NCBI GenBank assembly: GCA_030390025.1
Contig: CM059431.1
Coordinates: 128,466,001-128,530,000, forward strand
DNA length: 64,000 nucleotides
Source: Squalus acanthias
Taxonomy: Eukaryota
Reading direction: 5' to 3'
Shown: positions 1 through 64,000 of the stretch, piece after piece
How positions within the stretch are numbered: the first letter of the stretch is position 1
Layout: each line of letters begins with the position of its first letter
Made by a program: the position numbers and the translations under genes
Notes under the pieces: generated by a model
The model's input: only the letters and a program-made list of their open reading frames with translations
What the model was told of the DNA's origin: nothing
The model's database searches: none

Positions 1-56
1 TCTGGTGACGTCACACTTCGATTACTTTTTACTTCTTTACACACACCGGTCCGTTG

Positions 57-338
57 TAGCCGCTCCCATGGGCCCCCGCTTACCTTTAAATCAGCCGTTC
101 CCGTGGGCCCCCGCTCACCTTTAAATCAGCCGCCGAGGTCTCGCGCTCTCCAGCCGCTCCCGTCGGCCCCCGCTCATCTTTAAATCAGCCGCTCCCGAGG
201 GCCCCCGCTCACCTTTAAATCAGCCGCCGAGGTCTCGCGCTCTCCAGCCGCTCCCGTGGGCCCCCGCTCACCTTTAAATCAGCCGCTCCCGTGGGCCCCC
301 GCTCTCCTTTAAATCAGCCGCCGAGGTCTCGCGCTCTT
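57..338. repeat. Higher-order minisatellite: (A-A-B) x3, 94-bp period
   Basis: 35-bp unit A CAGCCGCTCCCGTGGGCCCCCGCTCACCTTTAAAT and 24-bp unit B CAGCCGCCGAGGTCTCGCGCTCTC; blocks start at ~57, 151 and 245. Confidence 0.9.
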
Positions 339-404
339 CAGCTCCAGTTTGGAAAGAGCTGAAGTTAATGGAGGGTGGAGATGGGAGGCTGGCCAGGAGA
401 ACAA

Positions 405-1118
405 TGGGTGTCCTTGTACATGAGTCACTGAAAGTGAATGTGCAGGTGCAGCAAGCCATTACGAAGGCAAATGTTATGCTGGCCTTCATTACAAGAGGAT
501 TTGAGTACAGGAGTAAAGAAGTCTTACTCCAATTATATAGGGCCTTGGTGAGACCACACCTGGAGTACTGTGTACAATTTTGGTCTCCTTATCTAAGGAA
601 GGATATACTTGCCATAGAGGGAGTGCAACGAAGGTTCACAAGATTGATTCCTGGGATGGCGGGACTGTTGTATGAGAACAGATTGAGTAAACTAGGCCTG
701 TATTCTCTTGAATTCAGAAGAATGAGAGGGGATCTCATTGAAGCATACAAAATTATTACAGGGCTTGATAGGGTGGATGCTGGGAGAAGGTTTCCCTTAG
801 CTGGGGAGTCTAGAACCAGGGGCCACAGCCTCAGGATAAAGGGTAGGCCATTCAGGACTGAGATGAAAATAAATTTCTTCACACAGAGGGTGGTGAATCT
901 TTAGAATTCTCTACCCCAGAGGGCTGTGGAGGCTCAGTCATTGGGTATATTCAAAACAGAAGTCGATAGATTTCTGACTAGTAAGGGCTTCAAGGGATAT
1001 GGCGATAGGGCCGGTGAATGGAGTTGAGGCAGAAGATCAGCCATGATCTCATTGAATGGCGGAGCAGGCTCGAAGGGCCGAATGGCCTACTCCTGCTCCT
1101 ATTTCTTATGTTCTTATG
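405..1118 (+). mobile_element. CR1 LINE, 5'-truncated 3' fragment
   Basis: ORF2 C-terminal motifs LYRALVRPHLEYCVQFWSP, RMRGDLIE, FFTQRVVNL; 3' tail TTCTTATGTTCTTATG. Confidence 0.9.
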
Positions 1119-1839
1119 AATCGTCAATCTGGAGGTGACAAAGACATGGATGAGGTTTTTGTCAGCAGCTGGGTTGAGGCAGGCCGACACGAGTAATGTT
1201 ATGAAGGTGAAAATAGGCAGTATTTGTGCTGAGTGTGGACATCAATTATTGTATTCTATGTTCTTGATGTGTGCTAACATTCGGACATGGAAATTAATAA
1301 TTGTAATGTTATAACCACTGGTTTCATGGGAAATTATAATTTATACTGCAGTGTCTCTTGAAGAGAATGAAATCAACCCCTGGAGATCAAAGCACACTAA
1401 CTGGTAGGGTTTATACTGTAGCAATTGTGGTAAAATACAGTCCATGCCAACTTCACCCAGCTATAAACCTGCCAGCATAAGTGGGCTAATACTGTTTATA
1501 ACTTCATTTTTTGAAGGAATCTTGTTTGGAATGAGTCAGAGCCGCCAATTAAAAGGAAATCATCATTATTCTTTCTTGTTCTCTGACTAATTAAATTGGA
1601 ATCACTAAACCAAAGGGTACACAAGGCATTATGATCAATTTGATGTTTTGTCACATACTTTTTCAGCGTTCGTGCCTCGGAGAAGTTTGAGTGAAAAAGT
1701 CAATATCTGTGTAGGTTAAGATGAAGCGATTTACTTTTCACTTCAAACAGCAATGTAATTGGGGAAATGTTTCCTTATTAGCCCCAGAGAATATCACAAC
1801 ATCATTGGATGCGAAATAGGGCACAATTGGAGGAGCAAC

Positions 1840-2838
1840 TATATGCTGCCTCTTGGCGACATCATCTGAAAGCACAGTGTCAGGTTCCACATGTACGCTG
1901 ACGACACCCAGCTCTACCTCATCACCAGCTCTCTCAACTCCTCCACGGTCTCTAAATTGTCAGTGCTTGTCTGACATCCAGTATTGAATGAGCAGAAATT
2001 TCCTCCAACTAAATATTGGGAAGTTCAATTGTCTTCGGTCACCGCCACAAACTCCGTTTCTGAGCCGCCAACTCCATCCCTCTCCCTGCTGGCAACTGTC
2101 TGAGGCTGAACCAGACTGTTCGCAACCTTGGTGTCATATTTGACCCCTAGATGAGCTTCTGACCACATATCTGCACCATCACTAAGACTGCCTATTTCCA
2201 CCTCCGTAACATTGCCTGATTCGGCCCCTGCCTCAACTCATCTGCTGCTGAAACCTTCATCCATGCCTTTGTTACCCACTAGACTTGACTATTCCAAAGC
2301 ACTCCTGGCTGGCCTCCCATCTTCCCCCTCCATAAACTTAAGCTCATCCAAAAGTCTGCTGCTGCTGCACGTAACCTAACTCGCACCAAGTCCCATTCAC
2401 CCATCACCCCTGTGCTCAGTGATCTAATTGGCCACTGGTTAAGCAAAGCCTCAAGTCACCCTTGTTCTGAAATTCCCCCCATGGCCTCGTGCCTCCCTAT
2501 CTCTATAACCTCCTCCAGCCCAGAACCCGCCGAGATATCTGCACTCCTCCAATTCTAGCATCTTGTGCATCCCCGATTTTAATCACTCCACCAATGGCGG
2601 CCGTGCCTTCAGCTGCTGAGGCCCTATGCTTTGGAATTCCCTCCCTGAACCTTTCCGCCTCTCTACATCCCTTTCCTCCTTTAAGATGCTCCTTAAAACC
2701 TACCTCTTTCACCAATCTGCCCTAATATCGCTTTATGTGCTTGGAGTCAAATTTTGTTTGATAACACTCTTGTGAAGCGCCTTGGGACATTTTATTATGT
2801 TAAAGGCGCTATATAAATGCAAGTTATTGTTGTTGTTG
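1840..2838 (+). mobile_element. L2-type LINE, 3' fragment (degenerate)
   Basis: YADDTQLY at ~1893; 3' end GCGCTATATAAATGCAAGTTATTGTTGTTG; homologous to the copies at 32690-35130 and 43575-44380. Confidence 0.8.
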
Positions 2839-3642
2839 GATATTGAAAATTGCGGTTTGGAAAAGTATTATTTTGTTGCACAGGCACGATAAAGTTTCAC
2901 CTTTATTGACAAAATAGGAAAGGCACATTCTTTTGCCATATTGTTTAGCCAAATTTTTGACCAAGTATAAAGAATTCATCCCTTGCCTCCATGGGTCAGC
3001 CTGCTGAAACTGTCCAATATTTTAAATGTTGTATTTGGATTTTCAGCGACTATTGCTATGTTTTCTGATGGTACAGATTCAGAAATATAGACAAAATATG
3101 CTCAAGGATGAGAGAGAGAGAAGTTGCAACAAATTCTGATTGTACCATAATGGCTGATCGTATCTCTCACCTCAGAAAATTAGGGAAGGTACAGTAGGCA
3201 GATGAGTTGCAAACTGCACTTGTTCTATGTTTTTCTGGGCGCTGTGAAATACAAACTGATCAGTTTCCTTGGCACCCAGGGCCTGAGATGGTATTATTGA
3301 ATCACTTCCTAAAGCAGTTCTGTAATACAAACATTCCATAATGAGACAATCAGTACTGAAAATCCCTGGTGATGAATTCTGCTTTCATTAGGACTACTTC
3401 AATGGAGATTATATGTAGCTAAAAACAGACAGATAATCTCTGCTATGCAATGAATAAATAAAACACGGATATTGTTTACCTCCAGAGATTTTCTAATCTA
3501 GTACAAGACTCATTATGCTCTTAGTGACAATTAGATTTGCTTTCCTTTAGTGGGTTACATATAAGGCATGTTCTGTATACTCTTTATTGGCATGTTCTAT
3601 TATGTAGCGATGAAGGCTGTGAATAATGTTTATGGAGACTAT

Positions 3643-4550
3643 GGGCTCGATTTTAATAGCCCCGAGGAGGCAGGTTTGGAGGCGGGTCTGTTGGAAAAAT
3701 TGGGAACAATGGCTTCAGACACCCAACCTGCCTCCATCCCGCCCCCACCCGATTTTCCTGAGTGTCTGTTTAGCTGCTCCCAAACTAACCCGTCTCCAAC
3801 CGGTGGGACAGGTATTTAAGGTAGTAAACAGCCTGTTAACTGCCTTGCTAATCCTATTTTCATCATGGTTTCCCATTTTCCTGCTTCTGGCTCTTGTTTC
3901 CCGACTAGTCAGAAACAGGCCAGGTTCAAGGAGACGAGTTGCTGGAGGACATGATTTGTATGCATTGGTGGAGCACTTTAAAAGCGCCCCTGAAACATGG
4001 CTGACATTCAAATGCAACAACTTTGCTGTTGTAGGTATGGGATAAGATTTTGCACGTCTACTGACCTTGTGACTGTTCAAGCTGACACCCATCTGCAGTG
4101 TGTCATGAATGGAATTATTTCAGGCCACTTCGACTGTGCGCTTGCAATATTGTTACCTCAAATGAAATCTATAGCAAGGGATGGGAAACATTTATGCCCT
4201 CTCATCCTGTTCCTCATAATCAGTGGAGTAGCAGCCCCGTGGCTCACCACAAATCTTCCTGGGCAGAGGAGTAGGAGTAGGACGAGGGGAGCCTTGCATG
4301 CCCTGTTGTAACTAATGCAGCATCTTTCCAGTCCACTGTTGCTCGTCAACCAGGGTATGCACACTGCCATGCCACACTACCATAAGCTTACTCTTTGACC
4401 AAAGGTGGCCACCTTTTCGCTCTGTAATTGCAGGTGACACTTGTCCAATGTCATACTTCATCTCTGCTAGACCCTCGTATTTCCTATCACTTTTACCATC
4501 AGCATTACAAATGTAAGTCGCTCTGAGCCCTCAATAAACTTTTGCCATTT
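3643..4550. mobile_element. Possible decayed Harbinger-derived non-autonomous element
   Basis: Starts GGGCTCGATTTT, like other GGGC..AATTT termini in this window; no matching right TIR found. Confidence 0.3.
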
Positions 4551-4553
4551 CCC

Positions 4554-6370
4554 AGAACACATAGAAACATAGAAGATAGGAGCAGGAGTAGGCCATTCGG
4601 CCCCTCGAGCCTGTTCCGCCATTGAATGAGATCATGGCTGATCATCCAAATTCAGTACCCTGTCCCTGCTTTCTCCCCATATCCCTTGATCCCTTTAGCC
4701 TTAAGAAATATATCAAACTCCTTCTTGAATATATTTAATCAATTGGCCTCAACTGCCTTGTGTGGTAGAGAACTCCACAGGTTCACCACTCTCTGGGTGA
4801 AGAAATTCCTCCTCATCTCAGTCCTAAATGGCTTACCCCTTATCTTTAGACTGTGACCCCTGGTTCTGGACTCCCCCGCCATCGGGAACATCCTTCCTGC
4901 ATCTAGTCTGTCTAGTCCTGTTAGAATTTTATAAGTTTCAATGAGATCCCCTCTCATTCTTCTAAACTCTAGCGAATATAAGCCTAATTGACCCAATCTC
5001 TCCTCATACGTCATTCCTGCCATCCAAGGTATCAGTCTGGTGAATCTTCGCTGCACTCTCTCCATGGCAAGAACTTCCTTCCTCAGATAAGGTGATCAAA
5101 ACTGCACACAATACTCAAGGTGTGGTCTCATAAAGGCCCTGTACAACTGTAGCAAGACATCCTTGCTCCTGTACTCAAATCCTCTCGCTATGAAGGCCAA
5201 CATACCATTAGCCTTCTTAACCGCCTGCTGCACTTGCATGCTTACCTTCAGCAACTGGTGCGCAAGGACACCCAGGTCTTGTTGCACTTCCCCTTTTCCC
5301 AATCTATTGCCGTTCAGATAATAATCTGTCTTCCTGTTTTTGCCACCAAAGTGGATAACCTCACATTTATCCACATTATACTGCATTTGCCATGCATCTG
5401 CCCAATCACCCAACCTGTCCAAATCATACTGGAGTTTCTCGGCATCCTCCTCACAGCACACACGCTCACCCAGCTTTGTGTCATCTGCAAACTTGGAGAT
5501 ATTACATCTAGTTCCCTCATCTAGATCATTAATATATATTGTGAATAGCTGGGGTCCTAGCACCGATCCCTGCGGTACCCCACTAGTCACTGCCTGCCAC
5601 TCGGAAAAACACCCGTTTATTCCAACTCTTTGCTTCCTGTCTGCCAACCAGTTCTCTATCCAAGACAGTACCTTACCCCCAATCCCTTGTGCTTTAACTT
5701 TGCACGCTAATCTCTTATGCGGGACCTTATCGAAAGCCTTCTGAAAGTCCAAATACACCACATCCACTGGTTCTCCCTTATCTATTCTACCAGTTACATC
5801 TCAAAAAAGTCCAGTAGATTAGTCAAGCATGATTTACCTTTTGTAAATCCATGTTGACTTTGTCCGATCCTGTCACTGTTTTCCAAGTGCTCTGCTATTA
5901 AAACTTTTATAATGGACTCGAGCATTTTCCCCACTACCGATGTCAGACTTACCGGTCTATAATTCCTCATTTTCTCTCCACCACCTTTTTTAAATAGTGG
6001 GGTTACATTAGCTATCCTCCAATCCATGGGAACTGTTCCAGAGTCCATAGAATTTTGGAAGATGACCAGCAATGCATCTACTATTTCTAGGGCCACTTCC
6101 TTAAGTACCCTAGGATGTAGATTATCAGGCCCTGGGGATTTATCGGCCTTCAATCCGTCAATTTCCCTAACACGATTTCCCTATAAATACTGATTTCATT
6201 CAATTCCTCCCTCTCATTAGACCTTATGTTCCCCGACATCTCTGGGAGGTTATTTGTGTCCTCCTTTGTGAAGACAGAACCAAAGTATGTATTCAATTGG
6301 TCTGCCATTTCTTTGTTCCCCATTATAAATTCCCCTGATTCTGACTGCAAGGGACCTACACTTGACTTCA
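4554..6370 (-). mobile_element. CR1 LINE, 3' half (RT region, disrupted), interrupted by the provirus
   Basis: YLDFQKAFDKV, GVPQGSVLGP, KFADD, RPHLEYCVQF; the sequence continues seamlessly at 22175. Confidence 0.93.
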
Positions 6371-7977
6371 TGTAAGGGTTGCGTGTCTCAGACGGTGCTG
6401 GTGCGAGGTTAGGCCTTTGTTGCCTAATACCATTGCTTGCTCTGGTCTCCGGCCAGCCTTATTGCAATAAGCACCTGTGAGTGGTTCGACCCACTCGTAC
6501 TTACGGTTCTAACACTGGACTTAGGTGCAGGGAGCAGTAATGCAGAGAAAACTCAAATAGACCAGGTTGAATAGTACAAAATGGAAATCTTTATTGCATA
6601 GCGTCCAAAATCATGAAGTACATGTCATAGGCGCAAATTAACGAGAGTACAAGTATACATACATTCATAAAGCTTGGTCTATGGAAATGAAGAACACACG
6701 GCACATCATAGAAAGGGGAACACATTATATCTTAACCTTAAAAACCACCCTCCCTTAACAATACCTACACTACGTCTAGATTTGTAGGATCTGAAAACAT
6801 GCTCACCACTCGTGTTACTTCGGAGAATTTTAAAGTGAGGCACTCAGCTCGTTTCGCTGCAGCGCCTGACTGTCACGTGTTTGGAAGGGTCTCTGTACCC
6901 CACTTGTTTATTTTCGCTGCTGCGACAAGCAGGCCAGACTCCCTGTTGTCATGAAGAACTCGACGGACCTCAGACACAGTTCAAAGAAGAGTCTTCCTGT
7001 GCTCGATACCGGTTGTCGGTAGATTTCAATGAAAAGTTCTTTATTTATATTTTCGGGCGCGGTCGGGGTTTACTGACTGTGGCGGCACGTGGATTCTTCT
7101 CCTTTTCTTCTCGTCTCATCTCGTCTCTTCAGGCCTCCGGGTCCAGACACCGTTTACCGACACTCGGGATGGTGCACCCTGTTACTTGCCCTTGTCGGGG
7201 CGGCTCGTTCCGATTGAGCTCCACCCAACACTCCAATTACCGACCAGTACGGCTAAGAGTCAAGAGTCAACAAAGTCCAGAGAAAACACAAAAGTCCAGC
7301 CCTAAGAAAGAGCTTCAGCAATGGTCCGCTGAGAGATAAGAGACTGATGGACATTTGTTGTCTATAGTTATAGTGCTGTGTTCCCTTATCTCCCGCTCAA
7401 ATCTTAATGTTTGTCCTTTGTGTAATATTGGCGCTCAAAACTCCCAGCATGGGGCGATTCTTCTCTCTAACGGGTTTCGGTAGCACCTGAAACTGGCCAA
7501 CTATCCGTTAATGTTTTCCCCATTGTTGGTCCAGCCAGTAGTCTCCCTGACTGGTTTTGGGGCCTCCCCGAATACTGACTTAATCACCCGTCAATGTCTC
7601 TCTCATTGTAGAGCCGTGGGGGTATTTGTGTATTGATGTGTCTGGATGGGCCTTCGATTGCCCAGTACAATGATCCTTACTTGTGCATGGAAAACGATTC
7701 CAGCACTTATATCTTTGCTATTGTTCCAAATGCAAACGGGTTGCATCCTGTCTTTATCAGTGTTTACCGAGTATGCTCCAATCTTATATTGAATGTTTAT
7801 TCGACGCCATCTTGTCTGCCCACTGTATTTCTGGAAGCTTCTGCCACGATGCGCGGCGGCCATTTTACAGGCTTCTGTGTCCTTTATTTTCAGGACAGCA
7901 TTTTGTTTAATAAAACTGATCAAACGAGTCTGCTTCTCTCTCGTTATTTTGAATCACGATAATTGCGAAACTTTACA
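6371..7977 (-). repeat. 3' LTR (1607 bp)
   Basis: TGTAAGGG...CTTTACA; direct repeat of 19822-22174; minus-strand AATAAA at ~6590 and TATAA-like motif at ~7370. Confidence 0.95.
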
Positions 7978-7989
7978 GTCCCTCCTGTT
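7978..7989 (-). promoter_or_regulatory. Polypurine tract
   Basis: Minus strand AACAGGAGGGAC directly abuts the TG of the 3' LTR. Confidence 0.75.
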
Positions 7990-8374
7990 GATGCGAATAA
8001 CTCCGCTTATCGTATCAATTAAAAATGGTGGTGAGCAAAATTATCCCGATTCTCCACATCCAAACACTCCCGGTACTTAAACTATCTATGGCCTCCATGC
8101 AGTCCTCATTTCCCAGGGAAATTACATTGTCTAAACTTGGACAAATCATAGGCAACATTGCCTTTAAACTTACACTGCGTATACGCCTTCCAGGTGCAAA
8201 AGGCCGATGCCTCTTGCACCACCTGTATATGCATGTTTTATTATACAAGGAAAAATAATCAAAACAACTATTTTAAAAAAAATACAAAAGTTCCAAACTT
8301 AGTTACACATACTCATAACTAATAACAATTACAAAAACACACATGGTAAAATGGAGCGGCGTCATCCTGGCCGT

Positions 8375-10711
8375 TTACGCGGTACTTTCTTTGTTCACGC
8401 GCACGTAACGTTCTCTCCACTCCCCTGTGTTCTCCTGCTTTGTGAGGCGTTTGCCTCTTTTGCAGTGTCCGACTAATAGGTACACTACAATTACGACTTG
8501 ACACACTACCAAAATGTGGGAGGCTATCCTGATCTATGAAGGAACTTCAATATTATTGAACAGATCCCACCACGGTGGGATTACTATGTCCAGTATCTCT
8601 GTCCCTATCTCTACAGTCTTTTGTTCCAGGGTGTAAAAATGTTTCTGTGATACCATGACGGCTTTTAAAATCTTGGTGAGGTGTTCAGGGAGAGGGGGAA
8701 TGATGTATCTGAAATGCGCGACGAATCGCTGCAAGTCTGTGAAATTCTCTTTTACAGTGAGGTGAACAGTGGATGGTTCAGGGATCGGGACAATTCGCTG
8801 TTGTGCCACTTGAACTTCAGCCCTGGGTTTAAAACAGAAACTGCTGTCACTCACCGGACACCGGCTGTGCTGTCCATGCTGGTAGTGTTGTGCTGCAGTG
8901 GTAACGCAATACGTTCCACCCCCTATGTATGCCACCTGCGGAGGTACATGATCTTGTGTCATTGCTTCCATGGTGCAATTCATGGGTTTCGCGCTAGCCG
9001 TTCTGAACCCGCATTGTGGTGTTAAAAAGGCATTCAAGTGCTGGGGACACAGGATGATGTGTGCTCCCCGGGCACGACAACCTGTCATCGTTTGCTCCCA
9101 GCGGATGACGTAAGGTGGGACCGCTGCGTAGCGAATGTGGGCTCCCCCCTGAATGACACCAATGTTCTCCACCCGATACACCGGGGCGGGCTTTGCTGTG
9201 TCGCCCAACTCCGGCATCCGTAGTACTATACCCATGATGGTATGATTTGACCGTCCGCAGTCCACGGGGACTGGGTATGCCTCTGAGGCTAGCCTGAGCT
9301 GGCACGGGCTTAATGCGTTCTGAAAAGGGTGGAGCACCTGCAGGTGTTTGTTACTTATCCAGGACGGGACCAAACCTTGTTTTAAATCCTCCAAATTACT
9401 GCGGCCCTCGCCCAGTAACCACGCCCCGTATAGTACGCACACCTCGTTCTGCGCAGCTTGATCGGATGCGTTCCGATCTTCCCTGATCAGGGCACTTACC
9501 GTTCTCGCATGCTACTCCAGCTCTGCTATAATCTCTTTTAAGTGTAGTGTCATGGCCTGGTCCTTGTGTAACTCAGACCCTACTAATGTGTTTTCGCTTG
9601 TGAGGATGCTTTTTAACTGTGTTTTTAAACCGTTGATCTGGGTCTGCAGCTCCACGTTGTCTAGAGCGTTGACCACAGATGTTCCCGTATTAAAAGCAGT
9701 GAACACATCATTCACAACACCCCTTCTTTTTCTCCCCACCTGACCCAAAACTTCGTGTGGTGTGGTGTACAAGCTTGTTTTGTCAACCTCTGCAAAATCA
9801 AACTCATAAAATTGCCTGAACATGTTTGTTAACAGGACCTGGTATAATTGTTCCGTTTCTTTGGGACACCACTCTGGTAAATGCACCTCGGTGAGGTTTA
9901 GTATCACCGAGGCCACCGCGTAATGTACCCCCTGATACAGTATCTGATCTGTTGGCACCAGTACCAGACCATTCCCGGGCCCCTTAGTGGCTTTAGGGCA
10001 CCCTTCCTCCTGAGCCAAAGCCACCGGAATCGTGGGTGGAGACTTGCGTGGGCGCGTGATGAGTTCAGTGGCGTTTACCGGGATCGGGGAGAATGGAGCT
10101 CCGCACCCCTTTGTGCTGACATCCCACCTCATCCCTTTCCCGTTATCCTGCCACTGGTGTACGAAAAATATGGATATACCCTTGGGGCAAACGTACTTCG
10201 ATCCCCACATACAAACATATATTCCCTCATCCGGTTCCCACCATTTGTCCCAACAGACTTGCAATTGTCCGTTAGTCCCCGTAATTGTCCGATGGGTATT
10301 GTTACCCAATCGCTCGCACTCAGCCGAAGAATTTCTCATAGTCTTGCTTAACTTCCGTAACCACCACCATCGGCTCAATGGGACCTTCCCATTGCATGTC
10401 AAACAAATCCTTTTGCCGACGGTGACGCTGATTCTGGGTGCAATGATCCTCACTCTGGGGCACAGCAAAGAAGTCTCTTTGTAGGCAAATTCGGATGCCC
10501 TGGAGTATTCCGTCGAATTCGTTCCCAGCCATCCCGGCCACCTTCCCTTGTGGAAATAAGTGGCGGTTTCCTCGACCTCTCGCTCCCCGGTCCCATCCGT
10601 CGCGATGGGGCCCGTGTCCCCGGAGCAACCGAACACAACGACATCCTTGGTGAGGCCCCGATAGGCCAATCCATATCCGATCATTGCGAGCACTATCAGA
10701 ATCCTTTCCAT
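8375..10711 (-). pseudogene. env: env: class I fusion glycoprotein (~778 codons; in-frame stops at 9512-9514 and 8534-8536)
   Basis: One frame throughout: signal peptide MERILIVLAMIGYGLA, furin site RKRR (9722-9733), heptad LDNVELQTQINGLKTQLKSIL, Cys-rich region, TM IASHILVVCQVVIVVYLLVG after the second stop, basic cytoplasmic tail. Confidence 0.88.
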
Positions 10712-11431
10712 CTTTCCTGGTTCCTGTGATCAGATAAAATGATGTAGCCAGCCTCCCAAGAGTCTCTGGCTTTTGTGAAGGGTGAGCGGGTCCCTTGACC
10801 TCGTCTCACGTAAAAAGACATGTATGCTGGATAGACTTTAACTATTCCTATCACTAACTCCCATCATTTTACCATTTACTTTTAAAAATAAACTACAATC
10901 TTACCAAACTTAAAACACTATGGGGGAAAAATTCAGTTGGTTGCGCCTCCCATTAGCGCCTTAAGAGGGCGCTAATGGGGCGCAAAGCAGCTCGGGCCCG
11001 GGCGCAGCGATGTTTGCGCTGCTCGCGAACTTAACTAGACATTTTGTGGCGGCGCTAAACTTTATCGCCGCGATCTCCTGCGCGCGCAGATTGTGACGTC
11101 ATACGAGAGTGCAACGCCCTTGTGACGCCCCGGAGCAGAATTTCTGTGGCGCCCCCATCCTTACCACCTGGCGCATCCAATGACCGGAAGAGTGGATCGC
11201 TAACAATCGCTGTGGGGCTGGGGGGGGCGCTATTTAAAGGTGGCCTCTTCCTGTCTTTCTCTGTGGTTGACATTTTTGCACCACTCGTTCTGAGAGAGAG
11301 AGAGAGATTCGGAGAGAGAGAAAGAGAGACTTCTGCATTGAGTCAACGCTGTGTGAGTTAGTTTTGGCTACTCATCCTAACTTCGCTGGTACTTTGGTTT
11401 CTGGCCTTCATAACTTTGCTTGCTAAGAGAT

Positions 11432-12461
11432 ATGGGGGCTGCACTGATGGGGGGCGTCGTCCTGCGCCAGCTGAATCGGAGGAGACAGAGACGCAGAGAG
11501 AGAGTGGCAATGATGGCCAGACGGAGGAGGGCCAACAGGCGTCTGTACAGGAGAGCTTACTCTCCCAGGGTACATCGTGAACAGCTCTCCTACATTCATA
11601 TGTCTGATGAGCAGTGTCTGCGAAAATGCGCTTCAGCAAGGAGGTGGTCACTGAGCTCTGCCATCTGCTGCAGCCAGATCTGCAGCCTCAACTGAGGTCC
11701 AGGACGTCTCTGTCTGTGGCAGTGAAGGTCACAGTGGCTCTGAACTTTTATGCTACTGGCTCATTTCAATCTGCTGTTGGGGACATCGCCAATATCTCCC
11801 AGTTCGCGGTGCATTGCTGCATCAGGAAGGTCACAAATGCCCTCTTTAAAAGGAGACGAGAGTTCATCTCTTTCCCCATGACCCCAGATAAGCAGCAAGA
11901 ACGCGCTCTGGGCTTTGCGAGGATAGCGGGCTTCCCCATGGTGCAGGGCGCCATTGACTGCACGCATGTGGCTTTGTGTGCTCCGCATGAGAATGCCGAG
12001 GATTTCCGGAACAGAAAGGGGTTCCATTCCTTGAATGTTCAGTTGGTCTGTGACCACAGACAGCTGATACTCGCTGTCAATGCCCACTATCCTGGCAGCT
12101 GCCACGATGCTTTCATCCTGCGCCAGACTACTGTGGCAGAACTTTTCGAGGCACCGCATCAGCCATTTGGTTGGCTTCTCGGGGACAAGGGGTATCCACT
12201 GAGCACCTGGCTGATGACACCACTCCGTACGCCCAACACCCCTGCTGAGCTGCGGTACAACGAGAGCCATCAAGCTACCAGGAACATCGTGGAGCACACA
12301 ATCGGCGTGCTCAAGCAACGGTTCCGCTGTCTCGACCATTCTGGAGGAGCCCTGCAGTACTCGCCTGAGCGAGTTTCCAACATCGTAGTTGTGTGCTGCA
12401 TGCTGCATAACATGGCAATCCTCAGGACCCAGCCAATGCCACCAGGCCTTGGAGCACCACC

Positions 12462-12492
<31 letters not shown>

Positions 12493-12591
12493 GAGGAGGA
12501 TGATCAGCAGCAGCACCAAGGCGTGAGGGCGGCCCACAATGGTGAAACTGCAAGGGCCGTCCGTCAGCGGCTGATAGCAAGCCGCTTCTAG
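11432..12591 (+). pseudogene. Harbinger DDE transposase (HARBI1-like), one frameshift at ~11623
   Basis: GAIDCTHV, YPGSCHDAFIL, LLGDKGY, VEHTIGVLKQRFRCL, CCMLHN, acidic tail; adding one A in CGAAAATG joins the two ORFs. Confidence 0.9.
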
Positions 12592-12902
12592 GCCCCTGCT
12601 GTGGAAATGGCTTCTGCCATTGAGAACAGCATGAATGAACCCAACACGCAACCCCTAAGCCGGCCAAGGCACCAATGATTCCAAACACCAAACATGTATA
12701 TTTTGAGTACCAAAACTTATTTATTTTACAAACTCTGTGTGTGTCATTTCTTCATGACAAACTCATACAAATAAACACAAAAAAACAGTAATTACCATAA
12801 CTGGTTCTCACAACCTGGAGATCATGTGCAAAACACTCAACAAAAGTTTGACCACGAACCTCGGCCTTTAATAAAAAAATGACCAGCATTTTGTCACACC
12901 TC

Positions 12903-14746
12903 CTACATCGAGGGTGAACTCCTTCCCGTGCGCCTTTCCCCCCTTCTTACCCTACTGCTCCTCCGCAATGGGACCTCAGTGGCTGCAGCAAGGCTGGTGG
13001 AAGGCTGCTGACTGTCAGGCCCTGACAATGCAGATGCCCTTGAGGGACGGCCTCGACCAGTTCTGGGCCTGGAGGGCCCGGCTGCAGACTGCACCAACTC
13101 TGCATGGGCGGCAGCAGTCTGTCCTACAGGTGGTGGCAACTGCAGTGGAGAAGTGACAGTGGTGGCAGCAGGAATGCTGTCATCTTGAGCGAGGACAGCA
13201 ACTCCCTGCTCGACCGGCACACTGGCACTCCCACGGGGCAGCACCTCAGCATCCGGAGCAATCTGCTGGAGCACAGATTGCTGGCCTGCTGCGGCACGGT
13301 GAGAGCCCCGGGGAAATGTGAACGAACCAGCGAGGATGGTAGCAGACAGTGCTCGCGTGACCTCAATCTGAGTCTGCATGAGAGCAGTCTGAGATTGAAT
13401 TGCAGCACTGAGCTTCAGTGTCGCATCCGCCTGCGTTGCTGCGAAGTGCTCCACACTCCTTGCCAGTGCTTCAATGCATTCGGGCACCCTACCCACTGCA
13501 GCCATGAGCTCAGTGTGCATGCCCACCGCCTGGGTGTTCATTTCCGCGATCAGCCGCTCCTCCTCTGCGTCCAGTGCAGCAGGACTCGCTGGCATACTCT
13601 CCCTCCGGGGAGAAGGCCCCCGAGCTTCCCTACCCCCATCGCGTTGCTGCAGCCCGCTGGGTCCTGGAGCTTCACCCTCATCAGACCCTTCCCCCCTGCT
13701 CCCCTCCAGGGAAGGCGTGTTCCCAGTGTCGGCATGGGCTTCCTCGGGAGAGGGTGGCACTGATGCTCCGGCTTCCTCTTCCTCCTCGGCTGCAGCTTCA
13801 CTCCCACTGGCAGCTTCAGGGCCCGTCTCCTCAGCTGGTGAATCACCATCTGAAAGCAGGGAGGTACAAGAGTGGCTTTAGCGTGAGGACAGGGTGGCAG
13901 TAAGGGAGGAATAAGTGCAGCGAGTTAGTAAGTTGGATTGAAAGTGTCAAAGGCTGGTGTTGTGAGGGACAAGTGGAAGGACAGAGGACAAAAAGGTGAT
14001 GACCTTACCATTGCTGTCCAGAACGGGGTCGGCGTCTCCAGTGGTGACGGGACCGATCACTCGGCTTGCCACAATCCTGTGGACGCGCTCCTCAAGATCG
14101 CTGAGGGGTTGCAGCTGAGGCCGCCCTCCACCCGTCCGTTGCTGCTGTCTCCTATTATGCGCCAGCTTGGCCTGCAAGAAAAAGGACGGCGTCTGAGTAA
14201 ATATACAGCCATGGTCTTGCCTGATGTGCCTCCCATAGGTGAATAGCCCTTACTGTATACAGCCATGGTCTTGCCTGATGTGCCTCCCATAGGTGAATAG
14301 CCCTTACTGTATACAGCCATGGTCTTGCCTGATGTGCCTCCCATAGGTGAATAGCCCTTACTGTATGCAAAGTATGGAATGTGTGTGTGTGCTTCATGAA
14401 AGGGCCATAGGTGTTGGATGAGTGTTGTGCATTGGGGTTTTAAGACCCTCTGGCCATAGAGTGAGCTTGAGATGGAGGGATGGAGAGGTATTGCAAAAAA
14501 GCCACTTACCCTGACGACCCGAGTGAGGTCGTTGAACTTTTTCCGGCATTGGACATGGGTCCTGGGCACCATGCTCCTGGAGGAGACGCGCTGAGCCACC
14601 TCCCTCCACACTCTTCTGTAGTCGCGCGGCAAAGGCCTCCTGCCACTCTCTGGGTACAGTATTGGTCTTCGGCGCTCCACCGCGCCAACCAGAGCATCCA
14701 AGGCCCGCTCGGTGAAGCGCTCAGCTCGTTCTCTCACCCTCTCCAT
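12903..14746 (-). CDS. Harbinger Myb/SANT-like DNA-binding protein, 3 exons (14746-14510, 14171-14009, 13849-12903), 448 aa
   Basis: RFTERALDALV...W..VA..V...RT..QCRKKFNDL, then TGGG; canonical GT-AG sites join the exons in frame (237+163+947 nt). Confidence 0.82.
14203..14366. repeat. 54-bp tandem repeat x3 in intron 1 of the Myb-like gene
   Basis: ATACAGCCATGGTCTTGCCTGATGTGCCTCCCATAGGTGAATAGCCCTTACTGT at 14203, 14257 and 14311. Confidence 0.95.
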
Positions 14747-15167
14747 CCTTGGCTGGAAAATGGATTCACAGGTCTCTCCAGGCCGAGATTCAAGGCTGCA
14801 ATGAGCAGGGTGTGGCTGGGGAGCAAGATCGCCCCCCCACTTTAAGAACTGGCCGGCGCCAGTGTGTCTGTGTTCCCTCGCTAACTGGCAGCACCTTCGC
14901 TGCGCTCGCGCTCTGAGTTAGCGCCTCACTCCTCGGCCTTTGCGCCTTAAGACAGGTGTGCAGCGCCTGATTTAGCACTCCAATTACCTCCCGGGGCGTT
15001 AAAAGTGAAGTTTCCAGTCAGTGGCGATAATTAGCGCCAGGAGCTAATTTTTGTGCCCGGACGATATTTGCGCCCCAGACGGGGCGCGACTGAATTTTTC
15101 CCCCCTATAAACTTAAACTTATCCTAAACTTAACTGTACTGCGCCGCCCGTTCCCTGGGCGGCCTAG

Positions 15168-18100
15168 CTAAATTCTGCGAAGTCTGCCACGAGCTTTTCC
15201 CAGTGGCAGGGGGGCACTGACCTCTTCCTTTGATCTGCCGCAGCCTGTCGCCGCTTCGCTGGGACTGGGATCTCCCTGGGCTGCCTTGAACTTATGCCTG
15301 GGGGTGTGCAAGGGATTTGGCCACAACTTCCTGGGCTGGGGTGTCCGACTTGACCTACGGAGGGCTACCTTGGGCAAGATTTCCAGGGCCGACGGATCGG
15401 GAACCGAGACTTCCACTGTCACGGCCTGTGGTCCCACCACAGCCGCCGGCTCCGTCTCTCCTGGCTCCGCCCCCCTGAACTCGGGATTTGCAGTTTCTGA
15501 CTCCACCCTACTTGTCTCTCCAGTATGTGGACCTCCACTCGCAATCCCTATCTCCCCTATGGGCAAGACTTCCAGGACCGACGGACCGGGCACCGAGACT
15601 TCCACCGTCACGGCCTGTGGTCCCACCACAGCCGCCGGCTCCGTCTCCCCTGGTTCCGCCCCCCTGGGCTCGGGATCTGCAGTTTCCGACTCCACCCTGT
15701 GTGGAACTCCACTCGCAGTCCCTATCTCCCCTAAGCTTGGGTCGAGGGCGAAACCTTCGTCCTCCGACCCCACCACCTCTCCGACCGGGTCACTACCTTG
15801 GTCGAGCTCTCCGAGCTCTTCCTCATCTGAATCCCAACCCCAAGAAAAGATCCTACACTTTTCCAGAATGTCCTCTCCCCTCAAGCAGGCTGCTTTACCG
15901 GTCTGTGTGCCCTGCGGTTCTACCCGGGGCTGAGAGTCCCCACTCGCAGGTTTGGCCCCTGTGATTGGCCCCTGTGCACCCGGTTTATACAGCTTGCACT
16001 GGTTAATGTGGAACCATTTTGTGCGCCGGGGTACCTTCACGGCGTACACCATGGGACTCGCCTTATCTACAATACTGTAGGGTCCCATATACAGCGGTTC
16101 CAAACTCCCTACTCTGGCATAGTTCCTAACCATGACCTGATCTCTGACTTCCCACTCCTGCTTCTTACGGGGTTCCAACAACAGGCGATTGTCCTGGTGC
16201 TGTCTTCCCATGTTCCCAGCCGCCTGCTCGTAAACCTGCTTCAGGCGTTCCAAGAGGGTCTGGACAAACTTGTCCCTTTTCACCTCTTGGAGCTTATCCT
16301 CAGTGAGCACCGGGGCTAGTACATGGGTGGGGGTTCGCATGATCCTCCCAGTCATCACCTCGTACGGGGAATACCCCGTACTCTTCGACTGGCTAGCCCG
16401 GATCCCCATGAGGACCTCCGCCCATTTTTGGGGCGAGTTCATAGTCTCTTTCCTCAGTTTCTCCTTGAGGGTCCGGTTCATGCGTTCAACAATCCCTGAT
16501 GACTGGGGATTGTGCGCTACGTGCCACTTCCCTTCAATGCCCAAAAGCATGAGGGTGTTCTGCATCACCTGGCCAGTGAAATGACTCCCTTGGTCTGACT
16601 CCACGAAACGGGGGAGTCCCCACCGCGAGAACACTTCCCGGACCAAGATCTTGGCAGTACCCAGCGCCGTAGCTGTTCTACAGGGGAAGGCTTCTACCCA
16701 TTTGGAAAACACATCCACCAAGACGAGGCAGTATTTGTAGCCTCCCTGGGTGGTGGGCAGGGGCCCTATGTAATCGATCTGTATCGACTGCCATGGTCCC
16801 TCCACCCTCCTGATGTGTCCCATGTGCACTTTCCTTTTCTGGGGGTCTGGGTTGTTTGCAGCGCACACAAGACAGCTTGCACAGAACTCGCGGACCTGCT
16901 CCCTGAGTCCCGGCCACCATCCCGCCTGCTCTACCCGTTGCCAGGTAACCTCAGGCCCGGGGTGTCCTGCCCCCGGCCCCTCATGAGCCAACTGGAGGAA
17001 CTCCCTCCTGTGCTGCTGCGGCACAACTCACTGTTCCTCGCGGAACAGCATGCCTTCTTTAACGGAGAGGGTTGCCGTACTGTACGGGCCCTCTACCTGC
17101 TTGCCCTCAGTAATCGTTCTGAGAACTGCTTTTAGGGCGGGATCCTGGTTCTGGACGGTCTTAAGGTCTAGGGGCAGTGCTACCCTGGTGTTCCCGGGAT
17201 TCCCTTCCCTGCCTTGGATCGCTGCCACGGGTCCGGGTCCATAGGGGTCCCAGAAAATGCCGTTACGGGCACCCTCCCTGGCTAGCGCATCCGCCTGCTG
17301 GTTGCCCTCCCCGCGGGGTTCTGTGGAGGAGTGAGCTTTCACCTTATGGATGAAAATCTCTCCTTCCTCCCCTACTGCTGCTGCTAAGATCTTTTCCAGC
17401 AAGGGCTTCACCGTTAAAGGTCGCCCGTCCGCGGAGGTGTATCCGCGGCGGGACCAAATGGCCAGGTATTCCGTACACGAATTGCACGTAAACATACTGT
17501 CCGAACAAATCGTGTATGGGGTTGGGAAGATCTCTGGGTGGGTAACTACATACGCCACCGCAGACAGCTCAGCCTGCTGCGCGCTCATCGTGCTGGGGAG
17601 TTTAATTGCCAGGGCAAGGTCTGCCGCAGGGTCATAAACTCCACACCCTGTGAGTCGTTCGCCAGCGGACACTGTGCTGGAACCATCAACATAAATCTCG
17701 CGACCTGTGGGCTGTATCCCGGCCCGCAAACCTATGTTGACCTCCCACACCCCTTCCACCGAACACCGGTGGGCTGTTCCGGGGTACACCAGGTTGGCCG
17801 TGAGCTTGGGCTCGCAAAGACCTTTAACTCTAAGATCCATCTGGGAGAGGAGAAGGGTCCAGCGCGCAATACGAGCGCTGCTTACGGTCCCATCCTTAAT
17901 CCTCCCATCCAGAAGCATCTTGGTTGTCGTGTGATGGGTGAGGAGAGTGATGGGAGAGAGCCCTGTGAAGATCGCTGATCTTTTCACAGCCCAATGCGTG
18001 GCTAAAAGATGTCTTTCGCAGCTGGAAAAACTACTCTCCACATCCGTTAACACCCTGGATGAATAGACAACCGGCCTCAGCTTGCCGTGACGCTCTTGGA

Positions 18101-19751
18101 GCAGCACAGCGCTCAAGCTGTCCCCGCTGGCAGCTACCTCCAGGAAAAACTCCTTCCCCCCATCTATGGCCCCTAAAGCTGGCGCGGTCTGCAGATCCCT
18201 TTTTAACTTCTCGAATGCTGCCTGACAACCCTCGTCCCAAGACCACTCCACTCCCTTATGGAGGAGTCGGAGCAGCGGAGCTGCTGTGGCCGCATAGTCC
18301 TCGATGAAGTCTCTACAGTAACCGGTCAGTCCCAGAAAGGACCTCACACCCGTTATGGTGTTGGGAATCGGTAACTCCTGCACCGACTCCCTCCTAGCCT
18401 TATCTATGGCTCTTTCCCCAGCGCGAATGGTCAGACCCAGGAATTTTACTTCCTGCTGACCGATCGCTGTTTACTTAGGGTTAACTTTAAAACCCTTTCT
18501 CCCTAGCAGCTCCAATAACTCGGCTAACAGTGGTCCATGCTCCTCCCTTGAGTCCGTGAACAGGAGCAAATCATCCACGTACTGCACTATCTGATTGGGC
18601 TGACTAAACTCCTTTAAACTTCCTGCCATACACTGATGGAAAATACTGGGGCTGTTGTGGAAACCCTGTGGCAAACAGTTCCATGTGTACTGTTGTCCTT
18701 TGAAAGTAAAGGCAAACTTGTACTGGTCCTCTCGCCGCAGCGGGATGGACCAAAAACTGTTCGAGATATCCAGCACTGTGAACGTGGTCGCGGACGCTGG
18801 GATACTCCCTATTACGTCAGCAACTGCTGCTACTGTGGGCGCGCAGGCGGGGATGTTACTGTTAAGGACTCTGTAGTCCACCGTGGCCCTCCACTAATTA
18901 TCCGGGTTCACGTGTGTGGCTATCGGTCTCAACACGCCCTGCTGCACCAATGAGGACATTGCTGTCTCCATGTCGGGTTCTGCTTCTTTGGGGAAGTTAT
19001 ACTGCTATTGGGGCCGGGTCATGGGGTCCCCGTCTATGCTGACCTCAAACCCGGTAACCCTCCCACAATCGTGCTTGTGTGTTGCAAATGCGTGCATATT
19101 ATCTGACACGTACGCTTGCATGTCCGTTGGGACATCTGCGACCATAAGCTCGAGGTCGTATCCTCCGGATGGCTTCATGGTACACAGGGCCCCTTTACCT
19201 TCCTTCCCCGGGACTACAACTACCTTGCCTTTCCCACCCTTGGCTCCCCAGAGACAGTGATTCCTAAGGTCCACGAGGATCCCGTGTTCCGCTCGGAGAT
19301 CCGATCCGAGGATACCTCTGCCACCCCCCTCCTGCCATTTCATCAGTATGCACTTCCATGTGGTGTGGAGTGCTCCTAAATGAATGGAGAGCGGAATGGA
19401 GAACGCACCAGCCTGCTCTTTTCGAGTGAACCCCGCTAATGTGAATGGGACCTTGGTAGACAGTGGTGAGTCAAAGGGGCTATCCGTATGAATCACGGTG
19501 CATGAAGCTCCCGTGTCCAACAAATAACTACCCTTCTGCTTCTCTACCTCCATCTCAACCAGGGGTCTTTTCCACGCATCATAGCTGAGCGGACACAGGT
19601 AGACGGGCTGCACGGGCTCTAGCCATTGGGTACTGGTGGACGGGGTTGTGACATCTGTGGGGCCGGTAGCGACTGCCACCCTCCCTTGCGAAATCATAAG
19701 GGACCGCATAGCTCCCAACATTGATTCTATCGCATCGGGATGGATAGGCAC
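15168..19751 (-). pseudogene. pol: pro-pol (PR, RT, tether RH, RNase H, IN), single frame with four internal stops
   Basis: LLDTGAS; LPQGFHNSP and YVDD; YVDGSS, SAQQAEL, SDS, VKAH, GNQQADALA; HHCC, IDYIGP, SDQG, VERMNR, GPY; stops at ~19005, ~18895, ~18471 and ~17028. Confidence 0.93.
15370..15735 (-). repeat. Tandem duplication (~60 codons) in the integrase C-terminal extension
   Basis: GEIG.ASG.PH...RVESETA.PE.RGAEPGETEPAAVVGPQAVTVEVSVP occurs twice. Confidence 0.9.
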
Positions 19752-19798
19752 ACCAGCTCCTCTCTAAGGGTCTAAAACATTACTCTCCTGCTGACAAT

Positions 19799-19816
19799 GT
19801 CCTGCCGCGGTCGCCA
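19799..19816 (-). promoter_or_regulatory. Primer-binding site, tRNA-Ser-like
   Basis: TGGCGACCGCGGCAGGAC lies 5 nt after the 5' LTR; resembles the complement of vertebrate tRNA-Ser 3' ends (TGGCG.....GGCAGGA), imperfect. Confidence 0.65.
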
Positions 19817-19821
19817 TTTTC

Positions 19822-22174
19822 TGTAAGGGTTGCGTGTCTCAGACGGTGCTGGTGCGAGGTTAGGCGTTCGTTGCCTAATACTATTGCTTGCTCTGGTCTC
19901 CGGCCAGCCTTATTGCAATAAGCACCTGTGAGTGGTTCGACCCACTCGCCCTTACGGTTCTAACACTGGACTTAGGTGCAGGGAGCAGTAATTGCAGAGA
20001 AAACTCAAATAGACCCGGTTGAATAGTACGAAATGGAAATCTTTATTGCATAGCGTCCAAAATCATGAAGTACATGTCATAGGCGCAAATTAACGAGAGT
20101 ACAAGTATACATACATTCATAAAGCTTGGTCTATGGAAATGAAGAACACACGGCACATCGTAGAAAGGGGAACACATTGGGCCGAAAATTGATCCCGGGA
20201 CGCGAGAGTACGCACTGCGTACTCTCGCGTATTCCCACTCCAATTGCCGGTTTTCTGCATGCCCTGCGCATGCGCTGAAAACCGGCAATTGCTCTTCTGA
20301 AAAGGGGGCGGGTCCTCGGTGCATCGCGTGCGCGCTACAGGCTGCGCGCACGCTGTGCACTTCATACTTTGGATGCGCAGGTAAGTACTGAAGATTTTGG
20401 AAATGTAAAAAGGAGGAGTAAGACCCACTTTTAAGAAGGTAAGTAGTGAATTAAGTATTTTTTGAATTTTTTTTAACAGGTATATCTTTTTTAGAGACTT
20501 TAAAGACAGGTAAGTTTATTTTTATAACTTTTTAAAAGATTTTTAATTTTTTCAAAAATTTAATTTTTTATTTAAAATGGTTAATTTAATTAACTATACT
20601 TATTTTATAAATGTGATGGTTTTTTTTTTAATTTAATTGAGGTTTAGCTGTTATTTTGGGGGGGTGTAAGATTCATAGATTTCACAGCAGGTCTGTGAAA
20701 CTTATGAATGGAAGATGGTGTGCTGCCATTGGCTCTAACTGAGTCACGTGATCCCACAGCTCGCACGAATTCACTACGCCGGTGGGATACGCAAGCACTG
20801 CACAGCAGCTGTCCAGAACATCAAGTTCGTGCGAGCTGGATCTGAAAAAGCACAAGCGAGGTGAGACATCGCGGGGAAGGCTTACCCCCGCGGGAACAGA
20901 GCGAGATCAATTTCTGGGCCATTATACCTTAACCTTAAAAACCACCCTCCCTTAACAATACCTACACTACGTCTAGATTTGTAGGATCGGAAAACATGCT
21001 CACCACTCGTGTTACTTCGGAGAATTTTAAAGTGAGGCACTCAGCTCGTTTCGCTGCAGCGCCTGACTGTCACGTGTTTGGAAGGGTCTCTGTACCCCAC
21101 TTGTTTATTTTCGCTGCTGCGACAAGCAGGCCAGACTCCCTGTTGTCATGAAGAACTCGACGGACCTCGGACACAGTTCAAAGAAGAGTCTTCCTGTGCT
21201 CGATACCGGTTGTCGGTAGATTTCAATGAAAAGTTCTTTATTTATATTTTCGGGCGCGGTCGGGGTTTACTGATCGTGGCGGCACGTGGATTCTTCTCCT
21301 TTTCTTCTCGTCTCGTCTCGTCTCTTTGGGCCTCCGGGTCCAGACACCGTTTACCGACACTCGGGATGGTGCACCCTGTTACTTGCCCTTGTCGGGGCGG
21401 CTCGTTCCGATTGAGCTCCACCCAACATTCGAATAACCGACCAGTACGGCTAAGAGTCAAGAGTCAACAAAGTCCAGAGAAAACACAAAAGTCCAGCCCT
21501 AAGAAAGAGCTTCAGCAAGGGTCCGCTGAGAGATAAGAGACCGATGGACATTTGTTCTCTATAGTTATAGTGCTGTGTTCCCTTATCTCCCGCTCAAATC
21601 TTAATGTTTGTCCTTTGTGTAATATTGGCGCTCAAAACTCCCAGCATGGGGCGATTCTTCTCTCTAACGGGTTTCGGTAGCACCTGAAACTGGCTAACTA
21701 TCCGTTAATGTTTTCCCCATTGTTGGTCCAGCCAGTAGTCTCCCTGACTGGTTTTGGAGCCTCCCCGAATACTGACTTAATCACCCGTCAATGTCTCTCT
21801 CATTGTAGAGCCGTGGGGGTATTTGTGTATTGATGTGTCTGGATGGGCCTTCGATTGCCCAGTACAATGATCCTTACTTGTGCATGGAAAATGATTCCAG
21901 CACTTATATCTTTGCTATTATTCCAAATGCAAACGGGTTGCATCCTGTCTTTATCAGTGTTTACCGAGTATGATCCAATCTTATATTGAATGTTTATTCG
22001 ACGCCATCTTGTCTGCCCACTGTATTTCTGGAAGCTTCTGCCACGATGCGCGGTGGCCATTTTACAGGCTTCTGTGTCCTTTATTTTCAGGACAGCATTT
22101 TGTTTAATAAAACTGATCAAACGAATCTGCTTCTCTTATGTTATTTCGAATCGCGATAATTGCGAAACTTTGCA
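19822..22174 (-). repeat. 5' LTR, containing a 742-bp MITE
   Basis: Collinear with 6371-7977 except for the insertion at 20179-20920. Confidence 0.95.
20179..20920. mobile_element. MITE (Harbinger-type) inserted in the 5' LTR
   Basis: TIRs GGGCCGAAAATTGATC / GATCAATTTCTGGGCC; TSD ATT; absent from the 3' LTR. Confidence 0.88.
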
Positions 22175-24683
22175 TTCACCAATCTTTTTCTCTTCACAAA
22201 TATATAGAAGCTTTTACAGTCAGTTTTTATGTTCCCTGCAAGCTTACTCTTATAATCTATTTTCCCCCTCTTAATTAATCCCTTTGTCCTCCTTTGCTGA
22301 ATCCTAAACTGCTCCCAATCCTCAGGTTTGCTGCTTTTTCTAGCTAAATTATATGTCCGCTCCTTAGATCTTATGCTGTCCCTAATTTCCCCTGTTATCC
22401 ACAGTTGAGTCACCTTTTTTGTTTTATTTTTATGCCAAACAGGGATGAACAAATTTTGTAGTTCATCCATGCGATCTTTAAATGTTTGCCATTGCCTATC
22501 CACCGTCAACCCTTTAAGTAATGTTCCCCAATCCATCCTAGCCAATTCGTTCCTCATACCATCGTAGTTTCCTTTGTATAAATTCAGGACCCTAGTCTCT
22601 GAGTCAACTACTTCACTCTCCATTTTAATGAAGAATTCTATCATATTATAATCGCTCCTCCCCAAGGGGCCTCGCACAATAAGATTGCTAATTAATCCTT
22701 TCTCATTACATAATACCCAGTCTAAGATGGCCTGATCTCTAGTTGGTTCCTCGACATATTGGTCCAGGAAACCATCCCGTATACACTCTAGAAATTCCTC
22801 CTCCACAGTATTGTTACTAATTTAGTTAGCCCAATCAATCTGTAGATTAAAGTCACCCATGATAACTGCTGTGCCCTTATTGCACGTGTCTCTAATTTCC
22901 CATTTAATGCCATCCCCAACCTCAGCATTACTGTTTGGGTGTCTGTATACAACTCCCACTAACGTTTTCTGCCCCTTGGTATTTCTCAGCTCTGCCCATA
23001 CAGATTCCACATCATCAGAACTAATATCCTTCCTTACTATTGTGTTAATCTCCTCTTTAACCAGCAATGCTACCCCACCTCCTTTTCCATTTTTCCTGTC
23101 CTTCCTGAATATTGAATACTCCTGGATGTTGAATTCCCAGACTTGTTCCTCCTGGAGCCATGTCTCCGTAATCCCAATTATATCATATTCGTTTACATCT
23201 ATTTGTGAAGCTAATTCATTCACCTTATTACGAATGCTCCTCGTATTAAGACACAAAGCCTTCAGGCTTGATTTTTTTAACACTCTTAGTCCTTTTAGAA
23301 TTATTTTGCCAGAAATTCGGGTCTCCACGGGTGAGTACGCGTTGGGTACTCACCCTAAGACCCAACGAAAGTGCCAGTTTCACGCATGCACTGCGCATGC
23401 GCTGGAAAACGGAACTTCCATTCCCCTGAAGGAAGGGGTTCAGAGGTTGAATGCGTGCGCAGGAGAGACAGCATGCACGCAGCGAACTTTTTTTTTTCAG
23501 GTTTCCCCGTGAGGGTAAGTACAGAGAAGCTGCGCGGCGAAAAAGGTGGCGCAAGGCCTGCTTTTAACAAGGTAAGTGGTGAATTAAGTACAATTTAAAC
23601 ATTTTTTCAAACAGGTTTATCTTTTTTACATACTTTAAAGAAAGGTAAGTTTATTTTTAGCACCGTTAAAAAGTGTAATAAATTTTTTGTTTAAAGTAGT
23701 TAATTTATGTAATTTATAGTTATTTTAAAAATGTGATTTTTTAAAAAATGTATTTGAAATTTTAGTAAGGGTTTGGGTCCGATCTGTATTCATAGATTTG
23801 ACAGGTCTTCCTGTCAAAATCTATGGATGAAGATTCCCTGCTCCGATTGGCTCTCCATGGCCCACATGATCCCAGGGGATGCTTCGAACTAACTGCGCCC
23901 CTAGATATGCAAGCACTGCGCGTCGGCAGCTGCAGGAGGCCCAGGAGCCGAATTCCACGTGGGCCCGAAGCACAATGGCAGGCGCGGTATATAAGTAAGC
24001 GTGTGATTCTTGCACCTGCGTGAAGCCGGGGAGCCGAATTTCTGGCCCATTATTTACTGTGGCTCTGTTTGATTTACACCCTTGATTCTCTGCCTTCCAC
24101 TTTTGCTTTTCTCCTTCTGTCTTTTGTTTCTATCTAGCTTCCCTTTCCTCTGTCTCCCTGCACAGGTTCCCAACCCCCTGCCACTTTAGTTTAAACCCTC
24201 CCCAACAGCACTAGCAAACACTCCCCCTAGGACATCTGTTCCAGTCCTGCCCAGGTGCAAACTGTCCAGTTTGTACTGGTCCCACCTCCCGCAGAACCGG
24301 TTCCAATGTCCCAGGAATTTGAATCCCTCCCCCTTGCACCATTCCTCTAGCCACGTATTCATCTGAAATATCCTTCTATTTCTACTCTGACTAGCATGTG
24401 GCACTGGTAGCAATCCTGAGATTACTACCTTTGAGGTCCTATTTTTTAAATTTACCTCCTAACTCCCTATATTCAGCTTTTAGGACCTCATCTCGTTTTC
24501 TACCTATGTTGTTGATACCGATATGGACCACGACCTCTGGCTGTTCACCCTCCCCCCTCAGAATGTTCTGCAGCCCCTCAGTGACATCCTTGACCCTGGC
24601 ACCAGGGTGGCAACATACCATCCTGGTATCACATCTTCGGCTGCAGAAACGCCTGTCTGTTCCCCTAACTATTGAATTCACTA
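22175..24683 (-). mobile_element. CR1 LINE, 5' half (ORF1 esterase, APE endonuclease)
   Basis: IIGITETW, IMGDFN, ILDWVL; ORF1 SGNH-esterase-like HIGINNIG and DSLHL; joins 6370 across the provirus. Confidence 0.9.
23306..24048. mobile_element. MITE related to 20179-20920
   Basis: TIRs GCCAGAAATTCGG / CCGAATTTCTGGCCC; flanked by ATT; same size (~743 bp) and internal layout. Confidence 0.82.
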
Positions 24684-25040
24684 ATTGAAAGATGAGGTGC
24701 TGTTCCGTGAGCTTAAGTTGAGCTTCATTGGAACAGTGTAACAAGCCCAGGTCGGAGAGTTCAGAGTGGGAGTGAAGCGGAGAATTAATGTGACAGGCGA
24801 CGGGAAGCTGGGGGTCACGCTTGCGAACTGAATGGAGGTGTTCCGCAAAGTGGTTATCCAATCTGCTTTTCGTCTCCCCTGTGTAGAGGAGACCACGTCG
24901 TGAGCAGAGAATACCGTATACTAAATTGCAAAAAGTACAAGAAAATCGCTGTTTCACCTGGAAGGAGTGTTTGGGGCCCTGAACGGTGGGAAGGGAGAAG
25001 GTAAAAGGGCAGGTATTGCAACTCTTGCACTTGCATGGGA
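24684..25040 (-). mobile_element. Penelope-like element fragment (GIY-YIG endonuclease)
   Basis: LVYGILC...LYTGETKSRL..HFAEH...PVACH...EQHLIFQL. Confidence 0.8.
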
Positions 25041-27657
25041 AGCGATTTTGGTAAAAATAAGCAGAGTGCGTCAGGAAGGGACAGAGAGGTTAGCAAAGGT
25101 AATAGGGCATTACTGACTAAGGTGACATCTGGGAAAAATAGAAAAAAGTTAAAGCTAATGGCACTATACCTAATGTGCAAAGCAGCCACAGCAAAACAGA
25201 TGATTTAGTAACACAGAGAGAAATAAATGGATTTGATCTAATAGCCATTACAGAGACATGGTTGCAGAGTGACCAAGTTTGGGAACTAAATATTCCAGGA
25301 TATTTGACTTTTAGAAGAGATAGGCAAAACGGAAAAGGAGAGAGGGTATCCCTGATAATAAAGCATGGTATAAAGACAATAGAGAGAGAGGATCTTAGCT
25401 CCGAAAATCAAGATGTAGAATCAGTTTGGGTGGAGCTTAGAAACAACAAGGGGCAGAAAACACTGATGGGAGTAGTTTATAGGCCCCCTAACAGTAGTTG
25501 TAGTGTCAGGCAGGAAATTAGTGGTGCATGTAACAAGGGTAATACAATAATCATGGGGGACTTTAACCTTCATATAGACTAGGCAAACCAAATTTGCAGT
25601 AATAATGTGGAGGACGAGTCCATGGAATGCATTCAAGATAGTTTTCTAGATCAGTAAGTCAAGGAACCTACTAGGGAACAGGTTATTTTAGATCTGGTAT
25701 TGTGTAACGAGACAGGGTTAATTAATAACCTTGTAGTAAAGGAGCCTCTGGGGAAGAGTGATCATAAAATATCAGGTTTGAGAGTGATTTATTTAAGTCC
25801 GAAATTAGGGTCTTAAATCTGAACAAAGAAAACTACGTAGGTATAAAGGGTGAGTAGGCTAAGATAGATTGGGAAACTAGATTAAAAGATATGATCGTAG
25901 ATAAGCAATAGCAAACATTTTAAGAAATAATTCATAATTTGCAACAAATATACATTCCCTGAAGGAATTAAAACCCCACAGGACAAATGGTCCATCCGTG
26001 GCTAACAAGAGAAGTTAAAGATAATATTAGATTAAAGGAAGAGGCTTATAATGTTACCAAAAAGAGTAGTAAGCCGAAGGATTGGGAGGATTTTAGAATT
26101 CAGCAAAGGATAACCAATAAATTGATAATGTGAGAGAAAATAGAATGAGGTTACCTAACAAGAGATATAAAAACAGTTTGTAAAAGCTTCTATAGGTATG
26201 TAAAAAGGAATAGACCAGCAAAAGTAAATGTGGGTCCCTTACAGGCAGAAACAGGAAATATTATTATGGGGAATAAGGAAATGGCAGAGACATTAAACAA
26301 ATACTTTGTATCTGTCTTCACGGTAGAAGACACAAAAACATTCCGGAAATAGTGGGGAACCAAGAGACTAGTGAGAATAAGGAACTTAAGAAATTAGTAT
26401 TAGTAAAGAAACAGAACTGGAGAAATTCAGGGGACTAAAATCTGACAAATCCAATGGACCTGATGGCCTACATCCTAGGGGTTTAAAAGAGGTGACTATA
26501 GAGATCGTGGATGCACTGATTTTGATCTTCCAAATTCCCTAGATTTTAGAATGGTCCCTGTGGATTGGAAGGTAGCAAATGTAACCCTTCTATTCAAGAA
26601 AGGAGGAAGAGAGAAAACAGGGAATTATAGGTCAGTTAGCCTGGCATTAGTAGGGAAAATGCTAGAATCTATTATTAGGGATGTGGTAACAGGGTACTTA
26701 GAAAATCATAATATGATTGGGCAGAGTCAACACAGATTTATAGAAGGGAAATGGTGTTTGACAAATCTGTTAGAGGTGTTTGAGGTTGTAACTAGCAGGG
26801 TAGAAAAGGGGGAACCAGTGGATGTGGTGTATTCGGATTTTCAAAAAGCATTTGATAAGGTGCCAGACAAGAGGTTATTTCACTAAATTAGGGCTCATGG
26901 GATTGTGGGTAATGTATTAGCATGGATTGACAATTGGTTAATGGACAAAAGACAAAGAACAGGAATAAATTGGTCATTTTCGGGTTAACAGGCTATACCT
27001 GGTGGGGTACTGAAAGGATCAGTGCTCGGGCCTCAGCTATTTACAATCTATATCAATGACTTAGAGAAGCGGACCGAGTATAATGTATCCAAGTTTGCTG
27101 ATGATACAAAGCTAGGTAGGAAAGAAAATTGTGAACAGGATACAAAGAGGCTGCAAAAAAATATAGACTGTGATGTAAGAAAACTACTAGGCACTTGGTC
27201 TAAGTGTTAAACAAAGCTTTAATCAACATGGAGATCTAGTTGTGTTCTTCACTATTTCCTGTCGAGGAATGTCCTAAGCAAGCTGGGCTCATGCCCGAGT
27301 ATTTATACTCTCCCTGGACAGCGCCACCAGCAGGCCACCCAGTATTACTTCATACAAGATTCATGTCATTCTTCCCACCTGAAAGATTGGAAGTCCGGCT
27401 GCTTCCTTCTACCGAATTAGCCGGACTAAGAATAGACGCAGTCGTTTGGATTTCCGTTGGAGGCCGGAAGGCACGTCTCCTCGGACCGTGTTTTGGTCCC
27501 TGGGTCGCTTGGTTCGTACAGGCGGGCTGGCAGAGTCCGTGTTGCCTTGATCGACCTGAGGGGGACTGGGGAGATCGTGGCTCCGGGTGCAGGTCCCCAC
27601 CGGCGCAGAGCTGGCTTCATCCTGCTCAGTAGCCGGCGATTGACCGGTGTCCTGGCT

Positions 27658-30300
27658 TCAGGTGGCCATCCCACAGGGAGCGCACTGTTCCCCGGGTTGA
27701 TCCAGCGGAGTAGCTGGCAGATCCCTTGATGTCCCGGGCAGGGCGTCATCCTCGGAGGAGCGCGGAGTATCGGCGTCGTTAATACGGATCTCTCTATCGA
27801 TTGGGTCTGTGGGACCGGTTGGGCAGGGAGCCAGATCCCGAAGTGAAACTGTGGACTCTCGGCCATCAGGGTACCGCACGTACGCATATGTAGGATTGAC
27901 ATCCGTTAGTTCCACCTCGTCGACGAGGGGATCACTCTTGGAACATCGGACGAATCTTCGGAGCAGCACGGAGCCAGGAGCTGCCAACCATGATGGTAGG
28001 GACGTCCCATGAGTGGAGCGACGCTGGAACCCGAAGAATCGTTCGTGAGGAGTAACATTGGTGGATGTAGAAAGAAGAGACCTGATGGAATGCAACGCGT
28101 CAGGGAGCATAGTTTCCCACTGCTGGTCTGGTAGATTGCGTGACCTCAGTGCAAGACGAACAGCGTTCCAAATGATAGCATTGTATCTCTCAACCTGTCC
28201 GTTTCCAATAGGATGATACGGTGTCGTTTTACTTGTGGCGATTCCCCGTTGGGAAAGATAACTTTTGAGTTCGCTTGACATGAAGGTGGGACCCCGATCA
28301 GAGGGGATGAAATTGGCCATACCGCAAAGGGAAAAGACCTGATCGAGGCATTTGATCACTGTGGAAGTAAGCATATTGGGACAGGGGAAAGCAAAGGGAA
28401 AGTGTGAATATTCGTCCACCATAGTAAGCAAGTAGGTGTTTCGCGTTGAGGAAGGCAATGGCCCTTTAAAGTCAATGCTGAGTCGCTGCATAGGCTGTGT
28501 AGCGTGTATGAGTGAGCCATCCGACGGACGGAAGAATTGCGGTTTTAATTCCGCGCAAATTCTACAAGTGGAGCATGTTCTTTTCACGTCTTCTGTCGAA
28601 AATGGGAGATATTTAGATCGCACAAAGTGTAACATACGGGTAACGCCAGGATAGCATAAGTCAGTATGAAGATCCGCAAGAGTCGAAGTTGACATGGAAG
28701 AGCAGAATGCACGCGTGAGGGTATCCGGGGCCACATTCTCCTTGCCGGGTCGATACTGTATGGTGTAGCCAAAGGTGGCCAATTCCATCCTCCAGAGCTG
28801 TATTTTGTTATTCTTGATTTTAGTGCGTTTCCGGTTATCCAGCATAAAGGCCACAGAGCGCTGATCAGTTATGAGTGTAAAATGGCGACGAGCGAGAAAA
28901 TGACTCCATTTACGTACTGCTTCGATGATAGCCGTAGCCTCCTTCTCGACAGGAGGATAATGGAGCTCGCTACCCTGCAAACTTCTAGAAGGAAATGCAA
29001 CTGGTCGACCGTCTTGATTCAAGGTAGCCGAGATCGCCACCTCCGATGCATCGCACTCGACCACAAAAGGGAGATTTTCATCGGTGGAATGAAGCGCGGC
29101 TTTTTCCAGTTGTTGCTTGAGGAGGTCGAAAGCTGAAATAGCCCTCGCCTCCAATGGAAATGACTTCGCGTGAAGCAGGGGCTGGATCTTGTCAGAAAAG
29201 TGAGGTATCCACTTCGCATAATAGGCGAACATGCCGAGGGCCCGACGAAGAGAGCTGAGATTCGTAGGAGGAAGGAGTTCCTGAAGCGGACGAAGTCGCT
29301 CCGGATCCGGTTTGATGACACCATTGCCCACCCAGTAGCCAAGGATGTTGACTGATGGTACTGATTTCACAGATTTGGACTCATTTAAGGTTAAGTTGCG
29401 ACGACGGAGAACGTCAAGAAATTTCTGGAGGTTGGCATCATGCTCCTTCTGATCATGACCAGCAATGGTGATATTATCCAGATATGGAAAAGTGTCTGTT
29501 AAGTTCTCCTGTTTGACTAGGCTATCCATTGCCCGTTGAAAGACGGGCACCCTATTGGTGACCCCGAATGGAAGGCGACGAAACTGGTAAAGCCGACCAT
29601 TGGCCTCAAAAGCCGTATACGTTTTGTCAGAGTCCTTTAACGGTACTTGATGGTATGCGCTCTTTAAGTCAAAAGTTGAAAATACCTTGTAGTTAGCAAG
29701 GTTATTGACCATGTCATTGATGCGTGGTAGTGGGTAGGCATCCAGGTCGGTATACTGGTTAATAGTTTGCGAGTAATCGATGCAAAGACGTTTCTTGTGT
29801 TGCTTCAGAGGATTTTTAACAACAACGACATGAGCCCGCCAGGAAGATGAACATGGCTCAATGATACCATCAGCTAGAAGGTGAGAGATCTCTGCCTTGA
29901 TAAAGGATAGGTTATCTTCGCTGAAACGTCATGATTTAGTGGCTATGGGCTTACATCGGGGGGAAAGATTGGCAAACAAGGAGGGCTCATCGAGCGAAGC
30001 CGCCGAAAGTGCACAAAGCGGTACTTTGGAAATAGGAAGCTCCGGCTTTGATCCTCCAAACTCGAAAGTGAGTCTTTTGTGTTGTTTCTGGAAATCCTGT
30101 CCCAGAAGCACACCACTGCATAGGTTTTTGAGCACCCCGAGCCGGGTGGAGAAATAAGTGCGGCCATTGAGAATAAGGTCGACAAGACAAAAGCCGGAAG
30201 AGTTAGTGGTCAGTGTCGTCAGAGCCATTGCAATTTCCCTGTCCGATGGGTAAATATGCAATTTTAACTTACTGACAGCCTGCTCACTGATGAAGCTGTC
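27658..30300 (-). pseudogene. pol: Gypsy pol (partial PR, RT, RH, IN), stop at ~29929
   Basis: DLKSAYHQ, LPFG, YLDN, ECDAS, EKEATA, ITDQ, SIDFKGP, SDRG, GQVERYN. Confidence 0.9.
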
Positions 30301-30565
30301 AGTTGCTGAGCAAAAATTTCGTTTGGGGCCTTAACATATAGTTGCTGTAGTATTCTGATAGCGGAGTCAAGTTTACACAGTCTTCGATATAGTCAAACAC
30401 ATAAGGAGATACATAATTGGCAAGTATCTCTAACTGATCAGGAACATTCTCACCACACGCCCTGAGGTAGTTGCTGAAGGTACGATACCAGTGTTTCCAT
30501 ACCTTAGCAGTTGTAGGTGAATTCGGGTCCGAGTCAAGACGAGTGGGTCGGAGTAGTTTCTCCAT
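30301..30565 (-). pseudogene. gag: Gypsy gag N-terminal remnant
   Basis: MEKLLRPTRLDSDPNS...WKHWYRTFSNYL, then an abrupt junction to protease C-terminal sequence. Confidence 0.65.
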
Positions 30566-31264
30566 GATGGATTGATTATTATACCTGGTTCCCTTCCACT
30601 GTTTGAGTCGTAGCCGTCTGTTCCCAAAACTACTCAGAGCGTGGAGCAGGTCCAGTTGATTAAATTGACGTAAGAAAGCTACAATCAACTGTTTTTCAAC
30701 ATGGAGATCTAGTTGTGTCCTTCACTAGTTCCTGTCGAGGAATGTCCTAAGCAAGCTGGGCTCATGCCCGAGTATTTATGCTCTCCCTGGACAGCACCAC
30801 CAGCAGGCCGCCCAGTATTACTTCATACAAGATTCATGTCAGACTGGTTAAGTGAATGGGCAAGAACGTGGCAGATGGAATATAATGTGGAGAAATGTGA
30901 AGTTATCCACTTTGGTAGGAAAAATAGAAAAGCAGAATATTTTTTAAATGGTGAGTGACTGGGAAATGTTGGTATTCAGAGGGACCTGGGTGTCCTTGCA
31001 CACGAATCACAGAAAGTTAACATGCAGGTACAGCAAGCAATTAGGAAAACAAATGGTATGTTAGCCTTTATTACAAAAGTATTAGAGTGTAAGTGTAAAG
31101 CAGTCTTACTGAGCAGCCTTGGTGAGACCACACCTGGAGTACTCTGTATTGTTTTGGTCTCCTTAGCTACAGAAGGATATACTTGCTTTAGAGGGAGTGC
31201 AGCAAAGGTTCACTAGACTGATTCCTGGCTGTGGAGTCGAGAACTAGGGATCTTAGAATAAGGG

Positions 31265-31577
31265 ATAAAAACAGAAAATGCTGGGACGAGTCAGCAGGCC
31301 AGGCAGCATCCGTAGAGAGAGAAACAGAGTTAACGTTTCAGGTCGATGACCCTTCTTCAGAACTGGAAAAAATTGGAGATGTAACAGGTTTTTATGTAAG
31401 TGCCGGGGGGAGGGGAGGAAAAAACAAAAGAGAAGGTCTGTGATAGAATGGAAGGCAGGAGAGATTAGAAGACAAAAGGGATGATGGTGCAATGCAAAAG
31501 GAAATGGTAATGGGACAAGTTAAGAAACAAAAGATGACTCTAGATGAAGTGTAAATGGGAATGGCAGAATCATCAAC
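31265..31577. mobile_element. Penelope-like short insertion
   Basis: Flanked by 10-bp duplication AGAATAAGGG; AAAATGCTGG..CAGCAGG.CAGGCAGCATC start shared with 53004-53140. Confidence 0.6.
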
Positions 31578-32689
31578 AGAATAAGGGGTTGGCCATTTAG
31601 GACTGAGATGAGGAGAAATTTCTTCACTCAAGGTGTTGTGCGTCTTTGGAATTCTCTATCCCAGATGACTGTGGAGGCTCAGTCGTTGAGTATATTCAAG
31701 ACAAAGATCGATAGATTTTTGGATACTAAGGGAATCAAGGGATATGGGGCTAGTGTAGGAAGGTGGAGTTGAGGTAGGAGATCAGCCATGATCGTATTGA
31801 ATGGTGGAGCAGGCTCAATGGCCAAATGGCCTACTCCTGCTCTTATTTCTTATGTTCTTATGATGTCCTGGTGTCCTCCCAACATTCCCCCCTCAACCCA
31901 CACCATCAAAAAGATAATTTAGCTTCTCGCTGATTGTAAGAAGTGGCTGGTGCAGAATGCCTGCCACTTTTTGTCTATGTAACTGAAGTAATTCACTGTA
32001 TAAAACACTTTGAGACACTTCAACATGTTAAAGCACTATATAAATTCCAGTATTTCCTCATACATAAACCTGTACACTGCTATTGTATGGTACAGAGCAG
32101 ACTACTGTAAATTGTTCTGAAAATTGTGTGATTTGAACAATTTCTTTATGAAAAAGAGTTCCACTGTCTACAAACGATTCAATAAATGTAACCTCAGAAT
32201 CATTTCAGCCGTTAACTACCTCCTATCAATTTGACATAGGTTCCCAAGAACAACAAATTGCAGCTTCCTCCTCCAGCTCACTATGAACCGTGCTTACAGC
32301 AGCTGTGCCCTGTGCACGAGGGAGCTGTGTGCATGATTGGATTCAGTTTGATCACGTAGAATTCGTACCAGCAATGCAATGTACTTCAGTATCACTGACA
32401 CTTTCCAGAATAAAATTCACATTTTGGGAGCATGCGTACAAGCAGAGAAGTTCAAGACTTTTGAGTATTCACAAGCTGGGTATTCTGGCTGCTGCAGAAT
32501 TTTCATTTTAATATAATTGCTCATGTAAACACTTTCTCTACATTTTATTCCCTGCCTATTCCCTGTATTTTGCTCTTTAATTTATTTCCTTCTTTCCATG
32601 TTCTGTTTCTGTCCTTAGGTTTATTCTGCTCTTTAAATGATTTCCTCAATTTCAGACATTCCATCCAAATCTCATCCCATCTTTGTAGT

Positions 32690-35130
32690 TACAACAACAA
32701 TAACAACAACGTGCATTTATATAGTGCCTTTAGCTTATTAAAATGTCCCAAGGCGATTCACAGTAACGTTATCAAAAAAATTTGACACTGAGCCACGTAA
32801 GGAAATATTAGGACAGATGAGAGATAGGTTTTAAAGAGCGTCTTTAAAGAAAGAAAGACTTGCATTTATATAGCGCCTTTCATGACCACCGGACGTCCCA
32901 AAGCACTTTACAGCCAATGAAGTACTTTGTGAAGTGTAGTAACTGTTGTAATATGGGAAATGCGACAGCTAATTTGCGCACAGCAAGCTCCCACAAACAG
33001 CAATGTGATAATGACCAGATAATCTGTTTTAGTGATGTTGATTGAGGGATAACTATTGGCCAGGACACAGGGGATAACTCCACTGCTCCTCTTCGAAATA
33101 GTGCCATAGGATCTTTAACGTCCACCTGAGGGAGCAGACAGGGCCTTGGTTTAATGTCTCATCCGAAAGACGGCACCTCCGACAGTGCAGCACTCCCTCA
33201 GCACTGCACTGGAGTGTCAGCCTACATTTCTGTGCTCAAGTCTCTGGAGTGGGACTTGAACCCACAACAAGGAGGAGAGAGATGTAGAGAGGCACAGTGG
33301 TTTAGGGAGGAAATTCCAGAGTTCAGGGTCTAGGCAGCTGAAAGCAAGGCCACCTATGGTGGAGTGATTAAAATAGGGGATGCGCAAGAGATCAGAATTG
33401 GTGGAGCGCAGAGATCTCGGAGGGATGTAGGTCTGGAGGAGGCTACAAAGTTAGGGCGGGGAGAAGAATGAGAATTTTGAAATTGAGGCGTTGCTGGACT
33501 GGGAACTGATGTAGGTCAGCGAGCACAGGAATGATGGGTGAATGGGACTTGGTGCGAGCTAGGATATGGGCAGCAGAGTTTTGGATAAGCTCAAGTTGAT
33601 GCAAGATGGAAGATGGGAGGCTGGCCAGGAGAGCATTGGAATAGTCGAGTCTGGAGATAACAAAGGCATGGATGAGGGTCTCAGCAGCAGATGAGCTGAG
33701 GCAGGGGCGGAGATGGGCGATGTTACGGAGGTGGAGTAGGCAGTCTTGATGATGGAGTGTATAAGTTGTCGGTAGCTCATCTCAGGGTCAAATACAACAG
33801 CAAGGTTGCAAGTGGTCTGGTTCAGCCTCAGACAGGGAGAGGGATGGAGTTGGTGGCTAGCGAATGGAATTTATGGCGAGGACGGAAGACAATGGCTTTG
33901 GTCTTCCCAATATTTAATTGGCGGAATTTTCTACTCATCCAGTACTGATGCCAGACAAGCAGTCTGACAATTTGGAGGGGTTAAGAGAGATGGTGGTGAT
34001 GTAGAGCTGAGTGTCATCAGCATACATGTGGAACCTGATGTGTGTTTTTGGATGATGTCACCGAGGGGCAACATGGAGATGAGAAATAGGAGGGGTCCAA
34101 GGATAAATCCTTGGGGGACTCCAGAGGTAATGATGTGGGAGACAGAAGACAAACCATTTCAGTTAATTCTCTGGCTACAACAGGATAGATATGAATGGAC
34201 CCAGGCGAGTGCAGTCCCACCCAGCCGGACGACAGAGGGGAGGCGTTGGAGGAGGATGGTGTGGTTAATCATGTCAAAGGCTGCAGACAGGTCGAGAAGG
34301 ACAAGGAGGGATAATTTACCACGGTCACAGTCACATAGGATGTCATTTGTGACTTTGATAAGAGCCGTTGCATTACTGCGGCAGGGGCGAAAACCCAATT
34401 GGGGTGATTCAAACATGGAGTTCCGGGAAAGATGCACACGGATTTAGGAGGCAAAAGCATGTTCAAGGACTTTGGAGAGGGAAGGGAGGTTGGACATGGG
34501 GCAGTAGTGTGCAAGGACAGAGGGTTCCAGGATGGTTTTTTTCAGGAGAGGGGTGATGACGGTAGATTTAAAGGGGAGGGGGACGGTACCTGAGGAGAGA
34601 GAACCGTTAAAAATATCAGCTAACATGGGAGCCAGCAAGAGAAGTTGGGTGGTCAGCAGTTTGGTGGGACTAGGGTCAAGGGAGCAGGAGGTGGGTTTCA
34701 TGAACAAGATGAGCTCGGAGAGGGCATGAGGGGTGATACAAAACTAGAAAAGATGTGAGTTCAGGGCTCGGGCATGGGGGAACCTCAGAGGAAATTTGGC
34801 CCGGTGGGATAGGGGAAGGAAGGGAAATAGCAGAGGCAGCGAACGGATAGTCTCAATCTTAGTGACAAAGAAGTCCATGAACTCCTCACACTTGTTATTG
34901 GAGGTGAGGGTGGAGGAGGCAGGGGAGAGGAGTTTAAGAAGATGGTTTGCAGTGGAGAAAAGAAGCCGGGGGTTATCTTGGCATTCCAGGATGATACTGG
35001 AATAGTGAACAGTTTTGACAGAGGAGAGCAGGACCCGATAGTGGTTTATGTGGGTCAGCCATTTCTGGTGATGAATGGCTAAACCAGTTGTCCGCCATAA
35101 GCATTCAAGTCTACGTCCCTTCGACTTAAG
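32690..35130 (-). mobile_element. L2-type LINE (degenerate RT), interrupted by a SINE
   Basis: [28 protein letters not shown]; (CAA)n tail at 32690. Confidence 0.85.
32850..33268 (-). mobile_element. Deu-SINE-like (SacSINE1-like) SINE
   Basis: Minus-strand B-box GGTTCAAGTCC, core GCCGTCTTTCGGATGAGAC, L2-like 3' tail. Confidence 0.7.
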
Positions 35131-35140
35131 GAGTGGAAAT

Positions 35141-38100
35141 ACAGTGACATAGTGGTTATATTACTGGACTAGTAATCCAGAGACCCAGACTAATGATCTA
35201 GGAGGCAACAGTTCAAATCCCACCACAGCAGCTGAAGAATTTAAATTCAGTTAATTAAATAAATCTAGAATTTAAAATAAACTAGTATCATGAAACTAAT
35301 GGATTGTCGTAAAAACCCATCTGGTTCACTAATATCCTTTAGGGAAGGAATTCTGTCATACTTACCTGGTTCGGTCTATATGTGACTCCAGATCCACAGC
35401 AATGTGGTTGACTCTTAACCCTCTGACATGGCCTAGCAAGCCACTCAGTTGTATCAAACTGCTACGAAAAACAATAATAAGAATAACAGCGGATGGACCA
35501 CCTGGCATCGATCTAGGCACCAGGTTCGGACACAACAAAGGCACATTCAGCCCAGTCGACTGTGCAAAGTACTCCTCACTCACATCTGGGGAATTGTGCT
35601 AAAATTGGGAGAGCTGTCGCACAGACTAGTCAAGCAACAGCCTGGCATAGTCATACTCACAGAATTATACCTTTCAGCTAATGTCCCAGCCTCCTCTATC
35701 ACCTTCCCTTGGTATGTCCTGTCCCACCAGCAGGACAACCCACAGAGGTGGCGGCTCAGTGGTATACAGTCGGGAGGGAGTGGCCCTGGGAGTCCTCAAC
35801 ATTGACTCTGGACCCTATGAAGTCTCATGGCATCAGGTCAAACATGGGCAAGGAAATCTCCTGCTGATTACCACCTACCGCCCTCCCTCAGCTGATAAAT
35901 CAGTACTCCTCCATGTTGAACACCACCTGGAAGAAGCACTTAGGGTAGCAAGAGCACAGGTGGGGGACTTCAATGTCCATCACCAAGAGTGGCTCAGCAG
36001 CACCAATACTGACCAAGTTGGCCAAGTCCTGAAGGGCATAGCTGCCAGACTGGGCATGCGGCAAGTGGTGAGAGAACCAACACGAGGGAAAAACCGACTT
36101 GACCTCGTCCTCATCAATCTTCCTGTCTCAGATGCATCTGTCCATGGCAGTATTGGTAGGAATGACTACTGCACAGTCCTTGTGGAGACGAAGTCCCATC
36201 TTCAAACTGAAGACACCCTCCATCGTGATGTGTGGCACTACCACCATGCTAAATGGGATAGATTCAGAACAGATCTAGCAGCTCAAAACTGGGCATCCAT
36301 GAGGCGCTGTGGGCCATCAGCAGCAGCAGCAGAATTGTATTCCACCACAAACTCTACCATTGCTATCAAGCTACGGGAGAAACGCTGAATCAATGAGGCG
36401 TGTAGAAGAGTAAACCAGGAGCAGCACCAGGCATACCTAAAAATGAGGTGCCAACCTGGTGAAGTTACAACATAGGACTACATACATGCTAAACAGCAGA
36501 AGCAGCATGCTATAGACAGAGCTAAGCGATCCCACAACCAACGGATCAGATCAAAGCTCTGCAGTCCTGACACATCCAGTCGTGAATGGTGGTGGACAAT
36601 TAAACAACTAATGGGAGGAGGAGTCTCCATGAACACCTTCAGTGATGGCGGAGCCCAGCACGTGAGTGCATAAGACAAGGCTCAAGCGTTTGCAACCACC
36701 TTCAGCCAGAAATGCTTAGTGGATGATCCATCTTGGCCTCCTCCTGAGGTCCCCACAATCATATAACTCAGTCTTCAGCCAATTCGATTAATTCCACGTG
36801 ATGTCAAGAATTGACTGAACACATTGGATACAGCAAAGGCCATGAGCCCAACAACATCACGGCTGTAGTGCTGAAAGGCAGGACAAATCCAATCGGGCCA
36901 ATTACCGCCCATCAGTCTACTCTCAATCATCATCAAAGTGCTGGAAGGTGTCGTTGACAGTGCTATCAAGCAGCACTTACTCATCAATAACCTGCTCACC
37001 GATGCTCAATTTGGTTTCCGCTAGGACCACTCGATTCCAGACCTCATTACAGCCTTGGTCCAAACATGGACAAAGGAGCTGAATTCCAGAGATGAGGTGA
37101 GAGTGACTGGCCTTGACATCAAGGCAGCATTTGATTGAGTGTGGCATCAAGGAGCCCTAGTAAAATTGAAGTCAATGGGAATCAGGAGTAAACTCTCCAC
37201 CGGCTAGAGTCATACCTAGCACAAAGGAAAATGGTGGTGGTTGTTGGAGGCCAATCTTCTCAGCCCTAGGACATCACTGCAGGAGTTCCTCAAGACAGTG
37301 TCCTCGGCCAAACCATCTTCAGCTGCTTCATCAATGACCTTCCCTCCATCATGAGGTCAGAAGTAGGGATGTTCGCTACTGACTGCAGAGTGTTCAGTTC
37401 CATTCACAACTCCTCTGATAATGATTAATCCATGCCCGCATGCTACAAGACCTGGACAACATTCAGGCTTGGGCTGATAAATGGCAAGTAACATTCGTGC
37501 CACATAAGTGCCATGCAATGGCCATCTCCAACAAGAGAAAGTCTAACCACCGCCCTTTGACATTCAATGGCATTACCATCATTGGATCCCTCACTGGTAA
37601 CACCCTGGAGGTCATCATTGACCAGAAACTTAACTGGACCAGCCATATAAATACTGTGACTACAAGAGCAGGTCAGAGGCTGGGTATTCTGCAGCGAGTG
37701 ACTCAGCTCCTGACTCCCCAAAGCCTTTCCAGCATCTACAAGGCACAAGTCAGGAGTGTGATGGAATACTCTCCACTTGCCTGGATGAATGCAGCCCCAA
37801 CAACACTTGAGAAGCTCGACACCATCCTGGACAAAGCAGCCCGCTTGATTGGCACCCCATCCACCACCTTAAACATTAACTCCCTCCACCACCAGAGCAC
37901 TGTGGCTGCCATGTGTACCAGCTATAAGATCACTGCAGCAAGTCGCCAAGGCTTCTTTGACAGCACCTCCCAAACCTGCGACCTCTAACATCTGGAAGGA
38001 CAAGAGCCAGAGGCACATGGGAACACCATCACCTCCATGTTCCCTCCAAGTCACACACCATCCTGACTTGGAAGTATATTGCCGTTCCTTCTACGTTGCT

Positions 38101-38272
38101 TTGTCAAAATACTGGAACTCCCTACCTAAAAGCACTGTGGGAGTACCTTCACCACACCGACTGCTGTGGTTCAAGAAGGCAGCTCACGGCCACCTTCTCA
38201 AGGGCAATTAGGGATGGGCAATACATGCTGGCTTGCCAGCGACACCCACATCCCAGGAATGAATTTTTGAAA
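35141..38272 (+). mobile_element. Second CR1-clade LINE family (APE + RT, degenerate), preceded by a tRNA-like head
   Basis: TTYRPPS, VGDFNVHH, RLDLVL, DIKAAFD, YKAQVRSVMEYSPLAW; A/B-box-like motifs at 35145-35220. Confidence 0.8.
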
Positions 38273-38274
38273 AA

Positions 38275-38440
38275 GTTTATTAGGAGGCTATTCTTCACCA
38301 AGGAGGTGGTCACAGAACCCTGTCACCTCCTGCAACCAGACCTGCAGCCTCAGATCAGGGCGACCACGGCTCTCCCAAGGTCAGCTTGGCCCTCCATTTC
38401 TTGGCCAGCAGATCCTTCGAGTCGGCATCAGGAGACATAG
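38275..38440 (+). pseudogene. Harbinger transposase fragment
   Basis: FTKEVVTEPCHLLQPDLQPQ matches FSKEVVTELCHLLQPDLQPQ at ~11632. Confidence 0.75.
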
Positions 38441-38445
38441 CTAAC

Positions 38446-38588
38446 AGCACTGTGGGAGTACCTTCACCACATGGATTGCTGTGGTTCAAGAAGGCAGCTC
38501 AACACCATCTTCTCAAGGGCAATTAGGGATGGGTAATAAATGCTGGCGTTGCCAGTGACGCCCACATTCCATGAATGAATAAAAAAAA
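38446..38588 (+). mobile_element. 5'-truncated second copy of the 35141-38272 LINE 3' end
   Basis: Near-repeat of 38131-38270, ending ATGAATGAATAAAAAAAA. Confidence 0.8.
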
Positions 38589-39654
38589 TGACGAGGGCCA
38601 TATATGGGGGAATGACCAGGGTGAGATAGGGTAATGGTTTTAATAGGGACTACAGCATCAAAGTTAAGATGAGGGTGTGATGGAGCAGATCAGTAGCTGC
38701 AGAAATATTATGTTGAATGTCGGGTCAAAGACGAGACAGTTCGGAATTTGAAATGCAGTTGTAAGTGACTTGGGGAAGAGTTTTTTCCGGGGTGGACACA
38801 GAAGGAAGTGGGGTTGGGAGGGGCAAGGGGATGTGGATGGAGAGTGGTACAGGAAGTGACCAGAGATGGCCTTATCCGTGATTGACATGATCAGAATAGC
38901 AAGGCCATGTGAGAAAGCAAGGTCAAGGAGGTGGCCGTGAATATGAGTAGGGATGTTTATATGGAGGGAGAGATAAATGGTAGACAGGAGGGCAGAGAGA
39001 GCATGACGTTTTGTTATTGCTCCATGTTTGCAGCAGAATTGTATGCCCAAACACATTCAAATATACCTGGGTAAATATCTGATTTGGACAGTCATTAGGT
39101 AGAAATCAAAAGACTTTCATGGTGCTCAGTGATAAACCTGTAAGGAGAATGCAAGAATGCAGTATAATCTGAGAGATCGGTCCTGGAGTCTCAACTTGGG
39201 ACTTTGAAGGAAAATTTCCAGGGTGCAATTTTCAGCAACACGTTTAGGTGCTGAAGATCCTCTGAGGTGGCCAAGATGGAGTCTTAAGCTGAAACGCCAG
39301 ATTAGTCCATGTTTAGCGCAAGACGGCATCTTAGTAAAGGAGTTGAAGCGTGCACTAGGAACAGCTGCCGGAGGCTTGTTAGAGGCTGATTGCCACTTAA
39401 AATGCCTGCTAGTGCTGATTAAGTAGGCTGCATGGCATTTTGGTGGCTAGCGCTTGTCCTAACACCGTCTCCTAACAGCGATCAACTGTTTGGGAATAAT
39501 CAAGGCGTTGATGTGCATTTTAAGCGCTACTTAAAGGTCTACTCACCATTTCATGCTCACTTGCTGCTGGAGCTGCTGAAGACCTCTGAAACACATTGGG
39601 AGACTTTCTGGGACACTTTGTCGAGGCTTCACCAACACTCTAGCCACATTTATT

Positions 39655-42500
39655 CATAGAGTCATAGAATCATAGAAATTTACAGCACAGAAGGAGGCCA
39701 TTCGGCCCATCTTGTCCGTGCTGGCTGACAAAGAGCTATCCACCCTAATCCCACTTTCCAGCATTTGGTCCGTAGCCTTGTAGGTTACGGCTCTTCAAGT
39801 GCATATACAGTACTTTTAAAATGTGATGAGGGTCTCTGCCTCGACCACCCTTTCAGGCAGTGAGTTCTTGACCCCCACTACCCTCTGGGTGAAAAAATTT
39901 CTGATCAAATCCCCTCTAAACTTCTGACCAATTACTTTAAATCTATGCCCCCTGGTTATGGACCCTCTGCTAAGGGAAATAGGTCCTTCCTATCCACTCT
40001 ATCTAGGCCCCTCATAATTTTATACATCTCAACTAGGTCTCCCCTCAGCCTCCTCTGTTCCAAAGAAAACAATCCCCGCCTATCCAATCTTTCCTCATAG
40101 CTAAAATTCCCCAGCCCAGGCAACATTCTCGTAAATCTCCTCTGCACCCTCTCTAGTGCAATCACATCCTTCCTGTAATGTGGTGACCAGAACTGTACGC
40201 AGTATTCTAGCTGCAGCCTAACTAGTGTTTTATACAGTTCAAGCATAACCTCCCTGCTCTTATATTCTATGCCTCAACTAATAAAGGCAAGTATCCCGTA
40301 TGCCTTCTTAACCACCATATCTCCCTGTCCTGCTACCTTCAATGATCTGTGGACATGCATTCCAATGTCCCTCTGATCTTCTGCACTTCTCAGTGTCCTA
40401 CCATTTATTGTTTATTCCCTTGCCTTGTTAGCCCTCCCCAAATGCATTACCTCTCACTTCTCCAGATTGAATTCCATTTGCCACTGTTCTGCCCATCTGA
40501 CCAGTCCATTGATATCTTCCTGCAGTCTGCAGCCTTCCTCCTCACTATCAACCACATGGCCAATCTTTGTATCATCTGCAAACTTCCTAATCATACTTCC
40601 TACATTCAAGTCCAAATCATTGATATATACCACAAAAAGCAAAGGACCCAGTACTGAGCCCTGCGGAACCCCACTGGAAACAGCCTTTCAGTCACAAAAA
40701 CACCCTTCGACCATTACCCTTTGTTTATTGCCGCTGAGCCAATTTTGGATCCAAATTGCCACTTTGCCTTGGATCCCATGGGCTATTACTTTCGTGACCA
40801 GTCTGTCATGCGGGACCTTATCAAAAGCCTTGCTAAAATCCATATAGACTACATCAAATGCACAACCCTCATCGACCCTCCATGTTACCTCCTCAAAAAA
40901 TTCAATCAAGTTAGTCAGACACGACCTTCCCTTAACAAATTCATGCTGACTGTCCCTGATTAATCCGTGTCCTTCTAAATGAACATTTATCCTGTTCCTC
41001 AGAATTTTTTCCAATAATTTTCCCACCACCAAGGTTAGGCTAACTGGCCTGTAATTACTCGGTCTATCCCTTTCTCTCTTTTTAAATGATGGTACCACAT
41101 TAGCAGTCCTCCAGTCCTCTGGCACCACACTTGTAGCCAGAGAGGATTGGAAAATGATGGTTCGAGCCTCTGCTATTTCCTCTCTTACTTCTCTTAACAG
41201 TCTGGGATACATTTTCCATGGCAGGGGATTTATCCACTTTCAAAGATGCTAAACCTCTTTCACTATGTTTATTTCATCTAATATTTCACACTCCTCCCTG
41301 ATTGCAATGTTTGCATCGTCCCTCTCTTTTGTGAAAACAGACGCAAAGTATTCATTAAGAACCATACCCACGTCTTCTGCTTCCACACACAGGTCACCTT
41401 CATGGTCCCTAATAGGCCCTATTCTTACTTTAGCTATCCTCTTGCTCTTCATGTATTTATAAAATATCTTTGGGTTTTCCTTGATTTTACTTGCCAATAG
41501 TTTTTCATGCCCTCTCTTTGCTTTCCTAATATATTTTTTGATTTCACTTGCACTTTCTATACTCCTCTCGGCTTTCTGTAGTATTGAGTCCTCGGTATCT
41601 GTCATAAGCTTACCTTTTTTTCTTTATCCTACCCTGTACGCCCCTTTGACATCCAGGGAGCTCTAGATTTGTTAGTCCTGCCCTTTTTCTTTAAGGGAAC
41701 TTACTTGCTCTGAACCCTCACTATCTCCTCCTTGAATGCCTCCCACTGCTCTGACACTGATTTACCTTCAAGTTTCTGTCTCCAGTCCACTTTGGCTAAA
41801 TCACCTCTCAGCTTAGTAAAATTAGCTTTTCCCCAATTGAGAACTTTTATTCCTGGTCCATCCTTGTCCTTTTCCATAACTACCCTAAATCTAACTGAAT
41901 TATAATCACTACCACCAATATGCTCTCCCACTGATACCCTTTCTATCTGCCCAGCTTCATTCCCTAAAACTAGGTCAAGAACCGCCCCCTCTCTTGTCGG
42001 GCTTGCTACGTACTGGCTAAAAAAGTTCTCCTGAATGCATGTTAAGAATTCTGCTCCCAGTTAATATTAGAGAAGTTGAAATCCCCTACTATTACTGCCC
42101 TATTTTTGCATGTCTCAGAAATTTGCCTACATATTTGCTCTTCTATCTCCCTCTGATTGTTCGGAGGTCTATAGTACACTCCCAGTGTGATTGCCCATTT
42201 TTTGTTTTTCAGTTCAACCCATATGACCTCATTTGATGATCCTTCTAAGATATCCTCCCTCCTCACTACTGTAATTGATTCTTTATTCAATATTGCGACC
42301 CCCTCCTTTTTTATCCCCCTCTCTATCTCATCTGAAAACCCTGTAACCAGGAATGTTGAGCTGCCATTCCTGCCCTTCTTTCAGCCATGTCTCAGTAATA
42401 GCTATAATATCATACTCCCATGTGTCTATCTGTGCCCTCAGCTCATCTGCTTTATTCTCTAGACTCTTTGCGTTGAAGTATGTACCATTATTCTGCAAAT
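39655..42500 (-). mobile_element. CR1 LINE, near-complete degenerate ORF2
   Basis: IAITETW, VGDFN, DFSKAFDKV, KFADD, LEYCVQFWSP; (CATAGAAT)-like tail. Confidence 0.9.
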
Positions 42501-42539
42501 TCTCTGTGGACTTCACCTATAATGAATAAGTGCTGTGCT

Positions 42540-43100
42540 ACTCCACCTTATTGGACACTTTATAGGAATCACCAGGAGAAAGGAAGTGCTTGGTCATAGG
42601 AATCTTGCTCGGGGTCCCCCTTGGTCTTGACGAGGAATGGGAGGAGGACATGAGGCCAGGCAGAGTAGCACCAGCTGCTGCAGGAGAGAGGGACAGGGGA
42701 CGAGGTGGCTTCCATGCCCCCTGTGGGTAGAGGACATCTATCATCCTCTGGACCTCCTCCACCAGGACCTCCAGTGCCATGTCCGAGAATCTGTGCACCC
42801 TCTCCTTTGGTCCCTGAGCCATCCTACAATGTGCCACTGTGTACCAGCCAGTGCACACCACACCTTCAGTGGAAGTGGTGCAAGGAGCCCACATATACCA
42901 CTCCACAAAAATTGCATCTACTCAGCACTTGAGTGCTAAACCTGCAGGTGTCTGGCTTAGCACCTCCAGGCAAATTCAAGTTATAGTAATCAGCAATTAG
43001 GCTCAAAATTGTGTGCTAATTCCAGACTGTCATACAGGCATCTTATTATCACAGCACCCATTTAGCGCCTGTTTTCACCCACACCAGCCCCAATCTCCTG
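42540..43100 (-). mobile_element. Decayed Harbinger fragment (Myb-like N-terminus)
   Basis: ERVHRFSDMALEVLVEEVQR...VLYP, similar to ERAERFTERALDALV...ILYP at 14746. Confidence 0.6.
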
Positions 43101-43574
43101 TGATGTTACAACAACATTAAGTTGAAATATTGGAAAGGAGGTGAAACTGACAGGGGTTTTACCTCAGGTAGCACGTTAACGATCACTGACAACTAGACAG
43201 AAAGCTGCATGATTGGGAGTTGTAAAGAAGTTTGCAACTGCCTAGAATACCTCTCAAGCAGAGTCAGTATGTTTACAGAGAAAAACACCATCCTAAGTTT
43301 TTAAGTTGAATATATATACATTTGAAAAGTTCACTTGAAAATATATCTTCCGACTGTTTCCGGCTTCCGTCCGCACTGCTCGCAGGGTGATTGAGAAATC
43401 AGCTTTGGGGTTGGCTTAATCCCTCATAATGCATTGCAGCTCATTGTTTCCGCACATGTTTGCAACCTTGATCCATTGCACAGAAATATAGCATCCTCCA
43501 TAGCTGGATTCATGAACTTTTCATCATCTATACCATAATGTAAGTGGTTTGTTAGCTGCTGGAGAAGTGTTAAC

Positions 43575-44380
43575 CACAACTTGCATTTATATAGCGCCTT
43601 TACCATAGTAAAACGTCCCAAGGTGTTTTACAGGAGCGTTATCAAATAAAATTTGACACCAAGCCACACAAGGAGATTTTAGGACAGATGACCAAAAGCT
43701 TGGTCAAAGAGATAGGTTTTAAGGAGTGTCTAAAAGGAGGAGAGAGATGTAGAGAGGTGGAGAGGTTTACAGAGGGAATTCCAGAGCTTAGGGACGAGGC
43801 AGCTGAAAGCACGGCCACCAGTGGTGGAATGATTAAAATACAGGATGTGCAAAGACCAGAATTAAAGAAGTGCGGCGATCTCGGAGGGTTGATGGGCTGG
43901 AGGAGGTTACAAAGATAGGGAGGGGCGAGGCCATGGAGGGATTTGAAAAGAAGGATGGCAATTTTAAAATTGAGGCGTTGCCGGACCAGGAGCCAATGTA
44001 GGTCACAGATAAAAGGGGTGAAGAATAAATGGGACTTTGTGTGAGTTAGGATACGGGCAGCAGAGCTTTGGATGAGTTCAAGTATATGGAGGGTGGAAGA
44101 TAGGAGGCTGGAAAGGAGTGTCGGAATAGTCAAGTCTAGAGGTAAGAAAGGGACGGATGAGGTTTCAGCAGCAGATGAGCTGAGGCAAGGGCTGAATCAG
44201 GCAATGTTACGGAGGTGGAAATAGGCGATCTTAGTGATGGTGTAAATATGTGGTCAGAAACTCATCTAGGGATCAAATACGACACCAAGTTTGCAAACAG
44301 TCTGGTTCAGCCTCAGATAGTTTCCAGGGAGAGGGATGGAGTTGGTCGCTAGGAAACAGAGTTTGTGGTGAAGAGCAAAG
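43575..44380 (-). mobile_element. L2-type LINE 3' fragment (continues at ~47845-47900)
   Basis: Homologous to 1840-2838; LIQSSAARILT, LHWL, FKSLHGLAPPYL. Confidence 0.8.
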
Positions 44381-44679
44381 AAACTGGTCGGAATTTTCTT
44401 TACCTGGGTGGATCCGGTGCGAGCGGTTGCCGTGGCGGGTCGTGACCCCGTTCTTGCTTCTATCCCGCTGCAAAAATCAACTTTGCGCCAATGGGGCCTA
44501 TTAAGCCCGCCCTGCACATTACCCGGCCCTATTAAATGATGCAGGTCTGATGTCATCATCGATGACGCATTTCCAGCTGGGATATTTAAAGGAGCCATGG
44601 CTACATTACATTTGAAGGTTCATCTAGGAGTGTGCAGGCACTACACTGGAGCTTTTGATTGTTCCAAACACTTGGAAAC

Positions 44680-46490
44680 ATGACTGCACAGAGACAGAGG
44701 GCTGCACTCGGTTCTCCGATGACTCCCTCCATATGCTTGTGGAGGGAGTGAGAGCATGCAGGGAGGTCCTCTTCCCTTCAAATGGGCGGAAAAGACCTCC
44801 CCAGGAGACAAAAAGAGCCTGGCTCCAAAATGCAGAGGAGGTGAACAGCAGGGATGTGGTCAGGAGGACCTGGGTGCAGTGCCGGAAACATTTCAATGAT
44901 CTCATTCGATCAAGAAAGGTGAGTAGAAAGCCACACTCAACTTCATCCTGCTGTACCTCTCATCACATCACCATCACTCTGCCTTCCCAACCCTACTCCT
45001 GCACATCATTACTCACACCTTGCACCTCCATCTATCCCTCTCTATCTACATTATCACGTCCCCATCTGACTAGCCACCCCTCACACTCACCCTCATCCTA
45101 ATGCAATCATACCAACTAACAACACACAAGGAGGCCATTTGGCATTGCCACCCCAGTCTATCATAGTCTCTCTCTAAAGATGTATCCCATCCATTCCTCA
45201 CTCATTCCGTCACTCTCACACAATCTTCTCTTCTTTCCCTCCTTGCAGGAAAAGAGAGCCCAAAATAAGAGGGAGAGGGAGAGAACTGGAGGTGGCCCTC
45301 CATCATTTGCCACCCTCAAATCGGGAGTCACCGAGCAGCAGGAGGTGGGAGACGGAGAGAGGGGGACATCTCAGCAACCCGGTGACCGAATTACATCTCA
45401 TACAGCCACATGGCATACAGCAGTCATCTGGGGTGATGGCATCAGCCACTGAATGGTCATCATGTGCATGATGGTATCTGTACCCATTCTTCATATGACA
45501 TAACTAACTCCTCTCTTTACTCTCCCACAGGTCCATCAAGAGTCCCGTGCCCCCCATTGTCCAGGAAGAAGAGGAAGATGACTCCTCAGATGAGCCTTCC
45601 GTCTCTGACGGTGCACCGTCACCAGACATGAGCGCACCCAGCACCAGCGCAGATACACACACCTCAGTGGGTCCCACGTGGGATAGAGTAGTGTTGTCAC
45701 CTGGTGTGTCACAACTCACAAGTGAGCAAGAGCAGATGGTGGAGACAGGGACAGCAGTGGAGACTCCTCACTGGAGGGTGCAGGATGCTCTCAGCTCTGC
45801 TCAGCTACATGTAGACACTGAGCCTCGGGGGCCATCGAGAAAGAGAGCGTTCCTGGAGGTGCAGCAAGGAGTGCAGGAGGCTTTGACAGGTTTTGCGACT
45901 GCGATGTCTGCAAATGTTCAGAGAATGGAGGAGTCCATCTCCAACATGAACACCACTGTGTCGCAGGTGATGGCGACTGTAGGCTCTTCCAAGGAAAGGA
46001 TAGCCACCTGCATGGAGCAGCTAATGCGTCACTCACAGGAGCACATGATCTCTATGAAGAATAGATGGCAGAGGCTCATAGATCTCCTCTCTAGGAGGGA
46101 TGTCAACGTAGACGTGGGTCCTCATGGCCCCACTGATGTGCAGCAAGGTGATCTCCAGATCCTTGCTAGCAGGGAAGAGCGGGTGGTGGTGAAATGGGAC
46201 ATGGAGGTGTGGGCTCCTCTCAAAGCACTTAAACACCTCCCCCGTTGCCACCCTCTCAGTCAGAGCCCCAGATGCCTCCTTGGACAGCAATGGCTGAGTC
46301 TGCCCCTGCACAATTGCAGGAGGAGCAGACTTTGGCGGGGCCATCACAGGCTCCAAGGCAGAGGACGTCCACCATGAGTGTCTAAGCAGTCACAGCAGGG
46401 AAGTGAGCAAGCTGCCTCTACCTCTGCTGAAGCCACAGGGGAAGCACCTCATAGAAGCACGCGTAAGAGAAAGATGAAACACAGGTAGAT
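44680..46490 (+). pseudogene. Harbinger Myb/SANT-like gene, 3 exons, frameshifted
   Basis: Donor after 44918, acceptors before 45249 and 45531; exon layout parallels 12903-14746. Confidence 0.7.
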
Positions 46491-46775
46491 TCACAAGGAT
46501 AGTCATTTGGGTGTTTTATTCAATGTTAATGTCAAGTTTCCTTTAATGAGATCTCAACCATAAAAATCTTTATTTTCACCACTTGGACAAATTTGTGTGC
46601 ACTTTTAGTGACTTAGTAAGTTGCAGTGAATGGTGAGACATAACGGTACCCCCTGCAATGGTGGTCAGTGTGAAAGGAATGGCTTGGTCATTGGTAGGGA
46701 TGCTTTATGGTGTTGCTGTGGGGTGGTGCCAACCTGGCGCAGCATGTGGCAGCCAGATGGGTGTACTGCATAAAG

Positions 46776-47840
46776 TTAAGTAAATCTGGCCATGATGAGG
46801 CCATCCCTGGCCTCCCATGCAGCAATGTGCTCAGGTGCTGGTGGGATCCAGCCCACAGGTTCCTCCAGCTCCTCTGCTTCCAGCTGATGCTCCTCCCCCT
46901 CCTGCTCCTCCATCTCTGAAGAGGCTGTGCACTCAGTGCCTTGCTCCTCATGCAGCGCTAATCCTTGCTGCTGCGCTATGTTGTGCAGGGCGCAGCAGAC
47001 AACGACGATTCTGGAGACCCTGGCTGGTGCATACTGAAGGGCTCTTCCAGATCTGTCAAGGCATCTGAAGCGCATTTTCAGCATGCCTATTGTCTGCTCT
47101 ATGTCACATCTGGTGGAAATGTGGCTTTCATTGTATCTCTCCTGGGCCTCAGTACTTGGCCTCCTCAAGGGTGTCATGCGCCATGTCTTCAGTGGATAGC
47201 CCTTGTCTCCAAGCAGCCAGCCGGAAAAGATGTTTGGAGGATGGAAGAGCTGAGGGGTGGCGGGGGGGATGGACTGGTGCAGGACGAAAGAGTCATGACA
47301 GCTGCCAGGGAATTTGGCACACACATGCATGATAATCTATCTTCCTATGGTTGCAGACCAGCTGCACATTAAGGGACTGGAAGACCTTGCGGTTGACAAA
47401 TAATCCTGGGTTATGATGGGGTGCCCTGATGGCTACATGTGTGCAGTCAATGATGCTCTGCACCCGTAGGAAGCCAGACAGAGTGGCAAAGCCGAACGCC
47501 CGCTCAGTAACACTGACTTCTTCAGTGGCAAAGTTGATATAATTGGCTGACTTGTCAAACAGGGCATCAGTGACCTGTGTGATGCATCTGTGGGCGGTCA
47601 ACTACGAGATGCCGCAAATGTCTGCTGCAGATCCCTGGAAGGAGCCTGAGGTGATGAATTTGAGGGTGCTGCTGACTTTGACAGCCACTGGTAAGGTGTG
47701 TCCACTCGCTCCTCTGGGCTGCAGGTCTTACTCCAGCGATGTGCAAATGTCTGCAACAACCTGGCGTGATAGCCTGAGCCTCCTTTGGCACTGCTGCTTC
47801 GTCATGTTGAGGAAGCTCATCCTCTGCCTGTATACCCTGT
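46776..47840 (-). pseudogene. Harbinger transposase, frameshifted
   Basis: DDE motifs split across ORFs 46776-47330 and 47293-47601. Confidence 0.85.
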
Positions 47841-49727
47841 TGGAAGAAATTTCTGCTCATCCAGTACTGGTTGTCAGACAAGCAGTCTGACAATTTAGAC
47901 AGATTATTAACATAGATGAATCGATTATTTTGTTTTTGAATGCGGGTCGTGAAAATCCTATTAGAAAAAAAACCTTAAGCTCCTTATCGAGAAACATATA
48001 GCCCGCTAAGGGCCCTGACATAATGGGATCATGGAAATGATGAGGCTACTTTGCACTCCACTACACCTATTTCCCAGGCACAAAGCAGAGGAAAGAGGGA
48101 TGGAAATCTATTTAATCATTTCGCCAACCGCTTTGTCCTTGACACAGATTTCCAGGGATTTCCGCAATCAGGGTCATATTTGTAAAGCTACAGTGGCATT
48201 GAAACACTTTCCATCCCACCTTCTTGGGTTTCCACCTAGCAGAATCCCAGAAACTAGCTTGCCCATTGATAGTGAGCCTTCAAGGTTACACCCAGCCCAT
48301 AAGATTTGAATATCTGAGAATGGGATGTCAGCAATATTTTCTCACCTCCAAACAGATAAGATTTTCTTTTCCAGGGTCAACAAAAGGGATCAACGGGTTG
48401 GAGGCCCTCTTGCTGCTGGTTGTAGAAAGTAGCTTTAAGGCACTGAAACTGGCAACCATTATTGTTGCTACTTAGGCCTGCAAGAGCAGTCAACTTTAAG
48501 AAAACATTTTAAGTCATCATGATGGATGATTCAGCAATAAATGATTGGTGGATATTTCCACAAATCAATCAAAAATAATCTGTCAAGTGTCCTTTCACTG
48601 TAACCTGGATGATAACCCCTCTTCTCTACATTTGAATTTGTAGCGAGAATTTCTAAAGCGTTCCCTTAGTGCAGCTATCACAGGCAATATCACCATAGCA
48701 AAAGTCTCTCTTCAGAGACAACTGATGAAGAATTAACCAGGATCTTACAAATGGAAGTGCACACCTGTTCCCACATAGAAAAAGTTAATGAGATGTCACA
48801 AGTGACGAACTACCTGAACCTCCTTTTTATTGTTTAGGCTAAACCTTGTGATGGATAAATGTGACATTACCATGAAAGGCAGCACCTTATCTTCCACATG
48901 CAAATAAAAATGCTATACTGGAAAATTGTTAGAAGCCCAACATAATGATTCCTATCATTTATGTCATCAGTGAAAAATAAAAGGGATGACTCTCAGGGAC
49001 AGAATCATCTTTTCTGTTCAAAGTTGCTGTGAGTGGGATGACATGATATCAATAAGGTTTATGTACATGCTCAGTGGGTCAGAAAGTAAAACTTCCAATG
49101 GAAGGAAAATTCATCTTCTTTAGGTGTCACACTTCAGTGCATAAAGGCATTATAGTAGAGATAAAAATGTAGCACATTGTTAAAATATGTAATAATATAA
49201 TATTTATGAAAATGGGACTATAAATGGATATTTTTTCCACATTTTTGTAATTATTTCCTTGACCTTTACCCAAAACCATGAAGCCTTTGCAATTTTTCTT
49301 GTGAATGTCCCGAGCCTTGCTTTATTTCAAAACGATATGTGCATTTTGCTGTAAATTTTCATTAGAGTGCAGAATATACAACTAAGGCAGCCGAATTGTC
49401 CCGTATTTAATTGTTGCATTATAGTATTAAATAAACATGTGCTTGAAGTACTTGAGACTGAAGAACTGACTTTACAGGGCAGTTTCTATGAATCTGTGTT
49501 TCTTGACGCAAACTTTCGGTCAATTGGGAATTTAGGCGTGGAAGCGAGCGAACCCCGCAGAATTTCACAATACCGTCACATGTTTTTCAAGAAGATAAAA
49601 ACTTGTGCTTGTTCAATTTTTATGTAAAGATACTTTGGAGAGAGGAGATAATAAGCCAAGAAAATGATAGGGCGCACTGTTGAAGAAATTTATTTTTCTA
49701 TCTGTTGCAATGGCATTACGTCATAGT

Positions 49728-51018
49728 TGTAACTGAAGGTTATTTAAAGTATTTTCCATCAGCACCAAATAACTTCTAAATGAAGATTTGTTATTCCAAA
49801 AACATTTTTTGTTCAGCTGGGTATCTGTCTGATATGGAGTGCACACTCTTTTTCTCCATAGGGCCACACCCCACTTCCCTGAACCCAAAGGATTTCAGCA
49901 CAAGTTAGCAACAATCAGGACTTGGGGACCCCAGGTGGAGCTTAACTGGTTGAAACTGCAGCGTACTGCCACAGCGAACTGGGAAGCTTCCTACTGCTTG
50001 TCCAACCAGGATTGCCCTACATGTTAGGGAATTGGCTTGCAGGATTACAGGGTTACCTCTTCATGTCCTCCCAATGAACCAGGATGGCTGGCCAATCTGT
50101 GAAGGAATAAGCCATAGAACCTAATCAGAAAAATACACCATTCTATGAAATAATTCTGGCCTTATTAAAACATGACAAACTGGGTCTGGAAATCTAGAAA
50201 CCTAACTGGAAAAGCTGTGAAAACATTCTGGCCATAGAGATAAGATAGTTGTTGACACTGAATCAATAACCTTATTGAAACAGAAGGTTAAAGGCTCCCG
50301 ACAGCCTGAATCTTTGGGAACAAACAATAGTTCACCCTGGTTAAGGTGTTCTAATTTACACTTCGTAAAGAACCACAAACATCTGCCTTCGTAAAAATGA
50401 CATCAAATAAAGCGCACCTGCTGTTACACCGTTTTCTATTGTAAGCTTGGAACACCTAAAGGAGAGACATGGTTCTGTAATGCTACCAGCTGAGGTGACT
50501 AAGAATTGCAGAAGTCAGCGGAAAAATGACTAGAGATAATTAGCTTACATCAGCTGAAAACCTTAAAGGGAATACCACTGAAAAGGGGGATAAATATTGA
50601 ACTCTCAAATGGGATAGTAGACTCGCTGTAAAGGGGCAAAGCAATTCTCGGCTTCAGAGACAGCTCTGTAAGTCTACAACTCTTTGTACCTTGGGGATCA
50701 AAGGTATTGTATTTGATTTTGGTAGATATCCTGAATAAGACGAAGAACTGTAAAACTGTAGCGAAGTTAAGATTTGAGAGTAAGGATCTCTGATAATAAG
50801 ATTGTAAAGCTTTCGCTTTATGGAACTGTTAATGTTGCGATTGACTCACCAACTGTAAAATACATGTCGGTTCTTTAATAAATCTATATATTTTTAGAAT
50901 TGTCTCACATAATACTTCTGTATCAAACTCGCAAACTCAATCTCTGTACGCTCTTTGGTGAGGAGTTGCAGAATTCTGGGGGAGTTTTCCGGACCCTCAT
51001 AATATCCGGAACGTTACA
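49728..51018. mobile_element. Possible solo LTR (~1.29 kb)
   Basis: Inverted termini TGTAAC...GTTACA, AATAAA at ~50877, no ORF; no convincing TSD. Confidence 0.4.
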
Positions 51019-51270
51019 GTCTAGCTAAACTTATTAAAAGTGCTATCTGGAGGATGGTAACATTTTCAGGTTGTTCCTTTCCTTTAGGGAGAGATAGTCC
51101 GGACCTTTAGACCCAATTAAGCGTCTTTAGGATTTGGCTACCTCAAACTTTAGTTGAAAGTGAATGTCTGGGGAATACGCCTGATCTGGGGTAGCCCTAA
51201 AGGGGCTAGGATCAGTAATTATCCCTTCAAATCATCAGCCTTGATGCAACTGAGCCCTAAAGAGACCTTG

Positions 51271-51455
51271 TGGATAATTTTGACTTTTGTTGATAGTGTA
51301 AAACGGGCGATAGCGGACTGGCCACCCATTGTACAGCTCTCCTGATTTTCGTTCCCATTGAAGTCAATGGAAAAGAAAATCAGAAGAGGTGAACAATGGG
51401 TGGCTGATCCGATATTGCTTGTTTTACACTACTGCACGAATTGAAAATTACCCCC
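51271..51455. mobile_element. Fold-back (palindromic) MITE
   Basis: Imperfect inverted symmetry around CCATTGAAGTCAATGG; flanked by TTG on both sides. Confidence 0.75.
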
Positions 51456-51639
51456 TTGTTTTACCTTATCCCCAAGATGGATCATGATTAGCTGATCATT
51501 GGACAACTGACAAACATGAATTTCATCCCTCACTATGTGGATAATAGGAACCAGGAGCTCCTTATGAACAACATAATAAGCAGCACAGCTCACCATAACA
51601 TGTGGATGTATTGCCACCTTCCTCCTGAAAACAGCATGG

Positions 51640-52290
51640 AAACAATAGAAGTTTACATTTCAGTAGGAAAACATTCGGCCCATCATGTCTGTGCAAGCTC
51701 TTTGCTGGAGCATTCCAAACCAAATCCTACTGCCCTGCTAATTCCCCAAAGCCTTATATTTTCCTCTGCTTCAAATATTTAACCAATTTTCTCTTAAAAG
51801 GTGCAATAGTCTCTGCATCAAGCTTGTAGCAAAGGATTCCATGCTCCAACAACCCTTTGTGCAAAGAAACCTCTGTCTTTACTTTTTTAGTGATCATTTT
51901 AAATTGATGACCCCTCATTAACATTCCAGCCAAAGGAAATGGTCTTTCCCTATTCACTCTATCAAAACTACAAAATGAAAAAAAACTCTTTTAAATCTCC
52001 TTTTAATCTTCTCTCTTCCAGTGGAAATAGTCCCAATATGTCAAGTCTCTCCTGATAACAATAGTTCCCATTCATGGCATCATCCTGCTGAATCTACACT
52101 TTATACTCGCGATGATTTTAATATAATTTCTACAATGGGGCACCTAAAACTGCATGCAGTAGCCTAACTGTGGCCTTACTAATGTTTTATATAAATTTGT
52201 CATTACATCTTTACTCTATGCCTTTATTTATAAAACTAAAAATTCTATTGGCCATTTTAGTGGATTTATCGACCTTATACTCACACTTTC
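51640..52290 (-). mobile_element. Old CR1 3' fragment
   Basis: Diverged similarity to the other CR1 3' ends (TTCGGCCCATC, RPQL.Y..QF-type region). Confidence 0.55.
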
Positions 52291-52539
52291 AGGGAATTAT
52301 GGGCTAAAAATTGGGGAGGCTTTACATCACCCGGTACCGTCAAAAAAATCCCGAAAAGAGGGCGGCTGGCGGTCTTTCACCAGCTGGTGGCGGGTCCCAT
52401 GGCTTCCTCCATTTTCCTAGGCCCGGCTGCGCTGCCGGTAAGATCCATCACCCTGCAAATTAAAATGAGGGAGTGGTGACATCAGTCAGCATGCAACACC
52501 TACTTAATGTCACCATAGTGAACTTGGAACTTTCACACA

Positions 52540-52840
52540 GAATCCCCACAATGCAGATAGAGGCCATTTCGGCCCATCGAGCCTGCACCGACACATATCC
52601 CACCCTATCCCCGTAACCCCACGTATTTAATCCCCCCTAACACTAAGGGTCAATTTATCATAGCCAAATCAACCTAACCCGCACATCTTTGGACTGTGGG
52701 AGGAAACCGGAGCACCCGAAGGAAACCCACGCAGACACGGGGAGAATGTGCAAACTCCACACAGACAGTCACCCGTGGCCGTATTCGAACCCGGGTCCCT
52801 GGCGCTGTGAGGTAACAGTGCTAACCACTATGCCACCGTT
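52540..52840 (-). mobile_element. V-SINE (HE1-like)
   Basis: tRNA-like head with A/B boxes (GTGGCATAGTGG, GGTTCGAAT), V-domain GTGTGGAGTTTGCACATTCTCCCCGTG..GGGTTTCC, CR1-like 3' tail. Confidence 0.8.
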
Positions 52841-53003
52841 TTGCCCGCTGAGTCCAGCGCTGGTTCCTAAGCTCGCCAGGGACTGTTCTTTTATTTTATT
52901 GAAGTAGTGGCTTGCTGATGTTAAAAGTTTTTTTTAAAGTGTGCAGGAAGTGCTGCTGGATGCTTGCAAGGCCTCAGATGGTAAAGGAAAGCCTCTAAGA
53001 AGA

Positions 53004-53140
53004 CAGAAAATGCTGCAAATACTCAGCAGGTCAGGCAACATCTGTGAAGAGAGAAACAGAGTTCATGTCCCAGGATGAGATGCTGCCTGACCAGCTGAGT
53101 ATTTCCAGCATTTTATGCTGTCATTTCAGATTTACAGCAT
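53004..53140. repeat. Short inverted-repeat element (Penelope-like termini)
   Basis: AAAATGCTGCAAATACTCAGCAGGTCAGGCAACATC ... GATGCTGCCTGACCAGCTGAGTATTTCCAGCATTTT. Confidence 0.65.
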
Positions 53141-53338
53141 TCGCTCGCAGAGGGAAGAGGAAGATACAAAAGAGGAGGAAGCAGAAGAGGAGAAAGCAGA
53201 AGGAAGGATGTAACCCAGACAGCCCATTTCTGGCTGGGATTTCTGGGATGGAATCATCCGCCTGTGGTCCCCGTGACCACAACCCTAATTTCCCTTTCCA
53301 CATTAGGCCCACATCTTACCTTCCCTCTGTAACTGACC

Positions 53339-56262
53339 ATAAGAACATAAGAACATAAGAAATAGGAGCAGGAGTAGGCCAATCGGCCCCTCGAGCCTGC
53401 TCCGCCATTCAATAAGATCATGGCTGATCTGATCCTAACCGCCAATCTACTATCTATCACAGAACCATCTCCTGCATCTAACAGAATTGCACACACGAAA
53501 TAGGAGCAGAATCAGGCTACACGGTCCCTGGGCCCGCTCCACTACCCACAGGGCCATGACCGATCCGAACCTAGACTCATGTCCAAATTCCTGCCCGCTC
53601 CCCATAACCCTTAATGCCCTTTACTTCTAGGAAACTGACTTTTTCTGTTTTAAATTTATTTAATGATGTAGCTTCTACAGCTTTTTGTGGCAGCATATTC
53701 CATGGACCTACCACCCTCTGAGTGAAGTAGTTCCTCCTCATCTCAGTTTTGAAAGAGCAGCCCCTTATTCTAAGACTATGTCCCCTAGTTCTAGTCTCAC
53801 CCGTCATCGGGAACATCCTCCCCACATCCACCCGATCCAACCCCTTCACAATCTTATATGTTTCAATAAGATCGCCTCTCATTCTTCTGAACTCCAATGA
53901 GTAGAGTCCCAATCTACCCAACCTCTCCTCATATGACCACCCCCTCATCTCCGGGATTAACCGAGTGAACCTTTTTTGCACTGCCTCGAGAGCAAGGATG
54001 TCTTTCCTTAAGTAAGGACACCAAAACTGTATGCAGTATTCCAGGTGCGGTCTCACCAATACCTTGTACAACTGAAGCAATACCTCCCTATTTTTATATT
54101 CTATCCCCCTAGCAATGAAAGCCAACATTCCATTTGCCTTCTTAATCACTTGCTGCACCTGCATACTAACCTTTTGAGTTTCGTGCACCAGGACCCTCAG
54201 ATCCCTTTGCACTTCAGTACTCTCCAGTTTCTTGCCATTAAGATAATAAATTGCTCTAGGATTTTTCCTGCCAAAGTGCATCACCTCACACTTTCCAGTG
54301 TTGTATTCCATCTGCCAAATCTCTGCCCACTTACTTAGCCTGTCTATGTCCCCTTGCAGGTTTTTTATGTCCTCCTCACTCACTACTTTCCCTCCCATCT
54401 TTGTATCATCTGCAAATTTTGATATGTTACACTTGGTCCCTTCCTCCAAATCGTTAATATAGATTGTAAAGAGTTGGGGACCCAGCACTGACCCCTGTGG
54501 AACACCACTAGTTACTGATTGCCAGTCTGAGAATGAACCATTTATCCCAACTCTTTGCTTTCTGTTAGATAGCCAATCCTCTATCCATGCCAGAATATTA
54601 CCCCCAATCCCGTGATTTTTTACCTTAAGCAATAATCTTTTGTGTGGCACCTTGTCAAATGCCTTTTGGAAGTCTAAATACACTACGTCCACTGGTTCCC
54701 CTTTATCCACTCTATATGTTACTTCCTCAAAGAACTCCAGCAAATTTGTCAAACATGACTTCCCCTTCGTAAAACCATGCTGACTTTGTTCTATTAAATT
54801 ATGATTATCCAATTGTCCTGTTACTGTTTCCTTAATAATGGACTCCAAAATTTTACCTACCACTGATGTTAGGCTAACCGGTCTATACTTACCAGCCTTC
54901 TGTCTACTGCCCTTTTTAAATAAGGGTGTTACATTAGCAGTTTTCCAGTCTGCCGGGACCTTAGCGGAATCCAGGGAGTTTTGAAAAATTATTACCAATG
55001 CATCTACAATCCCTACCGCCACTTCCTTCAAGACTCTAGGATGTAAGCCATCAGGTCCAGGTGATTTATTCGCCTTGAGTCCCATTATTTTACCGAGTAC
55101 CACTTCCTTAGTGATTTTGATCGTGTTTAGCTCCTCTCCCCCTGTAGCCCCCTGTTTGTCCAGTGTTGGGATATTCTTAGTGTCCTCTACTGTAAAGACT
55201 GATACAAAATATTCATTCAGTGTTTTTGCCATCTCCATATTTCCCACCATTAATTTCCCGGTCTCATCCTCTAAGGGACCAACATTTACTTTAGCCACCC
55301 TTTTTCTTTTTATATAACTATAAAAACTCTTACTATCTGTTTTTATATTTTTTGCTAATTTACTTTCATAATCTATCTTCCCTTTCTTAATCAATCTTTT
55401 TGTTATTTTTTGCTGCCTTTTAAAGTTTTCCCAATCCTCTGTCCTCCCACTAGATTTCGCTACCTTATATGCCCTTGTTTTTAGTCGAATACTATCCTTA
55501 ATTTCTTTACTTAGCCACGGATGACTGTCCTTTCTTTTACACCCTTTTCTTTTCAGTGGAATATATTTTTTTGGAAGTTGTAAAATAACTCCTTGAATGT
55601 ACACCACTGATCATGTGTCGTCTTACCCTTTAATCTATTTTCCCAATCCACTCTACTCAATTCCGCTCGCATACCTTCATAGTCTCCTTTATTCAAGCTT
55701 AGCACGCTTGTTTGAGATCCAACCTTCTCACCCTCTAATTGAATATGGAATTCAACCATGTTATGGTCACTCATTCCAAGGGGATCCTTTACTAGGACAT
55801 TTTTAATTAATCCTGTCTCGTTACACAGGACCAGATCTAAGGTTGCTTGCCCCCTGGTCGGTTCAGTTACATACTGCTCAAGAAACCCATCCCTCATACA
55901 CTCAATGAACTCATCCTCAAGGCAGCCCTGCCCCATTTGATTTGTCCAATTAATATGATAGTTAAAATCCCCCATAATTATAGATGTTCCCTTATTACAT
56001 GCCTCAACTATTTCCTGATTGATACTCCGTCCAACAGAGTTGCAACTGTTCGGAGGCCTATAGACTACGCCCACTAGTGTTTTTTTCCCCTTATTATTCC
56101 TTATCTCCACCCAAACTGTTTCATTATCATGATTTTTTGACCCAATATTATTACTCTGTATTACAGTGATTCCTTCCTTTATTAACATAGCCACCCCACC
56201 TCCCCTTCCTTCCTGCCTGTCCTTCCTGATCGTTAAATAACCTGGTATGTTTAATTCCCAGG
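53339..56262 (-). mobile_element. Young CR1 LINE, 5'-truncated; ORF2 broken by one frameshift at ~55565
   Basis: 245-aa APE-containing ORF overlaps a 676-aa RT ORF at a T-run; all RT motifs intact; an extra CR1 tail at 53339-53440. Confidence 0.93.
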
Positions 56263-56565
56263 CACAATGCTGAAATAAAAGCCACCACAAAGCAAACTTT
56301 CTAATCCAACTTTATACATCTATCCATCCAATATGACATCAAGAAATCAACTCATCACCCTTATGCATTCTCTTTGTGGCATAGATTGATGCCATCCTTT
56401 GCAGTATTATCAGAGGGAGCTTCCCTACAATGTTGGGTATCCTGGAGCAAGTGGCAGGAACATTTATACATGTCCCACTAATGCAGAGGCCTCCTGAGAC
56501 ATAACTATATGGATTTTTGAGGAATGATTTTTCGGGGATGTAATTTCTGGTAGTTGGGTATGTGC

Positions 56566-58133
56566 AAGAACATAAGAACATAAGAATTAGGAGCAGGAAA
56601 AGGCCATAGGACCCCTCGAGCCTGCTCCACCATTCAATAAGATCATGGCTGATCTTCAAACTCAACTCCACATTCCTGCCTGATCCCCATATCTCTTGAT
56701 TCCTCTAGAGTCCAAAAATCTATCTATTTCAGCTTTGAAGATACTCAACGACTAAGCATCCACAGCTCTTTGAGGCAGAGAGTTCCAAAGATTCACAATC
56801 CTCTGAGTGAAGAAAGTCCTCCTCATCTCAGTCTTAAAAGGTCGACCCCTTATCCTGAGACTTTGACCCCTAGTTCAAGTCTCTCTAACCAAGGGAAACA
56901 ATCTTTCAGCATCTATCCTGTAAATTCCCTCAGAATCTTATATGTTTCAATGAGATCACCTCTCATTCTTCTAAACGCCAGAGAGTATAGGCCCAATCTA
57001 CTCAATCTCTCCTCATCTAAGGAATCAATCTGGTGAACCTTCATTGCACCGCCTCCAAGGCAAGTATATCCTTCCTTAGATAAGGAGACCAAGACTGTGC
57101 ACAGTACTCCAGGGGGGAAAAATTCAGTATCGCCCCATTTGGGGCGTAATTATCGGCCGGGCGCAAAGATTAGCGCCTGGCGCTAATTATCGCCTCCGAC
57201 TACAAACTTGGCTTTTATCGCCCTTGGAGGTGATTGGAGCACTAAATCAGGCGCTACACACCTGTCTTAAGGCGCAAAGGGCGAGGAGCGAGGCGCTACC
57301 TCAGAGTGCTGGCGAAGCTCATGTGATGTCAGTCAGCAATGGAACACAGACACAGTGATGCCAGCCAGTTCTTAAAGGGGATGGTTGATCTTGCTCTCCA
57401 TCCACATCCTGCTCATTGCAGCCTTGAATCTCAGCCTGGAGAGACCTGTATATCAAATCTGCTGGAAACAACAATGGAGAGTACCAGGGAAAGATCTCAG
57501 AGTGCAGTCCCCACAGTCTCTTCTAAATCGATACAAGGAAGGGCAAATCAAAATGAACCTGCAAAGTGCTGCTCAGTACCCAAAACTCCTTCACACAACG
57601 TTGAATCTCACCAGAAGTCTCTCTCTCTCTCTCTCAGAATGCGTGGTGCAAAAATGTCACCAACAAAAAAAGGCAGGAAGCGTTCGCCTATAAATAGCGC
57701 TCCCCCAGTCCCTTCCTGACTGCAAAACGCTCCCCTCAACCTGTTGTTGCTAGCGGCCGGCGGTAAGGCAGGGAGCACCACTCAATATCTGGTCCGGGGC
57801 GCTACCGGGGCGTTGCGCACTCGACTGACGTCACGATCTGCCGGCGCAGGAGATCGTGGCGGTAGTGTTTAGCGCTGCCGCAAAATGTCTAGTTAATTTC
57901 GTGCGCGGTGCAAACATCGCCGCGCACTGGCGCTAGTTGCTTTGCGCCCCATTAGCGCATTCTTAAGGCGCTAACAGGAGGCGCAAACCAACTGAATTTT
58001 TCCTCCCTGCAGGTGTGGTGTCACCAAGGCCGTGTACAATTGTACAGCAAGACTTCCTTACTCCAACCCTCTAGCAATAAAGGCCAACATGCCATTTGCC
58101 TTCCTAATTGCTTGCTGTACCTGCATGCTAACT
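56566..58133 (-). mobile_element. CR1 3' fragment interrupted by a Harbinger MITE
   Basis: (AAGAACAT)n tail; CACAGTACTC|CAGGTGTGG is rejoined when the MITE is removed. Confidence 0.85.
57110..58009. mobile_element. Non-autonomous derivative of the 10922-15105 Harbinger, opposite orientation
   Basis: Same TIR GGGGGAAAAATTCAGT; both ends match the autonomous-type copy over several hundred bp; genes absent. Confidence 0.9.
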
Positions 58134-58136
58134 CTC

Positions 58137-59555
58137 AGGCCAGAATTTTCCGGGGGTGGGGGGCATCAGCGGGCAGGATCGGTGGCGGGTCGGCTGGGAA
58201 ATTTGATATTTTTGACAGCGGGTCAGGACCACTCTGTCATCCCACCGCAACGCACCTTTCCCAATGACGTGTGTGTGTGATCGCCGATCCAACCCAACCC
58301 GCAGAGGTGGGCGACCCAATTAAACCAATGATTGCGTTGTTGACAGACCCTTAATAATGCTTTTAATATTACCTTTTCATTTTAACTGCTCGCCCACAGG
58401 GTCCATGCTGCTCAGGGACCATGTCCATTAACCTGAGGCGGAAGTTGAATCCCCATTGAATCAGCTGATTAGTTGACAGCTTGAAATGTGCTATAAAATC
58501 TTCCACCGCACAGCTGTTCACTTTCCAAGCTCAGAAGCTGTTGCTTAAACCATTTGGAACACAGATTGAGCTTTATGCAGGCTGCAAGTGTTTGGAGCAA
58601 ACTTTCCATCCAGTGTCACCTCATTGGAACAATCTCTCTCACCATTGACAGATTGCTTCTTTCATCTCTACTTCACCTGCCATCTATTCCAACATGGGTG
58701 CCCTTGAAACTACCTCACCTTGGTCCTCAGAATCTGACCACGATCAGCCCCAACACCAGCAGGACCAACAACAACACCAACCTTCTCCGCAATCACCTGA
58801 TGCTGCACAGGACAGAGGGCATCAGCACCCGAATACATTGCTGCCCGGGAGGCCAGGGATGGCCTTACCATGGCCAGATTTACTTCACTTGACACCGTAC
58901 ACCCTAGCTGCCACATGATTTTCCAGGTTGGCACCACCCCACACCAAAACCATAAAGCATCCCTACAATGACCAAGCCATTTCTTTCACACTCACTACCA
59001 TTACAGGGGGTGTCGTTATGTCTCACCATTCACTGCAACTCACTAAGCCAATTCCAAAGATGCACATAAATCTGTCCAAGAACAGAAAGTGTTGAAAATT
59101 AAGGTTTCAATGTTTGACAGCACATTAACAGAAACTTTACATGAACATTGGATAAAACACCCAAGTGGCTAACCTTGTGTGTTGTTAGTTGGTATGATTG
59201 CACTAGGATGAGGGGTGGCTAGTGAGACGGGGATGTGATAATGTACATAGAGAGAGAGGGATGGGTGGAGGTGCAAAGTAAGTTGATGTGCAGGAGTAGA
59301 GTAGGGAAGGCAGAGGGTTGGGGATGTGATGAGAGGCACTGGAGGATGAAGGTGAGTGTGGCTTTATACTAACGTTTTGTGATCTAATGAGATAATTGAA
59401 AGGTTCATGCCACTGCACTGAGGTCCTCCTGACGACATCCCTGCTTGTGACCTCCTCTGCAATGTCCAAGACTGTGTTGGTCTCCTGGGGAGGTCTCGTC
59501 CGCCCATGGGAAGGGAAGAGGACCTCCCTGCTGTGACTCCCTCCATAAGCATATC
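58137..59555. mobile_element. Internally deleted copy of the 44386-47840 Harbinger family, reverse orientation
   Basis: 58900-59070 matches the reverse complement of ~46590-46760; 59170-59550 matches the reverse complement of ~44725-45130. Confidence 0.75.
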
Positions 59556-59559
59556 CCAG

Positions 59560-59822
59560 GGCACTATTTCGAAGAAGAGCGGGGGAGTTATCCATGCTGT
59601 CCTGGCTAATATTTATCCCTCAATCAACATCATAAAAACAGATTATCTGGTCATTATCACATTGCTGTTTGTGAGAGCTTGCTGTGCGCAAATTGGCTGC
59701 CGTGTTTCCTACATTACAACAGTGACTACACTTCAAAAGTACTTCATTGGCTGTAAAGTGCTTTGAGACATCCTGAGGTCATGAAAAGCGCTATATAAAT
59801 CCAAGTCTGTCCTTTCTTTCTT
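59560..59822 (+). mobile_element. Deu-SINE-like 3' fragment
   Basis: Reverse complement of ~32850-33105. Confidence 0.7.
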
Positions 59823-61082
59823 GACTAATAGGCCTATATTTACTAGTTTCCAAAGGCATTGGTGGCTTCAAGAGTGGCAGCTAACACTGCTTCCATCAAT
59901 GCCTTGAGGATCAGCCTGAATGCCACACTTGCACAGGACTTGCAAGACCTGGTGGTGACTATTCAGTCTGTACTTACACTGACCAATAGCACCTTTTGAG
60001 CTTGTGTCTAATACCAGAGGGCTGCAAGGAATGGGCACAGATGTTACTGTCTCTCCAGAGAGTGGCACTGAACCTGTTTTCTATAGGGCTCCAGATATAG
60101 CTTCAGACATAGGCCTGGAAATTTTTGACAACTGAAAGAGCAGGGCTGCTGGAAGTGTGTCCTTCTGGAACAGCTGCTTGCCTGAGACAAGGGTCACCTT
60201 CGACTTCTAAGGCACCAGGGGGGCCATCCCAGCCACTCACCTCTCAACCTCATCTCACCAAGGGACCACTTCAGAGCAGTAGTAGATTAGAAAGTAAGTT
60301 AGCTGATACAACAATGTTAAGAAGTAGTTGTTGATAGGGTGATTGGAATTTTTAGTACTTTTTATAGATTTGGACAATATGTGAAGTAAACACAATTTGT
60401 GCACATAGTCTTCCGAGTTCAATCCTGTGCACACTTCCAGCTTTCAGTGGTCGTAATGATGGCAGGGGAAATGTAGAACTTTCCAGAAGTCTTTATCAGT
60501 GCAGGTGTTGGGGGAGCACAGGCAGGTGCGAACTAACTCTTTTGGTGATTGTACCTTTATTTAATGTAAGCATTGTGTATCAGTTGCACCCTTCTTTCTC
60601 TGGTTGCTGGCTCTCCTGTCCTATGCTCTCTCCTTCCTATACATCCTCCTCATAACGTGGGCAGCAAGACCCTTCCATCTCTCTTCGTCATCATCGCCTT
60701 CAGCTTTTGGATGCAACGAGCCTTTCTTCATTGCGATATTAAGCAGAATGTATTAAGCAGTAATGGTTCTTGATACTCTTACTGAGCTTTATTACCAGGC
60801 ACCTAAAACTGAACTTGGGAACTCCTATAGCTTACCCATTTCTTTTAATGGCATGGGCATTATTGCATCTGTTTTCAACCTTTGTCTATGGAAGCTTTAC
60901 TGGAGTCATCAGCCATGACTGCTGCAGATAATCTTGAGGACCAATTAACCATCTAGGCACATGAGTGGGCACAGTGGATTGTTACCTCATGAAAGCATCA
61001 TGGCAGCTTTCTGTGTATCTGACATTGACATGCAGGATAAAATAATTGACATTGAACACTAGTGAGACATTAGTAGAATGAA

Positions 61083-61262
61083 ACGTCCACCTGAGAGGGC
61101 AGACGGGGCCTCAGTTTTAACATCTCATCCAAAAGACAGCACCTCTGACAGTGCAGCACGCCCTCAGTACTGCACTGGAATGACACCCTAGATTTATGTG
61201 CTCAAGGCTCTGGAGTGGGACATGAACCCACAACCTTCTGACTCAGAGACAAGAGTGCTACC
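61083..61262 (-). mobile_element. Deu-SINE-like 5' fragment
   Basis: Direct similarity to 33118-33268. Confidence 0.7.
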
Positions 61263-61399
61263 AACTTTTTTCTTAATATATTTTGTATTGAACATTAAAA
61301 ACATTTACAGCATTGTGATCGTTCCATTGTATCATACAAATCGATACCGCCAATCTGCACAGCCATTCCTCCACCACATATTAACATCAAAACCTGAAG

Positions 61400-64000
61400 T
61401 TTAATTTGTCTCCCATAACACATATTAATCAATTATACTTTAAAAATTGATCATAAAATCCTATCTTTAAATTCCTTTCTCAATAAAACATCCACAGAGC
61501 CTTATAATGATCTTTTAGCTTATATTTAAAAAACTCTTTTAGATTTATTCTCCTCCCCTTAAAAAACAGAGCATTCCTTCTTTGCACAATCATGAATCTA
61601 GCCAAACTGAACATTAAATTAATTGCTGCTCCACTAGACTCGGCCAGACTCTCCTGCAATCCCTATCTCAAAATTGAGTCCCATGGGATTCCCATTCTCT
61701 CTTTTCAGTCACCACCCAGCAAAAGAAAACCTTACGCAACTGTTGAACATTGTACTTAAAATCCTTTAACTGTGGACATAACACCAGTAAATGGAACAGA
61801 ATCTCATCCCATGTCCCACACACTGGGTAAGTTGCCCCCTCCACTCGCCCAATTTTACATAAGACCGTCATGGTAAAAATCCGGTTATGAGCCAATTTGA
61901 AATCCAGTTCAATCCGCTATGGACATTTCAAATTCGCCCACACTCCCTTCCAAATCCTGTTGAAGTCCAGCTGTGGGTATATACTTTGCCAAAACTCCTG
62001 ACCATCAGGTGTCTTGAATCTCCATTCTCTAAGTACCCCATAGAAATCTCAAGTATTACAGTTGTCAAATTGGACCAACTCCTCCCCTTTCTCCAGCAGA
62101 AAGCTTGGAAAAGCGGGACGCATTTTACTTCCTTTGGAGATTTGCGCATTTATTTCTTCCATCCAATCCTGTGGCATTGCCCTCACAATCTTCTCATACA
62201 TGATCATAATTGCTTTTTCCTCTACCTCCTGATCCTCCTCCCACACCGTGTCCCTCACTATTGCTTCTGGCAACCAACCTGGAATTACCTCATATAATAC
62301 ATCTTTTTAATCAATTTCAAAAACATATTATTGTATTCCATATACAATATCCCCTGCCATCCTATCCCACTTCATTTAAAAACATGCTCAAAACAACTCT
62401 TCCAAAAACTTGTATTTGACTTCTGAAGAAATCTCTTCACCCATTTGATTCTAAAGGATTTTTTCTTCAAATCAATAACTGGGAAATTGAGTCCTCCCTG
62501 ATTTCTCCGTCCAATGATGGTATTGTAAGCAACCAAGGCTGGTTTCCCTTCCCATAAAAACCTCACACAAGCCTCTCAGGTGGACTTTTCCGCCCACTCA
62601 GGAATATCCTCAACCGTCAATAAATACCATAGCTTAGATAGCAGGAGAGCGGACACCACTGTCGCTCTTCCTTGCACTTTCAACCACCTTCTTTCCCATC
62701 TTCCCAAAATCTTTTTAATTTTCATAACCTTTGGTTCCCAATTTAAGCGATCCACTTCATCCCTGTCCTTCTTAAACCCCATATGCACCCCAGAACTTCC
62801 AAAACCTCCACCACCTTAAAGGGGCATTCCTCCAACCACTCCCCCCTACCCCTTCCTGCAACCAGGCATTGGAACTTACTATAATTCACTGTGGCCCCTG
62901 AAGCTCTACAATACTCCTCCACTACTCCCATAGCTTTCCTCACTGACTCCCCATCTCTCAACGTTAAGGTTCTGTCATCTGCATATTGGTATACCACCGA
63001 CACCTACCCGGAACTGGGAACTGCAATCCCGACTGCGCCTTGTTCCTTTCGCATCATGTAACCAAATGGTTCTGCTACCAATATGTACAACAATGGGGAC
63101 AGGGGACAACCCTGTCCCACTGACCTCTGTATCGGAAAATACTTGGATAAAAAACAATTACATTTAACACAGCTAAATATGTTTGAATAAAAATTCCTTA
63201 TCCACTCAATTAAATTTTTCCTGAAACCAAATGCTTCCAAAACCATCAATAAAAACTCATGAGAGATCCTATCAAAGGCTTTCTCTTGATCTATCGTTAA
63301 CACATAAGCCTCCCTCCCACTCTCTTCCATGAGGTCTATTGCATCTTGGATTGAGACCACAGAGTCTGCGATGTCCCGGCCTACAACACCATAGGACTGA
63401 GAGAGCAAAACTATCTGCGGCATCACCTCCTTCATACAATTTGCCATAACCCTCGCCAAGATCTTATAATCCACATTTAATAATGTGATGGGCCTCCAAT
63501 TCTTTAGATCCCTTCTATCCCCTATATTTTTATAAACTAAGCTTATGATACCTCTCCTCATAGGTGGGGCCAGGCTTCCCTCAATTTTAATCTCCTCAAA
63601 AACCTCTAAGAGCAACGGACATAAAATCTCTAAAAATTCTTTATAAAATTCTGCACTTAGTCCATCGGACCCTGGGCTTTTCCCCCCTTCATTCTACTTA
63701 TTGCTACTTTTATTTCCGCTAATCCTACTTCTTTGTCACACATGCTTCTCTCATCCTCCTTTAAACCCTCTTCAATAAAAGCACTAACCTTCTCCATCGC
63801 CAATTTGGAAATGTCTTCTTTTGTATATAACTCTTGATAAAAGCTACTAGCCGCCTCTAAAATCTCCCCACTTTCATTAATGATCTTCTCCCCAACCTTC
63901 AACTCTCCAATTAATTATAATCTCTGTCACAGCTTCTCTTGCTCTAGAAAATATCTAGTGCATCTTTCTCTCGCCAATGCATCTTTTGCCTTTGCACAGA
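61400..64000 (-). mobile_element. Tx1/L1-clade LINE ORF2, degenerate, runs off the window
   Basis: WRPITLLNVDYKIL, DQEKAFDRI, QGCPLSPLLY, QYADD, GGLNFP, C-terminal CxxC..H..C remnant. Confidence 0.85.

Follow-up and report, generated by a model that had tools for sequence, protein, structure and literature searches.

The envelope gene (env) of a retrovirus-like element in Squalus acanthias encodes, between a signal-peptide-like N-terminus and the putative fusion core, a head that is under purifying selection and carries the residue signature of an immunoglobulin (Ig) domain. Taking sequence and modelled structure together, we consider it somewhat probable that this envelope protein (Env) is built from an Ig-like, probably receptor-binding head, a Pro-rich linker and a class I fusion core. 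The copy described here lies on the minus strand of the window, by which we mean the whole 64,000-nucleotide stretch of DNA that was analysed.

The env gene and its provirus

The env ATG is at position 10711 (minus strand), and residues 1-19 (10655..10711) form a hydrophobic N-terminus that was judged by eye, from the translation, to resemble a signal peptide. It is followed on the same strand by a sub-region conserved across relatives (residues 20-82, 10466..10654; ...GCSG..., RWPGWLG-NST...), by the Ig-like domain (residues 83-195, 10127..10465), which was delimited by sequence, alignment, and profile and structure searches, and by a Pro-rich linker (residues 196-245, 9977..10126) in which there is an N-glycosylation sequon. 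Three sequons lie within or adjoin the Ig-like domain. The linker is the most variable part among the subfamilies of the S. acanthias genome, with 36-56% identity as against 82-88% for core residues 346-500. From its sequence, the portion that follows appears to be a class I fusion core. Alignments with shark and eel Env-like proteins place its start at residues 246-330 (9722..9976, minus strand; GPGNGLVLVP...NLTEV...C282), an 'F2-like' segment that closes with the basic cleavage-type site RKRR (residues 327-330, 9722-9733). Beyond this site, the fusion subunit (residues 331-725, 8537..9721, minus strand; sequence and alignments) contains, in order, a fusion-peptide-like stretch, a long helical heptad region, a Cys-containing middle and a second heptad region, both heptad regions being assigned by eye. 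The fusion-peptide-like stretch just past RKRR has a rather polar composition.

An earlier note, made from the letters of this DNA, had placed an Ig-like domain at 10157..10453. These coordinates are exact, corresponding to env residues 87-185 on the minus strand, inside the domain as we delimit it. The order proposed there, with the domain ahead of the Pro-rich stretch (APFSPIP...PRKSPPTIP, residues 205-229 of the translation) and the fusion core, was also borne out; its place after the signal peptide stands, yet the conserved 62-residue sub-region 20-82 intervenes.

The env copy in the window is broken. One in-frame stop falls at codon 400 (9512..9514, minus strand), where sister copies read through, and a second at codon 726 (8534..8536, minus strand), directly ahead of the membrane anchor that sister copies have (a hydrophobic segment at ~734-756 in one of them). 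There is also a small in-frame deletion near codon 545.

The provirus around env is bounded by a 3' LTR (6389..7977, minus strand), recognised by repeat pairs 97-99% identical to the 5' LTR and mapped on a sister copy, and by the 5' LTR itself (19840..22177, minus strand; repeat pairs and mapping), inside which there are ~740 extra bases (20178-20920). Gag has been lost from the interval that separates the 5' LTR from pol. The pol region (15114..19768, minus strand; Pfam and mapping) encodes protease, reverse transcriptase (RT), an RNase H-like tether, RNase H and integrase; Pfam detected the dual RNase H arrangement, RT_RNaseH_2/RT_RNaseH and then RNase_H, both in the window and in a sister copy. 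On comparison with the PDB, pol was about equally near to Ty3 (3e-66) and to gammaretroviral RT-RNase H (1e-59), and the nearest relative of the integrase was that of foamy virus. Between pol and env lies a PIF/Harbinger-type transposon (10919..15114), identified using Pfam, which is absent from the sister copy and foreign to the retroviral element. It contains a DDE_Tnp_4 ORF (11611-12591, plus strand, Pfam E 5.2e-41) and a Myb/SANT-like ORF (14057-14917, minus strand, Pfam E 9.2e-09). The element carries a single envelope gene, and any other attachment protein is absent from it. This retrovirus-like element has multiplied in the cartilaginous-fish genome.

Ig-type signature and predicted fold

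We compared the domain in 18 sequences, of which 14 came from the S. acanthias genome (about five subfamilies) and 4 from other species, including skate and sawshark. The segment ISVTVGKRICLTC of the translation contains C106, the first Cys of the Ig-type pair. Its partner C167 follows at a spacing of 61 residues, within the 55-75 expected between strands B and F of an Ig domain, and both are invariant in 18/18 sequences. W115-W117 fall 9-11 residues past C106 (a strand-C Trp is expected at about 10-15), LQV occupies 150-152, and in the stretch D161-E-G-I-Y-V-C167 the G, Y and C are invariant, with D or E at position 161 in every sequence. R141, where the start of strand D is expected in an Ig domain, is nearly invariant, and the spacing from the Trp to this Arg is 25 residues. 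Cysteines occur at 84, 103, 106, 153, 167 and 175. Altogether C103, C106, W117, C153, G163, Y165, C167 and C175 are invariant, and C84, W115, W116, W132 and R141 nearly so. At 132, the Trp of the other sequences is replaced by Cys in the window copy alone. A block of 123 residues aligns with a single 1-residue gap over all 18 sequences at identities down to 50%. The strings that the earlier note had quoted (C106, WWW at 115-117, LQV, DEGIYVC with C167) are thus all present, and the examination of other copies that it proposed found the domain kept throughout and, in three subfamily pairs with unsaturated dS, dN/dS values of 0.10, 0.12 and 0.26.

The composite pattern C-x(8-14)-W-x(35-60)-[DE]xGxYxC, which was set post hoc with the sequence already seen, arose in 5/20,000 residue shuffles of the window Env, and [DE]xGxYxC alone in 81/20,000. 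The latter motif occurs twice in the six-frame translation of the 64-kb window, one occurrence being the Env domain. Conservation is the stronger evidence for the motif, and together with dN/dS well below 1 it leads us to reject a chance or non-coding origin of the domain. Values of dN were 0.26-0.34 in the domain as against 0.09-0.17 in core residues 346-500, as expected of an exposed binding part. Predicted strand columns were less variable than loops (mean entropy 0.67 versus 1.05; Mann-Whitney p 0.007).

Searches for the fold pointed in the same direction, although all Ig matches fell under the usual thresholds. The Pfam family Ig_3 matched the window copy at a sub-threshold E of 0.0079 and 12/14 members at E<=1 (best E 1.9e-4; each match spanning ~6-74 of the 78 profile positions); wherever bit scores were given they were 12-17, against a curated cut-off of 30. 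The family 'ig' matched the 99-residue stretch 87-185 at E 0.69. Beyond these two, Pfam returned no Ig family at E<=1 and no non-Ig family on the domain. When a profile of the domain was compared with 177,635 PDB sequences, the best match was the IgV domain of CRTAM (E 0.0047 and 0.0079), with profile positions 14-106 aligned to chain residues 7-98. An unrelated ArfGAP1 zinc finger appeared in the same search at E 0.017, through the CxxC patch. PDB profile searches with long-overhang or whole-Env alignments gave 0 matches each, and a single-sequence PDB search gave only an antibody VL (E 1.2). In a language-model search, the best ten named clusters for the window domain were all Ig I-set or V-set (0.91-0.93), those for a 50%-identical relative were likewise Ig (0.83-0.86), and no non-Ig family was among the best named clusters.

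A first AlphaFold model of residues 21-250 from a 12-row alignment had a pLDDT of 43 and neither an F nor a G strand, with three strands of pLDDT 57-65 in sub-region 20-82; Foldseek searches with it yielded nothing useful. Modelling the domain by itself gave an all-beta structure (pLDDT 61.2, pTM 0.55) with strands at the places expected for A', B, C, C', D, E, F and G. Foldseek searches with this domain model returned no match at E<=0.001. The best PDB match had E 0.067 (TM 0.36-0.44) and the best among viral models was HCMV UL6 (E 0.0067, TM 0.45; not significant), the top structural matches being V-type Ig domains.

The methods therefore agree, with moderate confidence, on an Ig-type fold for residues ~83-195. 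In the earlier note's proposal of an Ig domain, what held was the motif, the spacing and the concurrence of weak searches, while the curated Pfam threshold was not reached; the structure prediction it called for gave the all-beta model but at only moderate pLDDT. Its V-set label was not specifically supported: PF07686 had zero matches at E<=1 in 14 members, and when 14 host V-set exons were compared with the head by hhalign, no more than 20 columns could be aligned (probability 2.6%). Observations that lean towards IgV are the best PDB match, the V-type fold matches and the 25-residue Trp-Arg spacing.

On this basis, residues ~83-195 would form an Ig-like beta-sandwich, probably stapled by three disulfides, with putative pairings of C106-C167 in the core, C103-C153 across strands B/E, and C84-C175. 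The N-terminal sub-region and the Ig-like domain would together make up a head of roughly 215 residues. This head would follow the signal peptide and precede the first conserved strand of the class I fusion core, to which the glycosylated Pro-rich linker ties it. The head is most likely a receptor-binding module, as the element has only one envelope gene. It may contact its receptor through the subfamily-variable loops B-C, C-C' and F-G, and binding would then free the fusion core after cleavage at RKRR.

Origin of the head and alternative readings

An Env-like protein of the eel Anguilla (P0023) aligns with the window Env from its own residue 10, opposite residue 228 of the latter (E 8e-13). 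Its signal peptide runs directly into the fusion core without any head, indicating that the head is an addition. A shark protein (P0014) has the core in common with the window Env (E 1e-58) and does not share the head, and two more head types, unrelated and Cys-rich, occur on the same core in the S. acanthias genome. The three head types, otherwise unalignable, have in common only the patch [IV]C[ILFV][TQ]C (hhalign E 0.03-0.04 over 13-20 columns). A comparison by hhalign to see whether they are diverged copies of one domain aligned this patch alone and so gave no support for homology of the heads; being the sole likeness among them, the patch may have a role of its own. In one subfamily pair, dS was 0.12-0.17 in the head and 0.57-0.60 downstream, a difference which suggests that heads have moved through recombination. 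A wider reading, which we put forward tentatively as a possibility, is that cartilaginous-fish genomes harbour a large and recently active group of retrovirus-like elements with modular Envs, in which a conserved paramyxovirus-F-like core bears interchangeable, recombination-swapped N-terminal heads, one of them a genuine member of the Ig superfamily (IgSF).

The Ig-like motifs might instead be coincidental, the domain being a lineage-specific Cys-rich beta domain in which C103-L-T-C106 acts as a redox CxxC, much as the CXXC of gamma-type retroviral SU controls the disulfide between surface and fusion subunits. The shared patch of the head types, the sub-threshold Ig matches and the six conserved cysteines, which exceed the needs of an Ig domain, would all suit such a view. 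We nevertheless judge it improbable. The partner motif CX6CC was missing from 4/4 Env fusion subunits, on which ground we rejected a gamma-type CXXC/CX6CC system, and the head region shown for a fourth head type (L059) is without CxxC. In addition, the Trp, the Arg, the acidic residue, GxY and the second Cys are conserved at Ig spacing, and the non-Ig families absent from the Pfam results are equally absent from the language-model search.

If an Ig-like head is accepted, its function could still lie elsewhere than in receptor binding. It might be mainly a structural cap that holds the pre-fusion core, or a glycan shield, with the core itself contacting the receptor, as it would have to do in the eel form. 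The head-less eel homologue implies that the core is presumably able to act alone, and the three sequons would be in keeping with a shield. We regard this as unlikely, given that heads are wholly different between lineages on a conserved core and variable positions fall in loops, a pattern that we take to be typical of receptor-binding parts. Alternatively, the domain may be a captured host IgSF exon serving chiefly as an immune decoy or modulator that mimics a host ligand or receptor, and not in entry. Captured Ig domains occur in large DNA viruses, whose Ig-like glycoproteins include herpesvirus gD, the HCMV RL11 family and poxvirus IgSF proteins. They have a V-like Ig core on a viral membrane protein, as the window Env is predicted to have; unlike the Env domain, they are separate proteins and not part of a fusogen. 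CRTAM, which gave the best PDB match, pairs with nectin-like molecules, and the HCMV protein UL6 was the best fold match among viral models. Endogenous retroviruses can also acquire IgSF genes: in CrocERV31, env is replaced by a whole host nectin-3 mRNA with three Ig domains and ~76% identity to the host gene (PMC4299795). The window element resembles CrocERV31 in having IgSF-like sequence in the env position under purifying selection, and differs from it in having one domain within a complete env and a donor that could not be traced in our searches. Our search of 1.84 billion representatives returned 20 matches, and a domain-profile search of longer proteins, scored on the 8,000 candidates with the most words in common, returned 5; none was a cellular IgSF protein, which for the second search, given that limit, is weak evidence. 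All matches covering the head were Env fragments or chimeric gene models containing Env fragments. The earlier note's suggestion of a captured host domain thus found no donor in these sets. An entry function would also agree with the domain's in-frame fusion to the fusogen and its retention in all subfamilies, and the element has no other attachment protein to take up that task. We therefore think a decoy quite improbable and prefer a receptor-binding Ig-like head.

Relation to known envelopes

Lokiretroviruses are among the closest known systems. As in them, a single env follows a pol that encodes an RNase H-like tether and RNase H, and Env shows a signal-peptide-like start, a basic cleavage-type site, heptad regions as judged by eye and, in sister copies, a membrane anchor. 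Its core has a homologue in the Env-like protein of Anguilla noted above, and the published survey found lokiretroviruses in 3/3 Anguilla genomes (PMC7947760). The architecture and the eel link are compatible with putative lokiretrovirus membership. In contrast to the lokiretrovirus Env model of Wang and Han 2020 (PMC7947760), whose only listed parts are sp, fp, cc, tm and RXKR, the window Env has a head of ~215 residues between signal peptide and core. The words 'immunoglobulin' and 'Ig-like' do not occur in the text of that paper, which also gives lokiretroviruses in 0/6 cartilaginous-fish genomes, whale shark included, and a match to PF00523 (fusion glycoprotein F0) at E 2.2e-7 for a salmonid element. 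None of 11 complete or partial Envs of the present type, shark and eel relatives included, matched PF00523 at E<=10, and a profile of 12 Envs hit 0 PDB chains, hence no F protein.

The earlier note's designation of the fusogen as F-type accordingly gained no support. Paramyxoviruses and pneumoviruses carry F plus a separate attachment protein, HN, H or G. By eye, the core of the window Env follows the order of parts in their F: a short N-terminal subunit comes first, then a basic cleavage site and a heptad region, then a large middle with cysteines, and last a second heptad region adjoining the anchor. The Pfam and PDB searches of window-type Envs, however, gave no match to F in sequence or fold. 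Unlike the arrangement in these viruses, attachment would not be separate, since the small subunit bears the head at its N-terminus.

Gammaretroviral SU is ordered as an N-terminal receptor-binding domain, a proline-rich region and a C-domain. In both this SU and the window Env, an N-terminal beta-sandwich head (predicted in our case) precedes a Pro-rich linker, and from lineage to lineage the head differs but the fusion part stays conserved. The gammaretroviral fusion subunit is of the short p15E type with CX6CC; the window Env has its CXXC at C103-C106, lacks CX6CC and has heptad regions ~250 residues apart. The MLV head is not known to carry the Cys-Trp-Cys Ig signature. Fass et al. reportedly described the structure of the Friend MLV RBD in 1997.

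Retroviral envelopes are a textbook example of receptor switching. Among the full-text literature and the lokiretrovirus papers searched, no retroviral Env with a canonical Ig-type head was reported, and these lokiretrovirus papers make no mention of an Ig domain, in agreement with the earlier note's statement that this layout had not been described. If the wider reading given above is true, this would be the first retroviral Env carrying an IgSF receptor-binding head, and a natural case of a bare class I fusogen gaining and exchanging a targeting module, with several alternative heads in one genome and signs of their exchange. Should the fold be confirmed, a type of fusion core common with negative-strand RNA viruses would have acquired a targeting domain by N-terminal fusion, and the lokiretrovirus-type Env would extend to sharks and rays, for which the published survey had none. 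The many natural copies provide material for comparing how binding couples to fusion.

Envelope frame and the element that carries it

The env frame opens at the ATG at 10711, on the minus strand of the window, and is part of an LTR element in the same orientation. Its translation contains the strings from which an earlier note had read a V-set Ig-like domain, namely ISVTVGKRICLTC with C106, WWW at residues 115-117, LQV, and DEGIYVC with C167, as well as the N-terminal hydrophobic segment and the Pro-rich stretch (residues 205-229) that it had described. The segment 10157-10453 (minus strand) corresponds to Env residues 87-185, and a conserved sub-region of 62 residues (20-82) lies between the signal peptide and the Ig-like domain. 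As a whole, the observation was confirmed, and the interpretation placed on it was partly supported. In the window the frame meets a first in-frame stop at 9512-9514 (minus strand, codon 400), stays open beyond it without a shift of frame, and terminates at 8534-8536 (minus strand, codon 726), a second stop through which the membrane anchor is lost. Relative to one uninterrupted copy, the window's Env differs by 30 substitutions among residues 1-544, by a small deletion near residue 545 that keeps the frame, and by the two stops.

The 5' LTR (22177-19840) and the 3' LTR downstream of env (7977-6389), both on the minus strand, consist of pieces 97-99% identical. Neither the 3' LTR nor the LTRs of a sister copy (1.69 kb, 99% identical) have the roughly 740 extra bases of the 5' LTR (20178-20920). 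The element is missing gag. Its pol (19768-15114, minus strand) encodes protease, RT, an RNase H-like tether, RNase H and an integrase in which Pfam recognises an H2C2 zinc domain, a core and an SH3-like domain. In comparison with PDB, pol was roughly as close to Ty3 as to gammaretroviral RT, and the integrase was closest to foamy virus. A 152-base tandem duplication (15371-15711, 89% identity) lies in the integrase frame, within its long C-terminal extension of low complexity. Between pol and env, inside the provirus, lies a PIF/Harbinger-type DNA transposon (10919-15114) with a DDE_Tnp_4 ORF (11611-12591, plus strand, E 5.2e-41) and a Myb/SANT-like ORF (14057-14917, minus strand, E 9.2e-09), the latter containing a threefold 18-residue repeat. 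At the transposon junction the provirus lacks about 0.8 kb of its own sequence, and a 91-base piece is inverted. In a sister copy, L021, gag (626 codons, not matched by any Pfam family), protease and RT-integrase share one frame (2582-8953) and are separated by two in-frame stops, a layout suggestive of read-through at the first stop codon at least.

When Env residues 1-399 were searched against the 3.7 Gb host genome, 8,295 candidates appeared at first look. Identity was 93-100% in the 104 scored, 90 of which had no stop within the searched stretch, and an uninterrupted env of 783 codons was present in 7 of the 20 loci fetched. The same genome has several other subfamilies, whose identity to the window's type across the domain is 50-66%; open frames of 790-800 codons occur in some of them.

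Fold and conservation of the N-terminal domain

Pfam searches with the domain returned Ig families only. Ig_3 matched at E 0.013 with the 99 residues first noted and at 0.0079 with the 123-residue aligned block; 12 of 14 members matched at E<=1 (best 1.9e-4), always over most of the model, and bit scores were about half the cut-off. A clean profile of the block detected the CRTAM IgV domain in PDB over nearly its whole length (E 0.0047 and 0.0079), followed at lower ranks by CD8 alpha, neurotrimin and VEGFR1; a zinc-finger protein appeared at E 0.017 through a CxxC patch. The nearest named clusters in a protein language-model atlas were all Ig I-set or V-set (0.91-0.93), as were, at lower scores, those of a 50%-identical relative. 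A first, longer structural model was poor (pLDDT 43, without an F or G strand). The second AlphaFold model, of a sister copy's domain with 18 rows, was all-beta (pLDDT 61.2, pTM 0.55), with strands at the expected Ig positions. Foldseek gave a best PDB match at E 0.067 (TM 0.36-0.44) and, among viral models, HCMV UL6 at E 0.0067.

Every score in favour of an Ig domain falls short of a settling level. The motif and the sub-threshold Ig_3, CRTAM and cluster matches agree with the Ig-like part of the original proposal, whereas its V-set part is not specifically supported: Pfam V-set did not match the domain, and hhalign against 14 V-set exons of the same genome aligned the A'-B stretch only (20 columns, probability 2.6%). 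We conclude that the domain probably has an Ig-like fold, to which no subtype is assigned, and we hold the finding with moderate confidence.

The composite pattern of Cys, Trp 8-14 residues on and [DE]xGxYxC 35-60 on, which was chosen after the fact, arose in 5 of 20,000 shuffles of Env. Conservation is stronger evidence against chance than this shuffle test. The domain is kept in 18 aligned sequences (14 from this genome and four stored-protein parts from other species), with a single 1-residue gap across the block. C103, C106, W117, C153, G163, Y165, C167 and C175 are invariant, and C84, W115, W116, W132 and R141 nearly so, the outlier at 132 being the window's own copy. Although dS between env subfamilies is saturated in most pairs, the three unsaturated pairs gave dN/dS values of 0.10, 0.12 and 0.26 in the domain. 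Its dN was about twice that of fusion-core residues 346-500 (0.26-0.34 versus 0.09-0.17). Variation is lower in strand columns of the model than in its loops (entropy 0.67 versus 1.05, p 0.007), and it is greatest in the B-C, C-C', D-E and F-G connections.

The fusion core and its different heads

By eye, the core runs from a short N-terminal subunit through RKRR (327-330), a long helical region and a middle part with cysteines, about 250 residues long, to a second helical region adjoining the anchor (about 734-756 in a sister copy). This is the layout of paramyxovirus F, unlike that of retroviral TM, and CX6CC is absent in 4 of 4 Envs. The order of parts by eye fits the description of the core as an F-type fusogen, but neither a PF00523 search of 11 Env sequences or fragments nor a profile of 12 Envs against PDB gave a match. 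According to Wang and Han (PMC7947760), a salmonid lokiretrovirus Env is similar to PF00523 (E 2.2e-7), and the supplementary table lists 0 of 6 cartilaginous-fish genomes and 3 of 3 eels as positive. The negatives include whale shark and two bamboo sharks; Env sequence of the element's family is nevertheless present in a gene model of the whale shark and in a protein of a bamboo shark. Either the pol lineage is different or the screen missed these elements. The element is lokiretrovirus-like in env and dual RNase H, and we do not file it as a lokiretrovirus member.

In distant Env-like relatives the match to the window's Env begins only at about residue 221. The shark Mustelus asterias has a protein (P0014) with the core in common from residue 207 (E 1e-58) and a different, Cys-rich N-terminus. 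Residue 10 of a 644-residue eel protein (Anguilla anguilla, P0023) aligns to residue 228 (E 8e-13; C-terminal half 2e-07), and since the alignment starts there, the eel core directly follows the signal peptide. These comparisons identify the head as an addition to a conserved core. In the same genome such cores also bear a 267-residue Cys-rich head (L051, L055, L061) and a short Cys-rich head (L059). With the shark proteins P0013, P0014 and P0016, at least three other Cys-rich, mutually unalignable heads are found on homologous cores, located between signal peptide and core start and followed by a Pro/Thr-rich linker. Profile comparison of head types detected no similarity outside the patch [IV]C[ILFV][TQ]C, common to types i-iii. 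Between loci L038 and L041, dS is 0.12-0.17 in the head and 0.57-0.60 in linker and core, a mosaic that points to exchange of heads by recombination between env subfamilies.

The head occurs in public proteins of the skate Rhinoraja longicauda (74-77% identity), in the sawshark Pristiophorus japonicus (54%, within a zinc-finger gene model that is chimeric) and in a whale shark gene model that also contains pol pieces (43%), and is thus present in both rays and sharks; Logan and JGI records contain it as well. These relatives mark the host as a cartilaginous fish. Gene models P0004 and P0008 (P. japonicus) and P0007 (Rhincodon typus), with labels such as 'Niban 1-like' and 'zinc finger protein ZFP2-like', fuse Env fragments to host genes or pol pieces and are probably annotation chimeras across ERV insertions.

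Origin and putative role of the head

The head had been proposed to be a captured host Ig-superfamily domain. The first 399 Env residues, compared with 1.84 billion representative proteins, gave 20 matches; those reaching the head were Env fragments or gene models containing them, with no cellular IgSF protein among them, and P0010, P0011, P0017 and P0021 matched residues 283-399 only. The domain profile, scored against 8,000 longer candidates, gave five matches, all Env; with that number of candidates the evidence is weak. A host gene may thus have been the source by capture, but neither search supports this, and such a capture, if it happened, was old or has been heavily overwritten. The nearest published precedent is a crocodilian ERV in which captured nectin-3 sits in place of env (PMC4299795). 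The words 'immunoglobulin' and 'Ig-like' are absent from the searched text of both lokiretrovirus papers. Lokiretroviruses are named only in passing in a review of ERV structures from 2026 and in a preprint about retrotransposons that carry an envelope, and full-text searches on fish ERV envelopes with Ig-like domains, elasmobranch ERVs and captured Ig-like receptor-binding domains yielded nothing comparable.

The head is exposed: it lies at the N-terminus, bears N-glycosylation sequons (65, 127, 137), and a Pro-rich linker joins it to the core. Its evolution is faster than that of the core yet constrained, its loops are variable, and some lineages have an entirely different head in its place. 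There is only one envelope gene in the element, and a core without a head exists among relatives. Gammaretroviral RBD, herpesvirus gD and the RL11 family are comparison systems. Ig-like heads on viral glycoproteins and Loki-type Env are both known already. The best-supported reading is that the head is a putative receptor-binding module of Env, whose engagement of a receptor would release the cleaved fusion core.

What the first reader, a model, noticed from the sequence alone, without database searches (positions are those of the whole stretch)
8375..9980. Env reconstructs as a complete F-like class I fusogen hidden by two point stops
Seen: the ORF track splits env into 399 and 302 aa and misses the TM. 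Reading through TAG 9512 and TAG 8534 gives one ~778-codon frame. Order: F2-like strand region (GLVLVPTDQILYQGVHYAVASVILNL), RKRR, a weakly hydrophobic fusion-peptide position (GVVNDVFTAFNTGTSVVNAL), long heptad, a Cys-rich block, second helix, WW membrane-proximal motif, TM, tail. The post-cleavage subunit of ~450 aa is far longer than orthoretroviral TM and fits paramyxo/pneumovirus F1 or errantivirus/baculovirus F (inference).
Basis: partly seen in the sequence, partly recalled or inferred. Interest (0 to 1): 0.72.

Follow-up and report, generated by a model that had tools for sequence, protein, structure and literature searches.

The report
Dead shark retrovirus, F-type envelope
This is the broken envelope gene of a dead retrovirus copy in a shark-like genome; its family uses a measles/RSV-type fusion machine, probably with an antibody-like domain in front, instead of the usual retroviral one.

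Summary
Observation confirmed: one 778-codon env frame (8375-10711, minus) with two internal stops and a 448-aa post-cleavage subunit. An intact natural relative (27% identical, E 6e-45) folds like paramyxovirus/pneumovirus F (Foldseek E 2.5e-11; VIA Z 11.6), so 'F-like' holds. The gene sits in a dead provirus (LTRs 2.3% apart, gag almost gone, four pol stops, two DNA-transposon inserts) of a high-copy family in a cartilaginous fish; nothing suggests exaptation here, and at least one stop is not shared by other copies. F-like retroviral Env is known (lokiretroviruses, foamy viruses). What differs: the RT is retroviral and looks snakehead-retrovirus-like, not Loki; the published elephant-shark member of that group has an ordinary gamma-type env, pointing to an envelope swap; and a probable Ig-like domain precedes the F core. 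The scan already noted the Ig+F layout on two other pieces of this genome. Side lead: a distant relative is an intact, gap-free 739-754 aa protein, 85-88% identical across three shark orders, a candidate domesticated F-type envelope gene (synteny untested).

The parts
6371..7980 (-). 3' LTR, 1610 bp, TG...CA ends
   Evidence: 97.5-97.8% identical to the 5' LTR; K2P 0.0228 over 1610 sites
7981..7993 (-). purine-rich tract just before the 3' LTR (PPT)
   Evidence: read from sequence
8375..10711 (-). env, 778 codons, broken by two in-frame stops and a 5-codon in-frame gap near 9080
   Evidence: 47 relatives at E<=1e-3
10178..10462 (-). probable Ig-like (V/I-set) domain, about residues 84-178, Cys106 and Cys167 with the Trp and tyrosine-corner pattern between
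   Evidence: all sub-threshold but concordant: Pfam Ig_3 E 0.15, antibody light chains E 0.43-1.6, CRTAM IgV E 0.14, Foldseek E>=0.027, VIA Z<=5.9, rmsd ~3 A over ~85 residues, on a model of mean pLDDT 37.6
9722..10000 (-). F2-like segment (residues 238-330) ending in the tetrabasic furin-type cleavage site (9722-9733)
   Evidence: matching segment of P0013 (from residue ~189) aligns to the first strands of F; alignment
9662..9721 (-). fusion-peptide position, weakly hydrophobic
   Evidence: mean hydropathy 0.82; six relatives 0.13-0.87; function inferred from position
9440..9661 (-). heptad region A; holds the first internal stop (9512-9514)
   Evidence: long helices in the P0013 model
8790..9439 (-). 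Cys-rich beta domains (F domains I/II equivalents)
   Evidence: 30% identical to P0013, whose equivalent region has pLDDT ~80-95 and aligns to F
8375..8789 (-). linker, heptad region B, membrane-proximal Trp pair, second internal stop (8534-8536), TM (about 8462-8527), tail
10922..15104 (.). PIF/Harbinger DNA transposon inserted between pol and env (transposase 11611-12591 +, Myb/SANT 14057-14917 -), 16-bp terminal inverted repeats
   Evidence: DDE_Tnp_4 E 5e-41, Myb_DNA-bind_5 E 9e-9; TIRs
15168..19763 (-). end of gag plus pro-pol frame: protease, RT, tether, RNase H, integrase; four internal stops (first bases 19007, 18896, 18473, 17030), 8-aa gap in RT, 4-aa gap in IN
   Evidence: 931 of 1107 residues identical to P0052
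19799..19816 (-). primer-binding site; only ~35 nt separate it from the pol frame, so gag is almost wholly deleted
   Evidence: resembles by eye the PBS of CmiERV lineage I; tRNA-Ser type is recalled, not tested
19822..22177 (-). 5' LTR with a 745-bp inverted-repeat element inserted at about 20176-20920
5099..6370 (-). host CR1-type LINE, RT half; its endonuclease half lies at 22178-23349; the provirus split it with a 4-bp target duplication
   Evidence: RVT_1 E 2e-21, Exo_endo_phos E 3e-11; flanks read

Best explanation
The frame is the env gene of a dead endogenous retrovirus copy in a cartilaginous fish. The virus belonged to the snakehead-retrovirus-like branch (clade Huo/class III) and carried a class Ib, paramyxovirus-F-type fusogen instead of a gamma-type Env. 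Likely working: signal peptide, then an Ig-like module that binds the receptor (inferred), then an F2-like strand that stays built into the fusion core; a furin-type protease cuts at residue 330; the freed fusion peptide is thrown at the target membrane as heptad A refolds, and heptad B zips back along it to pull the membranes together (inferred from the fold, as for F and foamy Env). In this copy the first stop would end the protein mid-heptad, so it cannot work; the copy has been decaying neutrally since insertion.
For: Fold (shown for a relative): P0013 model, Foldseek PDB top hit hPIV3 F E 2.5e-11 and every listed row a paramyxo/pneumovirus F; VIA Z 11.6, rmsd 5.4 A, 288 aligned to Nipah F, 49 of 50 rows F, one foamy Env Z 8.4; profile of 31 relatives hits an F0 at E 5e-4 by sequence alone. 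Link to window: E 6e-45. Provirus anatomy. Retroviral, non-Loki RT: proxy P0052 groups with retroviral-type pols at support 0.993, apart from the Loki-like P0054 (22 of 23 pols; one short hit dropped); it has the retroviral form of the motif where all eight Loki RTs seen have a gypsy-like form; by eye it matches SnRV and CmiERV lineage I. Decay: 2 stops in 778 env codons, 4 in ~1530 pol codons, gag deleted, two transposon inserts. Many copies: 360-14,664 contig records laid per run, mostly 90-99% alike.
Against: The window's own protein was not modelled over its F core; the fold rests on a 27%-identical relative, model pTM 0.46, TM-scores 0.28/0.46 and large rmsd for many rows. No Pfam fusion family hit for the window env or 27 of 27 relatives scanned above cut-off (best Baculo_F E 0.0011). 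The RT tree has no named SnRV or foamy reference, so 'SnRV-like' is a by-eye call; the best PDB hit of the RT core is foamy RT (E 6e-22). The Ig evidence is below every threshold, and the signal peptide gives no hydropathy peak above 1.5. The fusion peptide is unusually polar.
Confidence: 0.75

Rival explanations
1. It is a lokiretrovirus, the first in cartilaginous fishes.
For: Dual RNase H, F-like Env with a furin-type site, LTR-gag-pol-env order; Loki Envs open their ectodomain with a similar motif by eye.
Against: RT only 36% identical to the Loki-like P0054 against 53% to P0053, and outside it in the tree; RT motif differs from all eight Loki RTs seen; Loki Envs seen have no long N-terminal extension and a strongly hydrophobic fusion peptide; 0 of 6 chondrichthyan genomes had Loki in PMC7947760; no smc gene seen.
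Confidence: 0.07
2. It is a fish foamy-like virus (clade Tu), whose Env is also F-like.
For: Foamy RT is the best PDB match to the RT core; foamy Env appears in fold hits; long LTR.
Against: No Pfam foamy family hit in env or protease; the extra module lies in front of the F2 strand, not inserted between subunits as in foamy Env; fold closer to F (Z 11.6) than foamy Env (Z 8.4); RT looks closer to SnRV and CmiERV-I than to foamy RTs by eye.
Confidence: 0.08
3. This copy's env is exapted or read through its stops as a working host protein.
For: Fewer lesions in env than in gag; a possible RNA run holds the family (RNA status a guess).
Against: Stop density in env (2/778) matches pol (4/~1530); extra in-frame gap; the second stop is nearly absent from other copies (over 99% of depth differs in 4 of 4 runs), so it is a private lesion of one of many copies.
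Confidence: 0.03
4. F-type Env is simply the ancestral state across fish retroviruses (epsilon, SnRV-like, foamy, Loki), so no swap into this lineage is needed; the gamma-type env of CmiERV-I is the replacement.
For: The P0013 model also hits walleye epidermal hyperplasia virus and walleye dermal sarcoma virus Env (E 1e-8, 4e-7) and feline foamy Env (E 3e-6) in BFVD. Compatible with the best explanation; it changes only the direction of the swap.
Against: Those hits are to predicted models with low TM-scores (0.14-0.25); no rooted Env tree was built; SnRV's own Env was not examined.
Confidence: 0.4

Closest known systems
Lokiretrovirus Env (Wang and Han, PMC7947760)
   Same: Retroviral env related to paramyxo/pneumovirus F; signal peptide, furin-type site, fusion peptide, coiled coil, TM; dual RNase H in pol.
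   Different: RT is not Loki-type; ~230 extra N-terminal residues with a probable Ig domain; polar fusion peptide; host class in which that survey found none (0 of 6).
CmiERV lineage I / snakehead-retrovirus-like ERVs, clade Huo (Han, PMC4422223; Xu et al., PMC6001957)
   Same: RT, PBS and PPT similar by eye; cartilaginous-fish host.
   Different: CmiERV-I env, read by eye from the supplement DNA, is gamma-type (immunosuppressive-domain motif, CX6CC, ~200-aa TM subunit); here it is F-type with a 448-aa subunit.
Foamy virus Env, class Ib (Fernandez et al., PMC11468914)
   Same: F-type core used by a retrovirus, with an added receptor-binding module.
   Different: Foamy RBD is inserted between the subunits; here the module is N-terminal, the position that paper gives for coronavirus spike.
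Paramyxovirus and pneumovirus F (hPIV3 1ztm, Nipah 8dmj, RSV 3rki)
   Same: Fold from the F2 strand through domains I-III.
   Different: 9-14% identity; F has no N-terminal module and relies on a separate attachment protein.
Errantivirus/baculovirus F-type ENV (bioRxiv 2023.10.26.564294)
   Same: F-type ectodomain; granulovirus F among BFVD hits (E 1e-12).
   Different: Carried by Ty3/gypsy elements of invertebrates; this pol has tether plus second RNase H and groups with retroviruses.

Membership tests
Class Ib (F-type) fusogen | F-type core fold with nested domains from both subunits | tested here: met
   on natural relative P0013: Foldseek E 2.5e-11, VIA Z 11.6 from residue 190 to 610; window env homologous
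Class Ib (F-type) fusogen | Furin-type site, fusion peptide, heptads, TM in order; long C-terminal subunit | tested here: met
   448 aa; fusion peptide weakly hydrophobic
Class Ib (F-type) fusogen | Trimer and membrane-fusion activity | not testable with these tools
   no assay; trimer exceeds the size limit of the complex tool
Retroviridae | LTRs, PBS, PPT, pro-RT-tether-RNaseH-IN, env | tested here: met
   gag largely deleted
Retroviridae | RT groups with retroviruses | tested here: met
   proxy P0052 with gamma/epsilon-type pols, support 0.993; mostly unnamed references
Lokiretrovirus | RT in the Loki clade | tested here: not met
   outside Loki-like P0054 (P0054 called Loki by eye); motif differs from 8 of 8 Loki RTs seen
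Lokiretrovirus | F-like Env; dual RNase H | tested here: met
Lokiretrovirus | Integrase close to CGIN1; RNase H of group I | not tested
   no reference sequences at hand
SnRV-like ERV (clade Huo) | RT clusters with snakehead retrovirus | tested here: inconclusive
   by-eye match to SnRV and CmiERV-I; no named SnRV in the tree; viral-contig scan found nothing
Spumaretrovirinae / clade Tu | Foamy-type Env (leader peptide, RBD between subunits) and protease family | tested here: not met
   no foamy Pfam hit; module is N-terminal to the F2 strand
Errantivirus (Ty3/gypsy) | Single gypsy-type RNase H, RT among Metaviridae | tested here: not met
   tether plus RNase_H E 3e-20
Ig superfamily domain | Beta sandwich with Cys-Trp-Cys core | tested here: inconclusive
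   pattern present; five weak searches agree, none passes a threshold
Captured (exapted) env gene, this locus | Intact ORF kept while the rest decays; single conserved locus | tested here: not met
   two stops, one gap, many copies

The most novel reading that the evidence does not exclude
A fifth kind of retroviral envelope layout, an Ig-like attachment domain fused in front of a paramyxovirus-F-type machine, spread with snakehead-retrovirus-like viruses through sharks, rays, frogs and eels by envelope swapping, and one member was domesticated in the ancestor of galeomorph sharks as a host gene (P0013, P0051, P0098), a syncytin-like capture of a class Ib fusogen that gamma-type screens cannot see.
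Probability: 0.35. Interest if true: 0.8.

Novelty: new variant of a known kind. Interest (0 to 1): 0.55.

Why it matters
It widens F-type envelopes beyond lokiretroviruses and foamy viruses to what looks like a third retroviral branch and gives a close pair (this family against CmiERV-I) with class Ib against class Ia envelopes on similar polymerases, which bears on the open question of where retroviral env came from (four scenarios in PMC7947760). The N-terminal module fits the idea that F is a minimal scaffold that picks up receptor-binding parts (PMC11468914). Screens for captured env genes that require gamma-type motifs (PMC12813294 methods) would miss this whole family, including the conserved shark ORF. 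The locus itself is an ordinary dead copy.

Tried and rejected
No whole genome is held, so copy number and intact copies were not counted. Single-sequence searches of the env against Pfam and PDB gave nothing at E<=0.001. Word-indexed searches with the family alignment and with P0051 returned only P0013 and P0051: low sensitivity, not absence. No relative of the pol in viral contigs. No tRNA gene in the window. Run search: no RNA holder listed; this says nothing on expression. The first stop had no row in the laid-read table (242 rows hidden), so whether other copies share it is open from that call; 4 of 5 relatives whose alignment spans it have a residue there (P0002 has a gap). N-terminal model too weak for a firm fold. 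No language-model look-alike search was obtained for this env. Lokiretrovirus, my first lead, was dropped on RT evidence. Errantivirus rejected on pol anatomy. Wang and Han 2020 on retroviral gene co-option is not held, so I could not check whether the conserved shark ORF is already listed there. Earlier-finding look-ups by sequence and by place were blank.

Full report
Observation. The minus strand holds one frame from ATG 10711 to the stop at 8375-8377, 778 codons, with two internal stops at 9512-9514 and 8534-8536. The other five frames have 22-48 stops and none of 2000 shuffles came near. The cleavage site ends at residue 330, the subunit behind it is 448 aa, and the only strong hydrophobic peak is the TM at residue 729. 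It leaves out the first ~244 codons, and the frame also has a 5-codon in-frame gap near 9080 against close relatives.

Setting. The gene is the env of a 15.8-kb provirus (6371-22177). The LTRs are 1610 bp, end in TG and CA, differ by K2P 0.0228 and are flanked by a 4-bp duplication inside a CR1-type LINE. That distance gives 5 My at a mammalian rate and 52 My at the shark rate used in PMC4422223; the true rate is unknown. Protease, RT, tether, RNase H and integrase follow in one frame with four stops and two gaps. About 35 nt separate the primer-binding site from that frame, so gag is nearly gone. A 4.2-kb Harbinger transposon sits between pol and env and a 745-bp element in the 5' LTR. The host is a cartilaginous fish by inference: of 47 env relatives I looked up 23; 19 carry names, 16 sharks or rays, 2 frogs, 1 eel; the closest named is a skate protein at 76%. 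In four public runs 360 to 14,664 contig records lay on the region, mostly 90-99% alike, so the family has many copies; contig depth gives no copy number. At the second stop over 99% of depth differs from this copy in all four runs; the first stop had no row shown.

Fold. Sequence searches of the env alone found no fusion family, nor did Pfam on 27 of the 47 relatives above cut-off. I modelled the unbroken natural relative P0013 (27% identical over residues 233-752, E 6e-45) with an alignment of 31 sequences (30 of the 47 plus P0050). The core is confident (pLDDT about 80-95 over most of residues 180-250 and 370-600), the N-terminal 178 residues are not. Foldseek's listed PDB rows are all paramyxovirus or pneumovirus F, best E 2.5e-11; VIA-align gives Z 11.6, rmsd 5.4 A over 288 residues to post-fusion Nipah F, starting at the F2-like strand, with foamy Env at Z 8.4. 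The profile alone hits an F0 at E 5e-4. Both unbroken pieces of the window's env align to P0013. BFVD adds baculovirus F, lispivirus glycoproteins, walleye retrovirus Envs and foamy Env. The window's own F core was not modelled.

N-terminal module. Residues ~84-178 show a Cys, a Trp about 12 later and a second Cys 61 after the first, with a tyrosine-corner pattern. Five weak results agree on an Ig V/I-type domain and relatives are labelled or hit likewise (P0013 'Ig-like' in UniRef, P0037 V-set E 0.045), but none passes a threshold and the model is poor. I put it at about 0.75. I had this reading before seeing two earlier scan notes on other pieces of this genome that say the same; they are not independent support. 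A receptor-binding role is inference from position.

Lineage. The pol proxy P0052 (931 of 1107 identical) groups with retroviral-type pols at 0.993 and apart from P0054, which I call Loki-like by eye; RT identity is 53% to the unnamed P0053, 36% to P0054, 31-42% to class I types. By eye the RT matches SnRV and the elephant-shark CmiERV lineage I, as do PBS and PPT. No named SnRV or foamy sequence could be put in the tree, and foamy RT is the best PDB hit, so clade Huo is likely (about 0.75) but not shown. CmiERV-I env, translated by eye from the supplement, is gamma-type. Similar polymerases with class Ia and class Ib envelopes mean a swap; its direction is open.

Known and new. F-like Env is published for lokiretroviruses (PMC7947760: parts 1-3 of 4 and supplement passages read; 0 of 6 chondrichthyan genomes positive) and foamy viruses (PMC11468914: passages and section 10), and for errantiviruses (bioRxiv 2023.10.26.564294: passages). 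SnRV-like ERVs in cartilaginous fish are known (PMC4422223: part 1 of 2 and supplement 1 part 1; PMC6001957, PMC4977317, PMC8922424: passages). Ig-like receptor domains are known on gamma-type Env (bioRxiv 2024.03.17.585361: passages). I also read passages of PMC12440569, PMC13709493, PMC2717909 and PMC12813294 (plus its section 14). Nine searches listed no paper describing an F-type Env in an SnRV-like virus, an Ig-plus-F Env, or a captured F-type env in sharks; subscription papers, bioRxiv supplements and the co-option survey of Wang and Han were not visible and may bear on this. SnRV's own Env was not examined.

Side lead. P0013, P0051 and P0098 are unbroken 739-754 aa proteins from a bamboo shark, a catshark and a bullhead shark, 85-88% identical without internal gaps, most conserved in the F core, forming a tight clade (support 1.0) far from the window's family. 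These orders split well over 100 My ago (recalled). That pattern fits a domesticated gene, but cross-species spread of a virus can also give high identity, and synteny, dN/dS and expression were not testable here.

Verdict. Real feature, F-like as claimed, in a dead multi-copy provirus with no sign of exaptation at this locus. New variant of a known kind; interest 0.55, carried by the lineage, the likely Ig module and the conserved shark ORF rather than by the two stops.

Noticed in passing
P0013 (Chiloscyllium punctatum), P0051 (Scyliorhinus torazame), P0098 (Heterodontus francisci): Intact 739-754 aa F-type env-like proteins, 85-88% identical with no internal gaps, 88-100% in the Cys-rich core, across three shark orders: candidate domesticated gene. 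Caveat: broken viral copies also reach 72-76% across orders.
   Followed up: partly
BFVD hits: Walleye epsilonretrovirus Envs (WEHV1, WDSV) match the F-type model at E 1e-8 and 4e-7; one search for this link returned only the foamy paper, which does not mention walleye viruses.
   Followed up: partly
BFVD hits: Uncharacterised proteins of abalone herpesvirus (E 3e-10) and ranid herpesviruses 2 and 3 (E 1e-5, 7e-5), and a fish filovirus glycoprotein (E 6e-14), also match the F-type model.
   Followed up: no
window 10922-15104: PIF/Harbinger transposon with an uninterrupted 326-codon transposase frame and a Myb/SANT partner; related ends at 57111-58006; its terminal sequence has very high depth in laid runs.
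   Followed up: partly
window ~20176-20920: 745-bp inverted-repeat element inside the 5' LTR only, 68% like a copy at 23327-23919; short 3-bp duplication by eye.
   Followed up: partly
window 15371-15733: Two ~189-bp tandem copies in the Pro/Glu-rich tail behind the integrase domain.
   Followed up: no
P0007, P0008, P0011, P0036: Database proteins in which pieces of this env family are joined to host domains (Niban-like, C2H2 zinc fingers, cadherin, F-box); gene-model fusions or exonisation, not checked.
   Followed up: no
window 8584-10823: One contig in run X1 skips most of env, suggesting env-deleted copies of the family.
   Followed up: no
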